DNA from: a virus | Lineage: Duplodnaviria > Heunggongvirae > Uroviricota > Caudoviricetes | DNA length: 64,000 nucleotides | Reading direction: 5' to 3' (one strand) | IMG/VR virus record: IMGVR_UViG_3300049919_000267 | Location: 38,379 to 102,378 of that record | Part shown: positions 1 to 64,000 of the stretch, piece by piece | Position numbering within the stretch: position 1 is the stretch's first letter | Layout of the letters: each line of letters starts with the position of its first letter | The notes under the pieces: generated by a model | Seen by the model: only the letters and a program-made list of their open reading frames with translations | Databases searched by the model: none | Told to the model about the DNA's origin: nothing | Made by a program: the position numbers and the translations under genes

Positions 1-3000
1 TCACCACTTATATCAGATTGCCCATCATTTGAAGATTGATTATATGCTGTAATAATACTATCAGAAGTTTCTGTATAAACATCAGCAATTCTTTTCTTTA
101 CTGTATTTACATTATTCCAATCTCCAGGGATAGTTTCAGGGATAGAATTTAAAAAATTCTTAATTTTATTAAGATCATCTATTCTATCTTTTAATTCTCT
201 TTGAATATTTGCAAGATCTTGTAATGAATCATATTGTGGTTTTACAACAAAATCACCATTCTGGTCAATATCATAATATTTATCATTAAATCTGTCATCA
301 TCTGGCATAAATTCAAATATAGATGCAACAAAGTTATATTCTTCCTGAACAGCATCTATCTGATCATCTACTAAATTTTTATCTTTATTTTCAATTACAA
401 TAGGTTTACCATTGTAATTATCTGTAATTCTTTTTAATTCAGATGTAAATTCATTTGTAGACAAATCTCTTTCAAGTAATGCGGAAATTTCGGCCAGTAA
501 CTTCTGACCATTAATATCTGCAAGAATTGTTTGAACTTTACCTTGGATTCTGATAGCTTTTAAAAGTTTTTCCTCATTAGCTTTATATTTTTTAGTAGTA
601 ACAATCTTATTAGGATCTTTACTAAAAAGTTTAAGTTTTCTTTGCCCAAGAGAATTATCTTTATTTGCAACTTCTCTTTGAAAATAAGTATTATAAGCAT
701 TATAACTTAAAGACATTCTTCTAGAGAGAAGAGTCTCAGGTCTTTCAGCTTTAGTTTTTTCCTCTTTAAGAGCAGCGGTTAATTTCCATTCATCTTCAAT
801 CCAACCTTTTTGAATACCAATTTCTTCTCTTTTAATAGCATTGATTCTTCTTTGTTTTTCATTATCTAATGCTTCTAAATCTAAAGCATTATTATCTTTC
901 TCTGGGGCTTTTGGTTGTACATAGAAGTTAGTATCTTCTTCGCCACCAACTAATTCAAAAGCTGAATTATTATTCATAAAAGCATCTCTCTGAGATGTTA
1001 ATTCATCTAATTCAGATTGGAGCTTGTTTATCTTCTCAAGAGTTTCCTGAGTTTTTAACAGGTTAAAACCTAATAAAGTACCATTATTAGCTTTAGACCT
1101 GTTATTAAAGTCTTGAGCTTTTGGTGAATTCCTTTCTTTAGAAAGCATACTATCCCAATGATATGCAAATTCTTTCTGAAGAACTTCAATTTGATTTTTT
1201 AATGCTGGAATTCTTGCATTAAAATTTCTAGATACTGAAGCAAATGGTACTGAATAATCAGTTACCGGGATACCATTTTCATCCAATATAGAACTCAAAA
1301 TTTCAAGAGATGGCTCACCTAAAGCTGTTTCACTGTCAGTAATTTCATCTAAGTAAATATCTAACAAAGCATTTTGCATTGCAAGTCCTCTGAGATAAGC
1401 TTTCTTAGCTTCGAACTCTTTACTTCTTTTTTCTTTTTGAGCTTTAGAATATTTTAAACCAAAATATCCTTCTCTTGTTTCAGATACATTATCTAAAACA
1501 TTATTTTCAATCCATGTATCTGACTTAGAAAGTCTTTCAACAATCTTAGTCATTTTAGCTAACATCTCTTTCTTCTCTCCGGGTTTCATATTACCTGGTT
1601 CATAACCAAGGGCTTGAATATCCTTATCAGAAAAATTAGAAGAAGAAGTTAGATTAGCAAGTAATAAATCTTTCTTACCTGCTTTAATATATTCCATAGC
1701 AAGTTGTGTAAACAACACATTTCTTGCTAATTTATTTAATTCTTTATTTTGATATGTACTATTATTTTTATCTGTTGGATCTTCAGTATTTTGAATAACA
1801 TCCATTATTCCTTGAATATTATTCATTTTATTCAAGAAATCCTGAAGCTTTTTTTGATCTAATAAAGGTTGCCCTGTCTTAGGATCAGTTAATATTGTTT
1901 CTACTGGTTTTGTTTTTGTAGGATCAGAAGGATCTGGCCTCTCTTCAACTTTTGTTTGATAGAAGTGTTGAGACTCAAATAAATTAGTAGTTGCTGCATT
2001 TAATCTATCATTCCAATATTTATCTACTTTAGCTTGTTGTCTGGCTCCAAGGCTGGCATGTATAATACCGCCACCAACACCAAAAAGACCACCTATACCA
2101 ATAGATTTAGATAATTCATCATCTACAAATCTATCGTCCCCAGCTCCTTTAAAAAATTGTTTTGTTTGAGAGATATATCTCTTACCTACACTACCAAAAA
2201 TTTCATCTTCTTTTTGAAGTTTGTTTACATTTTCTTCACTTGTCCCTGGTCTGTAAAACTCATCATCAGCACCAAACTTTTCATTAGCAGTTCTTGATAT
2301 AGCTAACTGAATGTTTTCCTCAAAAAGACCTTCTGATAGAAAACCAAGAGTAGCAACAGAGCCAACTTTCCAAATATTTTTAAGAGCCGAAGTTTTATCA
2401 TAACTTGTACCTGAACTTAAATTTCCAAGTTTAGATCTAACAGCAGCACTAGCCTTTCCCCCAGCAGTTTCAGCAGTTGCAGCAGACTTACTTAAAAGTC
2501 CTTTTGCATATTTACCAATTCTGTTAAACACTAAAGTTTCTAAAAATTTAGGGCCAATTAAAATAGTCATATTCTGCTTAAATACTTCAGCAGCACCAGC
2601 AGCAGATAATCTTTCTTTTTCTTCAGTTGTATAATAGTACCCGGTTTCAGGATTAATTCTTCCTTCAAAAGATCCGTATATTTTTTGTTTAACTTCGTTA
2701 GCTTCCACAGCAGATTCAATTACAGTTGTAGCTAATGTTTGTGCAGTTAAATCTACTGCATTTTTAACAAGAGCATTTCCTGTACTTTCAACACCTAAAA
2801 AGTTCATTGTTCTTTGCAGACCAGTTTTCCCTACTTGTGCAGCAGTTAAAGCTTCTGTAGAAACTCCTTTCGCTAGAGGAGAAAGTCTTGAAGCTACTTT
2901 GGTTCCAAGTCCAAGTTTTGATATTAGACCTACTTCAAAAGCAGCAGATACAAGAAACCCCAAGCCATCACTAACATCATTCATCCAAAAATCACCATCA

Positions 3001-3675
3001 GATAATGAGGCTATAAAACCTTTTTTATCTCTGTCAGATTTTTCTTGAAAATAGTGATACCTATTTTTGAGATTTTCATCCCAAGAATCAAACATGTTTG
3101 AAAATACATTATCTGAAGCTGAAGTTAGCCATTCATCAAAACTTTGCACTGGTTTACCTGTTACTTGGTCAATAGTGTTACCAATAGTAAGGCCGTACAA
3201 TCCAGCAAAACCTTGTCCTGTTTTTACAACAGCAGACTCTAAAGTTTTTTCAAGAAACCCAAGACCCCAATAAAAAGCAGACTTAATACCTGGTCTAAAT
3301 AAACTTGGGTTATCTCTTTGAAAATTATCAGCATATCTGGCTTCATTATCTCCACCACCTAAGATAGAAGAGTAACCATATTTACCAAAACCATCCTGAG
3401 AATGAAATAAACCAGCAGCATCATTTAAAGGGTTAATAGTATTTAAGTTAGTTTGAATAGGAGCTATATCAGGGATAAATTGAGCTAAAGGATCTCCACC
3501 CTCCATCATGAGTTCATATGGATTTTTTGTTCTTGTAGCTAATTTTGATTTACTAGGTACTATACTAAACAGACTGTATAAATCAGTTGGCTGTTTTGGT
3601 ACAGACACAGTCCCAGGATTTACATATCCTGGACTCTCTAAAGGAGCTTGATAAAATTGATTTGGATCTGGCATA
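1..3675 (-). CDS. Large structural (tail-associated?) protein, partial. The N-terminal >1224 aa are seen and the 3' end lies beyond the window start.
   Basis: Hand translation from the ATG at 3675 (MPDPNQFYQAPLESPGYVNPGTVSVPKQPT...) stays open to position 1. No competing ORF of 60 aa or more occurs in 1-3066 in any frame. It is absent from the ORF track only because no stop falls inside the window. Low-complexity, coiled-coil-rich, phage-structural composition. Confidence 0.6.
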
Positions 3676-3684
3676 ATTTATCTA

Positions 3685-6600
3685 TTATCTTGCGTATTGC
3701 AATTCTTTAGCTTGTTGTTTTTCTATTTCTTTTCCTAAAGCATCTTTAATTTTAACAGATTCTAATTTAGAGAACCCATTAAAACTTAACTGACTATTAA
3801 AGATACCTCTTATTGTTGTTGGGTCAGTAGTAAAATAATTTACTTCTCCTGTTTTTGGATCTATTTCATCTAAATTAATATCTGAATTATTAAAAATAAG
3901 ATCTCTGATAGTATAATGAGCATTAGAAGCTGAATTAAATGAATAAGATTCCCCACTTGGACGTTTAAGAAAAATAACTTTTTGTCCACCATTTGAAGTT
4001 GGAATTTTCATTTTAATATAATAAGCTCCTGGAGCATAAGTATTACCATCTTTATTTTTAATATTTCCCAAGTTTGTATTTTGTCCTAAAGAAACTACCT
4101 GGTAGGAAACCATAGTTTGCTTACCATTTTTTTCTACTGGAATAGTTTCCCATTGAATATCATTACCAAAACTTGTATTACCTTTTTGTGTTGCAATATT
4201 TGGGTCATCATATACAAATGTTGATTTTCCTTGTTGGTTTATTCTGTTATAAACAGGCTCCATATCATCTCTATTTGCATAAGAACCCTGAGATCCTTCA
4301 ATAGGATTAATAGTAGCTTTTATTCTGGCATAAGCATCTTTCTCTGCATATAAGAATGGAGCAAAATATTGAGCATATTCAGTTGTTTTATAGTTAGGGT
4401 TAGTAGCTAGAAATGATTTAACAGACACACGACCTGTATAGTTTCTTGGTTTTCCTTCTTTATCAACACCTTTGAATGCTATTTCATACATTGGATTTGG
4501 ATTAAAAATATCTTCTGTATTACTAATAACAGCACCTCTTACTTCCATATCACTAAATCCACTAACATCGGCCGGGTTATCAATCCCATCAATTTGAATA
4601 TCATTTGGTGTAGATTGTAATCTCCCTCTTTGTAAAAATACAAGAAGACCATCTTTTACTGCATTATAAGCACTCTCATCATTTTTTAAATTAACAACAG
4701 TAGAAACTAAGTTTTCCTGTACATATGAATATGTATTTCTTACAAACTCTTCTGCTTTTGTGAAAGCTTTTTTTGAGATACCAGCCACATGATTTAAAGC
4801 ACCATCATTAATACCCATTGTAGCATCTTCTTTAGTTTTAAATCCAGAAGATAGTACATTTGAAGTTTTAAGTTTTCCAACACTTTGATTTCTTCTGTCA
4901 GTAGCATCAAGAAATTTCCAGAAACTTTTATCTTTTTCGTACACATTTTGTACTACTGACCATGTGCCATCTTTATCTTGAATAGTGTCGTATTGAATAA
5001 TAGCTTCATTGCCATATTTTTTCTTCTCTCTTTCTTTATCCAAAACATAGTTTTGATCAAGTAAGTCATCATCAGATATAGTTCTTGCAGAAACCATTTC
5101 TTCTTTACTTAAGACTCCAGATTTAAGTAACGCTTCTCTGTAAGCATTAGCCATATCTTTCTTATTTTTAATAGCCTCATCTATTTGAGCAAGACTTCTT
5201 GTAATACCTTTATCTGCAAAAATCTTTTCAAGTTTTGGAAGTAACGCAGAAGTTCCTTTCATAGTATTCATTGCATCAGAAACAATTTTATCTCCGAATG
5301 TAAATTTACTATTAGGATCTTCATCTTTATATTCAGTAAAATTTTCTTTAATCCACTTTGTAAATGATTGGTTATCTAGATGCCCATCTTCTGCTTCTTT
5401 AGTGTAAGCAAAGTTTAACCCAGCAACCATATTATAAAATTTATCTTTAGCAGCCTGATCTTTAAATCTTGGCACATTCATAGCTGCACCAGCTTTACCA
5501 CCTACTTGTACTTGATCCCAACCTGATACAAATTCACTAAGATCTATCCCATTCTCTTGAAGTTTGCCAATAAGACCGTTCATGGTATTATTAATCTCAG
5601 TATTTTTTATTTGCCATCCACTTTGAATTACATTTAAAGATAATTCAGTCTTAGGGGCATTAGGATCTACTGGAGTAAATAAAGCAACTTCATTAATTTT
5701 CTCTTCAACTGTTTTCTTTTTACCAGTACCAGTAGTTGTACCAACTTTTCCAGAATTTTTAGCTGCTTCAATAGCATCTCTTTTATCTTCAAACCACTGT
5801 TCATTTTTTACATACTCTTCTTTTTTAACCTCATCTCTTAAAACCCCAAGAGAATTCATAAACCTATTTTCTCCAAGATCTCTATGAAAAACATCCCTTG
5901 AAGTAGGGTCTGCCAAATTTAATTCCTGAAGAAATTTAATTTTACCTTCTTTAAGTTGTTTATTATATAACTCAAGACCATTGATTACTTGCTGTGCCTC
6001 TGTTTTTTTATCTCCGGCATACAAAAGAGGATCATTTTTAATTTCCTCTATTCTTTTTAGATTACTATCAATCTTAGCTTGGTATAGATTAATATCTTCT
6101 TTTTGGAGAACTTCTATAGGGACTCCTTGGTTTTCATACCAATGTTCATTCATAAGAACTTCTCTGTCTTTTGTAGACATAAGAGATTCTGTAACAAAAT
6201 TATTAAAATCAGCTTCAGAGTAATGTTTATTAGTTGATTTAATATAATAAGGTCTTTCAATATCATATCCACGATCATAAACATATTCGTTTCTTTCAAA
6301 AGCATCTTTTTTAGCTTTTACAATTCTATCTACGAGATCTTTTTTAGTAGCTAAGTTAGGAGTACTTCTACCAGTGTATTCAGCACCAGCACTTTTGGAA
6401 CCTAGCCATTTGGATACATCTGCACTTTCCCTGGCATATTGTCCAAGTTCCATCTTACCTGCCTTAAAAGCTTCATTAGCATCTTTTGACCATTTTCTGT
6501 AAACTCCAGTATTAATAACATCATTTACTATATTTTCATCTTGATATAATGGTCTAGCAAGGCCAACTAATTGGGAAACATTATTAGGATTTGAGAAATC

Positions 6601-6894
6601 CACAGTAGAATATTTGTTTAAACTATTGGTAAGCTCTCCTACCCTAGCTCTTAAATATTCCCTGCCACCTTCATTTGCTATATCTAGCCCAGCTACACGA
6701 TCAACAGCATTCTGGATATTTTGTACGCCAGCCTCATACTGTTGTTCCTTAAACATACCTACCTTGGTATACGCTTCAGTAGGAATTTGTTGAATGTAGG
6801 GGTTAAAATTCTCTATTGCACCTATAAAATTTGCCATATAATTAAACTGATTAGAAGATTCTGTAAAAATAATTAACTTAGTTAAGACTACCAA
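3685..6894 (-). CDS. Large phage structural/tail protein (1069 aa), function unknown
   Basis: ORF-track 1069-aa ORF, co-oriented and tightly spaced with the neighbouring giant structural ORFs. Coiled-coil-rich N-terminal half and a beta-rich C-terminal half typical of tail/baseplate proteins. Confidence 0.65.
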   Translation of the reverse strand: MVVLTKLIIFTESSNQFNYMANFIGAIENFNPYIQQIPTEAYTKVGMFKEQQYEAGVQNIQNAVDRVAGLDIANEGGREYLRARVGELTNSLNKYSTVDFSNPNNVSQLVGLARPLYQDENIVNDVINTGVYRKWSKDANEAFKAGKMELGQYARESADVSKWLGSKSAGAEYTGRSTPNLATKKDLVDRIVKAKKDAFERNEYVYDRGYDIERPYYIKSTNKHYSEADFNNFVTESLMSTKDREVLMNEHWYENQGVPIEVLQKEDINLYQAKIDSNLKRIEEIKNDPLLYAGDKKTEAQQVINGLELYNKQLKEGKIKFLQELNLADPTSRDVFHRDLGENRFMNSLGVLRDEVKKEEYVKNEQWFEDKRDAIEAAKNSGKVGTTTGTGKKKTVEEKINEVALFTPVDPNAPKTELSLNVIQSGWQIKNTEINNTMNGLIGKLQENGIDLSEFVSGWDQVQVGGKAGAAMNVPRFKDQAAKDKFYNMVAGLNFAYTKEAEDGHLDNQSFTKWIKENFTEYKDEDPNSKFTFGDKIVSDAMNTMKGTSALLPKLEKIFADKGITRSLAQIDEAIKNKKDMANAYREALLKSGVLSKEEMVSARTISDDDLLDQNYVLDKEREKKKYGNEAIIQYDTIQDKDGTWSVVQNVYEKDKSFWKFLDATDRRNQSVGKLKTSNVLSSGFKTKEDATMGINDGALNHVAGISKKAFTKAEEFVRNTYSYVQENLVSTVVNLKNDESAYNAVKDGLLVFLQRGRLQSTPNDIQIDGIDNPADVSGFSDMEVRGAVISNTEDIFNPNPMYEIAFKGVDKEGKPRNYTGRVSVKSFLATNPNYKTTEYAQYFAPFLYAEKDAYARIKATINPIEGSQGSYANRDDMEPVYNRINQQGKSTFVYDDPNIATQKGNTSFGNDIQWETIPVEKNGKQTMVSYQVVSLGQNTNLGNIKNKDGNTYAPGAYYIKMKIPTSNGGQKVIFLKRPSGESYSFNSASNAHYTIRDLIFNNSDINLDEIDPKTGEVNYFTTDPTTIRGIFNSQLSFNGFSKLESVKIKDALGKEIEKQQAKELQYAR

Positions 6895-6956
6895 ATTTTG
6901 AAAGAGATAGTTTAACTAAGTTAGTTATGAATTAAATAAAATTTTAATGAAACTGA

Positions 6957-9900
6957 TTATTGTTGACTTAAACTTTTATACTTACCAAGATGAGGCATAG
7001 ACTCAATAATATCTGCATAGGAAGCTCCTTTTTTCATAGCTTCTCTAGCCTTAATAATATCATCTAAATCTGAATTATTTATTTCAGTCTTACTCTCAGT
7101 ACCATCTTTTGAAGTTTTCTTAATTATTTTGTCTACTCCCTGTTGAGCTGCCATAAGTCCAAATTGTTGAGCTTCTCCTTCATTAAACTTCTGCACAACA
7201 TTATCAGGATTAAAAGTAACATTCCCTTTTTTGTCAAATCCATAATGCTTAAATAGGTTTGCATAAGCATTGTAAGTTTTATTTTCCAAATTATTTTGAA
7301 GTACTTTACCTGAAATACTGGTAAATGCAGCCATACCTTCTTTTCTTGTATTAAATTGAGCTTGAGCTTGTCTATTCTGTTGATCAGCAATAAGGGCCAA
7401 ATTCTTAATTCTGGCATCATTTAAAACATCCACATTCTGTCCATACACACCAAGCTTTTGAGTAGCATTACCCTGAATCTCTTGCATATTATAAGCCTCA
7501 TCTGCTTTATATTTTTGAGCTGCAAGCTGACTTAAAGCATCAATATTACCAGTTTGTTCAGCTATCTTAGCTACTTGATTGAAAGAAGATTGATTTTCAT
7601 TTCTACCAAGTTGATAACTTAAATCAAAAGTTTGCTTTAATTCTGGTTGATAACTCTGCCTAAATACAGGCTCCTGTTTGTTTGTAGCTATTGTGAGAAG
7701 TTCAGGAGCTATTTGTTCAAGAGCTAATGGAGATAAAAATCCTCTTTCTCTGCCACCACTTCCAATATTTACCTTATCTGAGAATGTTGTAGGATTTTTA
7801 TTTGCCTTACCATACTGTGTATCTACAGAAGGATCTATCTCAGTTATTGGTGCATATTTTGGTTGAAAATCGTTAGTAGTCACTGTATTTGTTTGTGTTG
7901 TTTTTGTTGTTTGAGTTGGAGTATTTGTAGCTGCATAACCATTTCCACTACCATAATGAGATAAAAATTTTTTAACATATACATTACCAGTGGTTCCAAG
8001 ATCATCTTTAGCACTACCACCTGCTGAAGTAGGTCTACCAGTAAACCAAACAGAAGCTACATCTTGAGCATTATTATGTTTACTATAAATTTTCTTCATT
8101 TGAAATGTAGCAATTTTATCTTGTAAGGCTTCACTATTTAAAAATTCCTCTTCAGTAACCTCTTTACCAAGTGCTTCTTTTGACCACTCTTTTAAATTTC
8201 CCGGCATAATTTGATATTTACCAAGGGCTTTTTGTCCCTTATATCTACCTTTTGTCACTTGTGGGCCTTTTATTTTGTAATCTCCGGAACTTTCAATTGC
8301 TGCAATAGCCTTTGCAATCTTTTGAATATCTTCTTCATCTCCAGGAACAGTGCCACCATTAGCCATAACTCTACCACCATATTCCATCTTATCTGAATTT
8401 GAATCTAATAAGCCTAAAATAATATTCTGATAGGAAGCTAGTGCTTCTTTTTTCTCAACAATTTGTTTAGATTGATTATCAAGAGATTGAAACATAACTT
8501 TTGCAGTAGAGATAGCACTTTGTTGATACGTATCTGCTACATTAGCTTTATTTAATATAGTTAAATACTTTTCTTTAGTTCTATCAACTTTACTCTCTTC
8601 TTTAGCAATATCTTTTGCTACATTTCTAAAAGTCTTATTAGTACCAGGCAGTTTCAACTTACCAAATATATTTAACCCACCCTCTTGATCTATAAATCCA
8701 ACTTCTTTATTTTCAACTTCAGCTATTTTTTGGCCATATTGAATTCCTATACCACCTTCTTTATGTTCTTTACCTACAAATTCAATCATTGGATTAGAAT
8801 GATCAGAGTTAGATAAAGTTTTAGTTTTACCACCATCAGTAATCTGAAGTTGGTTATCACCTTCAAGTGATCCACCATTTTTCATAATAGCTTGAGATCC
8901 TGTACCTTCTAGATAAGGATTAATACTAGGGGTAAAAAGTTCATCCATAATAGACTTTCTATTATTTTTTCTATTTTCTTTATTTGCTTGATTTTTACCT
9001 AAGAATGAATTTAAAGCAGTCATTCCAGTACTTGCTAACATCTCTACTTGATTCTTAGTTTCATCTCTTTTATTAGATGTCATAAGATTATCAGCAGATA
9101 CTTTATCTGCAAGTGTTTGTTGAGCTTCCGGAGTAGTTGTTTCACCATCATTATTTACATATTTACCAGTACCCTCCAGTTGTTTATTCCCATTTTTACC
9201 ATCTACAACATCATAGTATTGGGATAATGGAATTATATCAGGTTGTTGTGATACATTTCCTTTTTGATCTACTCTAAAAATTTGTTGTTCTTTTGTATTA
9301 TCCGGATGAAGAGGATTTTGTTGTTGAATATTTTGAAATATATCAATTCCAGTATTTTTAACATTTTTTAATTCTTCAGGATCTTCAGGGCCAACTTCAC
9401 CACCTAAAGCAAAGTATCCTTCATTCTCAAGAACATTTTTATTTTGAAGTCTTCTTTGTACATTAGTATAAATACTACCATAAGAAGCTGGCTTAAAAGA
9501 TGGATCTAAAAATTTATCATCTTTTAAATACCCTTTTTCATTATAAGAAGAAATCATTTTTTGCATATTACCAATACCACCATTATACCCAGCAAGAGTA
9601 AAAAAGTCTCTTTGTTTATCAGAGAATTTTAAATTCTGTGCTTTTTCATATGTAGATAGTCTATCTTGAGTATCTCTAATCATAGCAGCTTTAGCAATAA
9701 GAGCATCCTGATCTGTTGCAAATGCAGCAGTTTTAATTTTCTCTTTCTTTTCATTTAATGCTTCATAAGGAGTAAATCTATTGGTAAAATCCTTTGGAAG
9801 ATAGCCTTTATCTATTAAACCTTGATAATTTTCACCAAATCTATCAAGACCATAGTTATAAAAACCATCCACTTTGTATTGACCAGCAAGTTTTGAATTC

Positions 9901-10214
9901 TTTTTAGACCAGGCAGCATAAGCCTCTGAGGTACTATTAGGATCAATAATAGCTTGATTCATACCTTCTTCCATAGCAGAAGTATATAGTAAAGCAGGAT
10001 TAATTCCAACTTGAGTCCCTGCTTTGATAATGGCATCTTTAATTTTAACTGAACCATTACTCATTGGAAAAGTATTGTCCAAGGTTTCTCCCCAGGTTTC
10101 TCTCCCCTTTGTAACATAAGGATTGTCTTTATATTTGGTTTTTATATCCTTTGAAGTTAACTTTTTTGCAATAGTTACACCATTAGGATACTGTGGTCTA
10201 TTTTCTTTTTTCAT
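6957..10214 (-). CDS. Tail protein (tape-measure or tail-associated lysin candidate) with an internal SLT/lytic-transglycosylase-like domain
   Basis: 1085-aa ORF. The internal segment ...AIESSGDYKIKGPQVTKGRYKGQKALGKYQIMPGNLKEW... matches the catalytic E-S ... G-[LK]-[MY]-Q-I-M-P signature of family-1 lytic transglycosylases (SLT domain). Long low-complexity helical N-terminal half. Confidence 0.6.
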   Translation of the reverse strand: MKKENRPQYPNGVTIAKKLTSKDIKTKYKDNPYVTKGRETWGETLDNTFPMSNGSVKIKDAIIKAGTQVGINPALLYTSAMEEGMNQAIIDPNSTSEAYAAWSKKNSKLAGQYKVDGFYNYGLDRFGENYQGLIDKGYLPKDFTNRFTPYEALNEKKEKIKTAAFATDQDALIAKAAMIRDTQDRLSTYEKAQNLKFSDKQRDFFTLAGYNGGIGNMQKMISSYNEKGYLKDDKFLDPSFKPASYGSIYTNVQRRLQNKNVLENEGYFALGGEVGPEDPEELKNVKNTGIDIFQNIQQQNPLHPDNTKEQQIFRVDQKGNVSQQPDIIPLSQYYDVVDGKNGNKQLEGTGKYVNNDGETTTPEAQQTLADKVSADNLMTSNKRDETKNQVEMLASTGMTALNSFLGKNQANKENRKNNRKSIMDELFTPSINPYLEGTGSQAIMKNGGSLEGDNQLQITDGGKTKTLSNSDHSNPMIEFVGKEHKEGGIGIQYGQKIAEVENKEVGFIDQEGGLNIFGKLKLPGTNKTFRNVAKDIAKEESKVDRTKEKYLTILNKANVADTYQQSAISTAKVMFQSLDNQSKQIVEKKEALASYQNIILGLLDSNSDKMEYGGRVMANGGTVPGDEEDIQKIAKAIAAIESSGDYKIKGPQVTKGRYKGQKALGKYQIMPGNLKEWSKEALGKEVTEEEFLNSEALQDKIATFQMKKIYSKHNNAQDVASVWFTGRPTSAGGSAKDDLGTTGNVYVKKFLSHYGSGNGYAATNTPTQTTKTTQTNTVTTNDFQPKYAPITEIDPSVDTQYGKANKNPTTFSDKVNIGSGGRERGFLSPLALEQIAPELLTIATNKQEPVFRQSYQPELKQTFDLSYQLGRNENQSSFNQVAKIAEQTGNIDALSQLAAQKYKADEAYNMQEIQGNATQKLGVYGQNVDVLNDARIKNLALIADQQNRQAQAQFNTRKEGMAAFTSISGKVLQNNLENKTYNAYANLFKHYGFDKKGNVTFNPDNVVQKFNEGEAQQFGLMAAQQGVDKIIKKTSKDGTESKTEINNSDLDDIIKAREAMKKGASYADIIESMPHLGKYKSLSQQ

Positions 10215-10220
10215 TTTATC

Positions 10221-13200
10221 TTATTTATGAGATACTTGTGATGAAGCAAATACAAATTTTGAAATAAATTTATACCTATCAAATTTATCATTAATATGCC
10301 TAATTTTCAAATCTTTTGCCCTTAGTTTATTTTTTTGAAAAGATCTATTAGTGTAATCAAATTTATCACTATTAAGTTCTTTATTTACTGATCTATTTTC
10401 GCAAGAGTCTACCCAGATTGGATAATGATTATTAGGATTTTTAACTACATCCCAAAAAGTATTATAGTTAAAGAAATTATCAGACTTTGTATAAATAATA
10501 TCCTTTGAATCTTTATTAAAGATAGGGTATTTAAAATACAAATTCATCTGTCCTTTTGGTTTAGGGAAAAGATTTAATACTCCTGAAGTCTGTTGGTTAT
10601 TGTAAAGAATAGCTTTATTAAAATAAACATTATCATTTATCTCATAAAAATCATTTTCATTATAATATTCTAAGATTGTAGTATAGTCTTTTACATTCTG
10701 AAGGATTTCATCCTGAGCTTTAAACACAAAAGGATATTCAAGAATATATGGATATAGTTTTCCATAGAATCTTTGAAAACTTGTGTGTACTAGATTATGA
10801 ACCCAAACACTTGCTTTTTGATTGTTTAATATTGCATTTTTACCAGTCAGAAACGTACCATTTAAACCTATATAAAAATCAGGAATATAGCTGTGTAAAC
10901 TAATCCAAGATTTAGTACTTGGTGAATAGCTAATAGTCCAAGACTTATTACAAAAGTATAAGGGATCTCCTATAACAACTTCCATATTATTATACTTAAA
11001 CTTACCATAATAAGCATCATAAGTCATACCATCTCTATACTCTGCTTTTGGCTCATAATCAAGTTTAGTAATAATAAATCTGTTATACCCACTATCCCAA
11101 ACTCCACAAAGACCAATGCCATTAAAATGATTGTCTAAATTTATATTTGAAAAATATTTAGATATATTAAATTCAAGATTTCTACCAAGCCATTTACTCA
11201 TACCAATATCGGAAATAGGAGTTACTCCACTACCACTGATTAAAAATACCGAACCTCTTTTAGCATCAATAAACAAGTGTCCAGCTTCTGTCTTTAAAAA
11301 CAAATGATGCTGAGAACCTGCATATCCTTGGTCTGTTTCACCAAAATCTATTGGTTGTGTTTTAAATATATCATCATTACCTAAGTAAGCATTTTTTCCA
11401 GAGCTTGTTTGAATAGTACTCAAAGCATTGTATACATAAGACTTATTTTCAAATCTTACAAGAACCTGAGAATTATCAATAGTGTCTACACTAATTAATT
11501 TACCATAGTTTTTAGGGAAATCCGATTTAGAAATTGGCTTATATATCCTCCATTTGTTTGGATCAGAATAAATAATTCTATGTGTATAATCTTGTTGACA
11601 TTCTTCTTGAGGGTCAAAATTTAAAGGTAGATGAGAGAAGAAATTTTCTTTATTTTGTTTAGAATATGTTTTATTATAGATATAATAATTATCATGAACA
11701 ATAGGGTTATTAGTTTCTTGTAACCAATCATTTGGTATACCAGTACCAATATTAGGAAAATAATCTTTTTCCATATTATTACCAGCTTGTCTCATATCCA
11801 CATTAACTTCAGACTCTACAAAAAAGTAAGCAATCCCATATGAATATAAATAGATTCTACCATTTTGATAGAAAAGTTTATTTGTATTACCATCAAGATT
11901 AGCTTGTGGTACTCCAAGGATAGATTTCATAAGTCCTTTAAATCCTGAACCTGGAGTTTGAGTAGAACTTGTATTATACCAATATCTAACTCTACCTACA
12001 TTAGATAATGCTGAATAGTCTATATCAGCACCATTAGGCTTATCTACTGCTGTGTCAATAAAATAACTAAGTTTTCTTTTAAGTCCAAATCTATTAATAA
12101 AAATATCCCCACCAAAAATATTATCAGTTTGATTAGTGTAGTCATTATTAAGATCTATTAAACCACAATATCCAGTATCAACTGTATTATAAGTATAAAT
12201 ACCACCATATTGATCTAAAAGTTTTCTTTTATGACTGGCATAGTAACTAAGAACATTAGAATATATTTGTTTATCTGTATTATAATCAACTCTACTATCG
12301 TCTTCTTCTAATGTTCCTATGATAGTAGGAGAATTTGGAAATAATGGAAATGTTAAAGTCTGATCTGTTCTAAAAAACACAGAACTTTCTCTCTTCCAGT
12401 TATTAATTGGAAAAACATCACCAAGGGTTTGATAACCTGGATTAAGATAATAAGCTTTATCTAATTTTCTTTGCTTACTACCTGAATTTGGAATAGAATT
12501 AAATTGATTATATAAACCAATAGCATTATACTGATAAGCATAATTTTTATATGGGATTAAGTTTTCTATAAGTTCTTTAAATTGCTTGTTCCAAAATAAT
12601 GATTTTTCAGCTATTGTTCCTAAAGATGGGAAATCCGGGTAATAAGCAGTATATGTAACACCAGGAGTGGTTCCTATAACATGAGGTTTTGGTTCTAGAG
12701 CAAACAAAGCTCCAATAGTTATTCCTGCCAATAAAGCTATTCCTGCGCTAAATCCAGACATAAGTTTATGTCCTGCATGATCTTTTACTTGTACAAAATT
12801 GCCTATACTTGGCCCACCTTCTAAAGTTTCAAATTTAAGAATACTTCCTAAAAATGGCTGAAAGAAATGAGTGTCAGGAGAGTGAAAAGTAAATCTACTT
12901 CTTGAAAAAGCAGAATCATTTACTACAGAACCAGTACAACTAATTAATCCAAGATCTACTAAAGCATCATTGTAATCTGCGTAACCATCAACAATTGCAG
13001 CATTAGTAGAGACAACAGTATTATTTTCAGTAAGTATACTAGATAGATCAGTTCTGAGTGTAAAAATATCAGTAGCACTTGGATGAGTATTAAGTGTAAC
13101 TGCATTTGTATTAACATAAGCAACAATAGCTGCAAAATTAATCATTGCAGCAGATCCACTTACATCATCAAGTGCATCTAAATAATTATTCATTAATGTT

Positions 13201-15578
13201 GCATTTATAGTAAGTGCAACAACATCATCCATACAAATAACTTCTTGATTTGTAATCTTATTATTGTAATAATTAAAAATAGTTAAAAGGTTATCTAATA
13301 ATAGCTGCCCTTCACTCTTAGAGATAAAGAGTAAATTTTGTAAACTAGCTATTTCAGAATTTAAAATTTCAATAACTGGTGTTCCCCCAGGATCTAATAC
13401 ACACGTATTAAGAATTGTATAACAAGTTGGACTGATATTAAGCAATAAAGACTCTAAAGTATCAAGTTGTTGTTGGGCATTTTCAATAAGCCCTTGAATA
13501 GTATCCAAAAGATTGCTACTAAAACCTCCAGCACCACCAACTACAGAAAGATTAGTTAAAAAAGGATCATCTCCAAGATCATTGAATGGGTAATTTGAGT
13601 AAAAAGCTTCTTGGTTAGAAGCTGGTGAACCTTCAGTATATGGTATATAAGCTCCTATATTATATAAAAGTCCTTTAGCAATAACGGATTTGTTATTTAC
13701 CCTATCTGATCTTATAATTCTATACCCTATAATCTCAGATTTTTGAGCATCTGATAGATCAGACTGTAAGATAGCTGTTTTGATATTATTAAGATCTATT
13801 CTTAACCCTATTGGGTATATTTTATGTTCAAATTCTTTATCTGTTGAAGTTGGATTATTATCATGAATATGTGTAACAATACTATCAGGAAACTTGTGAT
13901 GTCTAATTTTTTGACCAGCTAAAGTTCCCCAAATATTAGAATTACATGGATATTCTTTTTCAGATTCCCAATAACCCATTTTTCCATATTGGTAAGGGCC
14001 AACATAGCAATTCTGATCAAGAGCAGATAAATAACCTGGTTCAAAATCTGTTACTGAACCTGTATTATATACTTTCCATTTTGGTTGTGTATTAGATTCT
14101 GTAATACAATTATCTAATTCACTAGTAATTACATCATCATTAGTTACATTTACTAAATCACCAGCTTCGGATATTCTTCCTGGAATATGAAATCCGTCAG
14201 TTTGTTGACCATTTTTTAATAAAAATACGATTTCAAAGGCATACACTTCATCTCTCATATAGCCTCTATACAAAGCAGTGTTAACACCATTATGGTATCC
14301 TTGTGCAGAAGTATAAGGAATTTGGTAAGTTCCCCAATTGAGAACTATTTTATTAGCAACAGATTGATAACTTAGTCTTTTATCGGACTTTAAATTAGAC
14401 CACATTAGTATGTCACCAACAGCATTTACATCCCCGGCAACTTTATAAAAAGGATATTTTTGGAAAATATCATCAACAGTTAAATTAATTTGTGTTTTAT
14501 TGTTACCGGAGTACACAACTTCTGTACTATTATTTAATATTTCAAAAGTCCCAACAAGTTCTGGATCTGTAACCCCATTAATTGTTTTGATTACAGCTAA
14601 ATTAAAATAGTTAAACTTGGTATCAAGATTAGATATAAATAATTTAATACTTTTGTCAGTTTCAAAATTAAAATCAAGACCATATCTTTGTCTAAATACG
14701 TCAACAGAATTAGTTATAGAGTAATAAGCAGTATATCCTTGCCCCTGGTCATTTGCATATTGAATAGCAAATTGATAAGCACCTGCGATAAGAGATCCAC
14801 CATCGGAGACAACAATAGGTTTAATGCAAGGAAGTTTAATGGTAGGTTGAACTTCCATTAAATCGCAATTAATAACATTAGATTTAACTCTATCACAATC
14901 AATAATAGCTTCTTCAAGTGGAAGACTATCAAGGTTTATAAATCTTCTTGGATTTAAGTCATCAGCCCAATAAACTTCAGTGCCACATTTATCTGCATCA
15001 TCATTAAGATCTACAATTCTATGTACTGCTTTATGTATAGGATAGTTTATATTAAAATTTAAACACTTTGCATTAATAAGTGTTGTATATTTACAACATC
15101 CTTGAGGAGATGTTTGTTTGTCTTTAGAATGTAACTCTTTATATAGTTCATAAAAAGTCAATACCGCAGGACTTCCTTCACAATTACATGCAGGGTCAAG
15201 ATTATTATAACCATTGTTAACATAATTACTTGATTTTTTATCATTAAGATTAGTAGGATCATCTACATCACAAGTTATGATATTATTAATAACCCCAATC
15301 TCAGAATCTCCTGTATAAGGATTAGCAAGAAATATTACAGTCCTACCTTGTTCAACAATTGTATGATAGCCTATAACTTTATAACCTATCTTAAATTCAC
15401 TACATAAGACATTAGATTGCTCATTTTGATAAGTAACCATATCTCCACTAAAGGAGTCAACTTGAGCATTTAAAGCATAAGTTAAAGTACCTGGCTTTAC
15501 TTGCGGAAGTATGTTATCAGTATTCAGACCAAAAGCAGCCTGATTTGGATTTTGATTTATATTACTTTGTTCAGCCAT
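10221..15578 (-). CDS. Giant structural protein (1785 aa), candidate tail fibre / host-recognition or baseplate protein
   Basis: Single uninterrupted 5358-nt ORF. Beta-rich, Asn/Tyr/Gly-rich composition typical of fibre or baseplate proteins. Sits in the tail gene block. Confidence 0.6.
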   Translation of the reverse strand: MAEQSNINQNPNQAAFGLNTDNILPQVKPGTLTYALNAQVDSFSGDMVTYQNEQSNVLCSEFKIGYKVIGYHTIVEQGRTVIFLANPYTGDSEIGVINNIITCDVDDPTNLNDKKSSNYVNNGYNNLDPACNCEGSPAVLTFYELYKELHSKDKQTSPQGCCKYTTLINAKCLNFNINYPIHKAVHRIVDLNDDADKCGTEVYWADDLNPRRFINLDSLPLEEAIIDCDRVKSNVINCDLMEVQPTIKLPCIKPIVVSDGGSLIAGAYQFAIQYANDQGQGYTAYYSITNSVDVFRQRYGLDFNFETDKSIKLFISNLDTKFNYFNLAVIKTINGVTDPELVGTFEILNNSTEVVYSGNNKTQINLTVDDIFQKYPFYKVAGDVNAVGDILMWSNLKSDKRLSYQSVANKIVLNWGTYQIPYTSAQGYHNGVNTALYRGYMRDEVYAFEIVFLLKNGQQTDGFHIPGRISEAGDLVNVTNDDVITSELDNCITESNTQPKWKVYNTGSVTDFEPGYLSALDQNCYVGPYQYGKMGYWESEKEYPCNSNIWGTLAGQKIRHHKFPDSIVTHIHDNNPTSTDKEFEHKIYPIGLRIDLNNIKTAILQSDLSDAQKSEIIGYRIIRSDRVNNKSVIAKGLLYNIGAYIPYTEGSPASNQEAFYSNYPFNDLGDDPFLTNLSVVGGAGGFSSNLLDTIQGLIENAQQQLDTLESLLLNISPTCYTILNTCVLDPGGTPVIEILNSEIASLQNLLFISKSEGQLLLDNLLTIFNYYNNKITNQEVICMDDVVALTINATLMNNYLDALDDVSGSAAMINFAAIVAYVNTNAVTLNTHPSATDIFTLRTDLSSILTENNTVVSTNAAIVDGYADYNDALVDLGLISCTGSVVNDSAFSRSRFTFHSPDTHFFQPFLGSILKFETLEGGPSIGNFVQVKDHAGHKLMSGFSAGIALLAGITIGALFALEPKPHVIGTTPGVTYTAYYPDFPSLGTIAEKSLFWNKQFKELIENLIPYKNYAYQYNAIGLYNQFNSIPNSGSKQRKLDKAYYLNPGYQTLGDVFPINNWKRESSVFFRTDQTLTFPLFPNSPTIIGTLEEDDSRVDYNTDKQIYSNVLSYYASHKRKLLDQYGGIYTYNTVDTGYCGLIDLNNDYTNQTDNIFGGDIFINRFGLKRKLSYFIDTAVDKPNGADIDYSALSNVGRVRYWYNTSSTQTPGSGFKGLMKSILGVPQANLDGNTNKLFYQNGRIYLYSYGIAYFFVESEVNVDMRQAGNNMEKDYFPNIGTGIPNDWLQETNNPIVHDNYYIYNKTYSKQNKENFFSHLPLNFDPQEECQQDYTHRIIYSDPNKWRIYKPISKSDFPKNYGKLISVDTIDNSQVLVRFENKSYVYNALSTIQTSSGKNAYLGNDDIFKTQPIDFGETDQGYAGSQHHLFLKTEAGHLFIDAKRGSVFLISGSGVTPISDIGMSKWLGRNLEFNISKYFSNINLDNHFNGIGLCGVWDSGYNRFIITKLDYEPKAEYRDGMTYDAYYGKFKYNNMEVVIGDPLYFCNKSWTISYSPSTKSWISLHSYIPDFYIGLNGTFLTGKNAILNNQKASVWVHNLVHTSFQRFYGKLYPYILEYPFVFKAQDEILQNVKDYTTILEYYNENDFYEINDNVYFNKAILYNNQQTSGVLNLFPKPKGQMNLYFKYPIFNKDSKDIIYTKSDNFFNYNTFWDVVKNPNNHYPIWVDSCENRSVNKELNSDKFDYTNRSFQKNKLRAKDLKIRHINDKFDRYKFISKFVFASSQVSHK

Positions 15579-15588
15579 TATAAATTAA

Positions 15589-16440
15589 TTAACGAATATC
15601 AAATTTATTTAATCTTCTTCTTGAAGCTTTTGTAGATCTTATTTGTTGCTCAATTGTTTGTTTTCTTATTTCAATTTCAGCAAGAACTTTAGCTTCATAC
15701 ATTTTACTTTCGTAATAAGCCAGTTTAGTCTGTACTTGATTTAAAGTCTCATCAGATATATTATTATATATATTTTCAAAACATTTATATTTTAAATACG
15801 CTTTGATATAGTCTTTAATTCTAATATTATCAGGAACTAATTGGTACTCATTTCTATCATACTCTTTTACATAATAAACCATGTATAAAGTTCCTTCTGG
15901 GAAATTAGTGAGAAGTTTACCTCCTCTAACTTCAAAAGTTTCCATAGAGTCCGAATACATATTAAAACTATCTAGAGAACAATTATCTCTAGCATGGATA
16001 TTACCAGGTTTTAATAAATGATGACAATTAAATTTTTGAATTACTGTGCCATTTGTTTTATAAGTCACTTTTATTTCATCTGGCGCACAGAACTCAGCCC
16101 CATTACATCTTTCTCTGGTAGGAGTTACTCTGATAGAGGATTGCTCATAGTAAGACCCTGGCATTCTATAACTCATCTCTTGAGGTGTTGTTAACCATAA
16201 CTCTCTTACGGCCTCAAATCCATTAGGAAGCTTTGCTTCATAATCTTGAATAGAAAGAATATTTTCTTCTATCTTATAAGAACTTCTACCAAGCCTATCC
16301 AGACAATCTTCTGTATATGTTGGAAACAAAACATCATCTATAACACCAGTTTGGAAATAACTTCTCAGTTCTTCTTTTAACTCTGCATAGATGGGTTCCG
16401 GGCTTATGAAGTTATATTTGTAATAGTAACTTACTTTCAT
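15589..16440 (-). CDS. Hypothetical structural protein (283 aa)
   Basis: ORF track. Stop/start overlap with the downstream ORF (16437..16943), indicating translational coupling. Confidence 0.55.
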   Translation of the reverse strand: MKVSYYYKYNFISPEPIYAELKEELRSYFQTGVIDDVLFPTYTEDCLDRLGRSSYKIEENILSIQDYEAKLPNGFEAVRELWLTTPQEMSYRMPGSYYEQSSIRVTPTRERCNGAEFCAPDEIKVTYKTNGTVIQKFNCHHLLKPGNIHARDNCSLDSFNMYSDSMETFEVRGGKLLTNFPEGTLYMVYYVKEYDRNEYQLVPDNIRIKDYIKAYLKYKCFENIYNNISDETLNQVQTKLAYYESKMYEAKVLAEIEIRKQTIEQQIRSTKASRRRLNKFDIR

Positions 16441-16943
16441 ATTAATTTATTATCGGGGGTTAACCAGTTTAAATACATTTCTTTATATTGATTGTCTGGT
16501 TTTTTAACATATTTTGTTATAGCTCTACTAGCATATCTTCCAGGCTTAAATACATAGAGATCTGATAAATGTATTTTTGCTTCTGGACTAAACCAAATCC
16601 ATCTAAAATTGTATCCATCGCTGTGTTCATTTGTATGAAAAATAGTTTTATTATGAATTCTGGTCTTATTCCAATCTATCCTAAGATTTATATATTTTTT
16701 ACCTTTATATTCTTTATACCTTTTTAGCATTTTCTTATTTACTGCTATGGGGCCAAACCCATGTGGTAGAAAAACTTTTGTTCCAGTCCTTAAAGCATAC
16801 TCTATATACATCCAATTACAAACTTCAAGATTTTTACAGTATTTTGAATAAGGTAAATCTTTTTCAGATATTTTATTTTCTGCTATAAATCTGTCATAAT
16901 TAGATCTACTATAAGTTCTGTACTCTTTTTTCTTTCTACTCAT
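16437..16943 (-). CDS. Hypothetical protein (168 aa), basic
   Basis: ORF track. Overlaps the previous gene by 4 nt (ATGA-type coupling). Confidence 0.5.
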   Translation of the reverse strand: MSRKKKEYRTYSRSNYDRFIAENKISEKDLPYSKYCKNLEVCNWMYIEYALRTGTKVFLPHGFGPIAVNKKMLKRYKEYKGKKYINLRIDWNKTRIHNKTIFHTNEHSDGYNFRWIWFSPEAKIHLSDLYVFKPGRYASRAITKYVKKPDNQYKEMYLNWLTPDNKLI

Positions 16944-16957
16944 TGGTTTTTGTTTTA

Positions 16958-17674
16958 TTAAGACCTCTCTTCATCTTTAGCATTACTTTGTGAGTCCACA
17001 ATATGCCTAAAATATGTTTTATTTAATGTGTCATTCACAAGATCAATGATCTGTTTTTCAAGATAAGAAGGTGCAGAAAATTCTTTATCTAATGGGTTTA
17101 TACATGAAGTATCTTCTCCTTTATCACAAGCACTATATTCTGAAGGATTAAAATCATCATCAAAATAAGCTATAACATCTAAATTTTCTATATCTTCATC
17201 AGATATATATATTCTATCATCATATACCCAGAAATATTTCTTAGTATCTCTTAACCCTAAATTAAGAATATTGATAAATCTATCTAAAGAAGCATAATCA
17301 AATTTTCTTCTACCTGGAGAAAATACAGACTGTATTAAAAGACCAAAAATACCTTCAGAAATCTGAGGTATTTTCTTTTTAGATCTTGCCACCATACATG
17401 CTGATTTGTATTCACAGCATTCTGAAAGTGGCACTCTTTCCATCTCTATACATGGAATTACAGTAAATACATTTGGTGAATTCCAAAGTCTTCTTAAATT
17501 GGTTTCTCTTTTAATTAAAAGAGTCGCACAACTTTTAAGTTCTTTAAAAATCACCCTATCAGTAATATTGTTATCTGAATTTATAAGTTTGTTTAAAGAT
17601 CTTACTCTTGAAACTAAATCTCTGCCTGTACTCATCTTTTTTATTTTTATCTTTTTCATGTAAGTACTCACCAA
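16958..17674 (-). CDS. Hypothetical Cys-containing protein (238 aa)
   Basis: ORF track. Several Cys pairs (…SECCEYKSACM…, …SACDKGEDTSC…). The true start may be an internal Met (M6/M14). Confidence 0.5.
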   Translation of the reverse strand: MVSTYMKKIKIKKMSTGRDLVSRVRSLNKLINSDNNITDRVIFKELKSCATLLIKRETNLRRLWNSPNVFTVIPCIEMERVPLSECCEYKSACMVARSKKKIPQISEGIFGLLIQSVFSPGRRKFDYASLDRFINILNLGLRDTKKYFWVYDDRIYISDEDIENLDVIAYFDDDFNPSEYSACDKGEDTSCINPLDKEFSAPSYLEKQIIDLVNDTLNKTYFRHIVDSQSNAKDEERS

Positions 17675-17840
17675 AAGCTTCTTTCAAAAGACTTAAACTA
17701 AACTCTCCAGTCTTATAAACAACTCTATTCCCTTCGGCATCTTTTTTAAGAATGCCGGAGAGAGTAGGTTTCTTTTTGAGTCTAAAATTTAGTTTAAAGT
17801 TGGTATTCGAATTCTGCTGATTTTCCTCTTTCTTTGTCAT
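17571..17840 (-). CDS. Small Lys-rich ORF (89 aa) overlapping both neighbours; doubtful
   Basis: ATG start confirmed (cat at 17838-17840). It overlaps 47 nt of the upstream gene and about 100 nt of the downstream ORF in other frames. It could be real, a frameshift product, or spurious. Confidence 0.3.
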   Translation of the reverse strand: MTKKEENQQNSNTNFKLNFRLKKKPTLSGILKKDAEGNRVVYKTGEFSLSLLKEAFGEYLHEKDKNKKDEYRQRFSFKSKIFKQTYKFR

Positions 17841-19038
17841 ATATTAAGGCGACACCTGATTGTCTTGATCTATATAAATTATCATTATGCCATCTATCAG
17901 TACCAGATAATGAAGGAAGTATTCTTAATTTAACTCCTTGAAATTCATTCTGAGTTTGATTAGATCTAAATGTTTTTTCATTGTTATGATGTTTATCTGA
18001 TATTAAAATATCATGATATTTAGCTAGCCCCCAATTTGCACTAAATTCAGTTGCAAAAGCTAGAGGAAGTTTATCGTTTACATTATTTCCATGATTAAAT
18101 CCTATAAAAGATTGTCCCCACACAAGACATTTCTTAGGATTAGAAGTCCTATCAAAAGTTATTGCAGGATCTCCTTTAAAATAAAGTTCTAAAGCATGAG
18201 CTAAATAATAAGATTTAGTTCTATCATGATTACCCTGTACAAGAATAACATGTACATTAGGAATACTCTTGGATAAAGTTGCTATAGATTTAACCATAGT
18301 GTCAAACACTTTTTCATAAGCTACATCCCAAGTAGTATTAACACTTTGAGGAGTTCCATTTGTAGTAGTGTTTTGAATGTTATCAGTATTAAATACATCA
18401 TTACCCACTACAAATACTGCTTGTTCAATAAAAAATGAAGAGATAGATTTTATTACTAAGTCATTAAACACTATAAAATAATCATCTATTCTTTGGTCAA
18501 TAGTATTATTATTTAAATCTAATTTATCAAAATGAAGATCATTAAGATTTAAAACTAATAAGCTTTGACTTTTAGTATAAGGTCTGCTTGATGGAGTTTT
18601 AAAGGATTTCCAATCAGTTTTGTAATTTTTAAGAAGCCTTTCAAAAACTTCTATTTCTTTAACCTTTTTAGGTTCTAACCAAGCCTTAACTTGATATTTT
18701 CCATTCCAATAATTTTGAACATACTTAGAGATTTCCCATTTTTCTGTATCAATTAGTTTGGATAAATCATTTAAATCTTTTATTTCTTGTGGACTTTGAA
18801 TAGTTACTTCCGCTTTTCCAGTTTTAAAATCTTCTTGTAGTTCAGTAACAATTGTTGATAAAGTTTGTGTTGTTGGTGGGATGTTAGAAATCCCATTATC
18901 TTTTCTGTGTTTAAGCCAAATTCTTCTGGCTTTTTCCGGTTCTAAGTTAAATTTTGCTCCAATTTCTTTCCATTGTTGTCCAGGTTTGTAGTTTGTTGTA
19001 AGATATTCAATTAAGGCATTTTTAGACTCTAAACTCAT
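17794..19038 (-). CDS. Calcineurin-like metallophosphoesterase with an N-terminal helix-rich (possibly DNA-binding) domain
   Basis: Metallophosphoesterase motifs are present: …LNDLHFD… (D-x-H), …VVGNDVF… (GD/GND), …VILVQGNHDRT… (GNHD/E), …IGFNHGNN… (GH). The N-terminal approximately 60 aa are basic and helix-rich. Confidence 0.65.
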   Translation of the reverse strand: MSLESKNALIEYLTTNYKPGQQWKEIGAKFNLEPEKARRIWLKHRKDNGISNIPPTTQTLSTIVTELQEDFKTGKAEVTIQSPQEIKDLNDLSKLIDTEKWEISKYVQNYWNGKYQVKAWLEPKKVKEIEVFERLLKNYKTDWKSFKTPSSRPYTKSQSLLVLNLNDLHFDKLDLNNNTIDQRIDDYFIVFNDLVIKSISSFFIEQAVFVVGNDVFNTDNIQNTTTNGTPQSVNTTWDVAYEKVFDTMVKSIATLSKSIPNVHVILVQGNHDRTKSYYLAHALELYFKGDPAITFDRTSNPKKCLVWGQSFIGFNHGNNVNDKLPLAFATEFSANWGLAKYHDILISDKHHNNEKTFRSNQTQNEFQGVKLRILPSLSGTDRWHNDNLYRSRQSGVALIYDKERGKSAEFEYQL

Positions 19039-19201
19039 ACTTTACGATTTAATTAAAAAAGTTAATTACCATGTAAAATTAACTAACTTAATTGATACTA
19101 CCAAGAAATGCAAAAAATAATTTCACTTTTTTAATTAAAAAGTAAAGCCCTTCCCTAGACAGGGTAGGGCTATTCTTTGATAAACCAATAAATCAAAGAA
19201 A

Positions 19202-19537
19202 TTAGATAAACTCTACGGATAGAGATATTGGTGCAGAACAGGAAACTGGTATTACAGGGCTACAGAGTTCACAAACATTAGTAGCTATACAATCCCAGTC
19301 TAATTGTGGGGTAATTACCAACTTTCCTTCTACAAATTCTTTAACAAAAGTAACACAATCTCCTTCTTGAAGGAGTAATATTTGATCTAAGTTGTTACCA
19401 GTTTGTGTTAAACTAACACCACAACCATCTTTTTCAACAGTTATTGAATTATCTGGAGATGTTATATTTATACAATCCATTACAGAGCAACAATCAACAT
19501 ATTTTACTGGAACTTGATTACAAGGAGTAGTACTCAT
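19202..19537 (-). CDS. Small Cys-rich structural-module protein (111 aa)
   Basis: ORF track. N-terminus …PCNQVPVKYVDCCSVMDC… plus further Cys pairs. Part of a run of three adjacent Cys-rich ORFs. Confidence 0.55.
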   Translation of the reverse strand: MSTTPCNQVPVKYVDCCSVMDCINITSPDNSITVEKDGCGVSLTQTGNNLDQILLLQEGDCVTFVKEFVEGKLVITPQLDWDCIATNVCELCSPVIPVSCSAPISLSVEFI

Positions 19538-19548
19538 TATTTAATAAA

Positions 19549-19917
19549 TTATAATAGTGTATAAGGAGCATGTGCGCCACCACCTAAAATAGGGATAGCT
19601 TGCTCAATAATATTCAATCTATCATTGATATTATTCAATGCTGAAAGAATACTTGTGTTTTTAGTGTCTTGAATAGCTTTAATAGCATCTAATTTAGCTA
19701 CTACTGTATTAAAAGAATCATTTCTATTAATACCAGTACTGGTTAAATTAGAGTTTGTATAGAGTAGACAAGCACCTTTAATGACATCTATACAACCAGC
19801 ACACTCTTGTGTATGACCACAAGAATAAACATTACCGGGAGTATTACCATTTAAATTCCAAAGATTTGTACTGTAAATGCCATGACTTTGGCAACCACAA
19901 TTTGAGTTATGAGACAT
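19549..19917 (-). CDS. Small Cys-rich structural-module protein (122 aa)
   Basis: ORF track. N-terminus MSHNSNCGCQSHG…CGHTQECAGCIDVIKGAC…. Confidence 0.55.
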   Translation of the reverse strand: MSHNSNCGCQSHGIYSTNLWNLNGNTPGNVYSCGHTQECAGCIDVIKGACLLYTNSNLTSTGINRNDSFNTVVAKLDAIKAIQDTKNTSILSALNNINDRLNIIEQAIPILGGGAHAPYTLL

Positions 19918-19930
19918 GTTATTATTATTT

Positions 19931-20722
19931 TTAAGTAAATCTGATAATATATTTTAAATTTGCAGCGATATTCTGTGGTAAAGTAGAGGAATTTGGAGTA
20001 CCGTTTATTCCATTACAAACATACCATCCACAATAAGGAGTACTTGGAATACCAACCCCATTTACATCAAAAAAAGCTAATGATCCAGTATAAAGGATAG
20101 GACAATTAGGAGGGATTAAAGCTTCAAAAGTTACTACAGCACTAGCCCCAGCACCAGAAAATGAAATGCCATTATTTCCACATGACTTAATGGCCCCACC
20201 AAGTAGAAAATTCCCAGCCCCTTCTTCAATAGCATCTAAAATTGTTGCTGCAATTGACTCAAACTGAGTGTTTAAAGCACAAAGTTTGGTAATAATAGCT
20301 TGTATAAGAGTCTTAAAATCATAAGGTTCCCCACAAGGATCTAATGCAGGTAAACATCCAAGCGTATAAAGAGTAACATCAGTAAAAGTTAATATCTGGG
20401 CATTAGTAAGATCTTGAGCTTCTTTTAATTCGCAAATAGCTTGTTTATAAACTTTAAGTACATTTAATAGATTTTTTTCATCTGTACTTAAAAGATCCTC
20501 AATATACTCACAATCTGAAAGATCAAGGTCTTCAAGAATAATACCTCTACCTTTAATAAGATCTTTAATTTTAGTTAATATAATATTTCCAATATATGTT
20601 AAAGAATCCCCCAAACAAATATCTAATTCTTCAACTGCATCCATCTGACTTTTTACACAAGTAGTAGTTGTGATGTCAGTACAAGCATTATCATTGAAAT
20701 CTCTACAATTTTTACAAGGCAT
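19931..20722 (-). CDS. Cys-rich structural-module protein (263 aa)
   Basis: ORF track. N-terminus MPCKNCRDFNDNACTDITTTTC… with additional scattered Cys. Confidence 0.55.
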   Translation of the reverse strand: MPCKNCRDFNDNACTDITTTTCVKSQMDAVEELDICLGDSLTYIGNIILTKIKDLIKGRGIILEDLDLSDCEYIEDLLSTDEKNLLNVLKVYKQAICELKEAQDLTNAQILTFTDVTLYTLGCLPALDPCGEPYDFKTLIQAIITKLCALNTQFESIAATILDAIEEGAGNFLLGGAIKSCGNNGISFSGAGASAVVTFEALIPPNCPILYTGSLAFFDVNGVGIPSTPYCGWYVCNGINGTPNSSTLPQNIAANLKYIIRFT

Positions 20723-20758
20723 TATTAATTATTTTATCTTTTATTAAAAATTTTTATT

Positions 20759-21469
20759 TTATCCTACTCCTAATAATGACAATCTTTTAGTTGCTGGTGG
20801 GGCTGGGCCTAATCCAGCAGCCCAAATTTCAAATCCACATGATTTCCAACCATTAACTCCAGCGTTTGCTGTAAATGAATAAGCACTTGGAGAATTCTCA
20901 CCCCCTGCTCTAAATGCTGAGGACATATTTGTTGCTGGTGTTCCATAAGCCATATCATCACCCTCAGTCCATCCTGTAGGTGGTAAAGAAGTATTTGCTG
21001 CTAACGTTCCTACCCAAGCTCCTGCAATTCCGTTAAGTATATCAGTAGTTCCTCCAGCCCATACATTAGGCGTAGTAGGCACTGTTGTTACACCACTCGA
21101 CATATTATGCTGTCTTATTGGATTAGCTGTAACATTATCATATCCTGTAAATGCAAATGCACTAATAACACAACCTGTTGCAGCATCCCCAACAAAATTT
21201 ACAGTTATTACTGATGAAGAAACGGTACTTGGTACTTTTGCGTACCATAGCATAAATGTGTCACTACCTAGTTGTCGCTGTTCCTGTTTTACCCATGTTA
21301 AGGTTGTTCCTGTATTTGTAACTGTAGGACTTGCAGCGACAGTTCCCGTACCATAAATTAAAAGGCACAACAAAGAATTAGCAGTTGGTGTAAATGCTGT
21401 CATAGCATAAGTAGCCGAGTTGGTTGTACTGGCTAATCCTGCTACTGGTCTTGATGCTCCGATTGGCAT
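20759..21469 (-). CDS. Ala/Thr/Gly-rich structural protein (236 aa), tail-fibre-like composition
   Basis: ORF track. Composition and codon usage are markedly GC-richer than the surrounding genes. Stop/start abuts the next ORF at 21469. Confidence 0.55.
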   Translation of the reverse strand: MPIGASRPVAGLASTTNSATYAMTAFTPTANSLLCLLIYGTGTVAASPTVTNTGTTLTWVKQEQRQLGSDTFMLWYAKVPSTVSSSVITVNFVGDAATGCVISAFAFTGYDNVTANPIRQHNMSSGVTTVPTTPNVWAGGTTDILNGIAGAWVGTLAANTSLPPTGWTEGDDMAYGTPATNMSSAFRAGGENSPSAYSFTANAGVNGWKSCGFEIWAAGLGPAPPATKRLSLLGVG

Positions 21470-22347
21470 TATTTATAAAAGATATTAATGTTTAAATCAT
21501 TTAAAGCAACTGCTGTTGCACCTGCATCAGTTAAATCTGTTACAGTTGTTATTGCTATACCAGTACTAAATACTATACCATTACTCATTTCTACGTTTGC
21601 ACCTGAAGTTGCAGGTATTACTAAAGTAAAGAAAATACTTGCACCTGCTGTTGGAGTACCTGCTGTATTATGAAATGCAACTTTTCTTGCTGCTGCATTT
21701 GAGTTATAAATATACCATCCATAAACCTGTCCTGCACTTGCTTTTATATTTGTAGCATTTGTAGTAGCTGCTGATACTAAGTGAAAGGTTGTTAAACCTC
21801 CTGAAGTTGCAGGAGCAGAAGAAGTATTTACTGTTGCTGCAATAGAAACTGGTTGTATAACTGCTGACCCATCTACTTTTAAAGCATTAGCAGCAGAAAC
21901 TGTAGCATATCTACCTCTTGTAACACCATCTTCTATAATTCCTATTTGTGCTCTATTTACATTTATACGTGCTGCTGCTGCATCATTTTCTGTAAGAGCA
22001 GTACCAGCTACTTCATCGTAAATATAACCACCCATATTCACTTTAGTTGTTCCATCAGTAAACCCTGCATTATCTGTAACAATAGCATCATCAAGAATCT
22101 GTAAAGCTGTTATTTCTGTAGTCTGGTTAGCAGATGTTGCTGCACCTGTAGGTAATGGTAATGAAGCTACACTAACAGGTTGTGTTTCTGTTAAATCAGC
22201 TTTTAACTGAAGTTCAGTTAATAATAAATCTTGCTTTGCTTTGGTAGCAAGCAGATCAATCTTAGCTTCTTGTTCAGTGCTTAATACAACAGGTTCACTG
22301 TTTGCACTTGTTGCTTGACCATTTGGGTTATTTGGTGTATATGCCAT
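21469..22347 (-). CDS. Ala/Thr/Gly-rich structural protein (292 aa), tail-fibre-like
   Basis: ORF track. Same atypical composition (many A/T/G/S/V residues) and an N-terminal coiled-coil segment. Confidence 0.55.
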   Translation of the reverse strand: MAYTPNNPNGQATSANSEPVVLSTEQEAKIDLLATKAKQDLLLTELQLKADLTETQPVSVASLPLPTGAATSANQTTEITALQILDDAIVTDNAGFTDGTTKVNMGGYIYDEVAGTALTENDAAAARINVNRAQIGIIEDGVTRGRYATVSAANALKVDGSAVIQPVSIAATVNTSSAPATSGGLTTFHLVSAATTNATNIKASAGQVYGWYIYNSNAAARKVAFHNTAGTPTAGASIFFTLVIPATSGANVEMSNGIVFSTGIAITTVTDLTDAGATAVALNDLNINIFYK

Positions 22348-22348
22348 A

Positions 22349-22672
22349 TTATATTATAAACCAATTTGTATTATTAGAAATTAAGGTAATAGTTTCATAC
22401 TGCGTAGCTAACAAAGCTGTTAAACCACCATCAATTGTCTCACTAGTATTACCATCAATAGTAAGCGTATTTGCTCCCGCACTTATTCTCTTTATTGTTA
22501 TTTTAGCTTTATTACCTACTGCTGTTGGTAAATTTATAAGTATATTATTTGAAGTAGTATCTGCTAAAATAATAACCTCACCAGAAGTTGCTACTTCATT
22601 ATAAGTAGCTGCTGTAATAGTAGTTACTTTATAAAGACTTATTTGTCTATCCGATACTAATGTAGCTGCCAT
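22349..22672 (-). CDS. Small structural protein (107 aa)
   Basis: ORF track. Same composition block, tightly packed. Confidence 0.5.
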   Translation of the reverse strand: MAATLVSDRQISLYKVTTITAATYNEVATSGEVIILADTTSNNILINLPTAVGNKAKITIKRISAGANTLTIDGNTSETIDGGLTALLATQYETITLISNNTNWFII

Positions 22673-22681
22673 TATTTATTC

Positions 22682-23515
22682 TTATTTTCTATAACTTACT
22701 CTTAATTTTTCACCAGTTAAAGGAGCAGCTAAGTAAGTAATACTTGCTCCTGATATAGTATAATCATTACCAGCACCACTTTCTTGTAAAATACCATTTA
22801 GATAAACATGTTCACTTCCAGCAACAGGGGTATTAGCTAATGTATAAGCTGTGTTAGCCCCATTTATTGCACCAGAAGGTACTTCTTTATCTACAAAATT
22901 TGTATTTGATAATCCGGCACTAGTTGGGATTTGCTGCCAAGTTATAGCTGTAGTATTTAAAGTACCACCCTGGTTTGCTGTACAAAGCCAAATAGTATCT
23001 GCATTAGCAGTACCAACTTCAACAGCCACAAAAGCTCCAGGCACTTCTAACCAGTCATCCATATCAGTTGCTCTTGTTGGCGCACCACTAACAGCAACAA
23101 TATGGATACCATTTTCAGATTGAGATGCTTGATCTTTAATTAAGATTCTATCTCCTGTTGCAAGAACAATTCCATCAACTGTGCTACCATTAGCAAAAGA
23201 TGAAGCTAATGTTCCAGCAGCAGTAGTAGCTACTCTTACTGATCCTTTAGCATCAAATAAGGAATTTAGATTTCCTATTTGGGTATCAACATAGTTTTTA
23301 TTTGCAGCGTCTGTTCCTGAACCTGGAGTCTGTACATTTGTTATAAGTTGTGAACCCATATCTAATGCACCAGTCATTGCAATAGAGCCATCTTTTTTAA
23401 TAAAATTAGCTCCATCAGCTAATTTAGAAGTAGCAATCGCAGCTCCAGCTTGAACTTTTGCATCATTTATTGCTCCATCGGCAATTTGTCTTTGAACTAT
23501 CTGTGTTGTTGCCAT
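22682..23515 (-). CDS. Ala/Gly/Thr-rich structural protein (277 aa), fibre/tube-like
   Basis: ORF track. Beta-rich A/G/T/S composition. Confidence 0.55.
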   Translation of the reverse strand: MATTQIVQRQIADGAINDAKVQAGAAIATSKLADGANFIKKDGSIAMTGALDMGSQLITNVQTPGSGTDAANKNYVDTQIGNLNSLFDAKGSVRVATTAAGTLASSFANGSTVDGIVLATGDRILIKDQASQSENGIHIVAVSGAPTRATDMDDWLEVPGAFVAVEVGTANADTIWLCTANQGGTLNTTAITWQQIPTSAGLSNTNFVDKEVPSGAINGANTAYTLANTPVAGSEHVYLNGILQESGAGNDYTISGASITYLAAPLTGEKLRVSYRK

Positions 23516-23530
23516 TTTTTATTTTAATAT

Positions 23531-23944
23531 TTATAATTTAACGTAGTTAATCTCTAAAAGCTCTCCAACTAAAGGAGAATCTGTAAATACTACAGTATTT
23601 GTTCCAACAGTATTATAATGAACAGGTTTTTTTTGTTTAATCCCATTTATAAATACAATTGTTGTACTTGGATCAAAATTAAAAGATGTCGTAAATGTTA
23701 CATTACTATTATTTACAACTCCTATTAATACTTCATTTATTTCTTCATACCCTCCAATAACTACTACAGGAGAAACTTTTCTATAATTACCATCTTTATC
23801 TGTCAGATATTCATCTATATCTGTACCATTACCATTAGGTACATAATACCTGGCATTTGGTACTCCATTAATAGGTAGTGTATTTACTTTATAATCTGCT
23901 ATTGTATATGACATTTTACCAATCTGTTTGATCCCAACTATCAT
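23531..23944 (-). CDS. Hypothetical structural protein (137 aa)
   Basis: ORF track. Overlaps the upstream ORF by 29 nt. Confidence 0.5.
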   Translation of the reverse strand: MIVGIKQIGKMSYTIADYKVNTLPINGVPNARYYVPNGNGTDIDEYLTDKDGNYRKVSPVVVIGGYEEINEVLIGVVNNSNVTFTTSFNFDPSTTIVFINGIKQKKPVHYNTVGTNTVVFTDSPLVGELLEINYVKL

Positions 23945-24371
23945 TAACTACTTCAGTTACAAATCTATTACTTGTACTACTATAAGTAATGTAATCCCCA
24001 TAATTATAATTAACTGCAACATTAATGATAGCAGGGTCGCCGGGAGTAGGAAGTGATGAAGGTTTATCTAATGGAGTTATTTTTTTAAACTTTTGAATTT
24101 TTCCAGAAGTAAGATATTGTTTAATATTAGAAATAATATCATCTACTAGATATTCTTTTAAACATTGTGAATTATTTACTTTATCGTAAAGAATTTTCCT
24201 GTATTTATTTAAAATATAAAAAACATCTAAATCCACAATAATCTTAGCACCATATCTGGAAGCATTAAGTTTATTTTCAGAAATTTTAGCAAGTTTTGTA
24301 TCAATTTTACAAAGCAACTCTTTTACATCCTCTGCGAAAGATAAAGTTTGTGTTTTATAACTAATTATCAT
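23916..24371 (-). CDS. Hypothetical protein (151 aa)
   Basis: ORF track. Coupled to its neighbours (2-nt gap to the ORF at 24373). Confidence 0.5.
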   Translation of the reverse strand: MIISYKTQTLSFAEDVKELLCKIDTKLAKISENKLNASRYGAKIIVDLDVFYILNKYRKILYDKVNNSQCLKEYLVDDIISNIKQYLTSGKIQKFKKITPLDKPSSLPTPGDPAIINVAVNYNYGDYITYSSTSNRFVTEVVNDSWDQTDW

Positions 24372-24372
24372 T

Positions 24373-24633
24373 TTATATAGTTTGTCTTGCTTTTTCTAAA
24401 ATATCATTAATTCTTTTGATTTTTTCTTCTTTTGAAAGTCCCTGAGTTTTTAGAATTATTTCAAACTCAGTATTTGGTAGTGGATCTCCTGGTTGGCTAT
24501 AAATAACTCTTGAAGTTCTTCTTTTTATTTCTGTACCAGGAGTTAAGTTTGTCCCATAACAAGTAGTACAAAGACCACCAATCAAATTACACCCACAACC
24601 AACATCTTTTGAACAACTAGAACAGCTTGCCAT
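24373..24633 (-). CDS. Small Cys-rich protein (86 aa)
   Basis: N-terminus MASCSSCSKDVGCGCNLIGGLCTTCYG… (9 Cys in 26 aa), followed by a helical basic tail. Confidence 0.55.
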   Translation of the reverse strand: MASCSSCSKDVGCGCNLIGGLCTTCYGTNLTPGTEIKRRTSRVIYSQPGDPLPNTEFEIILKTQGLSKEEKIKRINDILEKARQTI

Positions 24634-24643
24634 TTTTTATTAT

Positions 24644-25192
24644 TTAACAACCACACTCTAAATTATTATCTGAAAGATATTTATCAAGCATATAATCAGC
24701 TTTTTTATATAAGTCAGAAGCTAGTTTAGCATTCTGATTATTTGAAGCTGCAATTGCCCCGGTAATATATAATTCAATATCTTCTAGAAAATTTTTCTTT
24801 CTTTTTTGACTAGTTTCATCAAGATTAGAAAGATCTAAATTAAGAAAAGCTTGAGTATATCTACACTGAATTTTATCTGTTTTAAGAAAAAATCTTTCAA
24901 TAAATAGCTTGTCATTAGGACAAATAGAATATTTAACTTTCCAAAGACCATCTGGAAGATCAAGAAGATCTTCTTCACAAGATGCTTTTGTTATACCTAA
25001 CCCATTAGAATTATAAACATTCAAAGCTTTTTCCATAAAAAATGGAGAAACTGAATGTGTATAACCTGGGGGAATTATTTCAATAGTTGGGGTATCAATA
25101 CTAATATCAGGATTATACCAAGAAGTATCTACAATACCCAAAGTTTTAAAATCATGAGTATCAATAATATCAAAACTTAATTTACTTATCAT
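24644..25192 (-). CDS. Hypothetical protein (182 aa)
   Basis: ORF track. C-terminal …NLECGC. Confidence 0.5.
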   Translation of the reverse strand: MISKLSFDIIDTHDFKTLGIVDTSWYNPDISIDTPTIEIIPPGYTHSVSPFFMEKALNVYNSNGLGITKASCEEDLLDLPDGLWKVKYSICPNDKLFIERFFLKTDKIQCRYTQAFLNLDLSNLDETSQKRKKNFLEDIELYITGAIAASNNQNAKLASDLYKKADYMLDKYLSDNNLECGC

Positions 25193-25298
25193 TTATTGCT
25201 ACATTTATTCCGACACATTATCGGTATTTAATGAAAAAAGGAGAAAGAATTGGACAAATCCTTTCCTTTCTCCTTTATTATAGTCAAAACAAAACCAA

Positions 25299-27446
25299 TT
25301 ACACGCTTAAAACACCAGCAGTAAACTTCTCAACACCAAAGTATCCAATTAAGAAGTTTTCTATAGTCTTGCCTTCTCCTTGTGGAACAGCAATGATCAC
25401 TGATTCATCTTGTCTTGTAACACCATCCCAAGTATTCAAATCAGGTGACTTGAACTTAAGATAGAATACATCATAGAATCTACTAGGATCAGAGTATCTT
25501 ACAAAAGAGCCATTATAAGCTGGAAGATGATAGATATGCTTCATAGTTGTTTGATAACTATGGAATCTTTTTTCCAGTTCAAAAATTTCATCTCCACTTC
25601 CTGTAACGAAAGTGCTTTTTTGAGTAGTGGTAATAGGAATATTATCACATCTGTCAAAAGTAATAAAATCTTGAGAAGTTGCTGCACCTTTATAAGCAAA
25701 TACTTCAAAGGTTAATTTATCAAATTCATAAGGATAAGCAATAGGATCACATGGATTACCATATTTATCTAAAGATTTACCTTCAATTTTAACACCAGCA
25801 ACACAACCAGAACCAGTTAACACATCAGCTACTACTGTCCATTCTAAACCTTGATAAGGTTGAACTTGTGCAAAAACAGCAGGAATTTGGAAATCACAAT
25901 CTTCATGAGTTGTCTCAGAAGTTTGAACCAATTCATATCTACTATTACAATTAGCACTTTCAGCAAGGGTAACTGTATATTCAGGATAAAGAGCTTGGAT
26001 AGCTGCTAAATCAGAAACACAATCATCAGCTACAGTTAAAGTCAAAGTTCTTTGAACTTTAAAACCTGTATCAACACTAGCCCAAGCATTTGAAGCCCCA
26101 ACAGGAGGATTACAAAGAGCATCTGCATTTTCAAGAGCAATTACACTGTCAGCTAAAATAGCAACAATTTCTGGAGCATTAACATCAACACTAATTAAAA
26201 TGCTTGCAACAGCACCATTATTCTCTAAGAAAGTAGCTGAACTCGCAGGAGTAAAGCTATGAGCAGCACCAACACCATCAGTCAAATTAATTGCAGTACC
26301 AGCAACAGCAAGAGCTTTTGTAGTAGCTAATTTAACAGTATTGGCATCCATTACAATTACATAGTAAGTATTACCATCAACAAGACCACCAATAGCAGTA
26401 CCACCACCATCAGCATAAACAACACTTTGTCCAGTAACCCAACCATGAGCAGTTACAGTCACAGTTTCAAGAGCATCATCAACACCTGTTGCACCATCAA
26501 ATACTTCGGCCGGAGCATAAGTAGCTAAGATAGTATCAGCAAAGATTTGTTGATTAGCAGCACCTACTAGATTTTCAGAACCATCTAAAGGAGTATTTAC
26601 AATATATTGTGCTTGTTCAGCTTGAAGGGTATATCCTAAAGGACATACATCACATACAGCTAACTTAACAGGAAGAGTTACAACAACATCAACAGGGGCA
26701 TCAGCAGATGCTAATCTTTCCAACTGATAAGTTGAAATAGAACCAGATCTGTCAGATCTTGTAACTACATCATTAGGAAATTGTGCTTGAACAGCAGCTA
26801 AAGCACTCACATCACCATTATCACAGAAGCTTACACCATAAGTGATAGTCGCTACAGTAGTAGGAGCATCAGCAGGAACAGTACATTCAAATACAGGAGT
26901 AGCAACATAATATTGGCTCAACTTAGGTTCAGCATTAATTTTTCTTGCAAACTCATTCGCTAACCATCTAGCATCAATAGTAGCACAGTCATCACCACAA
27001 TCTTCACAACAAGGAGTTGTTACAGTTACAGTTCTTGTCAAACCATAAGCATATGCAGTGTCAATATACAATGATCTACCTCTGATTGTTAATGAGTATT
27101 GCTCATCACAACCAGCTTTTAAAGTTTTGGTGTTATCAACACCATCAAAACCAGCATAAGTGATTTGGGTCTTAGCTGTTGGAGAACCTGTACTCTTATA
27201 CCATTCAATCAAAGAACCCGGAGATACTTTGTCAGAATACTTATGAGTCAGTCCAGGAGTGTTCTCAATTCTACCCTGGCCAAATACTACATAAGGAGAT
27301 TTTTTAGCTTCAGTAGCAGAGCTTACAGCTTTATATCTGCTATTAAAGATACCAAACTGAGTTGGGTTTAACTTTTCTCTTTTAAATCCATCAGGAACAA
27401 GGTCACCAGTAGGTAACACGTACAAAGTGGTCAATGAAAAATCCAT
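25299..27446 (-). CDS. Large Thr/Val/Ala-rich structural protein (715 aa)
   Basis: ORF track. GC-richer codon usage like 20759..23515. Beta-rich with several Cys pairs (…TPCCEDCGDDC…). Role (decoration, sheath or fibre) cannot be resolved from sequence alone. Confidence 0.6.
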   Translation of the reverse strand: MDFSLTTLYVLPTGDLVPDGFKREKLNPTQFGIFNSRYKAVSSATEAKKSPYVVFGQGRIENTPGLTHKYSDKVSPGSLIEWYKSTGSPTAKTQITYAGFDGVDNTKTLKAGCDEQYSLTIRGRSLYIDTAYAYGLTRTVTVTTPCCEDCGDDCATIDARWLANEFARKINAEPKLSQYYVATPVFECTVPADAPTTVATITYGVSFCDNGDVSALAAVQAQFPNDVVTRSDRSGSISTYQLERLASADAPVDVVVTLPVKLAVCDVCPLGYTLQAEQAQYIVNTPLDGSENLVGAANQQIFADTILATYAPAEVFDGATGVDDALETVTVTAHGWVTGQSVVYADGGGTAIGGLVDGNTYYVIVMDANTVKLATTKALAVAGTAINLTDGVGAAHSFTPASSATFLENNGAVASILISVDVNAPEIVAILADSVIALENADALCNPPVGASNAWASVDTGFKVQRTLTLTVADDCVSDLAAIQALYPEYTVTLAESANCNSRYELVQTSETTHEDCDFQIPAVFAQVQPYQGLEWTVVADVLTGSGCVAGVKIEGKSLDKYGNPCDPIAYPYEFDKLTFEVFAYKGAATSQDFITFDRCDNIPITTTQKSTFVTGSGDEIFELEKRFHSYQTTMKHIYHLPAYNGSFVRYSDPSRFYDVFYLKFKSPDLNTWDGVTRQDESVIIAVPQGEGKTIENFLIGYFGVEKFTAGVLSV

Positions 27447-27507
27447 TTGTTATTAATTTTTAAATTATTGCTGTATTAATTTATCAACAAAGTAAGGTTA
27501 CAGCATC

Positions 27508-28230
27508 TTACTCGTTGGTTTGAATTCTAATTTGTGAAGCTTGGACAGCATTTTGATTTTCAGTAGATAGGGCTAAACTTCTAGCTGCTATATCTACTAA
27601 CTCCTCTTTTAAGTAATATGGGAGTTCTGAATTAACTACTGTGGAAGGTCTGCCATCAAAATGGGTGTATCCTTCGAAATCTACTTTTTTAGGGTATCTC
27701 ACATACCAAAGATAAAACTTTGTAGGTTTAAATGTCCCATCTGTGTAGATCTGCCATCTATGGCCAGTTATAGTTCCCGGTACTTCTTGGTATTCAAATG
27801 AAGGAGAACTGTTAGTATTTCCAAGAGTCTTACTTATATCACCATGTCTTATTAGATTGATGACTAAAACTCTTTTTGTACAAGTTTCTTTATCTGCCAG
27901 AATATATTCTGACCCAGGTACACCAAGCATGTACTCAGGTTTTAAAAGTTCTAGATTTGCTGACCAGGAATTTAATGGTGTATTATCATTAATTAAAGGT
28001 AAGAATCTATCTCTTTCTATTAACATTTCCAAGTCATTGTATCTTTTTTGAAAAGCATCAAGACCTGCTTTATGTACATTATTTTCAGAGAACTTTGTTT
28101 TTATTAGGTTTATATGAGCATCATTTAAAGCTATCAGTTTATCTTCTAAGCTAATACCCTGATGTTCATTAGTACCAACCTTATTCAGCTTTAAATCAAT
28201 GTCATATAAGAGTTCTTTTACATCAATCAT
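27508..28230 (-). CDS. Hypothetical virion-module protein (240 aa)
   Basis: ORF track. Lies between the capsid candidate and the structural block. Confidence 0.5.
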   Translation of the reverse strand: MIDVKELLYDIDLKLNKVGTNEHQGISLEDKLIALNDAHINLIKTKFSENNVHKAGLDAFQKRYNDLEMLIERDRFLPLINDNTPLNSWSANLELLKPEYMLGVPGSEYILADKETCTKRVLVINLIRHGDISKTLGNTNSSPSFEYQEVPGTITGHRWQIYTDGTFKPTKFYLWYVRYPKKVDFEGYTHFDGRPSTVVNSELPYYLKEELVDIAARSLALSTENQNAVQASQIRIQTNE

Positions 28231-28252
28231 AACACTGAGTTTAAGGTTTTAT

Positions 28253-29215
28253 TTAGGATAAAACTGATTTTTTCATCTTCAGTTTTTCTTGTAAAGCAAA
28301 TAAATCATCCTGGTTATTATCGTCCAGTAAAAATTCTACAAGGTCTGCTTTATCTTTTGCAATTTCAGCACCACCTTCTGTGATTCTCCCACCTTTAGTT
28401 ATTCTGTAAATAGAATGTTTTAAAGCTTGGTCTACTAAATCTTTTGCAGAAATAATTTTATCATCCATTTCTGAAAACTTAATAAACAACTCAACAGGAT
28501 TTCCACCTCTAAAATCACCAGTTTTAATTTCTGATTGTTTAATAAAAGTATCAAGCAGATTATAAACATTCTGTTCTTTACTATTATCACTTACAGGTAA
28601 GCCGAGTAATCTAGCAACTTTCTTTCTCTTTTCTAAGCTAAGTGCTTCTAAGGAACCAATTGCTCTATTGATTATAATCTTCTTTTGGTATTTCAGATCT
28701 TCTTCAATATTCTCGTCATTCACATAGAATTGTGTATTAGAAGTATATTCACCTCTTTCATAAGCTTGATATGAACTTGCAATCAAAGGATGAACTCTGA
28801 GCCATTCATATGTAATAGCTTTATAAGGATTATCCAGATCAAAAACATTATCACCTTCTTTAAGTCTGATAATTTCTGCTTTAATATTTACTCTGTCATT
28901 AAATATTTCAGAGTAGTAAGATGATCTTGAATCAAGGCTAAAACCTAACTCACTTTCAAGCTTTTCTTTGAGATCAGTAATTCTTTTAGCTTCTAGGCTA
29001 TAATTCTCAGGATTTGTTTTCTTGAGTCTTTGCATGTAAGGAGCATTTATATTCAATCCAGTTCTGTACTCACCATTTGGCTCTTTGTAAGGAACAAACC
29101 TTACACCAGTACCGGGGAATCTTGCATACCCATTTACAGCTAAAGAAGCTTCGAGGCTACCATTGTTACGATTATACTCTTTTTTGATAGAGCTGATTTT
29201 TCCAGTCTTACCCAT
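28253..29215 (-). CDS. Hypothetical head-associated protein (320 aa)
   Basis: ORF track. Immediately downstream (in transcription order) of the capsid candidate. Confidence 0.5.
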   Translation of the reverse strand: MGKTGKISSIKKEYNRNNGSLEASLAVNGYARFPGTGVRFVPYKEPNGEYRTGLNINAPYMQRLKKTNPENYSLEAKRITDLKEKLESELGFSLDSRSSYYSEIFNDRVNIKAEIIRLKEGDNVFDLDNPYKAITYEWLRVHPLIASSYQAYERGEYTSNTQFYVNDENIEEDLKYQKKIIINRAIGSLEALSLEKRKKVARLLGLPVSDNSKEQNVYNLLDTFIKQSEIKTGDFRGGNPVELFIKFSEMDDKIISAKDLVDQALKHSIYRITKGGRITEGGAEIAKDKADLVEFLLDDNNQDDLFALQEKLKMKKSVLS

Positions 29216-29323
29216 AATGTATTTATTTTATTGGTTTGTTTTACTAATGTAAAAAAGTGTGCTTATTTTATCTACGAGTCGTTCTTATTCACCCAACGAC
29301 TTACTATATATATCCAAGCTTTA

Positions 29324-30874
29324 TTAGAAGCTAGGAACTTCTTTAATAATTACACATCTACTAAGATCTTCAATGAATACATCTGCTCTGTCTTTCATCC
29401 AGATTGTATACCAAGGATCTTTATTAGCAGAACTCATACCTTGAGATTTAGCAAAACCTAAGTGATGAACTGCACCATCAACATAACCCCAAGTCATAGA
29501 AGGTCTAGATTTCATTCTTACCTGTCTGATATTATTTTGAAGACTACCATCTCCTGTTGGAGATACGTCAAACACCATAAAGATAGGAGTTGATTTCTTA
29601 TTTTGACCAATCTCTAAGTTTGTATTAGGAAGATCAAGTTGTCTTAAATGTACCAGGTCAATTCTACCAGTATCAGAAGTGATTACAGAATCAAAAGCAT
29701 AAGATACAGTCATATTCTGACCACTACCTTGGATGAATCTATTATCAGCAATAACAGTAAGACCAGAATTTAACAGATCTTCTTTATTAGCTTTCTTGAA
29801 GATTTCAAAACCAGCTTCATTAGTGTAGATCTTAACTCTACGATCTTTGATGTCAACTCTACGATAGAACAAATCACCAAATACATCTCTTAACAATTGG
29901 ATGTTAAATTCACCTCTGTTATAATAAACAGTGTTACCATTGTTTAACATTTTATGATAGATACCACTTGAAGCTTTTTTAATTTCTTGTTTGCTGTTTC
30001 TATCTTTAGCAGTACCAGGTCTACCCCAGATCATGTATGCAGTTTTCATGTCATACATTTTCTTTCTCATCAGATACTCAACGTAAGGTTCCCATCTGAT
30101 GTCAGCACTCATATGCTCAGGTAAAGCCCCTCTGCGTACATTACCATAAACCATAAGGTCTAGTGCATTTCCTTTTCCGTCTCTCAGCATTCTTGCATCA
30201 GCCCAATCAGTAATAGAATGTTCCACACCAAAACCAGCACCAAGAGATTCAAATAATGTAATCTCACTACCCATTGAAGGTAAACCAGATAAATCAGTTG
30301 TAAACTCTCCTACTAAGTTAAACAGGAATTCAAATTCAACACCAACAGAGAAAAACTTGCTGTGTATAAAATCCACTTTAGGATTTTCAGACAGAATAGT
30401 GAAGGTGTACAACCAACCACTATTATAAGGAACTGGATCTTTAACTACACTTAAAGGAGTAGATAATTCCATTTTTTGTGATGTAATAACATCATTTAAA
30501 ACCCACTCTTTCCTGTCAAATACAAGAGAGAATTCTTGCTGATCAATACCAGCTTTTTCAAGCAATAGTGTTTCTTCAGGGATCTCAATTACTTTAGGAA
30601 ATTCATAAGGAACATTGATCTTCCATTTGAAAGCATCACTGTTACTATCAATAAAGTAAGGTGTGGACTTATCCAACATTTGTTGGAAGTCATTAGCATA
30701 AAGTTGCGTTTGGGTATACAGACTTATGATTTTTTTATCATAATCAGCAGGATCAGTCAAATGAAGACTTTCAAGGTGATTAGAGTCAGTAAACTTACCA
30801 ATAGATCTCTTGTCCAAAGAGGACACTCTCGTTGCAGCAAAACCAGTAAAGCCCGGTATAGTTTGTAAAGGCAT
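29324..30874 (-). CDS. Major capsid protein candidate (516 aa)
   Basis: Sits in the canonical order TerL - portal - acidic scaffold-like - this ORF. Size and mixed alpha/beta composition are compatible with an HK97-fold MCP. Assignment is by synteny only. Confidence 0.5.
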   Translation of the reverse strand: MPLQTIPGFTGFAATRVSSLDKRSIGKFTDSNHLESLHLTDPADYDKKIISLYTQTQLYANDFQQMLDKSTPYFIDSNSDAFKWKINVPYEFPKVIEIPEETLLLEKAGIDQQEFSLVFDRKEWVLNDVITSQKMELSTPLSVVKDPVPYNSGWLYTFTILSENPKVDFIHSKFFSVGVEFEFLFNLVGEFTTDLSGLPSMGSEITLFESLGAGFGVEHSITDWADARMLRDGKGNALDLMVYGNVRRGALPEHMSADIRWEPYVEYLMRKKMYDMKTAYMIWGRPGTAKDRNSKQEIKKASSGIYHKMLNNGNTVYYNRGEFNIQLLRDVFGDLFYRRVDIKDRRVKIYTNEAGFEIFKKANKEDLLNSGLTVIADNRFIQGSGQNMTVSYAFDSVITSDTGRIDLVHLRQLDLPNTNLEIGQNKKSTPIFMVFDVSPTGDGSLQNNIRQVRMKSRPSMTWGYVDGAVHHLGFAKSQGMSSANKDPWYTIWMKDRADVFIEDLSRCVIIKEVPSF

Positions 30875-30916
30875 TTTTGTTTAAATTTAAAATTTATAGA
30901 AATTTTGTTCTACTAT

Positions 30917-32137
30917 TTAGAAGAAGGACTTAATTTCTTTCTCTTTGGATGGTTGCTTTGCATTCTTTGTAGACAGGGTAAATAAGGCATCTGACTTCTT
31001 AGAAATTGTCGTCTTTTTAACAGACGTTAGATCAAGTTTTTTCCTCAAGAGGAGTCCTAATTTTATTTTGAGTTCGTGATTTTCTGGTCTATTAAGTTCC
31101 ATTAAATCCTTATCATATTCGGAGAGAAGTTCTCCATTTGCGAGTTTATATTTCTTTTCAGACATATATTCGACAGTTTCTTCAGCGTCTTTTTGTGTGA
31201 TGGGGAGACCATCGAAATCTTGAGCTTTCAACTTCTCTGCTAAAATCCTCTGATATGATTTTTTAGCAGCTATATCTTTTTCTTTATTCTTTTGAATTTC
31301 TTCTACTTTCTGCTTTTCAAGAGTAGCAGCAACTTCTTTTTCTTTATTCAGTAATACCTCATGATAAGATTTTGCTTCATCTTCCAGATCACCATAGTCT
31401 TTTAATTTAGTGATTCTATTTTCAATTTTAGCATCATCCCACTTTAATCCTTTATAATAAGATTTAACTACTCTTTCTTGATTAGCTTCATCTGTAAGAT
31501 CAAGATCTTTAATAGCTTCAATCTTAGTGAACGATTGTAAGTATTCTTGAGGATTTACGCCATTTACAAAGACAGCATCAAACATTTTTCTGTGATCATC
31601 TCCGAATTGAGATAAAAAGTTATCTAAAATATTAATAGCTCCTTTTTTCTTTTCAAGAGAAAATCTTTCAAGAAAATCTTCCGGAGTTTTAATATCAATA
31701 GTTTCTTCTGTTTCTTCTTCAGAGTTTTTACTGAAAACACCTAATCTTAAAAGATCCTTACTTAGAGTATTATAAGTCTCATCAGAACCTTCTTCTGGAT
31801 TAGTTATCTTTTCAGATGTATTGTTTTGTCTTTGTTGTTCCTCTTCTTCCTCATTATCAAATAGAATATTCTCCAAGGCTTTTTTACCACTTGGCTTTTC
31901 TTCTATTTTCTTTTCTTCCACTTTTTTCTCTTCTTTCTTTGGGGGTAAAGCTTCTTCAATTTTCTTTTCATCTTCAACCTTCTTGATCTCATCTGGGCTA
32001 CTTAACAGAAAATTCTGCAAGTCGGTACTTGCTAACAGTTGGGTATCTTCAATACCAAAATTGTTATTTTCAAGATTGTCTGCAAAATCATTGCCTGAGA
32101 GGGAGATTTTTTCCATTGGAACATTTTCTTCTGGCAT
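30917..32137 (-). CDS. Scaffolding-protein candidate (406 aa, highly acidic, Glu/Lys-rich coiled coil)
   Basis: Strongly charged, low-complexity helical sequence (…EEKKVEEKKIEEK…) located between the portal and MCP candidates. Confidence 0.5.
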   Translation of the reverse strand: MPEENVPMEKISLSGNDFADNLENNNFGIEDTQLLASTDLQNFLLSSPDEIKKVEDEKKIEEALPPKKEEKKVEEKKIEEKPSGKKALENILFDNEEEEEQQRQNNTSEKITNPEEGSDETYNTLSKDLLRLGVFSKNSEEETEETIDIKTPEDFLERFSLEKKKGAINILDNFLSQFGDDHRKMFDAVFVNGVNPQEYLQSFTKIEAIKDLDLTDEANQERVVKSYYKGLKWDDAKIENRITKLKDYGDLEDEAKSYHEVLLNKEKEVAATLEKQKVEEIQKNKEKDIAAKKSYQRILAEKLKAQDFDGLPITQKDAEETVEYMSEKKYKLANGELLSEYDKDLMELNRPENHELKIKLGLLLRKKLDLTSVKKTTISKKSDALFTLSTKNAKQPSKEKEIKSFF

Positions 32138-32297
32138 AACTGAATATTTATTTATTGGTTTGTGACTGAGATAGTTAGATCGGCTAACAAATCTGGTGTA
32201 AAAATATTTTAACTATTTTAATTAACAAAGAAATTTAATAGTTAATAGTACCAAACTCCTCTTTAATATAGCATAGGAATTTTAGTAACTATTTGAA

Positions 32298-34922
32298 TTA
32301 CTTCTTTTTAGGTGTATTTTTAGTTCCTTTATCTCTAAATTTAGCTACTGTTAAATCATTAGCCATTTGTTTTTCTGCTAATTCTTTTTCCTGTTTTAAT
32401 TTTTCTCTTTCAAATCCTATTTTTTCCATAGCAATTTTGAAAGCATCATCATTCTTTTTCCTGTCTGAAGCTATTTTAGTTGCACTAATCATATGATCTT
32501 TCTTAGCAATATCTTCATCCATTGTTAATCTTGAAACTTCAAGAATATCAGGAACACCATTCCCGGACTGATCTTTAAGATTATCATCTTGTCTTGAGAA
32601 AGAAGAAATAAGAGCAATCTCTTTTTTATTAATTCTGTCAAGTTCATTTTGATAATTCTCATTGATTTGCTCCTGCATTCTAATTCTTTCAGCTTCCTGG
32701 AGTTGAGTATTAAACTGTTGTTGACTTTGTTCAAGTTTCTGTTGTTCAATACCTTGTTGATTTTGAGAAAGAGAATCTTGTTGATCTTTAAGTTTTTTGA
32801 AAGTCTCTTTCATCTGTCTAATAGAGTTAGTTGAATACAACACTGCAATATCATATACAGAAGCACCATTTTGTAACATTGGTTGAGCAAGATTTCTAAG
32901 CTCATTCATAATTCTTTGATCTTCAGCTCTAGCTGTCACAAAAACTTTTAAATCTCTTAATTTAAGATCACTTCCTTGAACTTGTATAAAAGCATTTGTA
33001 CCTTCATTATTAATATAAGATAATGTAGAGGTGGGTTTTTCCTGTTCAATAGACTGGGCCGCATCTAGTAAAGCCTGATAAAACTCATTTAGAGTATATT
33101 CATGTTGACTAAAATAAGGTTCAGTTTGTGTATAACTTTGAGTTAATGCTGCATTAGTAGCAGTAGCAGTTTCAGTTGCCATTACAGAACCTAATCTCTG
33201 TCTATTAAATCCTACTAACTCCCAACACTCATTTTTTAATCCAACTGCTGTACTATATCTACTTTGAATTTCATTAGTTCTTGTTAGATCAATATTTCTG
33301 GCAACTGTTTGATTAGATACTGGAACTTTAGTATTTTCAGGAGAATCATCATCAAAAGTAATACCTCTTTCTTTGGCCATCATTTCCCATGCTTCAATTG
33401 CATCCTGATCATCACCATCTTTTAATCTTGGGAGTCTTCTAATACTTATATTAGCTACATTACCAAGTTCTTTATCAAATAAAGAAAACAGTTGATTCAT
33501 ACAAATATTATATAACACCTGGAAAGGCTTCATTAAATCAACTAAAGATCTAGCTTCTGTATTTTTATTTTCATGGACAACTCCAATAATAGGAGGGTAA
33601 TTTAAAAGTGTGTATGGTTTAGCAAAATAAACTTTATGCCCAATTTTAATACCTTCCCACCATTGATTTTGATAACCCCATTCAATATCAATTTCTTCAG
33701 GAATTTTTTTATAAGTCTCATCTACAAGAACTTTCTCTGGTTTACCAGTATCCGGATCTAAATAGGTAAGAAGACCTGTTTTCTTTTTACTTAACCAATA
33801 AGATCTTACAACTACAAACTTAGAACCAAATGATTGTACATTGTTTCCAAGTCCTAAGAATGTATTTAAAGCATCTGTATTTTGATGTACCTGGGATTCA
33901 AGTAACATTTTTTCTCTTTCTACAAGAGGGTCATATGTATCATAAGTAACTGAGTTAGCTCCAGTTGTATTATTAAACAGATTAGATTCTCTGCCCATAT
34001 TAACCTGATACCCGGTGTTACCTTTTCTTAACTCTTCTATTTCTTCCATAGAAAGATTAAATGTGTTAAGGATCTCTGATAACTCCATAATATCAATAGT
34101 GCCAACAGCATAAGACTGCTTAGTATATTTTTTATCAGGTGTTGTGAGATACCATACATTTTTAGGATTAACTACTCTGGTATCAAACCCAAGTTTAGAA
34201 TTGTTTTCTATGATCTGATAAAACTGTCTTGAGCAAATTAGTAAATCTCTAAATGCTTCTTCTGATTTTTCTTTAATATTAAATTCAACTTTTAAAACAT
34301 CAAGAGTCATATTACTCCACTGCTCCGCAGTAGATGTGTAGGAAGTCATATATTGAGCAACTTCCTGTTCTGTCATTTGTTGAAGTTGTTGTTGACCTTC
34401 TTCAGATGACATTAATTCTTCAGGACTTATCCCTTGTTGTTGAGCTGCTTTGATAAGAATTTTATTTCTTACTTTTTCAAGTATAAACTGCTGCATTACA
34501 TCAGTCTTATTAGCTAACTCTTCAGACTTGGAATCATCATCAAATGCTTTCACATGATGGTTATCTGGTCTTTTAGAAAGCTCACCTATCATAGTATTAA
34601 TAGGTGGATTTAAAATAGGATAATGTTTTACATGTGCAGGTAGCTCCATGTCTTTTGAGAGTGTTTCCATAAAAGAAACAACTGATTCCTCTTCATAAAA
34701 ATCCTCTTTAGTTAAAATTCCTTTTAAAAGTCTGTAATTTTTTACAACTTCTTTTTGATTAGCCATGTACTGAGCATAAGCTACAGTAGAAAAATAATCC
34801 ATGTTAATCTTAATCCATTTTGGTGAAGTCTTTTCTCTTTCTGATACATACTGATCAGGATACAAATTAAAAACCTCATTAGCTATGGTTTGCCCAGCTC
34901 CTTCTATATGAGTTATTATCAC
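32298..34922 (-). CDS. Portal protein candidate (874 aa)
   Basis: Immediately downstream of TerL with a 14-nt gap. The size fits large-phage portals. C-terminal Gln/Glu-rich coiled-coil tail. Confidence 0.55.
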   Translation of the reverse strand: MIITHIEGAGQTIANEVFNLYPDQYVSEREKTSPKWIKINMDYFSTVAYAQYMANQKEVVKNYRLLKGILTKEDFYEEESVVSFMETLSKDMELPAHVKHYPILNPPINTMIGELSKRPDNHHVKAFDDDSKSEELANKTDVMQQFILEKVRNKILIKAAQQQGISPEELMSSEEGQQQLQQMTEQEVAQYMTSYTSTAEQWSNMTLDVLKVEFNIKEKSEEAFRDLLICSRQFYQIIENNSKLGFDTRVVNPKNVWYLTTPDKKYTKQSYAVGTIDIMELSEILNTFNLSMEEIEELRKGNTGYQVNMGRESNLFNNTTGANSVTYDTYDPLVEREKMLLESQVHQNTDALNTFLGLGNNVQSFGSKFVVVRSYWLSKKKTGLLTYLDPDTGKPEKVLVDETYKKIPEEIDIEWGYQNQWWEGIKIGHKVYFAKPYTLLNYPPIIGVVHENKNTEARSLVDLMKPFQVLYNICMNQLFSLFDKELGNVANISIRRLPRLKDGDDQDAIEAWEMMAKERGITFDDDSPENTKVPVSNQTVARNIDLTRTNEIQSRYSTAVGLKNECWELVGFNRQRLGSVMATETATATNAALTQSYTQTEPYFSQHEYTLNEFYQALLDAAQSIEQEKPTSTLSYINNEGTNAFIQVQGSDLKLRDLKVFVTARAEDQRIMNELRNLAQPMLQNGASVYDIAVLYSTNSIRQMKETFKKLKDQQDSLSQNQQGIEQQKLEQSQQQFNTQLQEAERIRMQEQINENYQNELDRINKKEIALISSFSRQDDNLKDQSGNGVPDILEVSRLTMDEDIAKKDHMISATKIASDRKKNDDAFKIAMEKIGFEREKLKQEKELAEKQMANDLTVAKFRDKGTKNTPKKK

Positions 34923-34936
34923 TTTATGTTATTTAT

Positions 34937-37060
34937 TTATAAAAATAATTTAGATACTTTTCTTTTATATTTTGGTTTTGCTGTCATCATAAAAATAGAT
35001 TTTTCTTTTTTATGGCCGTTATTTGATTTTAACTTACCATAATAAGCTGCAATCCTATTATCCCCATCAAGGGAATTAATTTTAATAACTGGATTAAGTT
35101 TATTTGCTAAAGCAATAGCAAGTTCAGCAGCAATAACCCTATCAAAATTCTTTTCTTTATCAAACTTAATTATCTCTTCAAGTAACATTGGATCTAAAAT
35201 TCTGGATACACCAAAAATCTGATTTGTTACAGAACCATTTTCATCTCTATTTTCAAATACAACCTGATCTAGATACTCTTTTAATTGCCCATCAAGAAAA
35301 TCTCTAATCTGTTTAGCAGATCTGTGAATACCATAATCTCTGTGTACTGTTGTATTTGGCACAATTTGTTTCAACCACTGAGGTTGTACTTCAAGGTAGT
35401 GTGCATCTCCTTTGTCAACCATATAATTAATAAAGCTCATCTCATCATTTTCACATAATGTTCTAGCATTATAATATTTAATTAGTCTTCTGGCAGTTTC
35501 ATTCCATTGTTTTATATCTGAAGGTCTAGCACTATACGAAGCTACAAACATATCCTGATATTTCTCAGATCCTATTTCGTGCATTCGTTTATAAATATAA
35601 ACAGTACCAAGAGAATCCGAATACTCAGATTCAGAGTGTCTGTAAGGATCTACTCCGGCTACATATAGTCCAAAAGGGGGGTCAGACATTGGAAATTCAT
35701 AAATGATAACTGGAGCATCTTTATCTTGAGTCTTAACTGGAAACTCTGTTATTGGCAATTTCTCAGAAAACTCATGGACAACCATGCCATTATCAGACAA
35801 AGTAAGATTAACTGGAGTGCCACTGAGGTCATTCTCCCTGATATTTCTTTGTTGTCTTTTAGCTTCTTCAACATTAAAATCATTTTTAGTAAGTACTATA
35901 AAACTATCAGATGGCTTTTTACACCAATAAGCTTTAAACTTTAATAAAGTCTTTGAATTACCAGATTTTTTAGCTTCATTATATTTAGGAGTCCACCATT
36001 CATTATCATATCTGTCTATGTCAGATATTTGAATTTTAATATGAGATAAATCAACTTCAGATTTAGGAATATCTAAATATTCATTTAAATCTTTTTCTAT
36101 CATAAAAGACATATTACCAATACCTGCTGGTACAAATCTTCCAATCTTACTCCCACCTTCCCAGGTATTTTCAAACTCTAACAGGTTATAAGAAGAAGGA
36201 TGATAAAACATTTCTGCTGCTTCAGCACCAACTTCCATATCACCTCCTGTACCAGTTATGAATACTAGACAAGAAGGTTTAGCTGTATTACCGGCCCACC
36301 AACAACCATCACTATCTTTATAACATCCAATTAAATTATTTAAAGTTCCTATCTCATCTATCAAATGAAATCCAGGCCTTGTACCATTACAAGCCATAGA
36401 ATTATTTCCATCTTCAAAGTTTCTTACTAGAATCTGAGAGTTAGAAGACTTTGGATGAGGAGCATTAGAAGATTTATCTTTCCAACCAGCTTTTACTTCA
36501 GCTTTCCAGTTAGATGTTAGTCTGTTTTTTACAAATACAGGATGTAGATTACTTAAACCATCTTCAATCTTATCTGTAACAAGTTTAATATAGTTATTAG
36601 CACCTGCTGAAATAACACTTTGAGAATTATTAAAGAAAGTATATAACCACCCAGCTCTTGAAGCTGCTATAATAGATTTACCAAAACCTCTGGCCCCAAC
36701 TAAACTATAAAATTTACCCTGGATCTCACATTGAGTTAAATCATCTGCTATCATCCAATCAATATCTCTTAAAGTAGGAGTGCCTATAACCCTGATACCT
36801 GATCTTTCTTGTGGGGTTCCTTTATTAATAGTTATATATCTAGCTATTTTCCAATAGACTGTATGAAAATATAACCACCCTGAAACAAAAATTTTTTTCT
36901 TTTTATCCAGATAGAAACCATTCATACACCTATCTTTCTCTGCTTTCCAATACATATTAAAAGAAAACATTTGATTAGGATCAGTTGGATCATAAACAGG
37001 TTCTACTTGTTTTGGAAACCAGATATTCTTTGTATCTTGTTTAAACTGAACCATCTTCAA
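34937..37060 (-). CDS. terL: Terminase large subunit
   Basis: Walker A-like …VGARGFGKS…, Walker B …GFHLIDEIG…, and a C-terminal nuclease Asp motif …VAGVDPYRHSES…. The 707-aa size is appropriate. Overlaps the upstream small ORF. Confidence 0.85.
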   Translation of the reverse strand: MKMVQFKQDTKNIWFPKQVEPVYDPTDPNQMFSFNMYWKAEKDRCMNGFYLDKKKKIFVSGWLYFHTVYWKIARYITINKGTPQERSGIRVIGTPTLRDIDWMIADDLTQCEIQGKFYSLVGARGFGKSIIAASRAGWLYTFFNNSQSVISAGANNYIKLVTDKIEDGLSNLHPVFVKNRLTSNWKAEVKAGWKDKSSNAPHPKSSNSQILVRNFEDGNNSMACNGTRPGFHLIDEIGTLNNLIGCYKDSDGCWWAGNTAKPSCLVFITGTGGDMEVGAEAAEMFYHPSSYNLLEFENTWEGGSKIGRFVPAGIGNMSFMIEKDLNEYLDIPKSEVDLSHIKIQISDIDRYDNEWWTPKYNEAKKSGNSKTLLKFKAYWCKKPSDSFIVLTKNDFNVEEAKRQQRNIRENDLSGTPVNLTLSDNGMVVHEFSEKLPITEFPVKTQDKDAPVIIYEFPMSDPPFGLYVAGVDPYRHSESEYSDSLGTVYIYKRMHEIGSEKYQDMFVASYSARPSDIKQWNETARRLIKYYNARTLCENDEMSFINYMVDKGDAHYLEVQPQWLKQIVPNTTVHRDYGIHRSAKQIRDFLDGQLKEYLDQVVFENRDENGSVTNQIFGVSRILDPMLLEEIIKFDKEKNFDRVIAAELAIALANKLNPVIKINSLDGDNRIAAYYGKLKSNNGHKKEKSIFMMTAKPKYKRKVSKLFL

Positions 37061-37361
37061 GTGGGCTTAAAGTTTCAATTCCTCTACCTTTCATTTTCTT
37101 TTCTTCTTCCATAGATCTCATATTATCAACCTCTTTTAAAAGAGCCAGATACATCTTCATAGTTTCTTGAAGAAACTTACCTTGTTGTTCAATAGAAGAA
37201 ATTACATAAGGAATTAATCCACCTTTTGCTGTTGTCTTTTGTCCAACTCTATCTTGTAGGGAGATTAAAGGATGAGCATCTACATATTCTTTCCACTCCC
37301 CTAATTGCTTTTCTGCCCATTCTAGTTCTGCCCCTATAAATAGTTTCTTTGCTACTGCCAT
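37041..37361 (-). CDS. Small hypothetical protein (106 aa), upstream of and overlapping terL
   Basis: ORF track. 20-nt overlap with terL. The position is compatible with a small terminase/accessory subunit, but there is no motif support. Confidence 0.45.
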   Translation of the reverse strand: MAVAKKLFIGAELEWAEKQLGEWKEYVDAHPLISLQDRVGQKTTAKGGLIPYVISSIEQQGKFLQETMKMYLALLKEVDNMRSMEEEKKMKGRGIETLSPLEDGSV

Positions 37362-37387
37362 ATGTATTTAGTTTTTTTAAGTTCTAC

Positions 37388-37714
37388 TTAGAACTCTTCT
37401 TCATAGTCTTCATCAATACTCTCTCCATCTAAAGCTGGATCATAATCTGTTTCTGAAAATAAAACTTCAGTCTCAGCAATTACTTTTTCCATCTCTTGTG
37501 TACTAAGAGTATTTATTTCAAGTTCATTTTGATGTTTTTTAAAAGCATGGTATAGTTCTCTATCTGATAAAGAGAAACTACTACCATCAGTAGCTAATAT
37601 ATAATGCTTACTTACTTCAACATCAGGATGATCTTTTTTTAATTCCTTAAGGACTTTTATCACCCTATCAAAATAATCAATTTGATTTCTCATCACTTTA
37701 TTTTTATTCAACAA
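37388..37714 (-). CDS. Small acidic hypothetical protein (108 aa)
   Basis: ORF track. Overlaps the SPFH gene by 11 nt. Confidence 0.5.
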   Translation of the reverse strand: MLNKNKVMRNQIDYFDRVIKVLKELKKDHPDVEVSKHYILATDGSSFSLSDRELYHAFKKHQNELEINTLSTQEMEKVIAETEVLFSETDYDPALDGESIDEDYEEEF

Positions 37715-38234
37715 TTGGTTTATTATTTATTGTCAGTATTCTGAAGCTTTTCATTTTAGAAAGATCTGAAAGTGTAACAGCTTCTACCTCTATTCCCCAT
37801 TTTCTTGCTTCTACTCTGACTTTTTTAGTTATCTCATTATCAAGAGTCTCTTCTCTGCATTCTTGCCAGGTTTTTTTAGAAATTACATTCTTGATGATAC
37901 CCATTGATACATCTGATATAGCATCAACAGCATCATATACTTCTGTAAAGAATTTTGAAAGATCTGAAGTCTTATACTTGATAACTCCTTTTACAACTAT
38001 TTCCTTATCATCTACTGTTGTTAAGGACTGTGCTTCCAAAGTCATAGCTGTTGTCAATACATGATAACAATCTATTTCATCTATAATTGGAATTTTAAAG
38101 TATATTCCAGGATCAAGAATCTTTTTTAATTTTCCATATCTCATTAAACCACCTTGTTGGTACTGTTTAATAATCACATAGAATGTGATCTTATCCCATA
38201 TACTAATTATTAAATCAAGTAGTTTATCAAACAT
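37704..38234 (-). CDS. SPFH/band-7 (stomatin/HflK-like) domain protein; start trimmed
   Basis: …GIYFKIPIIDEI…VVKGVIKYKTSD…RKWGIEVEAVTLSDL… matches SPFH-domain hallmarks (compare HflK …WGIKVERVEIKDV…). The ORF-track start at 38267 is a TTG that runs through tRNA-Cys. The first ATG is at 38232-38234 (MFDKLL…). Confidence 0.65.
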   Translation of the reverse strand: MFDKLLDLIISIWDKITFYVIIKQYQQGGLMRYGKLKKILDPGIYFKIPIIDEIDCYHVLTTAMTLEAQSLTTVDDKEIVVKGVIKYKTSDLSKFFTEVYDAVDAISDVSMGIIKNVISKKTWQECREETLDNEITKKVRVEARKWGIEVEAVTLSDLSKMKSFRILTINNKPIVE

Positions 38235-38248
38235 GTTTTTAATTTTTG

Positions 38249-38320
38249 AGGCTAGGGTTGGGATCAAACCAACGCATCAGGCTTTTGCAGAGCCTTGCCT
38301 TTTCACTTGGCTACCCAGCC
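38249..38320 (-). tRNA. tRNA-Cys (GCA)
   Basis: Cloverleaf read on the minus strand: GGCTGGG / CCTAGCC acceptor stem, anticodon loop CUGCAAA, T-arm GTTGG-TTTGATC-CCAAC, discriminator U. Confidence 0.7.
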
Positions 38321-38323
38321 TTA

Positions 38324-38399
38324 TGGTGGTGAAAGTTGGATTTGAACCAACGACCAACAGATTTTCAGTCTGTCACTCTACCAACTGAGTTATCTCACC
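38324..38399 (-). tRNA. tRNA-Phe (GAA), CCA encoded
   Basis: GGTGAGA / TTTCACC acceptor stem, D-arm ACTC…GAGT, anticodon stem ACAGA/TCTGT with loop CUGAAAA, T-loop TTCAAAT, terminal ACCA. Confidence 0.75.
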
Positions 38400-38404
38400 A
38401 ATTG

Positions 38405-38479
38405 CAGTCACTATGGGATTTGAACCCATGATCTCCTCTTAGACAGAGAGGCAGGGACTCCAGACTCCCCTAAGCGACC
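38405..38479 (-). tRNA. tRNA-Asp-like (GUC) with a non-canonical U at position 37
   Basis: GGTCGCT / AGTGACT acceptor stem (2 G·U pairs), anticodon stem CCTCT/AGAGG with loop CUGUCUA, T-arm ATGGG-TTCAAAT-CCCAT. A pyrimidine at position 37 is unusual, so this may be a variant or pseudo-tRNA. Confidence 0.5.
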
Positions 38480-38525
38480 TTATGTATTTTTGTCCAGTTT
38501 ATTACACTAAAAACTGGACATTTTG

Positions 38526-38599
38526 GGTGAACTATGAGAATCGAACTCATCTCTCATGATCCACAATCATGCACTCTAACCAACTAAGCTAAATCCACC
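38526..38599 (-). tRNA. tRNA-His (GUG) with an encoded G-1
   Basis: 8-bp acceptor stem including G-1:C73, anticodon stem CATGA/TCATG with loop UUGUGGA, T-arm ATGAG-TTCGATT-CTCAT. Confidence 0.7.
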
Positions 38600-38601
38600 A
38601 G

Positions 38602-38674
38602 AGACACAGGAAGGACTCGAACCTTCGACCTAGAAGTTAACAGCTTCTTGCTCTACCATCTGAGCTACTCTGTC
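38602..38674 (-). tRNA. tRNA-Asn (GUU)
   Basis: D-arm GCTC…GAGC, anticodon stem AGAAG/CTTCT with loop CUGUUAA, T-arm GAAGG-TTCGAGT-CCTTC. The acceptor stem has one G·G mismatch at 5:68. Confidence 0.65.
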
Positions 38675-38991
38675 TTATTTACATCTATTATCATAGATCC
38701 TTTTTGAGATAAATAATCTATAAAACCATCTGGATCTACAAATGTAAAGTTAATAAAATTTGTAATATGCTCTAAAGTATTCTCTTGAGTACTTGGGTAA
38801 ACATTTAAATTATATGTCTTCTCACCTACTTTATGCCAAACTTGACAACCATGTATTTTTGCTGAACTTTGCATTCTTTGTGTTTCAAATGGATTCCAAG
38901 TTCCTGCAATAAATCCAAAATCTTCACTAAACTTTCTACCTGTCCTTTGTTCTAAGAAAGCAATATAATCTTTTTCACTTAACTCTTTCAT
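38665..38991 (-). CDS. Hypothetical protein (109 aa); start trimmed
   Basis: The ORF-track ORF 38665..39162 translates through the Gln-like tRNA (…VVGSNPHSS… corresponds to GGTTCGAATCC) and starts inside tRNA-Trp. The first credible ATG after the tRNA is at 38989-38991 (MKELSEKDY…). Confidence 0.5.
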   Translation of the reverse strand: MKELSEKDYIAFLEQRTGRKFSEDFGFIAGTWNPFETQRMQSSAKIHGCQVWHKVGEKTYNLNVYPSTQENTLEHITNFINFTFVDPDGFIDYLSQKGSMIIDVNKTE

Positions 38992-39008
38992 AGATAAATA
39001 TTTATTTG

Positions 39009-39080
39009 TAGAGGAATGAGGATTCGAACCTACAACTAAGAGATTCAAATTCTCTTGTGCTACCGTTACACTATTCCACT
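39009..39080 (-). tRNA. tRNA-Gln-like (UUG), degenerate and possibly a pseudo-tRNA
   Basis: D-arm GTGT…GCAC, anticodon stem AGAGA/TCTCT with loop AUUUGAA, T-loop GGTTCGAATCC. The T-stem has 2 mismatches (GTAGG/CCTCA) and the acceptor stem has one (T·T). Confidence 0.4.
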
Positions 39081-39159
39081 CTGTTTGAGACTGTTCGTAT
39101 ACATTTACCCAGATACTTACCATTAGTCTTTCAAATGTTCCTGGACACCTCTCCCATCG

Positions 39160-39232
39160 CACACAATCAAGGAGTCGAACCTCGAACCTTCAGTTTTGGA
39201 GACTGCTGCTCTACCAGTTGAGCTAATCATGC
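39160..39232 (-). tRNA. tRNA-Trp (CCA)
   Basis: D-arm GCTC…GAGC, anticodon loop CUCCAAA, T-arm CGAGG-TTCGACT-CCTTG. The acceptor stem has 3 G·U pairs and the anticodon stem one mismatch. Confidence 0.55.
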
Positions 39233-39679
39233 TTATATTTTTAAAAGTTTACAGATGTATCTGAAAGTGTTAATGTCTTTACAACTGCAAGTACATTTAA
39301 AATGTTCAGGAAGTGAATTAAAATAAAGTCCTTCTATTCTTGAAGGGTCTAATAAAATTATAGAAATAGATTTATCAGTAAAATTCCATCTTAAAAAATA
39401 GTTATTTTTGGTAAATCCCATACTTCCCCACATTAATCCTGCGTCATATCTTTTTTGAGGATCTTTTTCATATACTTCCCATCCCTCAGCTTCTATTTGT
39501 TCTTTAGTTAGATAGGGAACTCTTATAGCTTTCGATGGTATTTCCATTTCAGCTATTCTAACTCCAGCAGAATCAATTATACTGGGTTCAAAACTTCCTC
39601 CAGTCATTAACTCTTCACATTCATACCCAACTCTTATATCCTCTATTGAGGGTGTAAAGTATTTGTTTTGTTCTGACAT
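39233..39679 (-). CDS. Hypothetical protein (148 aa)
   Basis: ORF track. Nested between tRNA-Trp and tRNA-Pro. C-terminal …CTCSCKDINTFRYIC…. Confidence 0.55.
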   Translation of the reverse strand: MSEQNKYFTPSIEDIRVGYECEELMTGGSFEPSIIDSAGVRIAEMEIPSKAIRVPYLTKEQIEAEGWEVYEKDPQKRYDAGLMWGSMGFTKNNYFLRWNFTDKSISIILLDPSRIEGLYFNSLPEHFKCTCSCKDINTFRYICKLLKI

Positions 39680-39700
39680 ATTTAATTTTCTATTGGTTTG

Positions 39701-39774
39701 TATAGTAAGCAGGATTCGAACCTACGACCTCTTGCTCCCAAAGCAAGCATTCTACCGGACTGAACTATTACTAT
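39701..39774 (-). tRNA. tRNA-Pro (UGG)
   Basis: Perfect ATAGTAA / TTACTAT acceptor stem, anticodon stem CTTGC/GCAAG with loop UUUGGGA, T-arm GTAGG-TTCGAAT-CCTGC. Confidence 0.7.
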
Positions 39775-39926
39775 ATAAGCCATCAATTTTTAACTCTGTT
39801 CTTGACAGAACCAGGTACTTTCCACCTGGAGGAATTCTTTCTTGATGTAACCTTATTATGTAACAGGGAACGGTGCAACACTTTCATGGCTTCCTTCATA
39901 CGTCTTTATACGTTCTGCTACACTAG

Positions 39927-39998
39927 TTCCGGGGAAAGGGATCGAACCTCTGACCTAAAGCTTATGAGGCTTTCGAGCTACCGCTGCTCTACCCCGGA
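39927..39998 (-). tRNA. tRNA-Met (CAU), elongator-type (or tRNA-Ile2 if lysidinylated)
   Basis: Perfect TCCGGGG / CCCCGGA acceptor stem, D-arm GAGC…GCTC, anticodon stem AAAGC/GCTTT with loop CUCAUAA, T-arm AGAGG-TTCGATC-CCTTT. It lacks the three G-C anticodon-stem pairs of initiator tRNAs. Confidence 0.7.
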
Positions 39999-40201
39999 AT
40001 TTTATCTTCTTTCAAAGAAACTTTTTTAATTTTTCCATTTTCATCTTTATATGAAAAGAAAGTAAAAGCTTCATAAGGAACTTGCTTTACCCCTATAAAG
40101 ATACCTAATTCTTTTAAATCATTCTCAACTTTTTTTAAATGACTAACAAACTTTTTTTGATCTGTAAAAACAAGTTCATCAGTATTTGGCTGTTTTTTCA
40201 T
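39989..40201 (-). CDS. Small hypothetical protein (70 aa)
   Basis: ORF track. Its stop overlaps the tRNA-Met 5' end by 10 nt. Confidence 0.45.
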   Translation of the reverse strand: MKKQPNTDELVFTDQKKFVSHLKKVENDLKELGIFIGVKQVPYEAFTFFSYKDENGKIKKVSLKEDKIPG

Positions 40202-40541
40202 ATTGATAAATTGCTGCTGACATTAATTCAATAAACTGTTCTAAGTCTATTTTAGAATTAGTTTGAATAATACTTTCATATCCTGTAAAGTTAAGAATAA
40301 AATGTAACATTTCATGAAGATAAGTTAATTTTAATTCTTCTGTTGAAACCTCTCTATCATTTAGTCTTGTACTAAGAGCTATATGATTTACACCATACCG
40401 AGCCTCTCCAAAAATCTTTAACAAATTCAATCTATCCGAATCATCAATTGTATACAATGTCCTTCCAAAGATCTCTACTTTTTTAGGGATTGAATTAAAA
40501 TCTTTTTTAGTCTGAGCCATAGAAACTTTTAAAAATGTCAT
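40179..40541 (-). CDS. HExxH motif protein, ImmA/IrrE-like putative metallopeptidase (120 aa)
   Basis: …TYLHEMLHFILN… (HEMLH Zn-binding motif in a short helical protein). Confidence 0.5.
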   Translation of the reverse strand: MTFLKVSMAQTKKDFNSIPKKVEIFGRTLYTIDDSDRLNLLKIFGEARYGVNHIALSTRLNDREVSTEELKLTYLHEMLHFILNFTGYESIIQTNSKIDLEQFIELMSAAIYQYEKTAKY

Positions 40542-40761
40542 TATTATCTGTGTCTATTTTTGGGTTTTCAATAGTAATTGGAGTTTCCTCCTTATGACTA
40601 TGAACCCTACCCGATAAAGGTACTGGATGAAGAACTAATTTATTCATAGATGGTACATCATTATCAGGAATCATCTCTAAATCAATTATCTCTGCCCCAG
40701 TACTTCGTACTCTTTGAAGAACACTTATAAATTCTTCAATATTAACATTGTTTGCAATCAT
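40507..40761 (-). CDS. Small hypothetical protein (84 aa)
   Basis: ORF track. Operon-style overlap with its neighbours. Confidence 0.45.
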   Translation of the reverse strand: MIANNVNIEEFISVLQRVRSTGAEIIDLEMIPDNDVPSMNKLVLHPVPLSGRVHSHKEETPITIENPKIDTDNNDIFKSFYGSD

Positions 40762-40772
40762 TTATAAATCAT

Positions 40773-41090
40773 TTAGAAGTCATCTATCGCAATAGCAATC
40801 TGAGCTGCCTCTTTGTTATCTGCTACCGCTTTCCATTTATCAATTGGACAATCTGTATGTAAACTCCTAACCTTCGCATGAAGATTACAGGCGCACATAG
40901 AACAATGCTCATCTGGTCTTAACTTATTATAATAAGCCCCAGGATCAAATCCTTCTTTGTCGTGATTAGAAGAATTTTTAGGACAAACTTTGCATAACGC
41001 ATGTCTTTCATTAGCAATTTTTTCTACCTCTTGTTTAACAAACATAGAGTTAGTAATACCTTCAAGAATATGCTTCACATTAATTTTCAT
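40773..41090 (-). CDS. Cys-rich zinc-finger-like protein (105 aa)
   Basis: …CKVCPKN…HCSMCACNLH…C… (multiple CxxC pairs). Confidence 0.5.
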   Translation of the reverse strand: MKINVKHILEGITNSMFVKQEVEKIANERHALCKVCPKNSSNHDKEGFDPGAYYNKLRPDEHCSMCACNLHAKVRSLHTDCPIDKWKAVADNKEAAQIAIAIDDF

Positions 41091-41478
41091 TTTCTAATTG
41101 TTTGGTTTTTAACTTAATAGATTTTATAGTATCTAAATTATTTTGTTTAATCACTTCTCTTCTTTTATTAATCTTTTCATTATCTGAAGCAGACTGATCC
41201 ATCTTACTTTGGATCTTCTCAATTCTTGTGATTCTCTTCTTCGCTTTTTTCTGGGAAATAAAAAAAGTTCCCAAATTACAAAAATCAAGTTCTGAGATGT
41301 CATTTCCAGCCTGAGTAACCTTATTAGCATGGCTCCACTGATCCTTAATAATCTTCTCCACAAGATACTCAGGTGTTGAAGTAAGTACAGCAGTCCTTCT
41401 TATAAACAACTCAATTAATGGTTTATTTGATTTTTTAATACCTTCTATATCTAACAACTCTTCATCAATTTTTATCAT
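41080..41478 (-). CDS. Hypothetical protein (132 aa)
   Basis: ORF track. Confidence 0.5.
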   Translation of the reverse strand: MIKIDEELLDIEGIKKSNKPLIELFIRRTAVLTSTPEYLVEKIIKDQWSHANKVTQAGNDISELDFCNLGTFFISQKKAKKRITRIEKIQSKMDQSASDNEKINKRREVIKQNNLDTIKSIKLKTKQLENEN

Positions 41479-41854
41479 ACTGGTTTAATTTTTCTATTTC
41501 CTCTTCAGTACTAATAAAGAATCTGACAACAAAATCTTTAGTAAAGTCAACTGAGAGAGCAGGGTTTACCTTAATTTTTCCCGAATTTTTTACTAATAGT
41601 TTCATTCTTAATAACTTAGCTGTCATATTTGAAACTGTTCCAATAGAAGATTTGAATATCTTACAAAATTCCTCTTTAGATGACGTTGAAGATATGGCCC
41701 CACGATAGTTAGTAAATGCAAGAAGCTCAAACTCACGCTTTGTAAGCTTAATATCATTGATAGCACTTATAAACTTGAACCAGGTAATCCCGGCTTTTAT
41801 CTTACCAGTAAAAGACTTCTTAATAGTCTTCACCAGAATTTGTTTATCTTCCAT
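41465..41854 (-). CDS. Hypothetical protein (129 aa)
   Basis: ORF track. Confidence 0.5.
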   Translation of the reverse strand: MEDKQILVKTIKKSFTGKIKAGITWFKFISAINDIKLTKREFELLAFTNYRGAISSTSSKEEFCKIFKSSIGTVSNMTAKLLRMKLLVKNSGKIKVNPALSVDFTKDFVVRFFISTEEEIEKLNQYDKN

Positions 41855-41971
41855 TAGTGTTCCTTATCTATTTGGTTTTTAAATAGTTGGGTGTAATCCC
41901 ATGTAAAAGTAATTAAACAAATCAAGTACAGGAAATTTAATTTGTATTTATTACTTATAATACTTACTATA

Positions 41972-42442
41972 TTATAGCATACGAGATCTTTTACACCTTT
42001 CATAAAACTCCTTTTCAAGATGTCCTAAAAGATAAGCATAAGCTTCTTCAGAAGAATTTGTCAATGGAATCCCGGCATAATTCATAATAGTAGTTGTCAC
42101 ATGAAATAACTCATGAGTAAGAACAGCTCTTTCCTCATCTGTACCTGGAATACTTGGTATCCACACAACAGGAGAATACCCTTCATTTAAATAATCGAAG
42201 GTAATTGCTTGTACATCAAAATCACTAATCTTAATTGTTGTATCATTCAGATACTTTCTTATCCTATTGAAAGCTGCCAAAGTATCTTGTGTAACAATAA
42301 TTATAACACCTACCTGATAGATCTCAGTCTTAACTAAGACTTCTTTGTATGATTTGTTACTACCTGGTGGAGCCATTGACATATCATAAACAAACAACCC
42401 AAGAATAAGTAAGAACCCAAGAACAGCCATAATTTTAATCAT
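41972..42442 (-). CDS. Membrane-anchored HExxH putative metallopeptidase (156 aa)
   Basis: N-terminal hydrophobic segment (MIKIMAVLGFLLILGLFVY) and …LTHELFHVT… (HELFH). Confidence 0.5.
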   Translation of the reverse strand: MIKIMAVLGFLLILGLFVYDMSMAPPGSNKSYKEVLVKTEIYQVGVIIIVTQDTLAAFNRIRKYLNDTTIKISDFDVQAITFDYLNEGYSPVVWIPSIPGTDEERAVLTHELFHVTTTIMNYAGIPLTNSSEEAYAYLLGHLEKEFYERCKRSRML

Positions 42443-43014
42443 ATCTTAATTTTTAAAGTGGATTTAGCTAATAAAAGATTTTTGAACTTAATAGTAATCT
42501 CTCTAAGAAATAAGGAATTAATAGACACATCCAATTTCCCCTTAGTCTCATACCCATTAGAAGTAACTCTCCTTATCCACTCCTGACCATTCTCTTGGTA
42601 TATGGTGTAACCTACTCCCAAAAGAAAATCAACCTTTTCATTAGTATCAAACAAAGTATTCAAGATCTCCTCAAAAGGAGATTCCTTTTTAAGACTATTA
42701 AAAAGATTATCCATCATTTCTTTAGTAGTAGGACTATTATTATTATTAGGAAGATTAATAGGAAGATTACTAGGAAGATTAATAATTCCCCCAGTCTGGC
42801 CAGAGTGAATATAAGGAGGATATGCATTATTACCTGAGTGCATCTGCTCCCATAATCCTTGACTTAATGAAGGATTCAATTGGCCCGGATTTCCATTTGT
42901 AATTACTACATTTGACATACCTGAATTCGTCAAACTATTTTGTGAGGATAATTTAATTTCCCCCAGACTCATAGTTTTATCGTCATACTTATCTATATAC
43001 CCTTGAATATCCAT
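42439..43014 (-). CDS. Hypothetical protein (191 aa), first gene of the leftward arm
   Basis: ORF track. 4-nt overlap with the downstream gene. Asn-rich. Confidence 0.5.
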   Translation of the reverse strand: MDIQGYIDKYDDKTMSLGEIKLSSQNSLTNSGMSNVVITNGNPGQLNPSLSQGLWEQMHSGNNAYPPYIHSGQTGGIINLPSNLPINLPNNNNSPTTKEMMDNLFNSLKKESPFEEILNTLFDTNEKVDFLLGVGYTIYQENGQEWIRRVTSNGYETKGKLDVSINSLFLREITIKFKNLLLAKSTLKIKI

Positions 43015-43152
43015 TAGTTGCGAAATTTTTGGTTTTAAAAATTAAAAATTAAAACATAAAGATACTAAAATTTTTAAACTAAAAAAAATTTTTCCAAAAT
43101 TTTAAAAAGTGCATGAGAAATAAGGGGACATCATATACAACACCCTGGGCTG

Positions 43153-43185
43153 TTGCGTAGCAACATGGGTAGTCGGGTATCTTTG
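43153..43185 (+). promoter_or_regulatory. Candidate Bacteroidota-type sigma-A promoter (TTG…TAnnTTTG) for the rightward arm
   Basis: TATCTTTG at 43178-43185 fits the -7 consensus TAnnTTTG. TTG at 43153-43155 lies about 22 nt upstream (-33-like). It sits about 65 nt upstream of the 43252 start, adjacent to a GTTGC-GTA-GCAAC hairpin. Confidence 0.35.
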
Positions 43186-43251
43186 TTTCTGGGTAACTTA
43201 TTCAAAACGAAAGAAACAAAAATATAAACAAATTAAAAACAATTAAAAGTT

Positions 43252-43611
43252 ATGGCAAAAGTAGCAACACAACCACAAACAAAGGTTATTGAAACAGTAA
43301 AAGTATCAAAAAGTACAAAAGCCACAATTGAAAAGGCAATAGGTCGCCAATTGGGTAGCCCTATTAATAACAAAGGCGAGGGCGAAGAATTTGAAGTAAC
43401 CTTAACAGGGGATATTCAAATAAGAGAATTTCAACAAGTGAAAGGGGCTTATCTTACAACTAAGGAAGGATACAGCATCAAAGTTAATGCAAGTTTTGAT
43501 CCTTTGAAACATAAAGAAAACGCAGTATTAACAGCGAAATGTGTAGTTCTTCCGAAGAATGAAGAATTAGGAATCACACGGGATGTAAAATATTGTGTTT
43601 TTGTTGATTAA
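43252..43611 (+). CDS. Hypothetical protein (119 aa), first gene of the rightward arm
   Basis: ORF track. Followed by a strong terminator. Confidence 0.6.
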   Translation: MAKVATQPQTKVIETVKVSKSTKATIEKAIGRQLGSPINNKGEGEEFEVTLTGDIQIREFQQVKGAYLTTKEGYSIKVNASFDPLKHKENAVLTAKCVVLPKNEELGITRDVKYCVFVD

Positions 43612-43630
43612 TTGTAAAAATACAAAAATA

Positions 43631-43672
43631 AACAGATATATATTCTCCCGACAGAGTATATATCTGTTTTTC
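43631..43672 (+). terminator. Rho-independent terminator
   Basis: Perfect 12-bp stem AACAGATATATA / TATATATCTGTT with a 14-nt loop, followed by TTTTCT. Confidence 0.7.
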
Positions 43673-43864
43673 TATGTTGCTAAAGATATTTTTTTGTAAT
43701 AGATTACGACTTAAGGTCGTGAAATTGAATAAGTTACGACTTATGTTCCATGTGGAACATATTTTTGTTGAGAAATATATAAATAAAGGTGTATTCTTTT
43801 ATTGGGTTTTTGGAGGTATTGAGAGACAATGAAGATTTAATAACACATAAATAAATAATAGCTT

Positions 43865-44383
43865 ATGAATGAGAACAATCATATAACTATAACAGAAGGT
43901 CTTAAGTTCATTACTAATAAAATGAATAACAATATTAGAGTTAGAGGGACTAATATTAGTGGAGAAATAGCAATGTTTTGTAAGTATTATTTGTCTGAGT
44001 TTCCTTGTTGTTTATTCCATGAGTTTTGTCATTGGGTATTTATGATACCTTTTTGGATGCTGGGAGTTTCAACATTCCCTAGGCTTACTATTAGCAGATA
44101 TGCTAATTGGGAGATAAATAATACTCAATCAGGACATTGTATTGAGAGTCATGATATGTGTATAAACTATAATATACCAAATATTGACAAAAATCCTTGG
44201 ACTCAATGGATTATAAGAATAGATTGTATAATGCCAGCAATAGGTGTTATACTATTATTTATCTTTACTCCTTGGTGGTGTTGGTTGTTTTATATAGCCA
44301 ATATGCCACAACTTTGGATCTCAATAAATGATTATCATATAATTATTGGTAAGAAAAATGGAAGAGAAATAAATAATAAATAA
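43865..44383 (+). CDS. Polytopic membrane protein (172 aa) with an HEFCH motif
   Basis: ORF track. Several hydrophobic helices. …CLFHEFCHWVF… (HExxH, possibly coincidental). Confidence 0.5.
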   Translation: MNENNHITITEGLKFITNKMNNNIRVRGTNISGEIAMFCKYYLSEFPCCLFHEFCHWVFMIPFWMLGVSTFPRLTISRYANWEINNTQSGHCIESHDMCINYNIPNIDKNPWTQWIIRIDCIMPAIGVILLFIFTPWWCWLFYIANMPQLWISINDYHIIIGKKNGREINNK

Positions 44384-44400
44384 ACTAAATTTAATACTTT

Positions 44401-44592
44401 ATGCAAGTAAAAAATCCTGAGACTGTTGATAATAATGATAATCAATGGTGGGAACAAGCAGAAAATACTGAATATGAGCTTAATAAGTTAGATCCTGATA
44501 AGATTATAGAAGATCAAAATATAGTAATGACTTATGTTGTACTATTCTTTCTTGTTGTAACTCTTATAACTTGGATTGCTTTTAAGTTTTAA
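44401..44592 (+). CDS. Small membrane protein (63 aa, C-terminal TM)
   Basis: ORF track. Confidence 0.45.
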   Translation: MQVKNPETVDNNDNQWWEQAENTEYELNKLDPDKIIEDQNIVMTYVVLFFLVVTLITWIAFKF

Positions 44593-44649
44593 ACATTATA
44601 AATCATTATAAACTATTGTAAGCTATTATTAACTTAAAATTAAATACTC

Positions 44650-44985
44650 ATGGTAAAGTCTGTTTCAATTATCAAATACACAGCAAGAAATGTTATGTAC
44701 TGGATGATGATGTTTCTTTGTGTTTCTGGAGGTTTTGTATTTATATACAAAGTTCTCATTAACCCAAGAACTATAAAATCAATGATGGATGTTATGATTC
44801 CATTAGAAATTGCATTATACTGCGGGATATTGGCTATTATGTGTGAATTCAGGCCAAGAAAGACCCAAGCACAAAGAGATTCTGATGATAAAACCTTAAA
44901 CAATGGATTAAACAATATTATATTAATAACACTCATGAATGTAGTACTATTAATTATAGCTATTGTATCTAGAGATTTTAAATAA
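44650..44985 (+). CDS. Membrane protein (111 aa); a fully antisense 124-aa ORF (44640..45014, minus strand) also exists
   Basis: Plus strand chosen because all neighbours are co-directional. Both strands give TM-like translations in this AT-rich DNA. Confidence 0.4.
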   Translation: MVKSVSIIKYTARNVMYWMMMFLCVSGGFVFIYKVLINPRTIKSMMDVMIPLEIALYCGILAIMCEFRPRKTQAQRDSDDKTLNNGLNNIILITLMNVVLLIIAIVSRDFK

Positions 44986-45071
44986 TTTTGTAACAATCGT
45001 GGAATAATTATCAATAAATAACCCTGGATTATTCTGGGGTTATTTTTTATGTTTTACTTTATGCTATTATT

Positions 45072-45536
45072 ATGCTCAAACAAATATTACTTGTAATGTG
45101 TATTAGTTTTCTGTTTAACACAATACAGGCTCAAAACCATACTAAATGGTATAAAATAACAGAAAACGATTTGATTGTCATGTCATTACAATCAATATCA
45201 GGAGTTGCTGATGGTGTAAATCAAGCCATTGTTCATCATAAATATGGGAAAGGTAAACAGTTCTGGGATAATAAAGTCTCATGGACTAATAAATATGATA
45301 TGCCAAGCAGAGATCCAAAATTCTTTGGTTCAACCACATTTTTAGTGTGGGTAACAGATGGATTCCATTTAACAAGAATGATAGATAGAACTACATCTAT
45401 TGTTTCAATTGGAATTTCATTTGCTGAACTCAGGGAATATGACAAAAAAGACATTTGGAAGGTAATAATGAAGAAAGTTCTATTATCATACCTGGTAAAC
45501 AGAACTGCATTTGTTATTACATATAATAACTTGTAA
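45072..45536 (+). CDS. Secreted hypothetical protein (154 aa, signal peptide)
   Basis: MLKQILLVMCISFLFNTIQAQ signal-peptide-like N-terminus. Confidence 0.55.
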   Translation: MLKQILLVMCISFLFNTIQAQNHTKWYKITENDLIVMSLQSISGVADGVNQAIVHHKYGKGKQFWDNKVSWTNKYDMPSRDPKFFGSTTFLVWVTDGFHLTRMIDRTTSIVSIGISFAELREYDKKDIWKVIMKKVLLSYLVNRTAFVITYNNL

Positions 45537-45570
45537 ATCAATTAATCACAATCAAATACTTGGAGGTATT

Positions 45571-45900
45571 ATGAAGAAACAAAAAATTACGAGCAATGAA
45601 ATGAAATCATTAATTAGCTCAAGAAAACAACAAATACATATTTATCATGCTATTCAAGATGATAAAATGTTTACAGAAATTGAACAACAACCCCGAAAAT
45701 ATATTGGGTTTATTCATGCAGAAACCTTAGAACAAGCTTATAATTTATGTCAAAATGACAATCTTCATCCTGATTACTTATATTATAATGTAAGATCATT
45801 ATCAGTTGGTGATATGTTATTAATAGGACATGAATTTTATATGGTTTGCAATTTAGGTTTTAGAATGATATGTTCCTTCAGTAATGAAGGTGAAGAATAG
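45571..45900 (+). CDS. Hypothetical protein (109 aa); start moved to the ATG after a GGAGG RBS
   Basis: …ttggaggtattATGAAGAAAC… The ORF-track start at 45511 is upstream and probably a non-ATG start. Confidence 0.5.
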   Translation: MKKQKITSNEMKSLISSRKQQIHIYHAIQDDKMFTEIEQQPRKYIGFIHAETLEQAYNLCQNDNLHPDYLYYNVRSLSVGDMLLIGHEFYMVCNLGFRMICSFSNEGEE

Positions 45901-46600
45901 GTGTTTTTCATAGGTTAGCCAACAACGGGCTGAGTTTATACTTGGCCCTCTTTTAAATCTTTCTAGTTAATCATTGACCCAAACACTATTGTATGCAGAG
46001 CAACCTAGGTGTGTGACGGACTGCATAGTGATTAACTAGTTATTAATAATTTAAAACAATTGTAATGACAATCTGTGTAAGAGTATCTTTGGCTATCACC
46101 AAAGCGTCAGCAAGTTACAGTTGTTTTGAACTAAGTTTGTTCTGTACTTTGGTAATGCATTACCTTAAACAGGGCTATTGGGTAAGCTGCCCAACTTGAT
46201 TGGAGAGGAACACTAATATCTATCTTGTAATCTAGAGATACAAGCTGGTAATTGGGAAACCAAGTCATGCTATATTAGCAATTCCAATGTAGGCTCATAT
46301 ACCTGAATGTGTATGTATTGTAATATTTAACATAGTTATTTCTATGGCTGCAAATTTTCATTTGTTGAACAATAAAATATTACAATAATTATCACTGTGA
46401 GAATCAGTGACATAGAGAATAGAAGGACATAATTCCATGTTAGAAGGAGTCCATTATATTCTCTTGGGGCTTATATTCTTGATATTAATAGAATACAGAC
46501 AAAGGTAGACTCAAACTTAAATGTGAGTAACTGGTGGACACTATTAATAATCAAGGTATTAGTGCGTAATAAATTAAACTTAAAAAACAAATATATTATT

Positions 46601-46918
46601 ATGAAAGATATTTTTTTTAATTGGAAGCTTACTATAATATTTTTTCTTATTGCACACCTTTTTATGTTAATTATTGCAATATCTAAAACATCACAAAAAC
46701 ATCAATGTATTGATGAAACACACCAAACATGTGATGGTAATTGTGAATGTGATGGGATAGAATGTGATACACATTATCATAATGGTCAAGAGTGCCAATA
46801 TGAAGGATTAGAATGTCCTATATTATCAAAGACTTTAAATCTTATTGTAGTGTTATCTTCAGACTACAATACCTCCAACCAACAGAGGATGAAATACTCC
46901 TTTGTTGGTTATTTTTAA
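46601..46918 (+). CDS. Small membrane-anchored Cys-rich protein (105 aa)
   Basis: ATG at 46601 (MKDIFFNWKLTIIFFLIAHLFMLIIAI…), then …CIDETHQTCDGNCECDGIECDTHYHNGQECQYEGLEC…. Confidence 0.45.
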   Translation: MKDIFFNWKLTIIFFLIAHLFMLIIAISKTSQKHQCIDETHQTCDGNCECDGIECDTHYHNGQECQYEGLECPILSKTLNLIVVLSSDYNTSNQQRMKYSFVGYF

Positions 46919-47921
46919 CTTTATTCATATTATTATGTAATTAATTCAGCCAATGTATTGGTGCAGACACTTGCAGACCTTTAATAAGGATAAAAGATGA
47001 GCCAGGAAATATTCCATCTGCAAACTGGTCAGGTAATACACTTATTGTTATTAATGACAATAATGCCTGATGTTATTTAAATTTTGTAAATTACCACTGT
47101 CGTGGAATTGTGTAATACCATTGAAGACCCAATGATTGTAACCAACAATCAAATGCTAAACTATGTTGTATTCATATAAAAAGCCTTTAATAAGAACTAT
47201 TAGAGGCTATATTATTATAGATATAAAGACATATCTCACTTTGATTTAGGGAAAAATTGATGTACTTATCCCTTTGATTTAGGTACAGTTGAGTTCAAAA
47301 GTGTAAATAGAACTTAATTAGCTGTTGTAAGATTATGACGATATGAGTACATTGCAGCACCAAAAAAAGTTTACACAATTGTTAGTTAATATTAGTGCAT
47401 TTAATGAACAAAACAATTATCCAATGAAATTATCTAAAAGTTATTGCAAGAACTAAGATACATATCAGAGAAATAAAAAACAAAAAGAAGCAAAAAATCC
47501 GAAATGTTAATTAATGTTTAACAGAATGCAACATTGTAGTGTATTAGAATGAATATACATAATGACCTGTTTTATCTTAATTTCGGAATATATACATGAT
47601 TAACATTTTAAACTGAAAAGTCTAAGATGCTCATGTAATTGTCCAATTGAACAGCCCTGAAACAAACTAGCCAAGAGGAACTCTCGTTAGATTGTTAAGG
47701 GCTGTTTTTTATTTTGATTATAATATTATCTATTATATTTTAAGAGCCTTTGTTGAGCATGGTGGATAGAGTCTGGGAGTACATGGTTACCAATCATGTA
47801 CATACTGTCAGACATAACAGTAGAAAAAAGGGGGAAAAGTAGAGCATGTAATGTGAATACAACTTTTGTCCCGGACTTTATTATTAAAACTAATTTAAAA
47901 CAACAATAAAAAACAAAAAAC

Positions 47922-48458
47922 ATGAAACACATAGTATTATTTATATTACTTATTCTTCTTGTATTAGCTACAGGAAGATCTCAAGCATATCTTGATTGTA
48001 ATGTTGGAGTTATTTCTGGTTATAACAATCAAATAGTAGGGGGTGTTCAGGTTCCTCATCCTACTTATGTATTATTTAAAGATATTGTAGAACCTGTAAG
48101 AAAAACAAGTCTAAATGTTTCTTTATCAGGAGGTTATATGTTTAATCATTTAACTGTCTTTGGTACATTAATAAGACCTTTAGATAGTACTAATCCAACC
48201 ATGATTAATGGAAGTATTGGATGGGTATTCATTAATAGGGACAGTTATGAAAATAAAATAGGACTTCAACCTTCTTTAGGATATACTCAATACTTGAATG
48301 ATAATAATGATATTGGTGGTTCTCTAAATGGAGGAATTCAACTTCAATTTTGGAAAGTTGCAGCTATAGAAGGACACAAAATCTTTTATATTGATTATAA
48401 ATACCAATATAAGCATCATATCTTTGGAATAGGTATGAAGTTTAGTAATAGGTTATAA
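47922..48458 (+). CDS. Signal-peptide protein with outer-membrane beta-barrel-like features (178 aa)
   Basis: N-terminal MKHIVLFILLILLVLATGRSQA, alternating hydrophobic beta-strand pattern, Gly/Asn/Tyr-rich. Aromatic-rich C-terminal region (…GIGMKFSNRL). Confidence 0.5.
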   Translation: MKHIVLFILLILLVLATGRSQAYLDCNVGVISGYNNQIVGGVQVPHPTYVLFKDIVEPVRKTSLNVSLSGGYMFNHLTVFGTLIRPLDSTNPTMINGSIGWVFINRDSYENKIGLQPSLGYTQYLNDNNDIGGSLNGGIQLQFWKVAAIEGHKIFYIDYKYQYKHHIFGIGMKFSNRL

Positions 48459-48813
48459 AATATTGCTGTTGACGAAAACTTAACAGTGAGTATCAACAGT
48501 ATTACAAGAGTAGCTGATTATATTATGCTGTAATCAGCTATCTCTTGTATCAATTTACAAATCAGGGAACAAAATTCACTGGACGTAGTTGGATCAACCC
48601 AACACACTTAGTTGGTGGTATAAGTGACCATAAACAGTGTACCTGATTATTAATGATAGGATATTGAGGAGTCATAGCTTAAAATAAACTATATAAATAT
48701 TTTAAGAAAGGTTATCAAACGAGACTTAATTAAGAAGGGAGAAAAAAAATGGTAGTTAACGCCTTACTTCTGTCCTTAATATTTATCAATTATTATTTAA
48801 TAAACCCAAAAAT

Positions 48814-49302
48814 ATGAATACATTAATATTAACAATAATATTGTTTTTTACACAAGAACTTAGATGGACTGAATCTGTTCTTACAAAAGAAAATTTTAAA
48901 ACTGTTACACCTAAAGAAAGTAATGAATTAGCAAAAATATACACTGGTATTGGTATTAATATTAATTATAATCAAACTGGTAAAGGGAGGGCTTATGCTT
49001 ATATGGATGAACAAAAAAGTGAATTAAGAGCTGATTTATTATATAATAATACTAATAAGCTGAATGAAACACTTATACATGAAAAAGGACATTTTGATCT
49101 TACTGAATGGATTGTAAGATGTCTAAATAGAGAACTTAAAAATATTACTGAAATAAGTATTATATATAAGCTTTTGTATAAGTATAATGATCAGCTTAAT
49201 TATTGGCAAAAAATATATGATACTGAAACAGATCATAGTAATAATAAAGAGAATCAAAAAATTTGGAATGAAAAGATAAGAAAACTATTATTAAATTTTT
49301 AA
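48814..49302 (+). CDS. Secreted putative Zn-metallopeptidase (HEKGH motif), DUF922-like (162 aa)
   Basis: Signal-like N-terminus and …TLIHEKGHFDLTEW… (HExxH). Confidence 0.45.
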   Translation: MNTLILTIILFFTQELRWTESVLTKENFKTVTPKESNELAKIYTGIGININYNQTGKGRAYAYMDEQKSELRADLLYNNTNKLNETLIHEKGHFDLTEWIVRCLNRELKNITEISIIYKLLYKYNDQLNYWQKIYDTETDHSNNKENQKIWNEKIRKLLLNF

Positions 49303-49621
49303 GCTGCTCAAAAGCTAAAACAAAAACGAAAAAGCCACCAGAGTAGAGAAACTAAAAGGAGCTTTATACAGGATTCGTCTGTAATTGGGTGTACAGTTAT
49401 TAGCCTGTTCTTTTATTTATAATTAAAACAAAACAAAATAGAATCTAAAGACTAAAAAATATGAAAAAATTAGAGGTATTTGTCTTAAATCCAGGCTCTA
49501 CATCTTCTATTAATCAGTTGCAAGAAAAATTAAAGACAGGGAAAATAGAAAATGTAACAGCTACAAGAGATTTTGTGGTTTATATTCTCTCATGGATTGA
49601 ATCTTATTAAATCATAAAACT

Positions 49622-50059
49622 ATGACATCAGAAAACAAATTATATGCACTGGCAATAAGCATAGTTGCAAAAGCCTTTGAAGATAGATTAGATAAAGGTG
49701 GATTACCTTATTTTCTTCATTGTATGGAAGTTAGTAGAAAACAAATTACAATAAAAAGAAAAATAATAGGCATTCTTCATGATCTTATAGAAGATACTAA
49801 TTGGGATTTTGAAGATTTAAGTAAAGAAGGATTCCCTTTAAGTATTATTATCCCACTTAAATTGTTGACACATGATCCAACCACAAAGACATATGAAGAC
49901 TACATCCGGGACATATCAACAGATGAAGATGCAAGAGCAGTAAAATTAGCTGATCTGATTCATAACTCTAATATTACAAGACTAAAAGGACTTACAAAAT
50001 CAGATTTTGCTAAAATGGAACGATATCATAAAGCATACACATACTTATCAAAAACTTAA
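49622..50059 (+). CDS. HD-domain (p)ppGpp hydrolase, SpoT/Mesh1-like small alarmone hydrolase
   Basis: …LHCMEVSR…GILHDLIEDT…ARAVKLADLIHNSN… contains the HD …HDxxED… and …KLAD(R/L)LHN… motifs of RelA/SpoT-family hydrolase domains. 145 aa, single domain. Confidence 0.7.
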   Translation: MTSENKLYALAISIVAKAFEDRLDKGGLPYFLHCMEVSRKQITIKRKIIGILHDLIEDTNWDFEDLSKEGFPLSIIIPLKLLTHDPTTKTYEDYIRDISTDEDARAVKLADLIHNSNITRLKGLTKSDFAKMERYHKAYTYLSKT

Positions 50060-50068
50060 ACCTTAATT

Positions 50069-50362
50069 ATGCCAGTATATGAATTTGCAATAAAAAAAGA
50101 TGTACTAAACTCAGGAAAAACTATTCATACTCCTGTGTGTAGACTTAGAAGTAGATGGGGAATTAACCTATTTAATAATAAATGGGAAAGAATTACTAAT
50201 ATTTACAATGAGTTTATATTGATGGAATTAGATTTTACACCAGAATTATCTTATAAAGATTGTGAAATACATATTAAAGCATATCAAGAAGCTTTAACAA
50301 AAAAAATTGAGAATCAACTGCAAACTGTTGAATTTCATGATCTTGAAGAAAAAGAAATCTAA
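50069..50362 (+). CDS. Hypothetical protein (97 aa)
   Basis: ORF track. Confidence 0.5.
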   Translation: MPVYEFAIKKDVLNSGKTIHTPVCRLRSRWGINLFNNKWERITNIYNEFILMELDFTPELSYKDCEIHIKAYQEALTKKIENQLQTVEFHDLEEKEI

Positions 50363-50378
50363 TAAATTAAATTATGTC

Positions 50379-50585
50379 ATGACAAAAAAATCACCATCAC
50401 TCAAAAAAAAGGTAATAAAACTTTTTAATTTTGAAGCCTTTACTAGTAAATTTTATCCAAAGGAAAGAGTTATGTCAAAATCAGATCAACATGGATTAAC
50501 TGAAGTTTTTCCATTAAGAATTAAAAGTTACAGTAATAAACATTCACATGCACCATTTGGTTACAGATTCAAACCAGTTCACTAA
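50379..50585 (+). CDS. Small basic hypothetical protein (68 aa); start trimmed to the in-frame ATG after the upstream stop
   Basis: The ORF-track start 50307 overlaps the upstream gene. In-frame ATG at 50379 (MTKKSPSLKKK…). Confidence 0.4.
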   Translation: MTKKSPSLKKKVIKLFNFEAFTSKFYPKERVMSKSDQHGLTEVFPLRIKSYSNKHSHAPFGYRFKPVH

Positions 50586-50606
50586 TATCAATAAAACAAT
50601 AAAATT

Positions 50607-51014
50607 ATGAGCCAGAAAACTCCGGATACGAGAAATAAATTGGATAATAACAAAGGTATTAATACAAGACCAAAAAGAATTATTAAAAAGGGGGAATCTG
50701 TAAACCTTCAAACATTTAAAGAATCAATACACCCTTCTCATGTAAAAGCAAAGAAAGTTTCTAATGGTGAAATTTTTAAAAAAACTCATGGTTTCAGTAA
50801 AACTATGAAAAGATTAATGCAAAAGCATGAAGTTTATACTGTTGCAGAATACAGAGTCTTAATAAAAGCAAGAAAACTTACTGAAAAAAAGGCCAGACAA
50901 AAAAAACATTCTGATTCTGTTGCATACAAGAAACATAACAAAGATAACAAAGGAAAAACAAAAACAACAAAAAGAGGAAAAAACCAAAAAACAAAAACAC
51001 AATCAAAAAAATAA
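50607..51014 (+). CDS. Very Lys-rich basic protein (135 aa), histone-like/nucleic-acid-binding candidate
   Basis: …KKARQKKHSDSVAYKKHNKDNKGKTKTTKRGKNQKTKTQSKK. Confidence 0.55.
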   Translation: MSQKTPDTRNKLDNNKGINTRPKRIIKKGESVNLQTFKESIHPSHVKAKKVSNGEIFKKTHGFSKTMKRLMQKHEVYTVAEYRVLIKARKLTEKKARQKKHSDSVAYKKHNKDNKGKTKTTKRGKNQKTKTQSKK

Positions 51015-51016
51015 GA

Positions 51017-51211
51017 ATGAAGTTAAAAATTTATAAAAACATTAGAGATCCTGATAATCCGAGTAAAATTGTTAAACAAGAAACCTTAAGAATAATTAAT
51101 GTATCCAATGCTTTTTTAGGTATTGGAGAAGGAGGCTCAGTAAACAGAGCTGAATTTGAAAAACTTGCGAATGTTCTTGAACCTTATAATGATGGTATAG
51201 TTATAAGTTAA
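51017..51211 (+). CDS. Small hypothetical protein (64 aa)
   Basis: ORF track. 2-nt gap from the upstream gene. Confidence 0.45.
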   Translation: MKLKIYKNIRDPDNPSKIVKQETLRIINVSNAFLGIGEGGSVNRAEFEKLANVLEPYNDGIVIS

Positions 51212-51344
51212 ATTACTTTTTATGATTAAAAACAACATCTACTAACAGATGTTATTGCCTATGGGTGATCAGTTATTTGTAGTTGTCAATTTTAACTGGT
51301 GATTTAAACATGAAAAAGTCCTGGGGTTAATTCCCCAGGCATTA

Positions 51345-51416
51345 GGCCTGTTGGTAAAGTGGTTAATACGTTAGGTTTTCGACCTAAAATCATGAGTTCG
51401 AATCTCATACAGGCTA
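51345..51416 (+). tRNA. tRNA-Arg (UCG)
   Basis: GGCCTGT / ACAGGCT acceptor stem (G1·U72), anticodon stem TTAGG/CCTAA with loop UUUUCGA, T-arm ATGAG-TTCGAAT-CTCAT. Confidence 0.65.
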
Positions 51417-51433
51417 CTAATAAAATTAAAAAA

Positions 51434-51661
51434 ATGGAAATCAATAATGAAATTGTAGAAAAATATCTTAAAGATCCAAATAATTGTCCATTTTGTGAAA
51501 ACAAGAAAGGGGAAGGATTAAGAGCAGAAAATGATGATATTATCCCAGATAATTCAGCATTATGGAGAAATGTTTCTTGTAAAGATTGTGGCAGAGAATG
51601 GGTAGAAGAATTTGAGTTAACAACTATTAGTAATCTTACAGAATCTAAATTAATATTATGA
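51434..51661 (+). CDS. Small zinc-ribbon protein (75 aa); start trimmed out of tRNA-Arg
   Basis: ATG at 51434 (MEINNEIVEKYLKDPNNCPFCENKKGEG…CKDCGREW…), two CxxC pairs. The ORF-track start 51359 lies inside the tRNA. Confidence 0.5.
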   Translation: MEINNEIVEKYLKDPNNCPFCENKKGEGLRAENDDIIPDNSALWRNVSCKDCGREWVEEFELTTISNLTESKLIL

Positions 51662-51960
51662 CACATTTATTAATACCTATAAAGGATATTGAAGCTGAAA
51701 TAAAGCATAACAGAGAGTATCTGAATAGTTTACAAAGAAATAAGAGAAGTAATGATTCAGATAAACTTGAGCAAAAAACAGAATTTCTGGAAGATTTACT
51801 TACTGGTAAACAAATATCTCTTAATGAAAAAGATATAACTAGAATAAGCTTAAAAATATATCCTGAAAAAGAAGAAATAGATTACGATACAGGGATTATA
51901 TTTGATGGAAATAGAGATTATAGAATAGGTTATAAACAAGCATTAAAAGATTTATTATGA
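51658..51960 (+). CDS. Hypothetical protein (100 aa)
   Basis: ORF track. ATGA overlap with its neighbours. Confidence 0.5.
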   Translation: MTHLLIPIKDIEAEIKHNREYLNSLQRNKRSNDSDKLEQKTEFLEDLLTGKQISLNEKDITRISLKIYPEKEEIDYDTGIIFDGNRDYRIGYKQALKDLL

Positions 51961-52346
51961 AACAAACAATTTATATACCTACTAAAGTAGAAGATGAATT
52001 ACCTGAAGAAGATACATTTTATCTATGTAAAATAGGATTTAATGTTATTAAACAAATAGAGTTGTTTAAAGGAATTTTTATTAATGAAGAAGGTAATGAA
52101 AATATAGATGATGATACTGATATAAAAGATATTACTCCTTATAAATCATCAATTACTGAATGGTTTAAACCAACAGAAGCATATGTATTCACTCCTGAAG
52201 AACTTAAACAACTATTAGAAGAATATACTAATACAATTGTTGAGAATGCTAAAGTAGAATATAAAAAAGACTTATTAACAGGAGAAGTAGATAAAGAATC
52301 AATAACATCTCAATTACCTAAATTTTTAAATGAAATAGGAATATGA
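51957..52346 (+). CDS. Acidic hypothetical protein (129 aa)
   Basis: ORF track. 4-nt overlaps on both sides. Confidence 0.5.
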   Translation: MKQTIYIPTKVEDELPEEDTFYLCKIGFNVIKQIELFKGIFINEEGNENIDDDTDIKDITPYKSSITEWFKPTEAYVFTPEELKQLLEEYTNTIVENAKVEYKKDLLTGEVDKESITSQLPKFLNEIGI

Positions 52347-52582
52347 ATAAGCCAGAAGTTAAAGTAAAAAAATACTTAGATTACTTTGAAATAAAAAATT
52401 ATATTATAGAAAAATATAATTGTGATAAAGATGAGGATAAAACTTGGAATTACATGTGTAATAACCAAGAAGTTAGAAATGATAGTTATGGTTATATTCC
52501 AACAGAAAGTTGTATAAATGAATTTACAAAAGCAGTAAAAGAAGAATTTGGTGAAAATCCTAAAGTTTGGATTTCTTGGTAA
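52343..52582 (+). CDS. Small hypothetical protein (79 aa)
   Basis: ORF track. Confidence 0.45.
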   Translation: MNKPEVKVKKYLDYFEIKNYIIEKYNCDKDEDKTWNYMCNNQEVRNDSYGYIPTESCINEFTKAVKEEFGENPKVWISW

Positions 52583-52617
52583 ATATAACTTCTAGTAATT
52601 AACTTAAAAATAAAATT

Positions 52618-52776
52618 ATGAAACCTTATTTATTTTCATATACTCATGGAATAGGTGATGAATTTCCAATTGCTTATCAATTAGTTTACTCTGATAATGC
52701 TGAAAATGCTTTAATTTTATTAAAATTGAAAATGTATAATAAAATTTATGATATTGAAAATTGTACAATTGAATAA
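52618..52776 (+). CDS. Small ORF (52 aa), not in the ORF track
   Basis: Hand-read: MKPYLFSYTHGIGDEFPIAYQLVYSDNAENALILLKLKMYNKIYDIENCTIE*. Fills the gap between 52582 and 52779. Confidence 0.35.
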   Translation: MKPYLFSYTHGIGDEFPIAYQLVYSDNAENALILLKLKMYNKIYDIENCTIE

Positions 52777-52778
52777 TT

Positions 52779-53129
52779 ATGAAAGAAATAAAATTACATA
52801 ATAATACTTACTTATTTGTAGAAGTACCTTTTGATGCTACAGACTTTTATTACGATAGTTGGTTTACAAGATATGTTAATCATTCTAAAGGTAGTATTAA
52901 GTTTGATGTAAATACTGAAATAATCTCTACAACAAAAGATATTACAGAAGAACAAGCTGAAAGTATTGTTGAAAAAATTTTAGGTTTTGGTACTAAAAAT
53001 CAATATAAAGATTATAAATTAGATGTTAACTTTTCTATTTATTTTACACCCAAAGAATCTCTACAATCACTAATTCAAGCTAATGGATTAGATATTAATA
53101 AAAACTATTTAATACTTAAAAAGATATGA
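52779..53129 (+). CDS. Hypothetical protein (116 aa)
   Basis: ORF track. Confidence 0.5.
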   Translation: MKEIKLHNNTYLFVEVPFDATDFYYDSWFTRYVNHSKGSIKFDVNTEIISTTKDITEEQAESIVEKILGFGTKNQYKDYKLDVNFSIYFTPKESLQSLIQANGLDINKNYLILKKI

Positions 53130-53500
53130 CAATAGAACAAAAAAATATAGCTATAGCTGAAATGCTTGGATGGAGAAGGGGACACAGAGATTTTCCAAAA
53201 GAAAAAAGATGGAAAAATGATTGGTTTGATATAGATGAAATCAGAAGAACAAGAGATGGCTTAGAACCTCTTTTATTTCATTCAAATGCTAATTGGCAAT
53301 TTGAAGCTATAGATTGGATAGAAAAACAAAAGGTTTACATTAGAATTGAAAAACCTATTGGAGAATTATCTTCTTGGTTTGTAAATTTTGATAGTGAACA
53401 TAGTGAAATAAAAGAAGTTCAAGTATTTAATAAAAATAGAAAAGAAGCAATCTTTGAAGCATTATATCAATTTAGTCGATACATAAAAAATAATTTATGA
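53126..53500 (+). CDS. Hypothetical protein (124 aa)
   Basis: ORF track. ATGA overlap. Confidence 0.5.
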   Translation: MTIEQKNIAIAEMLGWRRGHRDFPKEKRWKNDWFDIDEIRRTRDGLEPLLFHSNANWQFEAIDWIEKQKVYIRIEKPIGELSSWFVNFDSEHSEIKEVQVFNKNRKEAIFEALYQFSRYIKNNL

Positions 53501-53895
53501 AACATCTATTTTTACCATATGAATTAGCTTTAATAGCTAAAGAGAAAGGATTTGATGAAGATTGTATAGCAATGTACTTTAAAACTTCTAAAAAACTATC
53601 AATAGATAGTAAAAATCTTTTAAGTAATAAAATTTGTAGTGGAATAACAGCTCCTCTATATCAACAAATAATTGATTGGTTGCTTGAAAAACATCAAATT
53701 AGTATAGAGCCACAAATTAATCCTGATTTAAGATGGATAATAGACTTTGTACCTAATATATTATTAACCCACGAAGGAAGTGGAAATTTTACATTTTTTA
53801 CAGGTTCTAAAAAATTAAATAATGATTATCAAGGTTTTAATACAAAATATGAAGCACTAAACAAAGCAATTGAAGAAGCTTTTAAACTAATATAA
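53497..53895 (+). CDS. Hypothetical protein (132 aa)
   Basis: ORF track. ATGA overlap. Confidence 0.5.
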   Translation: MKHLFLPYELALIAKEKGFDEDCIAMYFKTSKKLSIDSKNLLSNKICSGITAPLYQQIIDWLLEKHQISIEPQINPDLRWIIDFVPNILLTHEGSGNFTFFTGSKKLNNDYQGFNTKYEALNKAIEEAFKLI

Positions 53896-53897
53896 TT

Positions 53898-54314
53898 ATG
53901 AAACATTTTGCTAAATATCTTCCTGTAGAAGGAGAGATAAAAGAAGGTGATACAGTTCTTTTAGCTTCTTGTGATGAAATTTATACTTATGATAAGAAGG
54001 TAGTCACTCTTGTTCCCAGAGATAAAAAAGTAAAACTATTCCTCTGTAGTAGAGATATACAGGTAGGTGATAAAATAAGTATTGAAGGAGTTACTGAGTC
54101 TACTATATATGGAGGACAAAATTTAAGTAGTTCCATAAAAGAAGGTAAAGTTTTCAAAGTAATAGGAGAAATATCACCAGAAGCTACCTGGGTGAAAGAC
54201 GGAGATAAATTTGAAAAATCCGACATAAAAGTTGTTGGATATGGAGAAAATTGGAGTAAACATCAAAATCTTTCTAATATTAAAGTCAAAGGCCCATGTG
54301 GACATTTTCATTAA
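53898..54314 (+). CDS. Hypothetical protein (138 aa)
   Basis: ORF track. Confidence 0.5.
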   Translation: MKHFAKYLPVEGEIKEGDTVLLASCDEIYTYDKKVVTLVPRDKKVKLFLCSRDIQVGDKISIEGVTESTIYGGQNLSSSIKEGKVFKVIGEISPEATWVKDGDKFEKSDIKVVGYGENWSKHQNLSNIKVKGPCGHFH

Positions 54315-54324
54315 AATAATTTAT

Positions 54325-54666
54325 ATGAGTACTTTATTCAAGATTAAACTAACTCAAAAAATTGAAGTAAAAGAATTATTTGGTAGAAGTCTTGTATATA
54401 AAGGACATGAAGTATTAGCAGTACCAAAAGGAGTAATATTAAAAGTTTTAAAATCAGTTTCTAATGAAGGTGATATTATTATGAGAACAAATAATAATCA
54501 AAATCCATTTATTACTCTTTTTGAAAAAAATCCAATTGTTAGGACAATTCCATCAGATGAGTTTGTTTATTGGGGGTCATCAATACAAGAATATATATTT
54601 GAAGTACTTCCTTTTGCTTCAGCACATGATTATATAGATACAAAAAAGTTACCCTTTTCACTATAA
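54325..54666 (+). CDS. Hypothetical protein (about 113 aa); start trimmed to the ATG after the upstream stop
   Basis: The ORF-track start 54232 overlaps the upstream gene. In-frame ATG at 54325 (MSTLFKIKLTQ…). Confidence 0.45.
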   Translation: MSTLFKIKLTQKIEVKELFGRSLVYKGHEVLAVPKGVILKVLKSVSNEGDIIMRTNNNQNPFITLFEKNPIVRTIPSDEFVYWGSSIQEYIFEVLPFASAHDYIDTKKLPFSL

Positions 54667-54675
54667 AAAGGAAGT

Positions 54676-54762
54676 TTTCTATTGGCTGAGAGGATTAAGG
54701 CAAGGGGTATTGAATCCCCTGACTTCGGAAGAAGTCCAAGAGTTCGAATCTCTTATAGAAAA
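54676..54762 (+). tRNA. tRNA-Ser (UGA), type II with a long variable arm
   Basis: TTTCTAT / ATAGAAA acceptor stem, anticodon loop AUUGAAU, variable arm GACTTC-GGAA-GAAGTC, T-arm AAGAG-TTCGAAT-CTCTT. The D-arm is short with a G·U pair. Boundaries are about ±2 nt. Confidence 0.6.
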
Positions 54763-54798
54763 CAAGTTTTGCTGCATTTTCCTTAGAAAAATCAGAGG

Positions 54799-54872
54799 AA
54801 CATATTAGCTCAGTTGGTTAGAGCATCTGATTCATAATCGGAGGGTCATCAGTTCAAATCTGATATATGTAC
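54799..54872 (+). tRNA. tRNA-Met (CAU) with an A1·A72 acceptor-end mismatch
   Basis: D-arm GCTC…GAGC, anticodon stem TCTGA/TCGGA with loop UUCAUAA, T-arm ATCAG-TTCAAAT-CTGAT. Acceptor AACATAT / ATATGTA pairs at 6 of 7 positions, with position 1:72 unpaired. Confidence 0.6.
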
Positions 54873-54905
54873 CGAATTATATTTATCCACTAACAAAAAA
54901 AGTTT

Positions 54906-55277
54906 ATGTCAAAAAAAACTCCATTAGTAACAGCCTCTAAAGCAAAAGCTGTAAAAATTTCTACTGCTAAAAAAACAGTACCAACAGTATTAAACTCAAA
55001 AAAATCCTTTGTAAATCCTAAATTTCCTGTAAAGAGAGTTTCAAGGACAACAATGCTCCGTACAATTGCAGACACAAAAGGTAAGATTTTTACTTCAGTA
55101 CATATTGGTAAAGATGGTCAACCTCATCTCATTAATGGCATCCGGTACAAAAAACAGGATCATGATATGGGATATATTCAGGTATATTCTACAAAAGCCA
55201 GAGAAATGAGATTAATTAATCCTCAGACTCTAACTGATCTGACTTTTAAAGGTGTGCATTACAAAGCCAGAAAATAA
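54906..55277 (+). CDS. Basic hypothetical protein (123 aa)
   Basis: ORF track. Lys/Arg-rich. Confidence 0.5.
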   Translation: MSKKTPLVTASKAKAVKISTAKKTVPTVLNSKKSFVNPKFPVKRVSRTTMLRTIADTKGKIFTSVHIGKDGQPHLINGIRYKKQDHDMGYIQVYSTKAREMRLINPQTLTDLTFKGVHYKARK

Positions 55278-55307
55278 TTGTTAGCCTTCATCAAAGAAAA
55301 GGCCCAG

Positions 55308-55379
55308 ATTCCTGTGGCTTAATTGGTAGAGCATCCCCCTGAAAGGGGAAGGTTGTAGGTTCGAGTCCTACCAGGCATC
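55308..55379 (+). tRNA. tRNA-Phe-like (GAA) with stem mismatches
   Basis: D-arm GCTT…GAGC, anticodon loop CUGAAAG (GAA) on a CCCC/GGGG stem with a C·A mismatch, T-arm GTAGG-TTCGAGT-CCTAC. The acceptor stem has one T·C mismatch. An alternative fold gives a 6-nt anticodon loop. Confidence 0.45.
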
Positions 55380-55414
55380 CTGAATTATTTTTAATATAAA
55401 ACTTCAAATTCAAA

Positions 55415-56062
55415 ATGGAAAAAAATGTAAATGCTCCTGTTAAAAAAGCAACAGGTAACAAAACAACAGAAATTATTATTGGTTCAGCAGCAGTTAAATT
55501 ACAAAATGCTGTAAAATCTGCTTATTCAGCACTGGAAGAAGTAAAAAACCTGGATGTAAAAGCACAGGAAGGAACTCTCAAAGTAAGTGATTTGGAAGAT
55601 AAGATTGGTGGATTAAAACAGGATCTTGAAAACAAGACAGCACAGAACAAAATTGATCTTCAACAAGCTTATGATGCTGATAAAAAAGCATTTGTTGATA
55701 ATTGGTTAAAAGAAAACAATGTAGTAGTTGTTGATGATGCTACTTACAAAAATCTGCAAAATGAACTTGCCAGCATGGAAGTTAAAATGGAAAGTACAGT
55801 TAGAACTGAAGTGGGTAAAGCTGTAGGTATAGAAAAAGCAAATTCTGCCAATGCTTTGAAAATTGCTCAATTGGAAGCTGAAAAGAAAGAAGCTTCTAAT
55901 GTAGCTGAAATCAGTCAGTTAAAAGCTCAAATCATGTTCTTGGAGAAAACTTCAAAATCATGGGAAGATGCTTTAACAGCTGAAAGAGCTGCTGGCATTG
56001 AAAGAGCTAAGGCTTCTTCTATCAACACTCTGAATGTTGGTGGAACCACACAAGGACGTTAA
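55415..56062 (+). CDS. Coiled-coil protein (215 aa)
   Basis: ORF track. Ala/Lys/Glu-rich heptad-like sequence. Followed by two strong hairpins. Confidence 0.55.
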   Translation: MEKNVNAPVKKATGNKTTEIIIGSAAVKLQNAVKSAYSALEEVKNLDVKAQEGTLKVSDLEDKIGGLKQDLENKTAQNKIDLQQAYDADKKAFVDNWLKENNVVVVDDATYKNLQNELASMEVKMESTVRTEVGKAVGIEKANSANALKIAQLEAEKKEASNVAEISQLKAQIMFLEKTSKSWEDALTAERAAGIERAKASSINTLNVGGTTQGR

Positions 56063-56172
56063 TAAAAATCGGTTAGACTTTCTCTTCCAAGAAAAGTCAA
56101 GAAGCCTTCATCTCCCCAGAAGAAAGTGATTTCTTCTGGGGAAGGTGGAGGACATCTTATTAATAAAAAGTA

Positions 56173-56209
56173 AAAACCCCTAAGAATTAATTTACTTAGG
56201 GGTTTTTCT
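56173..56209 (+). terminator. Rho-independent terminator (bidirectional-looking)
   Basis: AAAAACCCCTAAG-loop-CTTAGGGGTTTTT. Preceded at 56114..56141 by a perfect 12-bp hairpin CCCCAGAAGAAA-GTGA-TTTCTTCTGGGG. Confidence 0.65.
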
Positions 56210-56232
56210 TAAGTTTTAAATACTAATTTAAT

Positions 56233-56306
56233 GAATTGGTAGCTCAGTTGAATAGAGCATCAGCCTTCTAAGCTGAGGGTCATAGGTTTGAATCCTATCC
56301 AGTTCA
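56233..56306 (+). tRNA. tRNA-Arg (UCU)
   Basis: GAATTGG / CCAGTTC acceptor stem, D-arm GCTC…GAGC, anticodon stem TCAGC/GCTGA with loop CUUCUAA, T-arm ATAGG-TTTGAAT-CCTAT. Confidence 0.7.
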
Positions 56307-56321
56307 CAAAATAAATAAATC

Positions 56322-56924
56322 ATGTTAGAAATACAAAACTATGAATCTCTTAATTTTACAGATCATCAAATGGAGTTCATGTCTTATGCTAAAAATCATT
56401 ATGTTAAACAGTTAAAAGAAGCACAAGTACCTGAAAATGAATCTACCATTGCTATATTAAGAACTATTGATGAAATAAATACTGAAAATTTAGAAAAAAA
56501 GAAAGATGAAATGATTCCATCATGTAAAAAAGGTTGTGCACATTGTTGCTACATACAAGTTGGAATGACTTTAAGAGAAGCAAATCTTATTAAAGAGTAT
56601 GTAGATACGTTTCATATTCCAGTAGATAAAGAGAAACTTAAAATACAAGCCCAAATTGAAAATGAAAAAGAATATCTTATATCTCCAAATAGGAGATGTG
56701 TATTCTTAGGACAAAATAATCTTTGTACTATTTATGAAGTAAGGCCTTCAGCCTGTAGAAATTACTTTGTGTTTAATCCTAAAGAAGATTGCGATACATT
56801 TAATGATAAAACTACTGGAAAAACTCTGGTAAATTTTGACTTAGAATCAGTTGCACCTATCATGGCTCTTATGAGCATATCTCCAACAAATACATTACCT
56901 AGACAATTATTAAAAATATTATAA
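56322..56924 (+). CDS. YkgJ-family (UPF0153, CxxCxxCC zinc/iron-chelating domain) protein (200 aa)
   Basis: …SCKKGCAHCCY… followed by …RRCVFLGQNNLCTIYEVRPSACRNYF… (family signature C-x-FL…C-x-IY-x-x-RP-x-x-CR-x-[FY]). Confidence 0.6.
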   Translation: MLEIQNYESLNFTDHQMEFMSYAKNHYVKQLKEAQVPENESTIAILRTIDEINTENLEKKKDEMIPSCKKGCAHCCYIQVGMTLREANLIKEYVDTFHIPVDKEKLKIQAQIENEKEYLISPNRRCVFLGQNNLCTIYEVRPSACRNYFVFNPKEDCDTFNDKTTGKTLVNFDLESVAPIMALMSISPTNTLPRQLLKIL

Positions 56925-56941
56925 TACAGTCAGGAATGGAA

Positions 56942-57014
56942 GGGGATATAGCTCAGTTGGTAGAGCATTACACTGATAATGTAAAGGTCAATAGTTCAAA
57001 TCTATTTGTCCCCA
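56942..57014 (+). tRNA. tRNA-Ile (GAU)
   Basis: GGGGATA / TGTCCCC acceptor stem, D-arm GCTC…GAGC, anticodon stem TTACA/TGTAA with loop CUGAUAA, T-arm AATAG-TTCAAAT-CTATT. Confidence 0.75.
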
Positions 57015-57187
57015 CGAATAAGTTAGCTTTGCGCTAAAAGGGGTAGTCTGGTTGGAATCCAGCTTGAAGTGAATCTTCTACCCTTTTTAAATTTTTGTTA
57101 GTTTTGTATTAGTAAAATTTACAGGTAAGGAGATATAAGTAATTGTGTCTATGAACTATTTGTAAATTTTATTTTAAATTTATTAAT

Positions 57188-57406
57188 ATGCTATTTAAAA
57201 TAAAAAAGATCCCTTTTACTGGAGTATTTCATAAAAAAAGCTTTTATGTTAAGGGCAAAAAAGATATTATCTACAAGCTTTATATAAAAAATGATCAAAA
57301 TTATACAAGAACTAGGGAAAACTCAGAAGACCTTTCTGTATTTGATTATCCAGAGTACTACATAAAAGAGAGAATAAAAGCATGTGATTGGATATTAGTA
57401 CACTAA
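57188..57406 (+). CDS. Small hypothetical protein (72 aa)
   Basis: ORF track. Confidence 0.45.
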   Translation: MLFKIKKIPFTGVFHKKSFYVKGKKDIIYKLYIKNDQNYTRTRENSEDLSVFDYPEYYIKERIKACDWILVH

Positions 57407-57420
57407 TTCAATTTAATTTT

Positions 57421-57738
57421 ATGGAAAAAAAGAAACAAGAAGAAAATTCTATTTTTAGTTTTAAAATCAAGTTTGTAAAAAAGAGAAATTATAATAAAGA
57501 TAAAATTGAATTAATTCATGATACTAATGGACATAATAAGTTTTATCATATGAATGTTGAAAGAAAAGAAAGTTCCAGGCCAAGAGTTGTAATTAATTAT
57601 GGAAGAATAAGAAGTGAAATGGTAACTAGCGGAACAACAGAAATAAAAGAATTTAAAAATTTAGATGAATGTTATAAATTTGTAAATAAAAAACTTGAGG
57701 AAAAGACTAATAAAGGGTATAAAAGAATTGAAAATTAA
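57421..57738 (+). CDS. Basic hypothetical protein (about 105 aa); start trimmed
   Basis: The ORF-track start 57388 overlaps the upstream gene. ATG at 57421 (MEKKKQEENS…). Confidence 0.45.
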   Translation: MEKKKQEENSIFSFKIKFVKKRNYNKDKIELIHDTNGHNKFYHMNVERKESSRPRVVINYGRIRSEMVTSGTTEIKEFKNLDECYKFVNKKLEEKTNKGYKRIEN

Positions 57739-57752
57739 TAAAAAAAATCATT

Positions 57753-58226
57753 ATGTTCAAATTCAAAACAAAAAAAGTAACTATTGGAGATTTTGATCCT
57801 GATGATCCATATGAATGGACTTTATTAATCAAACCTCAAATACAAGATGTAACTAACTTTATTCATATCAGAAGATGTTGGAATGTAACAGAAGTTGCAA
57901 AAGATGAAGAAAATGGAATAGATGGAGTATTTAAAGAAAATGTATATGAAATTATTAAAGGTTTTATAAAAGAAGAAAATTATGTAGTTCAACATAGCAT
58001 AAGCCTAAGAAATCCAAGTATTGAATTTGCAAAATCTAAATATGTTGAAATTCTTAAAGATTACATAGAAGACGGTTGGGAAAAAGATTGGAATATGTAT
58101 GAAAATGAGGCTCCTGGTATTCCAAAAACCCCTAGTTATAGAAAATTTAATACACAAGTTTCAACTAAACAACTTAGTCTGTTAAAAAACATGACAAGTA
58201 ATTTAATAAATAAATCACAACCTTAA
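57753..58226 (+). CDS. Hypothetical protein (157 aa)
   Basis: ORF track. Confidence 0.5.
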   Translation: MFKFKTKKVTIGDFDPDDPYEWTLLIKPQIQDVTNFIHIRRCWNVTEVAKDEENGIDGVFKENVYEIIKGFIKEENYVVQHSISLRNPSIEFAKSKYVEILKDYIEDGWEKDWNMYENEAPGIPKTPSYRKFNTQVSTKQLSLLKNMTSNLINKSQP

Positions 58227-58238
58227 TTTAAAAATCTC

Positions 58239-58463
58239 ATGAAATCAAAAGCACAAAAAAGAAAAGAGGCTCTTGAAAGACAAGAAGAACATAAACTTCT
58301 TTCAGCATCTAAAAAGATTCTTAAATTAGATCTTAAACTAGGTGGTGAAAAAGGAGCTAAAAGAGAAAGATCTAAATTAGCTGTAGAGCTTGTAAAAGTT
58401 CCTGAAGTTAAAGAAATCTCAGATCAGAGTAAAAAACACTATCAAAAATCTAAAAAATTATAA
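58239..58463 (+). CDS. Small Lys-rich protein (74 aa)
   Basis: ORF track. Confidence 0.45.
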   Translation: MKSKAQKRKEALERQEEHKLLSASKKILKLDLKLGGEKGAKRERSKLAVELVKVPEVKEISDQSKKHYQKSKKL

Positions 58464-58465
58464 TT

Positions 58466-59260
58466 ATGGCAGAAGTAAAAATGGATCTTGCTGAACTAGA
58501 AGATATTAAAAATCAAATAGTTAAGCAAAAAAAGATAGTTTCTGAAAAAGAAGAAGTTATCAAACAAAAAGAAAAAGAACTTGCTGAAGCTTATGCTGAT
58601 AAAAGAACTGTACAAATTACTAAAACCAGTAAACCTGTACCAAGTTGGGATTTTCATGCAAATTCAATTAATAGTAGAATAGAACATTCAGATTTTTCTT
58701 ATGGAAATGAATATGTTGGTAAAATATTTTCTTTTATAAAACAAAAAGATTATATGAGACTTTCTGAAAATTCTCTTTATGAAAATATCAAAGAGACTAT
58801 TAATCAACTTGTTTTTAATATAAGTGCAAGAGGAGATATGCAAAGAAAAAATGTTCCTATAACTTATGAAGAAATTGTAACAAAAGAGTTTATAAACTTT
58901 GATGATGTACTTGGAGATCTTAGAGAAAAAGCTGAAGTAAGTTTTATTAATGAAATCAATTCTTATAAAACTAAAATTCATACTTTAGAAGGGACAGTAA
59001 GTGATCTTCAGAATAAAATTACTGATACTACTAAAGTTGCAAATAAAAAGATTGATGAAATTATCGAAAGTTATGAAACTAAATTACAAGATAATTCAGT
59101 AAAAGCTAGAAAAGAATATGAAATTCTTTCAAAAGCTTTTAGTGATTACAAAGAAGACAAAGATACCAGAAACCTTCAAAAACAGATTTTTGATCTTAAA
59201 ACAGAACTTGAAGAAGAAAGACAAAAAAAGTGGTATCAAAAAATAATAAAAAATAAATAA
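58466..59260 (+). CDS. Coiled-coil protein (264 aa)
   Basis: ORF track. Glu/Lys-rich heptads. Confidence 0.55.
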   Translation: MAEVKMDLAELEDIKNQIVKQKKIVSEKEEVIKQKEKELAEAYADKRTVQITKTSKPVPSWDFHANSINSRIEHSDFSYGNEYVGKIFSFIKQKDYMRLSENSLYENIKETINQLVFNISARGDMQRKNVPITYEEIVTKEFINFDDVLGDLREKAEVSFINEINSYKTKIHTLEGTVSDLQNKITDTTKVANKKIDEIIESYETKLQDNSVKARKEYEILSKAFSDYKEDKDTRNLQKQIFDLKTELEEERQKKWYQKIIKNK

Positions 59261-59270
59261 TAAAAACAAA

Positions 59271-59414
59271 ATGGCAAAATTAAAATTATCAGAGATCAAA
59301 TTTGGAATGATTCTTAAAATGAAAACAGATGCGTTTGCAGCTTATGAATATGCTAAAGGAGATCCTGTACAAGTTGTATACCTTCAAGGAAATAACATCC
59401 AGTGTAATGATTAA
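59271..59414 (+). CDS. Small ORF (47 aa), not in the ORF track
   Basis: Hand-read: MAKLKLSEIKFGMILKMKTDAFAAYEYAKGDPVQVVYLQGNNIQCND*. Confidence 0.35.
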   Translation: MAKLKLSEIKFGMILKMKTDAFAAYEYAKGDPVQVVYLQGNNIQCND

Positions 59415-59424
59415 AAACTAAACC

Positions 59425-59811
59425 ATGAAATTAAATCAAACTCAAACAGAAGCTCTTATTGATGACTTTATTGAAAAAAATAATGATAAAGTAAAAAAAG
59501 AGTTAGAAGTTATTAAAAAATCTCCTGAATTTAAGTCACAAGTTAATAAACTTCAAAAAGCTTTAAAAAGTATTGACCCAGCAGCTTTGAAATATTTAAA
59601 ATCTGATAGTTTTGTAATCCCAGGTATTCAACATATTGAAAACTACTTGATTCAGACCTATCAATTTACATCTAAAACAAAAACTAAAAAAATTGATAAT
59701 TGGGGGAATACAAGAACAAAATACAAACAAGCCCTTACTTTAGCTTCTATTGAAAAAACTTCTATAGAAGAGTTAATAAAAGTTCTTGAAGATGTTAAGA
59801 TTTCTAATTAA
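59425..59811 (+). CDS. Hypothetical protein (128 aa)
   Basis: ORF track. Confidence 0.5.
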   Translation: MKLNQTQTEALIDDFIEKNNDKVKKELEVIKKSPEFKSQVNKLQKALKSIDPAALKYLKSDSFVIPGIQHIENYLIQTYQFTSKTKTKKIDNWGNTRTKYKQALTLASIEKTSIEELIKVLEDVKISN

Positions 59812-59831
59812 ATACTTTTAACTTTTAAAAT

Positions 59832-60232
59832 GGGTCTGACAGGCATTTGACAGCAATGGATTGGAATTATGGGTATGCAGGGAGAATGATTCTATACTTC
59901 CTTGATAAATGTGAATCAAATCTAGATGTAGAAGTATCTAACATCACCGTAGGTGCAGAAGGAAACATTGATAGCTTATTAGCTTCTTTGTCTTATTCAG
60001 TTGAGTCTGAGCTTGCTCTGGCTTAATTCACCCCCAGAACTCTATGGGTATAAATGAGAACTTTTTCTTTTGGTATATTCTTCAAATAAGAATCTACTCT
60101 GAATATTAACCTGGCTTAACAGTAAATTAGCTAAAGGCCTTTGGAGCAGTAGGACTGCTATCCTAAGCATATAAGTCAACCATAATTACTTTACAATGTA
60201 TGGACAAGGGTTCGACTCCCTTCAGATCCACC
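59832..60232 (+). ncRNA. ssrA: tmRNA (ssrA-like transfer-messenger RNA), apparently phage-encoded
   Basis: The 5' GGGTCTG pairs with the 3' CAGATCC-A-CC. The 3' end GGACAAGGGTTCGACTCCCTTCAGATCCACC closely mirrors the E. coli tmRNA 3' end (GGACGCGGGTTCAACTCCCGCCAGCTCCACCA). An internal reading frame ends …SYSVESELALA-TAA at 60024-60026, with candidate resume codons GCA at 59955 or GCT at 59982. Length about 401 nt. Confidence 0.6.
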
Positions 60233-60307
60233 TTTAAAGCACAAGAGTTACGTCCTCTCTCTTGAGGTAAGAATAGATTCTTATTCTTATCTGAACAAAG
60301 AGGTTAG

Positions 60308-60391
60308 GGGCAAGTGGTGGAATTGGCAGACACACAAACTTCGATGTTTGTTCTTAACAGAGTATAGGTTCGAATCCTATTTTGTCCACCA
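60308..60391 (+). tRNA. Type II (long variable arm, Leu/Ser-like) tRNA with an aberrant anticodon loop. Isotype unresolved; CCA encoded.
   Basis: D-arm TGGTGGAATTGGCAGACAC (Leu-like), T-arm ATAGG-TTCGAAT-CCTAT, acceptor GGGCAAG / TTTGTCC (2 G·U), terminal ACCA. The anticodon region ACAAAC-TTCGAT-GTTTGT folds as a 5-bp stem with either a 6-nt loop (UUCGAU) or an 8-nt loop (CUUCGAUG), never a canonical 7-nt loop. Confidence 0.5.
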
Positions 60392-60534
60392 GGGTTATTT
60401 CTTACACTTTCCCGTAAAAAAAGTGTCAAGTGGTGTAGGTAACTAGATAAAAAAAATCTGGTAGCCCCAAACCCCCGGAGAAACAAACTTCTCTGGGGTT
60501 TTTTATAAATCTAATACAAAACAAAACAGCAATT

Positions 60535-60828
60535 ATGAAAAGGATTAAATATTTTTTTAACAGTGCATTAATTATGGCTGGAATCTATATAATATTATCA
60601 ATACTTTTTCTTATTCTACAGTGGTATTCAAATATTGAAGCTAATATTGAATTTTATTTAAAGTATGACACTTATATACAACTTTTTAAGATTATTATAG
60701 ATATACTTGAAATAATTATTAGAGGTTGTTTTTGGTTATCTGTTGCATTATTTATGATTTACGAACTAGATAAATATGATGAAAAAGGAAATTTAATTGA
60801 TATTGAAACCAAAAAAGAAAACATATGA
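60535..60828 (+). CDS. Small membrane protein (97 aa, 2-3 TM)
   Basis: ORF track. Hydrophobic helices. Confidence 0.5.
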   Translation: MKRIKYFFNSALIMAGIYIILSILFLILQWYSNIEANIEFYLKYDTYIQLFKIIIDILEIIIRGCFWLSVALFMIYELDKYDEKGNLIDIETKKENI

Positions 60829-61520
60829 GACAAATGGAATTCAGTTCTGATGAACAAGTAAAAAAATCTTATGAGTTTCTTAATAGTTTGAATCAACCAG
60901 CTTGTGAAGGATGTAATCATGGTATAAGGATGTGCTATAATACTCCTTGTATGGGAACAGTAGAAGATTTTGAAAAACTTATAGAAGCTGGCTATGCAGG
61001 ATCTCTTATGTTAGATCATTGGTGTGGTGGACATATGAATGGTAATCCTTTTAAAGAAGATGTACTTTATTTAGCACCAGCTATAGAAAACAAACAAAAA
61101 CAAGCTGCCCCATTTATAAGATCTGGAAAGTGTGCATTATTAATTAATAATAAATGCAGTCTTCATGATTTAGGACTAAAACCTATACAAGGAAAATCTG
61201 TTTGTTGTAAACTTGAAAGAGTTTATAAAGATGAAAATGGGGAAAATAAAGCAATTGAAGAAAGATTTCTTATTCTTCATACATGGAATACTCAGAAAGG
61301 ACTGGATCTTATTGAAAAATGGAAAAAAGAAGTTAATTTTAAAACAGAAAGTGGAGATGAAGAAATAGATAAAAAAGATCCTTTTCTTTTTCTAAGTCTT
61401 CTTGTAGAACAAATACAAAAATTTGAAGAAATTGAAAAAAAAGAAAAAACAGGTGAAATGCCACTGTACACTCCACTAACAGAGCCACGAAAAATAATCG
61501 AATACACAAAACCTTATTAA
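60825..61520 (+). CDS. YkgJ-family-like Cys-rich protein (231 aa), paralog of 56322..56924
   Basis: …PACEGCNHGIRMCYNTPC… and …GKCALLINNKCSLHDLGLKP… align with …RRCVFLGQNNLCTIYEVRPSAC… of the first copy. Acidic C-terminal tail. Confidence 0.5.
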   Translation: MRQMEFSSDEQVKKSYEFLNSLNQPACEGCNHGIRMCYNTPCMGTVEDFEKLIEAGYAGSLMLDHWCGGHMNGNPFKEDVLYLAPAIENKQKQAAPFIRSGKCALLINNKCSLHDLGLKPIQGKSVCCKLERVYKDENGENKAIEERFLILHTWNTQKGLDLIEKWKKEVNFKTESGDEEIDKKDPFLFLSLLVEQIQKFEEIEKKEKTGEMPLYTPLTEPRKIIEYTKPY

Positions 61521-61540
61521 AAGAACTAAAAATTAATAAA

Positions 61541-61717
61541 ATGCCAGAAGGAATACTTATGTTAATGATTTTGTTCTTATTGTTCTACACTTATTTTAAA
61601 ATAAATCCAAAAATGGACATTAATTATGAAACAGAAGATATTATTCTTTGGTATAATGATCCATTTGAATTATTTAAAAGAAAACCAATAAGACTTTGGA
61701 AAGTAAAAAAGAAGTAA
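61541..61717 (+). CDS. Small membrane ORF (58 aa), not in the ORF track
   Basis: Hand-read: MPEGILMLMILFLLFYTYFKINPKMDINYETEDIILWYNDPFELFKRKPIRLWKVKKK*. Confidence 0.35.
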   Translation: MPEGILMLMILFLLFYTYFKINPKMDINYETEDIILWYNDPFELFKRKPIRLWKVKKK

Positions 61718-61753
61718 TGTAATTTATTAATCACAAAACAAAACAAGACAAAC

Positions 61754-61987
61754 ATGTTTAATCAAAAAAGAACCTTAACCAATCTTGAAAAGAGAAGCGA
61801 AGCTATTTTTAGTGTTTTTACAAAAACACAAGAAGATTGCAAAATTTTAAACCAGGAAATTTCAGGAGTAATATCTGAAAAACAAGAAGTAATTTTAGAT
61901 CTTCAATCAGAAGTACAGTCCCTGGAAAACATCAAAGCTAAAAACACTAATTTAGCTGACAAAATCAATAAATTTTTAACTACTTAA
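61754..61987 (+). CDS. Small coiled-coil protein (77 aa)
   Basis: ORF track. Confidence 0.45.
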   Translation: MFNQKRTLTNLEKRSEAIFSVFTKTQEDCKILNQEISGVISEKQEVILDLQSEVQSLENIKAKNTNLADKINKFLTT

Positions 61988-62019
61988 TCAATAAATTTTT
62001 AACTACTTAATTTAAAAGT

Positions 62020-62370
62020 ATGCCAACAATTATTATACTGTTATTTTTAGGAATGATAGGAACTCTTATGTATTTTTATGAAAAATATAAAAAATTAGAG
62101 TTTATTGCTTCAGTTATTGATGGAACAAATGTTGATAACAGATATGTTACTGATGCTTGTTTGTTGGTAATTGAGCAACTAAAGGATAGAAAATCATTAA
62201 GATTAGATAAATATTCTAATTTAATTAAACTTCCTGATGGACAATATATTAGTTACAGAACTGATAATATTGATAAATTTAAACACGATTCTCAGTTAAC
62301 TTTCGAGCCAACAGAGACAGAATGGAAAATTTTAGCTGGTCTTATTCAAAAATTGTATAATAGCAATTAA
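62020..62370 (+). CDS. Small N-terminally membrane-anchored protein (116 aa), NfeD-like partner candidate of the downstream SPFH gene
   Basis: N-terminal TM MPTIIILLFLGMIGTLMYFY followed by a soluble domain. Located immediately upstream of an SPFH lipoprotein, the usual arrangement of NfeD-SPFH operons. Confidence 0.4.
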   Translation: MPTIIILLFLGMIGTLMYFYEKYKKLEFIASVIDGTNVDNRYVTDACLLVIEQLKDRKSLRLDKYSNLIKLPDGQYISYRTDNIDKFKHDSQLTFEPTETEWKILAGLIQKLYNSN

Positions 62371-62412
62371 GTAAAAATCTTTTTAAACAAAAAAAAACAA
62401 AAACTCATTATT

Positions 62413-63255
62413 ATGGGACTCAAAACAAAATTAATTTTAATTGCAGTTGGATTAGTATTATTACTAAGTTCACTAGGTATAGGATGTGAAAGAATTGATG
62501 CCGGAAGTGTTGGGATTAAAGTAAACATGACTGGTGGAACACAAGGTATTGCAAAGACAGAATATGTAACTGGTTGGTGTTTTTATTGGAGATTAGCACA
62601 AAAAGTGTATGAATTCCCAACTTATCAACAACATAAAGAATATGATCCATATGAAGTACCTGCAAAAGGAGGAACTATGTTTACTGTTCATCCTACATTT
62701 AATTATAATTTAAATGCTGGTGAAGTAGGTAATATGTTTCAAAGATACCGATTAGGACTCTCAACATTAGAAAATGGTTTTATTAAGAATTCTATGACTA
62801 CAGCTATTAGGGAAGTAACTAATACTTTTACAGCAGATAGTATTTTAAATAATCAAGCCGGGTATGATGCAGCTATTTATAATAAATTAAATAAAGAATT
62901 AGCACCTTATTTTCAAGTAACTCAGTTTACTGCTAATCTTATTCCTGATCCAAACTTAAAAGCTTCTATTATTAATAAAGCAAAAGCTGTACAGGATGCT
63001 CAAGCTGCAATAGCTCAACAATCTGTAACAAGAGCTAATGCTGAAATTGATATTATTAATGCTAAAAAAGATTCTGTTGTAACTATGACAGCAGCTCTAG
63101 CTGAAGCTAATTCTATGCGAGCTAAAAATGAAGCTTTAAAAGAATCTCCACAATTGGTAGAATACACTAAAGCTTTAAAATGGAATGGAGTATTACCAAG
63201 TACTATAATGGGAGGAAGTGGGGCTGTTCCTTTCTTTAACATAAACAAACAATAA
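62413..63255 (+). CDS. SPFH/band-7 domain lipoprotein (280 aa), second SPFH paralog in the window
   Basis: Lipobox-like …LSSLGIGC…, then an SPFH-like core and a C-terminal Ala/Gln-rich coiled coil (…AKAVQDAQAAIAQQSVTRANAEIDIINAKKD…) typical of HflK/C-type proteins. Confidence 0.55.
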   Translation: MGLKTKLILIAVGLVLLLSSLGIGCERIDAGSVGIKVNMTGGTQGIAKTEYVTGWCFYWRLAQKVYEFPTYQQHKEYDPYEVPAKGGTMFTVHPTFNYNLNAGEVGNMFQRYRLGLSTLENGFIKNSMTTAIREVTNTFTADSILNNQAGYDAAIYNKLNKELAPYFQVTQFTANLIPDPNLKASIINKAKAVQDAQAAIAQQSVTRANAEIDIINAKKDSVVTMTAALAEANSMRAKNEALKESPQLVEYTKALKWNGVLPSTIMGGSGAVPFFNINKQ

Positions 63256-63289
63256 GACATTCTGCGTATATCGAAGATTGGCCCTTCAA

Positions 63290-63322
63290 AAAACCCCTAG
63301 GAATACCTGGGGGTTTATTTTA
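63290..63322 (+). terminator. Rho-independent terminator-like hairpin
   Basis: AAAAAACCCCTAGG-AATA-CCTGGGGGTTTATTTT. Confidence 0.5.
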
Positions 63323-63340
63323 ATTATTAATTATAACAAA

Positions 63341-63652
63341 ATGAAGAAAAGTGAATTAGAAACTCTTTTAAGAGAATTTGAAGAAACTGGTAATAGTTCT
63401 GAAGAACTTAATAGTATAAGAATTAATATTTTTGATTCTTTAGAAACAGGAGATATTCAGACAAAAACTAAGGATATTCTTCTAAGAAGGCTTTATTCAA
63501 TAGCTTCAACAAAGAAACTTTTCTATCTAAATGTAACAGAAAGAAAACCTGGTCTTCCTAAAACTGAAGATGAAGTGACTGAATTTAATGAAGATGAATC
63601 CTCTTATGAAGAATCATATGAAGAATCATATGAAGAAGATGACAATGAATAA
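63341..63652 (+). CDS. Acidic protein (about 103 aa) with C-terminal (ESYE)3 repeat; start trimmed past the terminator
   Basis: The ORF-track start 63278 spans the terminator hairpin. ATG at 63341 (MKKSELETLLREFEE…). C-terminus …EDESSYEESYEESYEEDDNE. Confidence 0.45.
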   Translation: MKKSELETLLREFEETGNSSEELNSIRINIFDSLETGDIQTKTKDILLRRLYSIASTKKLFYLNVTERKPGLPKTEDEVTEFNEDESSYEESYEESYEEDDNE

Positions 63653-63661
63653 AAAGAAATT

Positions 63662-64000
63662 ATGGAAAAGAATAAAAAAATCACAGTTGGACATATAGAG
63701 AAATTATTTGTTGATTTTAAAGGAGTTATGGAAGGTCTTGAATTAGCATCTCAAAAAGATTTAACTATATTTGTAGGGCAAAATGGTTCCGGTAAAAGTC
63801 TTGTATTAATATTTACCTGGTTAATGGGGACTATAGTTAATATATTCTTACAATCAGGTAAATCAATGACAGAATATGAGAAAATTCTTCAATTCTTTTT
63901 TGACAACTCTTTTGATAAAAATGATTTTACTGGTAAAATGGGAGCTGGTTTTGAAAATATTGAAATTAGCTTCGAAATGGATAATGGTAAAGTTAAAAAT
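63662..64000 (+). CDS. P-loop NTPase (AAA/ABC-type ATPase, Walker A GQNGSGKS), partial with the 3' end beyond the window
   Basis: Hand translation from the ATG at 63662: MEKNKKITVGHIEKLFVDFKGVMEGLELASQKDLTIFVGQNGSGKSLVLIFTWLMG… It is open to the window end and absent from the ORF track because no stop falls in the window. Confidence 0.55.
   Translation, partial: MEKNKKITVGHIEKLFVDFKGVMEGLELASQKDLTIFVGQNGSGKSLVLIFTWLMGTIVNIFLQSGKSMTEYEKILQFFFDNSFDKNDFTGKMGAGFENIEISFEMDNGKVKN

Follow-up and report, generated by a model that had tools for sequence, protein, structure and literature searches.

The window, a 64,000-nucleotide stretch of viral DNA, carries nine tRNA genes at 38248-39998, all on the minus strand and spanning 1.75 kb (Table 1). 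ARAGORN and Rfam model RF00005 agreed on all nine, as the earlier note had read them, with Rfam scores of 47.6-75.4 bits (E-values 4e-7 to 1e-14) over model positions 1-71, where the gathering score is 29 bits. Spacers are 2-4 nt in the Asn-His and Asp-Phe-Cys runs, and the gap from tRNA-His to the discriminator of tRNA-Asn is just two bases. Eight of the nine are cloverleafs whose 7-nt anticodon loop has U33 and purine 37; the exception is tRNA-Asp, which keeps U33 and the 7-nt loop and has U37. The G-1 of tRNA-His that had been claimed is indeed encoded: a G at 38599 stands before G1, opposite discriminator C73. tRNA-Met has U1-A72 and A11:U24 pairs and matches the annotated T5 tRNA-fMet at 49/73 positions, elongator Met at 36/73 and Ile2 at 38/73; it looks like an initiator type. 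The acceptor stem of tRNA-Asn has a G5.G68 mismatch. tRNA-Cys has the T-loop UUUGAUC (U56) and an A in the D-loop at presumed position 19, and the same UUUGA is present in its orthologs in the relatives L327, L333 and L328, and not in L001.

Table 1. Features of the tRNA cluster and its flanks, in the order of transcription of the minus strand. All tRNA genes were called by ARAGORN; bits are scores against Rfam RF00005; L001, L327, L328 and L333 are relatives of the window phage.
Feature	Position	Strand	Bits	Remarks
ORF_C	39989..40201	-		70 aa; just upstream of the cluster; in ORF list and public gene call
tRNA-Met(CAU)	39926..39998	-	65.2	first of the cluster; ortholog in L328
Met-Pro spacer	39775..39925	-		150 nt, no ORF, moderately structured
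tRNA-Pro(UGG)	39700..39774	-	68.1	orthologs in L327, L328
ORF_A	39233..39679	-		148 aa; between tRNA-Pro and tRNA-Trp; in ORF list and same-size public gene call
tRNA-Trp(CCA)	39159..39232	-	58.0	orthologs in L327 (93% identical), L333, L328, L001
tRNA-Gln(UUG)	39008..39080	-	51.3	irregular T-stem
ORF_B	38665..38991	-		108 aa; between tRNA-Gln and tRNA-Asn
tRNA-Asn(GUU)	38601..38674	-	65.9	orthologs in L327, L333, L328
tRNA-His(GUG)	38525..38599	-	60.1	includes G-1 (38525-38598 without it)
Hairpin	38491..38520	-		in the 45-nt spacer between tRNA-His and tRNA-Asp
tRNA-Asp(GUC)	38404..38479	-	47.6	U37, A38
tRNA-Phe(GAA)	38324..38399	-	75.4	
tRNA-Cys(GCA)	38248..38320	-	53.7	last of the cluster
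SPFH/Band_7 protein	37704..38234	-		Pfam Band_7, 1.3e-21; directly downstream of tRNA-Cys

In tblastn, about 88-91% of the large terminase subunit (TerL) encoded in the window aligned to many Crassvirales TerL genes with 26-28% identity and E-values as low as 6e-56; Leptolyngbya phage Lbo-JY46 reached 34%, giving 26-34% identity to any cultured phage. On TerL homology the window comes from an uncultured phage of the crAss-like kind. Metagenomes (JGI 3300046090, SRR35532964, SRR35433672) are its only source, and no DNA-level similarity to any phage-collection record was found. The genes around the cluster are those of a phage (TerL, a portal-sized gene and a structural block), and the Pfam Band_7 match and the crAss-like TerL confirmed the proposed position between a small-gene block and the SPFH/terminase block. 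The cluster lies on the strand of the SPFH-terminase-portal block and directly upstream of it. The SPFH protein (176 aa in the public gene call; L327 ortholog 76% identical) likely starts at the ATG at 38234, not at the tRNA-overlapping TTG at 38267.

Small ORFs are nested in and beside the cluster. ORF_A had no Pfam or PHROG match and no tblastn match in L327, L328, L333 or L001, and is confined to the window phage among the relatives compared. ORF_B, likewise without a match in Pfam or PHROG, is matched by a homolog at 31% identity (E=4.7e-9) in the corresponding L327 spacer, and L333 has an ORF like it. Its TAG stop is U8-A9-G10 of tRNA-Asn, and the TAG stop of ORF_C, for which Pfam and PHROG gave no family match, is U8-A9-G10 of tRNA-Met. 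We also recovered the ORF read-through that had been noticed: a 165-aa ORF (38665-39162) crosses tRNA-Gln as 'VVGSNPHSS', and this phage's public gene call repeats the fusion in a 152-aa product. The upstream extension of ORF_B over tRNA-Gln is wrong in both. The Met-Pro spacer (39776-39925) folds at -37.4 kcal/mol (z = -2.7; 1/200 shuffles as good) and had no match in Rfam even at E<=10; it occupies the place of tRNA-Gly in L328, with a weak alignment to the L328 Met-Gly-Pro stretch.

The gene order upstream of TerL is common to the window and three metagenomic relatives. The cluster reads Met-Gly-Pro-Trp-Gln-Asn-His-Asp-Thr-Phe-Tyr-Cys in L328 (TerL 79% identical), Pro-Trp-Gln-Asn-His-Asp-Phe-Thr-Cys in L327 (86%) and Trp-Gln-Asn-His-Asp-Phe-Thr-Cys in L333 (86%), and in L001 (78%) it is reduced to Trp-Cys. 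Among 442 stem pairs compared between the window and its orthologs in these four relatives, which are counted as cells and not as independent events, the comparisons sharing ancestry, 261 were identical, 125 had double changes with pairing kept, 31 had one-sided changes with pairing kept, and 25 had a non-pair. Stem differences that are mostly compensatory, in a conserved cluster, argue for functional genes, and on this comparative evidence the nine, tRNA-Gln with less certainty, are functional genes in a known kind of system, a T5-style tRNA cluster with nested small ORFs. The common ancestor of a small group of phages from fresh water and bioreactors would have passed it on, and single lineages then gained or lost members and nested small ORFs.

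The tRNA regions of T5 and T4 likewise hold many same-orientation tRNA genes a few bases apart, with stem mismatches, an initiator-like tRNA-Met, and small ORFs without known function and brief non-coding segments in between, and in the T5 annotation 25 tRNA features stand among small CDSs, HNH endonucleases and 'stable RNAs'. The window differs from T5 in its lineage (crAss-like TerL), in the lack of nested homing endonucleases in Pfam and PHROG searches of the cluster, and in lying directly upstream of the terminase block, whereas the T5 tRNA region lies among early-region genes.

The earlier note had suspected that tRNA-Gln may be a decaying pseudo-tRNA, and the irregular T-stem that it reported is present: ARAGORN gave two mismatches there, and Infernal a bulged A and a U.U mismatch. 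With a further U3.U70 mismatch in the acceptor stem, three of the 17 pairs in its acceptor, anticodon and T stems are non-pairs, the highest count in the cluster. The bulge and mismatch are common to the window and L327, which adds an acceptor mismatch of its own, and the T-stem is regular in L333 and L328. The gene also has A1-U72 and A32/A38, against U1-A72 and Y32/C38 in the three orthologs, and no tRNA gene in IMG/VR has the same anticodon arm. Loss does occur in the clade, since L001 lacks seven of the nine genes. From these features tRNA-Gln, and possibly other mismatched members, might be pseudogenes drifting out of function, a partial decay that we regard as unlikely. The score of tRNA-Gln (51.3 bits) is well over threshold and equal to that of the regular L328 ortholog (52.3; L327 45.6, L333 58.8), and 2-5 compensatory double changes separate it from each ortholog. 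Moreover, its anticodon, U8, G18G19 and conserved T-loop nucleotides are intact, and working phage tRNAs, those of T4 and T5 for instance, often have mismatched stems. In the case of tRNA-Asp, decay is excluded (below).

As for expression, we infer that the cluster is probably co-transcribed with the neighbouring genes; scans, which are uninformative for Bacteroidota-type signals, gave no convincing internal promoter or terminator. Individual tRNAs would probably be cut out by host RNase P and 3'-end nucleases. A 3' CCA is encoded by tRNA-Phe only and is absent from the other eight, so the host CCA-adding enzyme probably completes them. A hairpin between tRNA-His and tRNA-Asp had been put forward as a candidate RNase processing signal, and the structure itself stood up: a perfect 10-bp stem (38491-38500 / 38511-38520) with a 10-nt loop, folding at -12.9 kcal/mol, with 0/200 shuffles as good. 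Four of its ten pairs are G-C, and the minus-strand sequence 3' of it is AAAAATACATAA; this is no G+C-rich stem followed by a U-run, the terminator scan listed no intrinsic terminator here, and with its A-rich sense-strand tail the hairpin is not terminator-like. A homologous imperfect hairpin follows tRNA-His in L333, and none does in L327 or L328. In L333 the order is tRNA-His, imperfect hairpin, 'GAAAATAACATAA' (in the window 'AAAATACATAA') and a DUF4031 ORF; in the window, which is without this ORF, the hairpin and a short tail run straight into tRNA-Asp. L327 carries the ORF but no hairpin, and L328 another ORF. There is thus some chance, if somewhat short of even, that the hairpin is no dedicated RNase signal and is the surviving upstream edge of a small DUF4031 gene cassette, which in the relatives would serve the DUF4031 ORF as a regulatory or stabilising stem-loop. 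However, the MAFFT placement of the window spacer against that of L333 is ambiguous. The window stem is moreover perfect and far beyond shuffles (z = -4.8), which argues for maintenance after cassette loss; the hairpin data fit a processing site, a stabiliser and a relic alike and do not separate them.

With this cluster the phage would carry its own supply of nine decoding species, plus more from a second cluster, which would sustain translation once host tRNAs run low or come under attack, and would aid its strongly AT-biased codon usage. Codons are indeed AT-biased in this phage of 31% G+C (GAT 87% of Asp, AAT 86% of Asn, CAA 76% of Gln, AGA 87% of Arg), and U34 tRNAs match A-ending codons (in this cluster Gln UUG and Pro UGG, in the second one Glu UUC and Arg UCU). 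The cluster could on these grounds mainly supply tRNAs for codons that the phage uses more than its host, especially in strongly expressed late genes, and modest late-gene enrichment was found for Asp (1.27-fold) and Pro codons (1.34-fold). The enrichment of cognate codons in late genes that the earlier note had proposed as a check did not emerge overall: per thousand codons, late genes had 308.5 for the nine cognate amino acids and plus-strand genes 295.3 (ratio 1.045, p=0.10), and late-gene codon tuning is therefore not supported, a result that says nothing against the tRNAs being genuine. His codons were depleted (0.61-fold), the rare amino acids Cys, Trp and His (about 1% each) are covered, and the most used codons AAA, TTA and ATT have no tRNA in this cluster. 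Five of the tRNAs serve NNY boxes with G34 as in any bacterium, so they are added copies and not new decoding capacity. Codon compensation also leaves the U37-A38 arm of tRNA-Asp and its switching unexplained, and we hold it as the main role of the cluster to be rather doubtful.

The U at position 37 of tRNA-Asp, which had been noticed at the outset, is present: the loop is CUGUCUA (U37, A38) and the arm CCUCU-CUGUCUA-AGAGG, with G73, G2-C71, G10.U25 and the GUC anticodon all retained. An 'extra nucleotide' that ARAGORN placed between the D and anticodon stems is absent from the Infernal alignment, which gives a normal D-arm with G10.U25. As read from the gene, U37 is a deviation inside an otherwise complete tRNA and no ground to exclude it as a tRNA. 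The view of this gene as a decaying 'Asp-like' oddity had to be given up, as its identity features are kept, its body is the best conserved of the cluster (91-92% identical to L333 and L328), and its arm is widespread in viruses; a pseudogene reading is excluded by the conserved body and by an arm common to 71 viral genes. Indeed, 71/72 IMG/VR matches to the 17-nt arm lay within tRNA-Asp genes, whose bodies were very different, and a control 17-mer (the tRNA-Gln arm) had 30 matches, none in a tRNA-Gln gene.

A loop-anchored scan found at least 105 U37 tRNA-Asp genes with at least 74 different stems, and the CUGUC-U37-A38 loop is present in at least 141 distinct viral tRNA-Asp genes, where the canonical viral loops are CUGUCAC and CUGUCAA (CUGUCAC in T5 tRNA-Asp). 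Carriers range from 28 to 64% G+C and up to 416 kb, and include two cultured phages, Ralstonia phage RsoM2USA and Microcystis phage Mwe-JY26. In a type-neutral scan CUGUCUA made up 11/81 matches, about 14% of the viral tRNA-Asp sampled, and 8/46 where an array had five or more tRNAs, or about one in six of the tRNA-Asp genes in multi-tRNA viral arrays. The other tRNAs of the arm-matched arrays have a purine at position 37 in 1075/1077 cases. In a single scan of genomes of 185,579 species, the arm had 17 matches, only three of them tRNA-like and all three on MAG contigs (two in phage-like arrays of 17-19 tRNAs), and no cellular tRNA-Asp gene with the U37 arm was found.

The arm has, moreover, been switched while the rest of the tRNA stayed constant. 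Between the window and L333, tRNA-Asp agrees at 59/59 positions outside the arm and differs at 6/17 inside it (P=5.7e-5); the L333 arm is canonical, and L328 has the U37 arm of the window. A second arm-switched pair is L103/L564. Every one of the 74 Asp genes at the 72 arm-matched loci has U37, purine-37 Asp genes made up 6/111 in the loop-matched loci among the matches listed, and no canonical tRNA-Asp stood beside the U37 gene in the window or the 72 arm-matched loci, which are partial genomes in which absence is not absolute. The nearest neighbour of a U37 body was another U37 body in 115/139 cases, so a large part of the distribution reflects descent within lineages and not independent origins. 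Judged from these comparisons, U37-A38 is a selected, interchangeable tRNA-Asp allele in many unrelated phages, replacing the canonical A37-C38.

A purine at position 37 normally stabilises the codon-anticodon helix, and the U37 tRNA-Asp could be imagined as not meant for translation, serving as an aminoacyl donor for another reaction or as a nuclease decoy. The Staphylococcus non-proteinogenic tRNA-Gly(UCC) species, which are kept out of translation, also have a pyrimidine at 37 (PMC6103715), but they coexist with proteinogenic isoacceptors and feed cell-wall synthesis. The U37 form, in contrast, is the sole tRNA-Asp of this array and almost always of the others, and between close relatives it takes the place of the canonical allele while the body stays identical, which fits an interchangeable decoding tRNA and not an extra non-decoding species. 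As G73, GUC and G10.U25 are also kept, we consider a role outside translation very improbable.

The whole is in our view quite probably best explained by a functional, inherited crAss-like phage tRNA cluster in which the tRNA-Asp variant alters host-factor recognition. We infer that the selective agent is a host factor, most likely a tRNA-targeting nuclease, whose recognition is altered by U37-A38; it may be an anticodon-loop nuclease or a modification enzyme that reads the 3' side of the anticodon loop, and the variant tRNA would stay chargeable and decodable. Colicin E5 (cited in PMC10264068) targets tRNA-Asp and recognises positions 33-36, and we found no published nuclease specific for its positions 37-38 in the literature. 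AspRS of E. coli uses C38 as a minor identity element, so with A38 the charging efficiency of the variant could suffer. More tentatively, the U37 genes may form an undescribed virus-specific allele class to and from which phages switch, hiding tRNA-Asp from a widespread host factor; in that case antiphage immunity would have in tRNA-Asp a major target that has gone unrecognised.

Previous studies reported phage tRNAs whose altered anticodon loops let them evade defences directed at tRNAs (van den Berg et al. 2023, PMC10264068), among them T5 tRNA-Lys versus PARIS (PMC11464382) and T5 tRNA-Tyr versus retron PtuAB (PMC11555353). Like such tRNAs, tRNA-Asp departs from its cellular counterpart in the anticodon arm specifically, the arm toggles between close relatives with the rest of the molecule constant, and the variant was confined to viral sequence in the scan of species genomes; unlike them, it breaks the purine-37 rule in its 37-38 change and is known here from sequence alone. 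We found no description in the literature of a tRNA-Asp that breaks this rule, and the only other recorded U37 that we found, given without comment, is in a tRNA-Met with the loop CTCATTA of phage Sf14 (PMC12482277). The uncultured phage cr111_1 (Crassvirales) is also crAss-like with tRNA genes, its tRNA-Asp adjoining tRNA-Glu, but this tRNA-Asp is canonical (CCUGC-CUGUCAC-GCAGG) and the TerL identity is about 27-28%.

ARAGORN placed nine tRNA genes on the minus strand at 38248-39998, in the transcription order Met(CAU), Pro(UGG), Trp(CCA), Gln(UUG), Asn(GUU), His(GUG), Asp(GUC), Phe(GAA) and Cys(GCA), and the Rfam tRNA model independently recovered the same nine at 47.6-75.4 bits (gathering score 29); the two methods agree on every member of the minus-strand array proposed in the earlier note, and chance is no issue for this call. 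Several details claimed there also held up: the tRNA-Asp loop is CUGUCUA, with U at position 37, tRNA-His encodes G-1 at 38599, facing C73, the tRNA-Gln T-stem is irregular (two mismatches in ARAGORN, a bulged A and a U.U mismatch in Infernal), and 'GSNP' read-through of the tRNA-Gln T-loop is found in a mechanical ORF, with the same ORF fusion across tRNA-Gln in the public gene call for this phage. Only tRNA-Phe among the nine encodes its CCA end. The extra D/anticodon-stem nucleotide drawn by ARAGORN in tRNA-Asp was rejected, since Infernal aligned a normal arm with G10.U25, and a reading of the loop as an amber suppressor (CUA in a shifted 7-nt loop) was discarded because the shifted stem is mismatched at alternate positions; in the standard register the stem has, from the sequence, five Watson-Crick pairs. 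No hidden or decayed tRNA was matched by Rfam at E<=10 in the 150-nt Met-Pro and 78-nt Trp-Gln spacers, the latter being unstructured (fold z = +1.3), and alignment of the Met-Pro spacer with the tRNA-Gly of the relative L328 was unconvincing.

Terminase-based searches of IMG/VR and metagenomes yielded four close relatives, and the cluster was found at the same place and in the same order in three of them (L328, L327 and L333), while more distant relatives (TerL identity of about 60% or less) had no tRNAs at this position. Orthologous tRNAs were 57-93% identical, and in 442 stem-pair comparisons, which share ancestry, 125 pairs had changed on both sides and 31 on one side with pairing kept, and 25 contained a non-pair, a pattern that is, on comparative grounds, that of working tRNAs. 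L328 has twelve tRNAs within 1.3 kb. In the lineage of the window the spacers contain small ORFs; no Pfam or PHROG family was matched by these nested ORFs. The arrangement is like that of the annotated tRNA region of T5. The cluster is a real one of a familiar type and is functional by comparative standards: one more well-documented phage tRNA set with comparative evidence, in an environmental crAss-like lineage.

Features of the window and of related loci (positions refer to the window unless another sequence is named; TerL, identity of the large terminase)
Feature	Position	Strand	Remarks
Large terminase	34937-37060	-	leftward
SPFH protein	37704-38234	-	Pfam Band_7 1.3e-21; directly after tRNA-Cys
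ORF_B (nested in the cluster)	38665-38991	-	homolog in same spacer of L327
ORF_B stop	38665-38667	-	TAG inside tRNA-Asn
ORF_A (nested in the cluster)	39233-39679	-	unique to window
ORF_C (just upstream of tRNA-Met) stop	39989-39991	-	TAG inside tRNA-Met
tRNA-Glu(UUC)	51345-51417	+	second cluster
Type II tRNA-like gene	54676-54763	+	loop UAUUGAAU: 8 nt, or 6 nt with U.U closing pair
tRNA-Met(CAU)	54799-54873	+	second cluster
73-nt tRNA-like gene	55308-55380	+	6-nt loop CUGAAA; Rfam 56.0 bits
tRNA-Arg(UCU)	56233-56307	+	second cluster
tRNA-Ile(GAU)	56942-57015	+	second cluster
tmRNA	59832-60232	+	ARAGORN and Rfam RF00023, 57.8 bits, gathering score 47
Leu-like type II tRNA	60308-60391	+	CCA encoded; Rfam 41.4 bits
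Second SPFH/Band_7 protein	62413-63255	+	Pfam 3.7e-17
DUF4031 ORF stop, L327	L327 about 1256-1258		TAG inside tRNA-Asp
tRNA-Asp(GUC), phage RsoM2USA	MG752970.1 83438-83512 (L527:75-149)		adjoining tRNA-Thr(CGU); neither in GenBank annotation
L328 cluster			TerL 79%; Met-Gly-Pro-Trp-Gln-Asn-His-Asp-Thr-Phe-Tyr-Cys
L327 cluster			TerL 86%; Pro-Trp-Gln-Asn-His-Asp-Phe-Thr-Cys
L333 cluster			TerL 86%; Trp-Gln-Asn-His-Asp-Phe-Thr-Cys
L001 cluster			TerL 78%; Trp-Cys only

Decay of the window tRNA-Gln is possible: it has the most non-pairs in the cluster (3 of 17), A1-U72 where its orthologs have U1-A72, and loop positions 32 and 38 that differ from the orthologs, and its bulged, mismatched T-stem is shared with L327 while those of L333 and L328 are regular; against this, its Rfam score of 51.3 bits is on par with that of L328 (52.3), and compensatory changes are present. 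Codons in the window are strongly AT-biased. Of the codons in the 26 leftward late genes, 308.5 per mille specify the nine cognate amino acids, and of those in the 34 rightward genes, 295.3 per mille; at a ratio of 1.045 (p=0.10), the test of cognate-codon enrichment raised in the earlier note leaves late-gene tuning unsupported. Asp codons are 1.27-fold and Pro codons 1.34-fold enriched in late genes, and His codons are depleted (0.61-fold).

The tRNA-Asp, called odd in the earlier note, is shown by its distribution to be no degenerate copy. We found the exact 17-nt anticodon stem and loop (the arm, CCTCTCTGTCTAAGAGG) on 72 IMG/VR contigs, and 71 of the matches lie within viral tRNA-Asp(GUC) genes, which comprise 40 distinct sequences with widely different acceptor, D and T arms; the corresponding 17 nt of the window tRNA-Gln, used as a control, had 30 matches by chance and not one within a tRNA-Gln gene. 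The apparently invariant anticodon stem was an artefact of the exact 17-mer query: when the search was tied to the loop and T-arm instead (CTGTCTA, a 12-14 nt gap, GGTTCRANTCC), it returned at least 105 U37 tRNA-Asp genes with at least 74 different stems, so the recurrent feature is the loop YUGUC-U37-A38. Among the loop-scan matches listed, the G+C content of the U37 loci spans 28-64%, and their contigs reach 416 kb. When both loop types were scanned, the matches listed contained 61 CUGUCAC, 7 CUGUCAA, 11 CUGUCUA and 2 CUGUCUC; the U37-A38 form accounted for 8/46 among the matches listed in arrays of at least 5 tRNAs, and for 1/13 in an independent sample obtained through a common D-arm sequence. 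Other tRNAs of the U37-carrying arrays have a purine at position 37 in 1075 of 1077 cases.

In cellular genomes (one per species, 185,579 bacterial and archaeal species) the exact arm was found 17 times; 14 matches were not tRNAs and three were tRNA-like, all on MAG contigs and two of them in arrays of 17-19 tRNAs, and in this single arm-specific scan the U37-A38 arm was absent from cellular tRNA-Asp genes. Saccharibacteria matches to the 17-mer were considered as intron-split tRNA-Asp and rejected, their context being a different conserved element and no tRNA. This element, ...GAGAGGGCTTTCTG-CCTCTCTGTCTAAGAGG-CACGGGCTGCGACC..., recurs on four contigs from Saccharibacteria and related MAGs (L160, L164, L166 and L169) and could belong to some structured RNA. 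An Opitutaceae MAG contig with 17 tRNAs in 5.4 kb carries, at about 3686-3770 (L175), a tRNA-Asp-like sequence with the U37 arm, a matching acceptor stem, G73 and CCA, in which GCGCGGGCAGCACGCG replaces the normal T-arm; it was missed by ARAGORN. Asp loops are canonical in T5, EFDG1, Myrna, GMA2, Magritte, Quantum, Ceto, cr111_1 and RSP15. The arm of the Ralstonia jumbo phage RsoM2USA is exactly that of the window, and that of Microcystis phage Mwe-JY26 is GGACU-CUGUCUA-AGUCC; that the RsoM2USA gene is unannotated, and that public calls run an ORF across tRNA-Gln in the window, is a lesson for annotation. The window tRNA-Asp is not decaying and belongs to a common, virus-specific and apparently undescribed tRNA-Asp variant.

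When the tRNA-Asp genes of close relatives were aligned, we observed that the window and L333 are identical at 59/59 positions outside the arm and differ at 6/17 within it, namely in two stem pairs and positions 37 and 38 (window CCUCU-CUGUCUA-AGAGG, L333 CUUCC-CUGUCAC-GGAAG); the probability of all six differences falling in the arm by chance is 5.7e-5, and the other tRNAs of this pair are just 67-89% identical. In L328, which is more distant, the U37 arm of the window sits on a body that has compensatory changes elsewhere, and the tRNA-Asp of L327 is unrelated and canonical. The retrieved contigs L103 and L564 form a second pair with switched arms on near-identical bodies, and a looser third case is an unusual body common to the L098 group (U37), L190 and Ralstonia phage RSP15 (both canonical). 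The nearest neighbour of a U37 body is another U37 body in 115 of 139 cases, therefore the trait is largely inherited and switches are occasional.

Few purines of tRNAs are as conserved as the one at position 37, and AspRS in E. coli and yeast recognizes G73, G2-C71, G10.U25 and GUC as identity elements. As the window tRNA-Asp retains all of these and the U37 gene is the sole tRNA-Asp of its array, we read it as the probable decoding tRNA-Asp of the phage. The lack of a canonical tRNA-Asp beside the U37 gene makes a non-translational tRNA, like the staphylococcal np-tRNA-Gly with its pyrimidine 37 (PMC6103715), the less likely alternative. Anticodon-loop changes have been proposed to let phage tRNAs escape tRNA-targeting host nucleases (PMC10264068), with experimental examples for T5 tRNA-Lys and tRNA-Tyr (PMC11464382, PMC11555353). 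By analogy, the U37-A38 change would let tRNA-Asp escape such a nuclease. A variant that alters just the 3' side of the anticodon loop, occurs in viruses alone and can be swapped for the canonical form fits this proposal, and an arms race over tRNA-targeting defence would be expected to produce both the commonness in viruses and the arm swapping. To our knowledge, worked examples of such defence exist for Lys, Tyr and a few others, and none for Asp. In open-access papers and bioRxiv we found neither a nuclease reading tRNA-Asp positions 37-38 nor a description of U37 in phage tRNA-Asp; a U37 tRNA-Met of phage Sf14 is a table entry without comment (PMC12482277). Since RsoM2USA and Mwe-JY26 are cultured carriers, the escape idea is directly testable, and the tRNA-Asp result is the part of the cluster worth pursuing.

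The 10-bp perfect hairpin reported between tRNA-His and tRNA-Asp is present at 38491-38520, where it fills the sole long spacer of the tight Asn-His-Asp-Phe-Cys run and folds far beyond shuffled sequence (z = -4.8); its sense strand is not terminator-like. The same spacer holds a homologous imperfect hairpin followed by a DUF4031 ORF (about 730-960) in L333, the DUF4031 ORF alone in L327 (L327:1046-1258, Pfam PF13223, 1.7e-11) and a different ORF in L328. With its hairpin and no DUF4031 gene, the window spacer looks like that of L333 minus the ORF, and the hairpin may serve in processing, act as a stabiliser or be a mere relic. Small ORFs that enter a tRNA gene, in the window as in L327, terminate at the TAG of the conserved U8-A9-G10 of the tRNA. 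The tRNA-Cys of this clade (window 38248-38320, L327:1754-1826, L333:1197-1270, L328:8914-8985) has the T-loop UUUGA, with U56 in place of the normal C56, and a D-loop in which A stands at the expected G19; L001 is of the usual G19/C56 type. The two changes look like covariation of the 19-56 tertiary pair.

The G+C content of the window is 30.7%. Leftward genes run from about 43.0 kb through the cluster to the SPFH gene, the large terminase and a long block of large genes, and small genes run rightward from 43.25 kb; the divergent intergenic region 43014-43252 separates the two blocks, and the GC skew changes sign there. It contains a Bacteroidota-type TAnnTTTG -7 box (TATTTTTG, 43224, minus strand), a candidate start for a transcript that would cover the tRNA cluster; the cluster region itself has one such box, inside ORF_B. 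A sigma-70 scan yielded 26 sites, with 24.6 expected by chance, and is uninformative for Bacteroidota-type signals. The terminase is 26-28% identical to those of Crassvirales and 34% to that of Leptolyngbya phage Lbo-JY46, and an exact TerL protein match was obtained with an ATG start two codons downstream of the TTG, and none from the TTG. Known phages showed no DNA similarity when 37000-41000 was compared by megablast with 50,697 phage records; identical sequence is present in a single JGI metagenome and in two assemblies from Logan. CCA-adding enzyme, RNA ligase and queuosine genes were not found among the 28 window proteins scanned. An HExxH-motif protein occupies the SPFH position in L333, L328 and L001. 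A protein of 120 aa encoded a short way upstream of the cluster (40179-40541, minus strand) contains an HEMLH motif and matches SprT-like weakly (21.1 bits, under the 25.6 cut-off), and the HExxH proteins that follow tRNA-Cys in L001, L328 and L333 resemble it.

At 51345-60391 (plus strand), the rightward small genes enclose another, looser tRNA cluster, with three non-canonical tRNA-like genes and a tmRNA besides its four tRNAs. Simple identity puts its tRNA-Met nearer to elongator Met or Ile2, and further from initiators. None of the three non-canonical genes has a 7-nt anticodon loop: the type II gene looks like Ser(UGA), the 73-nt gene looks like Phe(GAA) without one base, and the Leu-like gene has the loop CUUCGAUG or a 6-bp stem with UUCGAU. 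A scan with the arm of the Leu-like gene gave chance matches only, the downstream T-loop motif occurring in 1/120 among the matches listed. The tmRNA has the predicted tag AEGNIDSLLASLSYSVESELALA, labelled 'not identified' by ARAGORN, and a distant relative has a tmRNA too (L021:1314-1635).

Follow-up and report, generated by a model that had tools for sequence, protein, structure and literature searches.

A candidate hatchet ribozyme variant with an altered P2 region in an intergenic interval of a crAss-like phage

Positions 46316–46581 of the phage DNA analyzed here probably constitute a new variant of the hatchet ribozyme that would process an intergenic transcript; we put the probability of this reading, in which cleavage is predicted from sequence, at about 60%. 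The unit is homologous to hatchets, is conserved as non-coding DNA, and contains base pairs that covary as RNA of the + strand. It lies in the interval 45901–46600 of the window (the whole 64,000-nt stretch of DNA). This interval is a composite of four unrelated parts (Table 1): the 20-nt box and the terminator at the 3′ end of the upstream gene (45900–45957), phage-specific spacer hairpins (45960–46128), the conserved multi-stem domain (46129–46315), and the hatchet-type unit itself (46316–46581). The window belongs to a crAss-like phage, as indicated by a Crass_capsid match (E 1.7e-29), and its genes switch from the − to the + strand at ~43 kb. Hatchets are known as Rfam family RF02678, with Ht-1 and env10 as characterized ribozymes (Weinberg 2015; Li 2015; Zheng 2019), and a 2026 preprint describes them as largely confined to Crassvirales.

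Table 1. Features of the interval and of the genes on both sides (positions in the window)
Feature	Position	Strand	Basis or remark
Upstream gene, 109 aa	45571–45900	+	ORF and gene calls
Conserved 20-nt box GGTGTTTTTCATAGGTTAGC	45900–45919	+	overlaps final base of upstream stop codon
Terminator-like hairpin (45927–45948, 9 pairs), then U-rich tract	45927–45957	+	terminator scan
Phage-specific hairpin, 11-bp perfect repeat around 7-bp stem	45963–46039	+	repeat search
Phage-specific imperfect hairpin, 19-nt arms, 84% complementary	46047–46133	+	repeat search and MFE fold
Conserved multi-stem domain	46129–46315	+	homologous non-coding DNA; RNAalifold and single-sequence MFE
Stem S1	46139–46145 / 46171–46177	+	encloses variable hairpin (14-bp palindrome, 46151–46164)
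Stem S2	46179–46195	+	
Stem S3	46195–46205 / 46282–46293	+	encloses variable 46210–46281, including CTTGTA..TACAAG
Stem S4	46296–46302 / 46309–46315	+	
P0 hairpin, 13 bp perfect, arms 46316–46328 / 46375–46387	46316–46387	+	4 nt 5′ of P1
Predicted cleavage site, A46391 (−1) / U46392 (U1)	46391–46392	+	homology only
P1, 6 bp (46392–46397 / 46405–46410), loop L1 UGAGAAU (46398–46404)	46392–46410	+	
Linker CAU (46411–46413), AGAGA (46414–46418), local helix, variable insert	46411–46464	+	replaces canonical P2
Hatchet core	46465–46565	+	UGGG of L2 5′ side, U28–G31 = 46465–46468
Core P3 and L3 (U35, three zipped pairs, U39); long P4	P4 from 46477	+	
Core U59, then AGUGC with G63 and C64	46560 (U59), 46564 (G63), 46565 (C64)	+	
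A-rich 3′ tail GUAAUAAAUUAAACUU	46566–46581	+	tail comparison; UUAAAC at 46574–46579
Downstream gene, 105 aa, membrane-like and Cys-rich	46601–46918	+	gene calls; ATG start at 46601
Terminator of downstream gene	46877–46910	+	terminator scan

Hatchet homology and the altered P2 region

The two halves of the unit are recognized separately. The P1 region matches positions 1–25 of the Rfam Hatchet model nearly perfectly (17.3 bits), and the core matches positions 32–128 collinearly with it (20.6 bits). In this Rfam comparison, which the initial annotation had suggested, both matches stay far under the gathering score of 51 bits, and nothing reached it. Two related loci, L012 and L050, gave no Rfam Hatchet match. 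The segments UGGGGCUUAUAU (U28–U39) and UAUUAGUGC (U56–C64) are identical to those of the characterized Ht-1/env10 ribozymes (Ht-1 by sequence comparison). Our own covariance model (R1) scored the window core at 104.7 bits and found it as the sole copy in 40–64 kb; this copy was recovered with filters off and missed under speed filters.

Beyond the window, four full units (L012, L017a, L039, L050) and three core-only copies without P1 (L017b, L021, L040) were found; a P1 for the core-only L021 and L040 was sought and not found. All eight cores have U35, U39, and U59, and the G32–U62 wobble is invariant in the same eight sequences; U–G pairs occur in P0 and P4 as well. In the canonical hatchet the extruded L3 residues U39 and U59 dock into L1. 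The segment U28–G31, the pair G31–C64, G63, and P3 with its wobble are as in Ht-1 in the window and in 7/8 cores, L050 having one G fewer: its UGGG holds only three G residues, and its AGAGA is unable to pair. The loop L1, equivalent to U7–U13 in the crystal structure of env10, has the same sequence in every one of the five full members.

Comparison with relatives, which the initial annotation had asked of the putative structure, revealed compensatory pair changes in 46129–46581. They come from only three to eight sequences, from which the structures themselves were derived, and comprise five pairs changed on both sides in L3/P4, two in P1 (L017, L039), and five in P0 with one more changed on one side (window, L012, L017). 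All six P1 pairs form in every full member. For these stems 98–99% of cells are paired, vs 27–49% in slid controls; the value for the core of the eight sequences is 99%. P0 is the longest perfect stem of the interval, overlooked in the initial annotation. In L039 and L050 its place is taken by unrelated hairpins; ~90% of hatchets have a P0 of non-conserved sequence a few nucleotides 5′ of where they are cut (PMC4604424). In known hatchets the cut falls at the 5′ base of P1, C(−1)|U1 (PMC4604424 and the env10 structure literature). Here U1 is present in 5/5 full members, and position −1 is A in four of them and G in L039, never C; the Rfam Hatchet consensus is weakly conserved at this column.

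The region between P1 and the core is organized differently from canonical hatchets. A local helix, AGAGAAUA / UAUUCUCU (46414–46421 / 46457–46464), closes the variable insert. The same local-hairpin layout is observed in L012, L017, and L039, whose inner helices differ, and the insert in L039 is a 72-aa ORF. In L050 the local helix begins 3′ of AGAGA, and the hairpin upstream of U28 is formed by AUAGUAGCAC / GUGCUACUAU. Inspection by eye found no 3′ segment complementary for a canonical P2 in any member. The linker that corresponds to canonical C20-A21-A22 is CAU in the window, L012, and L050, CAA in L017, and UAU in L039. The tail 46566–46581 corresponds to the L2 3′ side of canonical hatchets, AGACGUUAAAAC, and lacks both G66 and P2b. 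It has G at position 65, a purine as the hatchet family requires, and position 66 is U in the window and U or A in relatives (A in L017a and L050); the register of the tail UUAAAC relative to A73–A75 is uncertain. The G66A mutation leaves env10 nearly inactive, the change of C20–G30 to G20–C30 abolishes its activity, and a base analog is tolerated at A21 and A22.

The remainder of the interval

The interval was initially described as an ORF-free and highly structured segment, higher in GC than the flanking genes, with five long repeats. All five repeats are present, their positions being off by 1–3 nt at most: the 11-bp inverted repeat CTAGTTAATCA (45963–45973) / TGATTAACTAG (46029–46039), the enclosed 7-bp stem TATGCAG (45992–45998) / CTGCATA (46021–46027), the 14-bp palindrome GGTAATGCATTACC at 46151–46164, the stem CTTGTA (46224–46229) / TACAAG (46239–46244), whose loop has 9 nt, one base fewer than annotated, and the P1 repeat TCACTG (46392–46397), TGAGAAT, CAGTGA (46405–46410). 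The interval contains no ORF of at least 60 aa, the sole exception being a mechanical GTG extension (from 46523) of the downstream gene. Because each frame carries 6–14 TAA codons, no frame opens with TAG or TGA read as sense, and a hidden gene with a recoded stop codon is ruled out. The only small ORF in the region of 46129–46581, at 46065–46199, was rejected as a gene or pseudogene: an 11-nt indel, seen as a gap run in the window-vs-L012 alignments, falls inside it and argues against conserved coding. The GC content does exceed that of the flanks (0.37 at 45900–46199 vs ~0.27).

The degree of folding depends on the scale. For 700 nt of the + strand the MFE is −181 kcal/mol, with z −4.3 against 20 shuffles and −4.0 against 40, so that the strong structure claimed initially is observed at this scale (z ~−4). 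Fourteen other 700-nt windows of the same genome have a mean z of −1.7 (sd 2.2), and only two windows with tRNA genes are lower. At the 150-nt scale the claim does not stand: z varies unremarkably from −2.7 to +0.3, and far stronger local structure exists elsewhere in the window. By segment, z is −3.5 for 46312–46580, −2.4 for 45955–46135, and −1.0 for 46129–46315. Both strands fold better than shuffles, and the + strand is better than the − strand by 20 kcal/mol.

Immediately 5′ of P0 lies the domain 46129–46315, with homologs at L012:3782–3994 and on the − strand of L017 (1860–1726). The stretch 46129–46581 matches L012 with nhmmer E 1.4e-26 and L017 with 3.2e-16, in non-coding context, and the genes flanking the element differ between the three loci. 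The domain has long, nearly invariant sequence blocks, and its stems S1–S4 are the same from RNAalifold and from single-sequence MFE. Their covariation is thin, with one pair changed on both sides and eight on one side. The palindrome hairpin is missing in L012, and L017 has an unrelated hairpin instead. No meaningful match to riboswitch or leader families was found in Rfam for the window interval and L012, and GOLLD, ROOL, HEARO, and OLE are absent from Rfam matches at E up to 10 (45700–46800; L012). We regard the domain as a separate RNA candidate without known relative. The structured RNA suggested initially is supported for 46129–46581, which is conserved, non-coding, and compensated in its pairs, with a 3′ part homologous to hatchets, and not for the nested 11-bp/7-bp repeat, the headline feature of the initial annotation. 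That repeat lies outside the conserved element and has no homolog in any fetched locus; the 150-nt window over its hairpin has z −0.03, and its AT-rich 11-bp stem adds little stability.

The neighboring hairpin at 46047–46133 is not conserved in the fetched loci either, and no relative has a counterpart of the ~170 nt of AT-rich hairpins at 45960–46128. Further upstream, the box at 45900 is single-copy in the window, in which chance would give 0 matches, and recurs as an identical stretch of 18–22 nt in L011:5250 and L013:977–998. In both loci the terminator that follows differs in stem sequence and keeps its complementarity, and the conserved UUCUUUUAAA comes next. The segment 45901–45957 shows a weak, non-significant sequence likeness to the 5′ end of the Bacteroidetes sRNA FopS (RF04319; 19.8 bits vs a threshold of 56, E=3): both have a 5′ GUGUUUUUCAU, then a terminator hairpin and a U tract, whereas the middle of the model is absent here and no promoter is evident.

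Since the terminator-like hairpin at 45927 lies upstream, the element needs either read-through or its own promoter. No convincing sigma-70-type promoter for the element was found. By eye, a Bacteroidetes-style TAnnTTTG is present at 46133–46140; it adjoins stem S1 and has no −33 partner.

Genomic setting and alternative readings

The start codon of the downstream gene is 36 nt 3′ of the hatchet core, and an ATG follows the core after ~24 nt in L017b and ~58 nt in L021. The upstream gene (45571–45900) matched only itself among 5.8 billion proteins, and a search of 1.8 billion representative proteins with the downstream gene returned nothing but weak matches, to its hydrophobic segment; nothing therefore suggests that they are exons of one gene. 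The intron-like element considered initially is likewise without support, as neither group I nor group II covariance models matched even at E up to 10. A search of 43–64 kb for ribozymes and other RNA families returned only tRNAs and tmRNA, and no paralogs of 45901–46600 were found elsewhere in the window.

No close DNA relative was found among GenBank phages, and the search for relatives in IMG/VR through flanking proteins gave nothing usable. The neighbor gene in L012 matched itself alone, and the contigs with further homologs of the neighboring 154-aa gene mostly look bacterial and lack the element. Contigs with exact flanking proteins represent the same phage and are 100% identical except for one 12-nt deletion in L008, so they provide no covariation. 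In exact scans, a block-C 19-mer had no match in IMG/VR and the 20-mer had only chance matches, inside coding sequence, in GTDB genomes; matches of the 16-mer and P1-pattern scans were mostly due to chance.

Might the unit be derived from a hatchet and no longer cut, serving as a folded 5′-UTR or RNA-stability module in which the P3-L3-P4 helix with P1/L1 docking stands upstream of start codons? We consider this somewhat unlikely. It would account for the missing G66 and canonical P2, for a position −1 that is not C, and for Rfam scores under threshold. The deletion in L008, a natural variant of this same phage, removes the 5′ arm of P1 and suggests that P1 is dispensable. The core-only copies L017b, L021, and L040 stand directly 5′ of downstream sequence, with an ATG next in the former two, and since three relatives have the core and no P1, the core may have a non-cleavage role. 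However, 8/8 cores retain G30, G31–C64, G63, and the extruded U39 and U59 without change, residues required solely for catalysis or for the fold of the active site, and the full L1 loop is retained in all five units with P1. Moreover, the invariant AGAGA beside the junction could supply the missing purines. A cis-regulatory leader, either a riboswitch or a protein-binding element controlling the downstream gene, agrees with the position directly 5′ of a start codon and with the near-invariant blocks and multi-stem architecture of 46129–46315. We rate it as improbable: the leader families gave no match of note, and the downstream genes of the window, L012, and L017 are unrelated, which makes a gene-specific regulator unlikely.

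Very little credence remains for a role at the DNA level, as a replication origin, recombination hotspot, or homing-endonuclease target. The element is found between different genes in different phages and so behaves like a mobile cassette, a GIY-YIG endonuclease gene in L017 lies within a duplicated copy of it, and both strands outfold shuffles. Against this, conserved G–U pairs and one-sided changes to G–U work only as + strand RNA, and sequence identity to a characterized ribozyme explains the conservation of the element. The origin of replication proposed initially lacks support as well: neither iterons nor repeat arrays were found, the direct repeats amount to four short two-copy ones, the region is GC-richer than its flanks, and the cumulative GC-skew minimum is at the ~43 kb strand switch (42–50 kb profiled). 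Equally remote is the view that the hairpins are chance products of an AT-rich spacer or a decayed gene. It suits 45960–46128, which has no homolog and a 150-nt z near 0, and the z of only −1.0 for 46129–46315; for 46129–46581 it already fails in the face of the nhmmer matches to L012 and L017 in non-coding context, the covariation, and the indel inside the only small ORF.

Proposed processing and comparison with known ribozymes

The number of known hatchet ribozymes was ~210 in 2015, and to our knowledge no biological role has been assigned to them. For the hatchet variant proposed here, the transcription, cleavage, cleavage site, and biological role that we infer would be as follows. The interval would be transcribed from the + strand, as are the flanking genes. 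P0 and P1 would fold during synthesis, and the local hairpin would set P1 beside the UGGGGC...UAGUGC core. The RNA would then cut itself between A46391 and U46392, releasing an upstream RNA (the conserved domain, with the stable P0 hairpin at its end) with a 2′,3′-cyclic phosphate and leaving the mRNA of gene 46601 with a compact folded 5′ end and a 5′-OH. Such a self-cut would uncouple the fates of the two RNAs. The strand paired immediately 5′ of U28 would come from directly after the P1 linker, whereas the canonical ribozyme takes this strand from its 3′ end. P2 would therefore be a closed hairpin able to carry very large inserts.

A more specific combination of these ideas is unlikely to hold in all its parts: an active ribozyme with an undescribed hatchet connectivity, in which the P2 hairpin would tolerate gene-sized inserts and AGAGA would replace A65-G66-A67, and which would mature or release the 3′ end of a ~260-nt domain, 46129–46391, this domain being a new phage ncRNA or a sensor that gates cleavage.

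A variant that keeps all active-site residues of the P1 and P3-L3-P4 halves, with P2 rewired and G66 gone, would show which parts of the fold are truly needed. Units with an ORF or homing-endonuclease gene within or next to the ribozyme would mean that the fold can assemble over hundreds of nucleotides. The layout is consistent, P0 ending the upstream RNA and the ribozyme standing tens of nucleotides 5′ of the next start codon where this is visible, which suggests that hatchets cut polycistronic transcripts of crAss-like phages into units with protected ends. A Pistol ribozyme that scores above the Rfam threshold is also present on the L039 contig, in agreement with the known clustering of self-cleaving ribozymes (PMC4604424).

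In comparison with RF02678, the unit shares P0 near the cleavage site, the 6-bp P1 from U1, the L1 sequence, and, in most members, a linker starting with CA. It also shares U28–U39 and U56–C64, including G30, G31–C64, G63, and the extruded U35, U39, and U59, followed by the long variable P4, the purine at position 65, and an A-rich 3′ strand with UUAAA(A)C. The setting is also the same, namely crAss-like phage DNA between co-directional genes. In contrast to RF02678, P2 does not form with the 3′ end, and a local hairpin with inserts of 35 to ~250 nt stands between the P1 linker and U28; the linker is followed by an invariant AGAGA, and G66 is lacking; the 3′ strand of L2 is extended and has no P2b to anchor it; A or G takes the place of C at position −1, and A22 is often U. 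The covariance-model score is ~20 bits vs a threshold of 51.

Two other types of ribozymes invite comparison. HDV-like theta ribozymes adjoin tRNAs in gut phages. Theta and other 5′-edge-cleaving ribozymes likewise stay on the downstream product and give the upstream RNA a precise 3′ end, and theta ribozymes share the phage setting and polycistronic transcripts. Unlike theta, the present unit has an unrelated fold, without any HDV-like Rfam match, and its upstream product would be a conserved ~260-nt domain and not a tRNA. Permuted twister and hammerhead types resemble the unit in combining the same catalytic core with another strand connectivity. Those are true circular permutations, whereas here the P1-linker block and the P2 3′ strand are swapped and the original 3′ strand is left free.

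Gene setting and conservation of the interval

Judged from its sequence, the window is a crAss-like phage, and a search with the - strand ORF at 29324-30871 hit the Crassvirus major capsid family (E = 1.7e-29). Up to 43014 the large genes, including the major capsid gene, are on the - strand; from 43252 on, the + strand carries small genes, tRNAs, and a tmRNA. ARAGORN predictions include three tRNAs whose anticodon loops could not be assigned (one was read as a 4-base 'tcga') and a phage tmRNA with the tag AEGNIDSLLASLSYSVESELALA. A stretch immediately 5' of tRNA-Arg (56233) matches the His_leader and trpB motifs below threshold (~37 bits; E = 0.007 and 0.048, respectively).

The initial annotation singled out the interval 45901-46600 as an ORF-free segment with elevated GC content and multiple inverted repeats. 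All listed repeats were found no more than 1-3 nt from where they had been placed; no real ORF is present, and no frame is opened by TAG or TGA recoding. GC content reaches 0.37, compared with ~0.27 in the flanks.

No similar sequence was found in GenBank phages. No homolog was found for the upstream gene, and matches of the downstream gene are confined to its hydrophobic part. Contigs encoding identical flanking proteins, all from the same phage, show 100% identity; the longest contig bearing the flanking gene is 102 kb. The neighbouring 154-aa gene has homologs, and among their contigs is L012 (136 kb), which contains a non-coding homolog of 46129-46576 (nhmmer E = 1.4e-26). Conserved blocks of the window/L012 alignment, used as exact search patterns, retrieved locus L017 from JGI metagenomes and L021, L039, L040, and L050 from IMG/VR. 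Since the flanking genes differ among the window, L012, and L017, it is the non-coding element itself that is conserved. Homologs of the 154-aa gene turn up in phage contigs as well as in bacterial-looking ones, with methyltransferase, flavodoxin, and histidine-kinase genes as neighbours, suggesting a gene common to phage and host.

Upstream of 46129, no homolog of the interval was found except for its first 57 nt, where the terminator-like hairpin has another sequence in loci L011 and L013 with pairing retained by covariation. The resemblance of this region to FopS in Rfam is not significant, and the region could represent a 3'-UTR-derived small RNA. Within its box, GUGUUUUUCAU is the complement of AUGAAAAACAC, a start-codon region.

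Features of the window and of compared loci
Feature	Position	Strand	Remark
154-aa gene	45072-45536		homologs found
Upstream gene, 109 aa	45571-45900	+	gene calls
20-nt box GGTGTTTTTCATAGGTTAGC, terminator-like hairpin, U tract	45900-45957	+	all three conserved in L011, L013
Counterparts of 45900-45957	L011:5249-5307; L013:977-998		sequence comparison
Hatchet model positions 1-25	46388-46413	+	AUUAUCACUGUGAGAAUCAGUGACA, near-consensus
Hatchet model positions 32-128	46465-46574	+	Rfam match, relaxed threshold
Downstream gene, 105 aa	46601-46918	+	gene calls
His_leader/trpB-like stretch	56108-56215	+	below threshold
Three odd tRNAs and tmRNA	54676-54763, 55308-55380, 60308-60391, 59832-60232		ARAGORN
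P1-less hatchet-type cores	L017:667-795; L021:2449-2617; L040:9444-9611	-	102-119 bits, own covariance model
GIY-YIG homing-endonuclease ORF	L017:822-1535	+	opposite to element
Pistol ribozyme and weaker second copy	L039:7162-7226; 8768-8842		stronger copy 59.7 bits (threshold 34.5)

Hatchet homology and covariation

An Rfam search at relaxed threshold yielded two collinear Hatchet ribozyme matches in the 3' part of the interval. For comparison, the enzyme strand of Ht-1 was reconstructed from published primers (PMC4604424), and the env10 numbering was adopted (PMC6561176). P1 and its loop agree with the reported env10 P1/L1 residues (PMC6561176). The window is identical to Ht-1 at U28-U39 (UGGGGCUUAUAU) and U56-C64 (UAUUAGUGC), stretches that contain G30, the G31-C64 pair, G63, extruded U35, U39, and U59. 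About 90% of hatchets have P0, a non-conserved hairpin upstream of the cleavage site (PMC4604424); 4 nt separate P1 from the 13-bp stem at 46316-46387, which is therefore the P0 counterpart. According to a preprint, hatchets are largely confined to Crassvirales. The Pistol ribozyme on the L039 contig is in keeping with the clustering described for these ribozymes (PMC4604424).

Covariation supports each helix: pairs changed on both sides number five in P0, two in P1, and, across 8 sequences, five in the zipped L3 pairs plus P4. In L3/P4, 99% of cells are paired, compared with 27-49% when the partners are slid (8 sequences). The G32-U62 wobble is invariant and one-sided changes lead to U-G; therefore, the RNA strand is +. 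A covariance model built from 8 cores detected a single copy in window 40-64 kb (104.7 bits; runner-up 15.6).

The domain directly upstream (46129-46315) is retained in L012 and L017, where blocks of 21-50 nt are nearly invariant; RNAalifold and single-sequence folding give the same four stems. Support from covariation is thin here, with a both-sided change at a single pair, and the fold stability is ordinary (z -1.0). A variable hairpin, missing from L012 and replaced by an unrelated one in L017, carries the 14-bp palindrome at its tip; the CTTGTA/TACAAG stem sits within a variable insert. Cleavage by the ribozyme, if it occurs, would make this domain and P0 together the 5' product.

Folding and function

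The initial description of the interval as highly structured holds only moderately, and the reason is not the one emphasized. The + strand folds at -181 kcal/mol (z -4.3 and -4.0 in two shuffle runs) and the - strand at -160.6 kcal/mol. Fourteen other 700-nt windows of the genome average z -1.7, and only tRNA-gene windows are lower than the interval. The 11-bp perfect repeat adds hardly any stability (z -0.03). In 150-nt windows the interval is unexceptional, and local structure elsewhere is far stronger: 48401-48550 (z -9.0 on the + strand, -5.0 on the -), 49051-49200 (z -6 and -8), and 43601-43750 (z -4.9) each exceed anything inside it. A second conserved non-coding stretch, 47245-47894 in the ORF-poor gap 46919-47921, is homologous to intergenic L011:6560-7130 (nhmmer E = 4e-21; 8e-20 in a second search) and has no match in Rfam. 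Its pairwise consensus fold is a long stem whose inner hairpin changes on both sides; local folding z is ~ -5 at 47601.

Of the proposed roles, structured RNA is retained for 46129-46581, given non-coding conservation, covariation, and hatchet homology; among the fetched loci, only this phage has the hairpins at 45960-46128. An origin of replication and an intron are unsupported for the interval. The sequence evidence makes self-cleavage, parting upstream RNA from downstream mRNA, the most likely function. The main alternative is a hatchet-derived fold that has lost cleavage ability. Three observations suggest it: G66 is missing, core copies in relatives (L017, L021, L040) have no detected P1, and one sample shows a natural deletion that removes the P1 5' arm. 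This 12-nt deletion, in the same phage from JGI 3300048017, lies between short direct repeats at the equivalent of 46391-46402, takes out the predicted cleavage site as well, and is the sole difference over 2.7 kb. In L017 and L021, an ATG lies within ~60 nt 3' of the P1-less core. The GIY-YIG ORF of L017 is flanked by a complete compact hatchet-like unit and by the P1-less core copy, which suggests insertion of an endonuclease cassette at the ribozyme.

Departures from the hatchet family

The departures of the element from features that define hatchets were tested; we therefore consider it a hatchet-related variant and place it outside the Rfam family. In the Rfam consensus and Ht-1, P2 is formed by five nucleotides after the CAA linker paired with the 3' end (Ht-1: PMC4604424); no canonical P2 partner was found by eye in the 3' segment of the window or its relatives. 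Here the linker is CAU, CAA, or UAU, and it is followed immediately by an invariant AGAGA. A local helix follows the linker, its second strand abutting U28 on the 5' side. The P2-replacing helix of the window (AGAGAAUA / UAUUCUCU) encloses a 35-nt insert; in L039 (10806-11200) the insert is ~250 nt long and contains a 72-aa ORF (MKTITEV...). In L050 the helix starts past AGAGA, which is thus unpaired. The purine at position 65 after GUGC is kept, but U or A replaces hatchet G66; the env10 G66A mutant is almost inactive. The 3' strand has a longer A-rich tail containing UUAAA(A)C, and position -1 is A or G rather than the C of hatchets.

In the crystal structure, the P2 end stacking under P1 is the G27-C77 pair, adjoining U28 (PMC6561176). 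In the variant, a helix strand would still lead into U28 with its 3' end, but the partner of that strand would continue directly from the P1 linker rather than be drawn from the 3' tail. On this structural reading, the junction could be rebuilt with a simpler topology, and AGAGA might substitute for the purines missing at A65-G66-A67.

Follow-up and report, generated by a model that had tools for sequence, protein, structure and literature searches.

Roughly two-thirds of a kilobase-long gap between genes in a crAss-like phage is a two-part structured RNA locus, and the remainder is unconserved spacer. We consider it reasonably likely that the gap holds two adjacent plus-strand structured RNA elements conserved in a phage lineage - a non-coding RNA gene (block A) and a structured leader (block B) - together with spacer that is not conserved; this grade covers the whole of that reading, in which start sites, terminator use and direction of action are inferred. 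Blocks A and B themselves are conserved in sequence, order and base-pairing across eight collinear contigs.

The window, by which we mean the whole 64-kb stretch of DNA analysed, is part of a ~102-kb crAss-like phage genome of ~30% G+C, with PHROG family matches for terminase, portal and major head proteins; its terminase shares 28% identity with those of named crAss-like phages and 34% with that of Leptolyngbya phage Lbo-JY46. The minus strand up to 43014 carries structural genes, and the plus strand from 43252 on carries small, tightly packed genes, 16 tRNA genes and a tmRNA (59832-60232, outside the gap). Both the switch in transcription direction and the minimum of the cumulative GC skew lie at ~43 kb, 4 kb from the gap. 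Start codons in the window are preceded by A-rich sequence, without Shine-Dalgarno motifs. Three prominent gaps interrupt the packed plus-strand block: 45901-46600 (700 nt), 46919-47921 (1003 nt) and 48459-48813 (355 nt). The second of these, rightly described as ORF-poor in a first-pass annotation, runs from the end of a CDS at 46918 to an ATG at 47922 and is truly non-coding. TAA, TAG and TGA each occur many times in every one of its six frames, so that no single stop-codon reassignment opens a frame here and stop-codon recoding is ruled out as the origin of the gap. No part of 46919-47921 has a second copy in the 64-kb window, and neither internal repeats or paralogous copies nor iterons or AT-rich unwinding repeats were seen in the window. 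The gap and its immediate surroundings are made up as follows.

46877-46910, plus strand: terminator-like hairpin, 13 pairs (5 GC) with a T-rich tail
46919-47235, no strand assigned: unconserved spacer, the first 317 nt of the gap (no nhmmer match)
47243-47362, plus strand: core of block A, a structured RNA (model R2, covariation, RNAalifold)
47248-47251 (AGGG) with 47270-47273 (CCCT), and stem 47262-47268/47280-47286, plus strand: candidate H-type pseudoknot of block A
47289-47296/47310-47317, plus strand: hairpin A2 of block A (RNAalifold on the plain MAFFT alignment)
47321-47336/47341-47358, plus strand: composite helix A3 of block A, with an invariant UGACG apical loop (RNAalifold on the plain MAFFT alignment)
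47363-47515, plus strand: continuation of block A on its 3' side, with sequence kept in the five closest phages (nhmmer match 47226-47515)
47516-47648, plus strand: variable middle segment, differing in length and sequence in every relative
47649-47716, plus strand: predicted intrinsic terminator, a 58-nt irregular hairpin with a G+C-rich base, then TTTTTTATTTT
47717-47754, plus strand: AT-rich spacer; motif TATATT..TAAGA..CTTTG(G) shared in part between the phages (sequence comparison only)
47755-47886, plus strand: block B, a five-helix structured RNA (model R1, covariation, RNAalifold)
47765-47778/47869-47882, plus strand: P1, closing helix of block B (RNAalifold unaided)
47779-47786/47794-47801, plus strand: P2 of block B, the GTACATG hairpin (RNAalifold unaided)
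47805-47808/47817-47820, plus strand: P3 of block B, loop GACAUA (RNAalifold unaided)
47826-47830/47863-47867, plus strand: P4 of block B (RNAalifold unaided)
47839-47842/47858-47860, plus strand: P5 of block B
47887-47921, plus strand: unstructured, A-rich leader between block B and the ATG of the 178-aa gene
47922-48458, plus strand: gene for a 178-aa secreted protein, likely of outer-membrane type (homologs at 47-49% identity)
48814-49302, plus strand: conserved 162-aa gene with weak, sub-threshold DUF922 similarity only

The hairpin at 46877-46910 lies where the upstream 105-aa gene finishes (its stop codon is 46916-46918) and separates that gene from the gap. A second terminator-like hairpin is found inside the spacer at 47182-47208, ~35 nt upstream of block A; a hairpin likewise precedes block A by 25-35 nt in two of the relatives described below, L031 and L038.

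The same two DNA blocks stand at the same place in seven other contigs, all from uncultured crAss-like phages. They were reached starting from an exhaustive HMMER search whose query joined eight flanking proteins end to end; it revealed the neighbours that have homologs, and the contigs of those homologs were then retrieved: L021 through a 109-aa protein, and L031, L032/L033, L038/L039 and L040 through the 162-aa protein. L034/L035 and L045 (JGI, IMG/VR) were added through pattern scans built on the conserved core. Contigs encoding an identical 178-aa protein proved to be 100% identical to the window and carry no comparative information. The comparative set thus consists of only eight sequences, which are mutually related. 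The synteny comparison proposed in the first-pass annotation places both blocks at the same position in all eight contigs, with homologs of the window genes at 42439, 43252, 44650, 45571, 48814, 49622 and 50069 in order in the seven relatives and flanking-protein identities to the window of 30-80% at the amino-acid level. When L021 and the window are compared as nucleotides, the best match falls on the blocks in the gap and not on a gene: window 47243-47427 aligns with L021 6016-6199 at 74.9% (187 nt, E = 2.6e-25) and window 47757-47885 with L021 6455-6583 at 71%, against 70% for the best coding match. Blocks A and B always co-occur, in constant order and 450-530 nt apart, with one copy of each per genome according to models R1 and R2. 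The conserved blocks (47243 to ~47515 and 47755-47886) are above-chance features that the first-pass annotation had missed.

Outside the blocks, nhmmer returned no match for 46919-47235, for ~47516-47648 or for the two neighbouring gaps across nine loci, six of them relatives that carry the element. The sole exception in the neighbouring gaps is a 60-nt blastn match (80%) of 45901-45957 to L032, at the 5' edge of the first gap. The suggestion that the gap at 45.9-46.6 kb is a companion RNA region is therefore not upheld, as it has no nhmmer match in the relatives, only that one short blastn match at its edge, and no match to either model. Other routes added nothing: peptide-pattern scans of IMG/VR with four flanking proteins found no relatives, a word-index protein search with the 178-aa protein returned itself alone, and exact 17-mers of each block gave chance matches only against IMG/VR. 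Two hits from a genome collection, L036 (Cyclobacteriaceae) and L037 (Kribbella), were rejected as chance matches that nhmmer does not find; L036 in addition falls in coding-looking sequence and has no significant R1 match.

That the blocks are RNA structures is indicated by covariation. For block B, five sequences aligned with MAFFT alone were given to RNAalifold, which returned P1 to P4, with two-sided changes in 13 of 29 pairs; the structure set by hand on the MAFFT alignment has 11 pairs with such changes, and none of 500 shuffles reached the observed values. With covariance model R1 every one of the eight phages yields a single copy, scoring 53-134 bits, and nothing credible turns up elsewhere. 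In the R1 alignment of seven sequences 92.7% of cells are paired and 17 of 34 pairs show two-sided changes, which 0 of 500 shuffles match, and pairing falls to 36-56% when partners are slid by 1-3 columns; alignments made with a covariance model are biased towards the modelled structure, and those made with MAFFT alone agree. Conserved features include an invariant GGUGGAUAG on the 5' side, before and within P1, and the GACAUA loop of P3. The stem of P2 differs in sequence in nearly every phage. This is the GTACATG-N9-CATGTAC hairpin picked out in the first-pass annotation, which is indeed present, although at 47779-47801 rather than 47772-47796, and which is a helix of a covariation-supported RNA. 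The module formed by P5 and GGGGGAAUGUG is absent from L038 and L045, where a short hairpin takes its place; this portion of block B can thus be dispensed with. In five of the seven aligned sequences an in-frame TGA interrupts the short ORF that lies over the block.

Block A gives a similar picture. Model R2 scores 91-115 bits in the eight phage contigs, with one copy apiece, and recovers the L045 copy that nhmmer misses. Pairing extends to 91.7% of cells, with two-sided (compensatory) changes in 17 of 27 pairs; none of 500 shuffles reached this covariation, and slid controls pair at 40-53%. On MAFFT-only alignments, RNAalifold finds 10 pairs with compensatory changes in A2 and A3 together. 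The AGGG/CCCU pairing falls inside the loop of the stem 47262-47268/47280-47286; these positions read GGGG/CCCC in L034, and the stems are compensated in L040 and L045. We regard the pseudoknot as a candidate only. Within the 3' extension the five closest phages conserve the motifs ACAATTGT, TAGYGCATTT, AATTATCCAATG and TTGCAAG. G-U pairs make up about 14% of paired cells in both blocks; on the opposite strand they would become A-C mismatches, which is in keeping with an RNA read from the plus strand. Taken together, these results bear out the earlier proposal that the region has RNA elements of its own. The RNAs of the two blocks also have a motif in common, GGAUAGAG.

Between the blocks lies the element that had been described as terminator-like and as the 3' end of a stable RNA. 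ACAGCCC (47651-47657) pairs with GGGCTGT (47699-47705) at the base of a hairpin spanning 47649-47706 (58 nt), which is followed by TTTTTTATTTT up to ~47716; folding of the 246 nt at 47480-47725 gives z = -5.3. The element has the stable hairpin, G+C-rich base and immediate U-run that define an intrinsic terminator, and an equivalent hairpin with a G+C-rich base and a directly following U-run occurs within the last ~40-90 nt upstream of block B in all eight phages. The U-runs are found 3' of the hairpins on the plus strand only. Since the stems of the eight phages share no common sequence while the position of hairpin and U-run is kept, the supposed 3' end of a stable RNA is best understood as a position-conserved terminator, most simply the end of a block A transcript, and the earlier description holds up well on this point. 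A simple terminator scanner missed 47649-47716, its loop limit being 3-8 nt. The AT-rich spacer that follows (47717-47754) is a putative promoter region for block B, judging from its partly conserved motif; it has no match to the Bacteroidota TTTG/TAnnTTTG pattern, and host-type promoter patterns are not enriched.

The repeats listed in the first-pass annotation fare less well. The 12-mer CTTTGATTTAGG does occur twice, at 47239-47250 and 47272-47283, but the second copy lies one base from the position first given; an exact 12-mer repeated within 60 nt is seen in ~3% of dinucleotide shuffles. It overlaps the 5' edge of block A and is not a repeat in the other phages, and so does not stand as an element in its own right. 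The bases of the proposed long-range inverted repeats are likewise present: TCCGAAAT (47498-47505) pairs with ATTTCGGA (47580-47587) and AAATGTTAAT (47503-47512) with ATTAACATTT (47599-47608). Since some bases belong to both pairings and neither is nested in the other, these are alternatives rather than one long stem; moreover, shuffles contain 8-9 bp inverted repeats within 120 nt just as often (p = 0.2-0.44), and the segment 47496-47609 falls in the unconserved middle and is conserved in no relative. The reading of this segment, single-copy in the window, as MITE-like or as a long stem is thus not supported. A MITE or small mobile element was rejected accordingly, its terminal inverted repeats failing the shuffle test and multiple copies being absent (one per contig).

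What follows block B differs from phage to phage. In the window it is the 178-aa gene, whose homologs (47-49% identity) are found on bacterial contigs beside Fer4/NrfD respiratory genes; the only homologs found outside the phage group are in bacterial chromosomal contexts. L032 carries a 188-aa homolog at the same position (41% identity), L021 a 56-aa Cys-rich ORF, L034 a gene for a 158-aa secreted protein and L045 an 86-aa ORF. In L031, L038 and L040 block B lies directly upstream of the homolog of the 162-aa gene, with no cargo between them. Given these different genes between block B and the 162-aa homolog, the site just behind block B is a cargo insertion point ahead of the conserved 162-aa gene. 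The 178-aa gene has two hallmarks of a moron, being variably present at a fixed position between conserved genes and of seemingly foreign (host-like) origin, with homologs that are bacterial apart from the L032 copy. The first-pass annotation had spoken of a moron island bracketed by this gap and that at 45.9-46.6 kb; a variable-cargo spot does exist here, but kinship between the two gaps is not supported. For its expression the 178-aa gene seems to rely on the conserved block B leader and not on a promoter of its own, and a terminator-like hairpin lies downstream of it (48510-48541).

From these observations we infer that block A and its variable tail form a separate non-coding RNA gene of ~470 nt (~47243 to ~47716). 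Its RNA would probably be transcribed rightward with the early genes, be stopped by the intrinsic terminator, and act in trans as a stable folded RNA. No conserved promoter motif was found upstream of block A when the relatives were compared, and in several relatives the upstream CDS stops 5-40 nt ahead of it; the 5' end of block A may therefore be a processed one, in which case block A could be a 3' UTR whose 5' end arises through read-through and processing. Block B is best interpreted, from its position, as a structured leader at the 5' end of the transcription unit that follows, its transcript starting near 47755-47762 from a promoter that would lie in the AT-rich spacer of 40-90 nt; the distance from the end of block B to the start codon is 16-48 nt in all eight phages. 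As the gene behind block B varies between phages, a general action on the transcript is likelier than the sensing of a gene-specific ligand, and a gene-specific riboswitch is unlikely. The mechanism that we prefer, while giving it only a low probability, is an action in cis on the transcribing polymerase or the mRNA through processive antitermination or stabilisation, which would sustain expression across the cargo genes behind, with their terminators. When block B is compared with put-like antitermination RNAs, position alone fits, after the putative promoter and before terminator-bearing genes. A further reading, which we put forward as a rather unlikely one, is that block B, possibly with the block A RNA, belongs to a novel class of leader RNAs in phages and works as a fixed 'expression socket', the structured element modifying the transcription complex (by processive antitermination) or the mRNA such that any cargo gene inserted behind it is expressed. 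If true, this would explain why different secreted-protein genes have gathered at one spot in different crAss-like phages.

Several other explanations deserve consideration. The constant association and order of the two blocks, always 450-530 nt apart, and the presence of the 8-mer GGATAGRG in both blocks of L021 and L031 would suit domains of one structured RNA of ~650 nt, with the 'terminator' as an internal hairpin or partial attenuator. We regard this as unlikely: a hairpin with a G+C-rich base and a direct U-run, the signature of an intrinsic terminator, is found in every phage, the intervening stretch has neither a fixed length nor a fixed sequence, and no long-range pairing between A and B is predicted. 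Alternatively, block B may be an independent trans-acting small RNA of ~125 nt and not a leader. The 3' strand of P1 enters U-rich sequence in all members (e.g. CUAUUUUU), at which such an RNA could end, and the varying downstream gene leaves no gene-specific regulation apparent. Yet a multi-branch insert of ~90 nt between the strands of P1 is atypical of an intrinsic terminator, A/U-rich sequence upstream of start codons is general in this genome, and the constant 16-48 nt spacing to the start codon suits a 5' UTR, which leaves the small RNA as a possibility, though a doubtful one.

The hairpins might instead function at the level of DNA, as promoters for an injected virion RNA polymerase (cf. 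phage N4) or as an origin near the strand switch. The proximity of the GC-skew minimum and direction switch is in keeping with this, as is the finding that denatured DNA served in vitro as a template for the virion polymerase of phi14:2, a phage whose early promoters have no known motif (bioRxiv 10.1101/2020.03.07.982082). However, many G-U pairs are kept on the plus strand, each of which would turn into an A-C mismatch on the template strand; the terminator and the joining of several helices at a junction are likewise signs of RNA, and iterons and AT-rich unwinding repeats are lacking. A DNA-level role thus seems very unlikely. We give next to no credence to an annotation gap, that is, a missed or decayed protein-coding gene. 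ORFs of 30-40 aa are called here in some contigs, and a single weak tblastn match links one ORF to another (E = 4e-5), but this match mirrors nucleotide conservation, the three stop codons occur throughout all frames, and substitutions track base-pairing and not codon positions. A conserved protein gene in relatives, which the first-pass annotation had named as a finding that would overturn its view, was looked for and none was found; indels between relatives, which in block A are not multiples of three, break the frame, and the spacers hold no remnant of any relative's protein gene. Just as improbable for the locus as a whole is AT-rich filler with coincidental repeats and hairpins. This description is true of parts, namely the chance-level repeats of 47496-47609 and the unconserved 46919-47235 and ~47516-47648; for blocks A and B it is refuted by their compensatory changes and by scores of 53-134 bits in eight phages.

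As to known RNAs, the Rfam scan that the first-pass annotation had suggested was run and links no family to the gap. At gathering thresholds, Rfam 15 identifies only tRNAs and the tmRNA in the window, all outside the gap; at E<=10, the region 45800-48900 gives only noise of 15-21 bits, and the seven relatives at E<=0.5-1 give only tRNAs and noise. The locus is reminiscent of GOLLD and ROOL (Rfam) in being phage-borne and multi-helix, in tRNA-rich genomes and with an unknown biochemical role, but differs from them in lacking an Rfam 15 match and in its smaller conserved cores (~120-270 nt and ~130 nt). The put RNAs of the enterobacterial lambdoid phage HK022 are cis-acting processive antitermination leaders of ~70 nt with two stem-loops. 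Like them, block B is a structured phage RNA near the start of a transcription unit with downstream terminators; unlike them, it has five helices and no known sequence relation, and any antitermination by block B is hypothetical. Block B also shares with riboswitch-type 5' leaders a complex junction fold, invariant unpaired bases and a position 16-48 nt ahead of a start codon. In contrast to such leaders, its downstream gene differs between phages and no ligand is suggested, and neither an overlapping terminator/antiterminator nor a platform masking the start codon was seen in block B.

Closer to home, the crAss-like phage phi14:2 produces early long non-coding RNAs from the g004-g005 and g005-g006 intergenic regions (Drobysheva et al., bioRxiv 10.1101/2020.03.07.982082). 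These exceed most mRNAs in abundance, are present from the earliest time point, persist, and run in gene direction (bioRxiv 10.1101/2020.03.07.982082). In both phages, gene-free stretches of ~0.7-1 kb flank small genes beside a strand switch, in phi14:2 within the early region. There is, however, no similarity in sequence or by covariance model, phi14:2 giving no R2 match and a best R1 score of 12 bits, and one of the phi14:2 regions holds a tmRNA-like RNA, whereas the window tmRNA lies elsewhere. By analogy, then, the block A RNA resembles the phi14:2 long non-coding RNAs in position only.

A catalogue drawn from IMG/VR in 2023 lists unnamed, covariation-supported candidate structured RNAs from intergenic regions of uncultured phages (PMC10690425). 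Many of these motifs lie upstream of genes or contain terminators, and inclusion needed at least three distinct IMG/VR regions (PMC10690425). The A/B locus is likewise a covariation-supported intergenic motif of uncultured phages, but exact-pattern scans found the element in two IMG/VR contigs, the comparison being made by inclusion rule alone. A blastn search of 50,697 GenBank phages with the window region and with the L038 and L040 elements gave no match, and searches of the literature turned up no account of RNAs like these in crAss-like phages. With no match in Rfam 15, GenBank phages or the literature, we therefore class the A/B locus as a new family among phage structured non-coding or leader RNAs, one that may overlap with the 2023 catalogue.

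Few known phages are as abundant as the crAss-like phages, whose early gene expression is poorly understood. Their injected RNA polymerase has no known promoter motif, and the abundant early long non-coding RNAs of phi14:2 have no assigned function. The present analysis contributes two covariation-supported RNA structures with searchable models, at a site of cargo exchange beside the strand switch in one lineage. What was a vague 'long intergenic region' has become a set of specific helices, invariant bases and a terminator that are open to mutation, probing and metatranscriptome searches.

In two of the collinear related contigs, L021 and L031, the 8-mer GGATAGRG is common to both blocks of the RNA locus (window 46919-47921), lying in the loop of hairpin A2 in block A and in the 5' strand of P1, the helix that closes block B. 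Its copies are as follows:

L021 6077-6084 and 6462-6469, GGATAGRG
L031 3636-3643 and 4125-4132, GGATAGRG

Block A of the window has AATAGAA in place of this 8-mer. The occurrence of GGATAGRG in both blocks may reflect a shared protein-binding motif, or may be a coincidence.

Two further gaps neighbour the locus, and structured elements in them include:

Window 45927-45948, terminator-like hairpin
Window 48510-48541, 13-bp hairpin

The first of these lies within the opening 57 nt (45901-45957) of the 700-nt gap 45901-46600, a segment that is 80% identical to a stretch downstream of a gene in the related contig L032 (7416-7473); beyond it, the remainder of the gap showed no conservation. Across the contigs that otherwise match the window at 100%, L006 alone departs, through a 12-bp deletion (window 46391-46402) that takes out one arm of the hairpin TATCACTGTGAGAATCAGTGACA in this same gap. 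The 13-bp hairpin belongs to the 355-nt gap 3' of the 178-aa gene (48459-48813), which folds far better than shuffled sequences (region 48400-48650) whichever strand is read (z of -5 to -7); nhmmer detected no conservation of this gap in relatives.

The secreted 178-aa protein itself (window 47922-48458) has homologs of 47-49% identity in bacterial contigs (L010-L017), where their genes stand immediately 3' of Fer4/NrfD-type oxidoreductase genes. Beside the RNA locus, the window and L021 each encode a small Cys-rich secreted protein, and no homology between the two was detectable:

Window 46601-46918, Cys-rich secreted protein, 105 aa
L021 6600-6770, Cys-rich protein, 56 aa, lipoprotein-like signal

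Elsewhere, the window carries a tmRNA, and ARAGORN lists three tRNA-like genes as 'tRNA-???', their anticodon loops being irregular:

Window 54676-54763, tRNA-like gene
Window 55308-55380, tRNA-like gene (Rfam tRNA match 55308-55379)
Window 59832-60232, phage-encoded tmRNA, tag peptide AEGNIDSLLASLSYSVESELALA
Window 60308-60391, tRNA-like gene (Rfam tRNA match 60308-60388)

The three 'tRNA-???' genes could contain introns, or could encode atypical or suppressor-like tRNAs.

In the crAss-like phage phi14:2, two long intergenic regions, g005-g006 included, give rise to abundant early lncRNAs of unknown function (bioRxiv 10.1101/2020.03.07.982082). Its g005-g006 region (NC_021806, 4031-4502, plus strand) matches the Rfam tmRNA family at 46 bits (E = 3.8e-16), one bit below the gathering score. 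The g005-g006 lncRNA of phi14:2 could be no more than a phage tmRNA.
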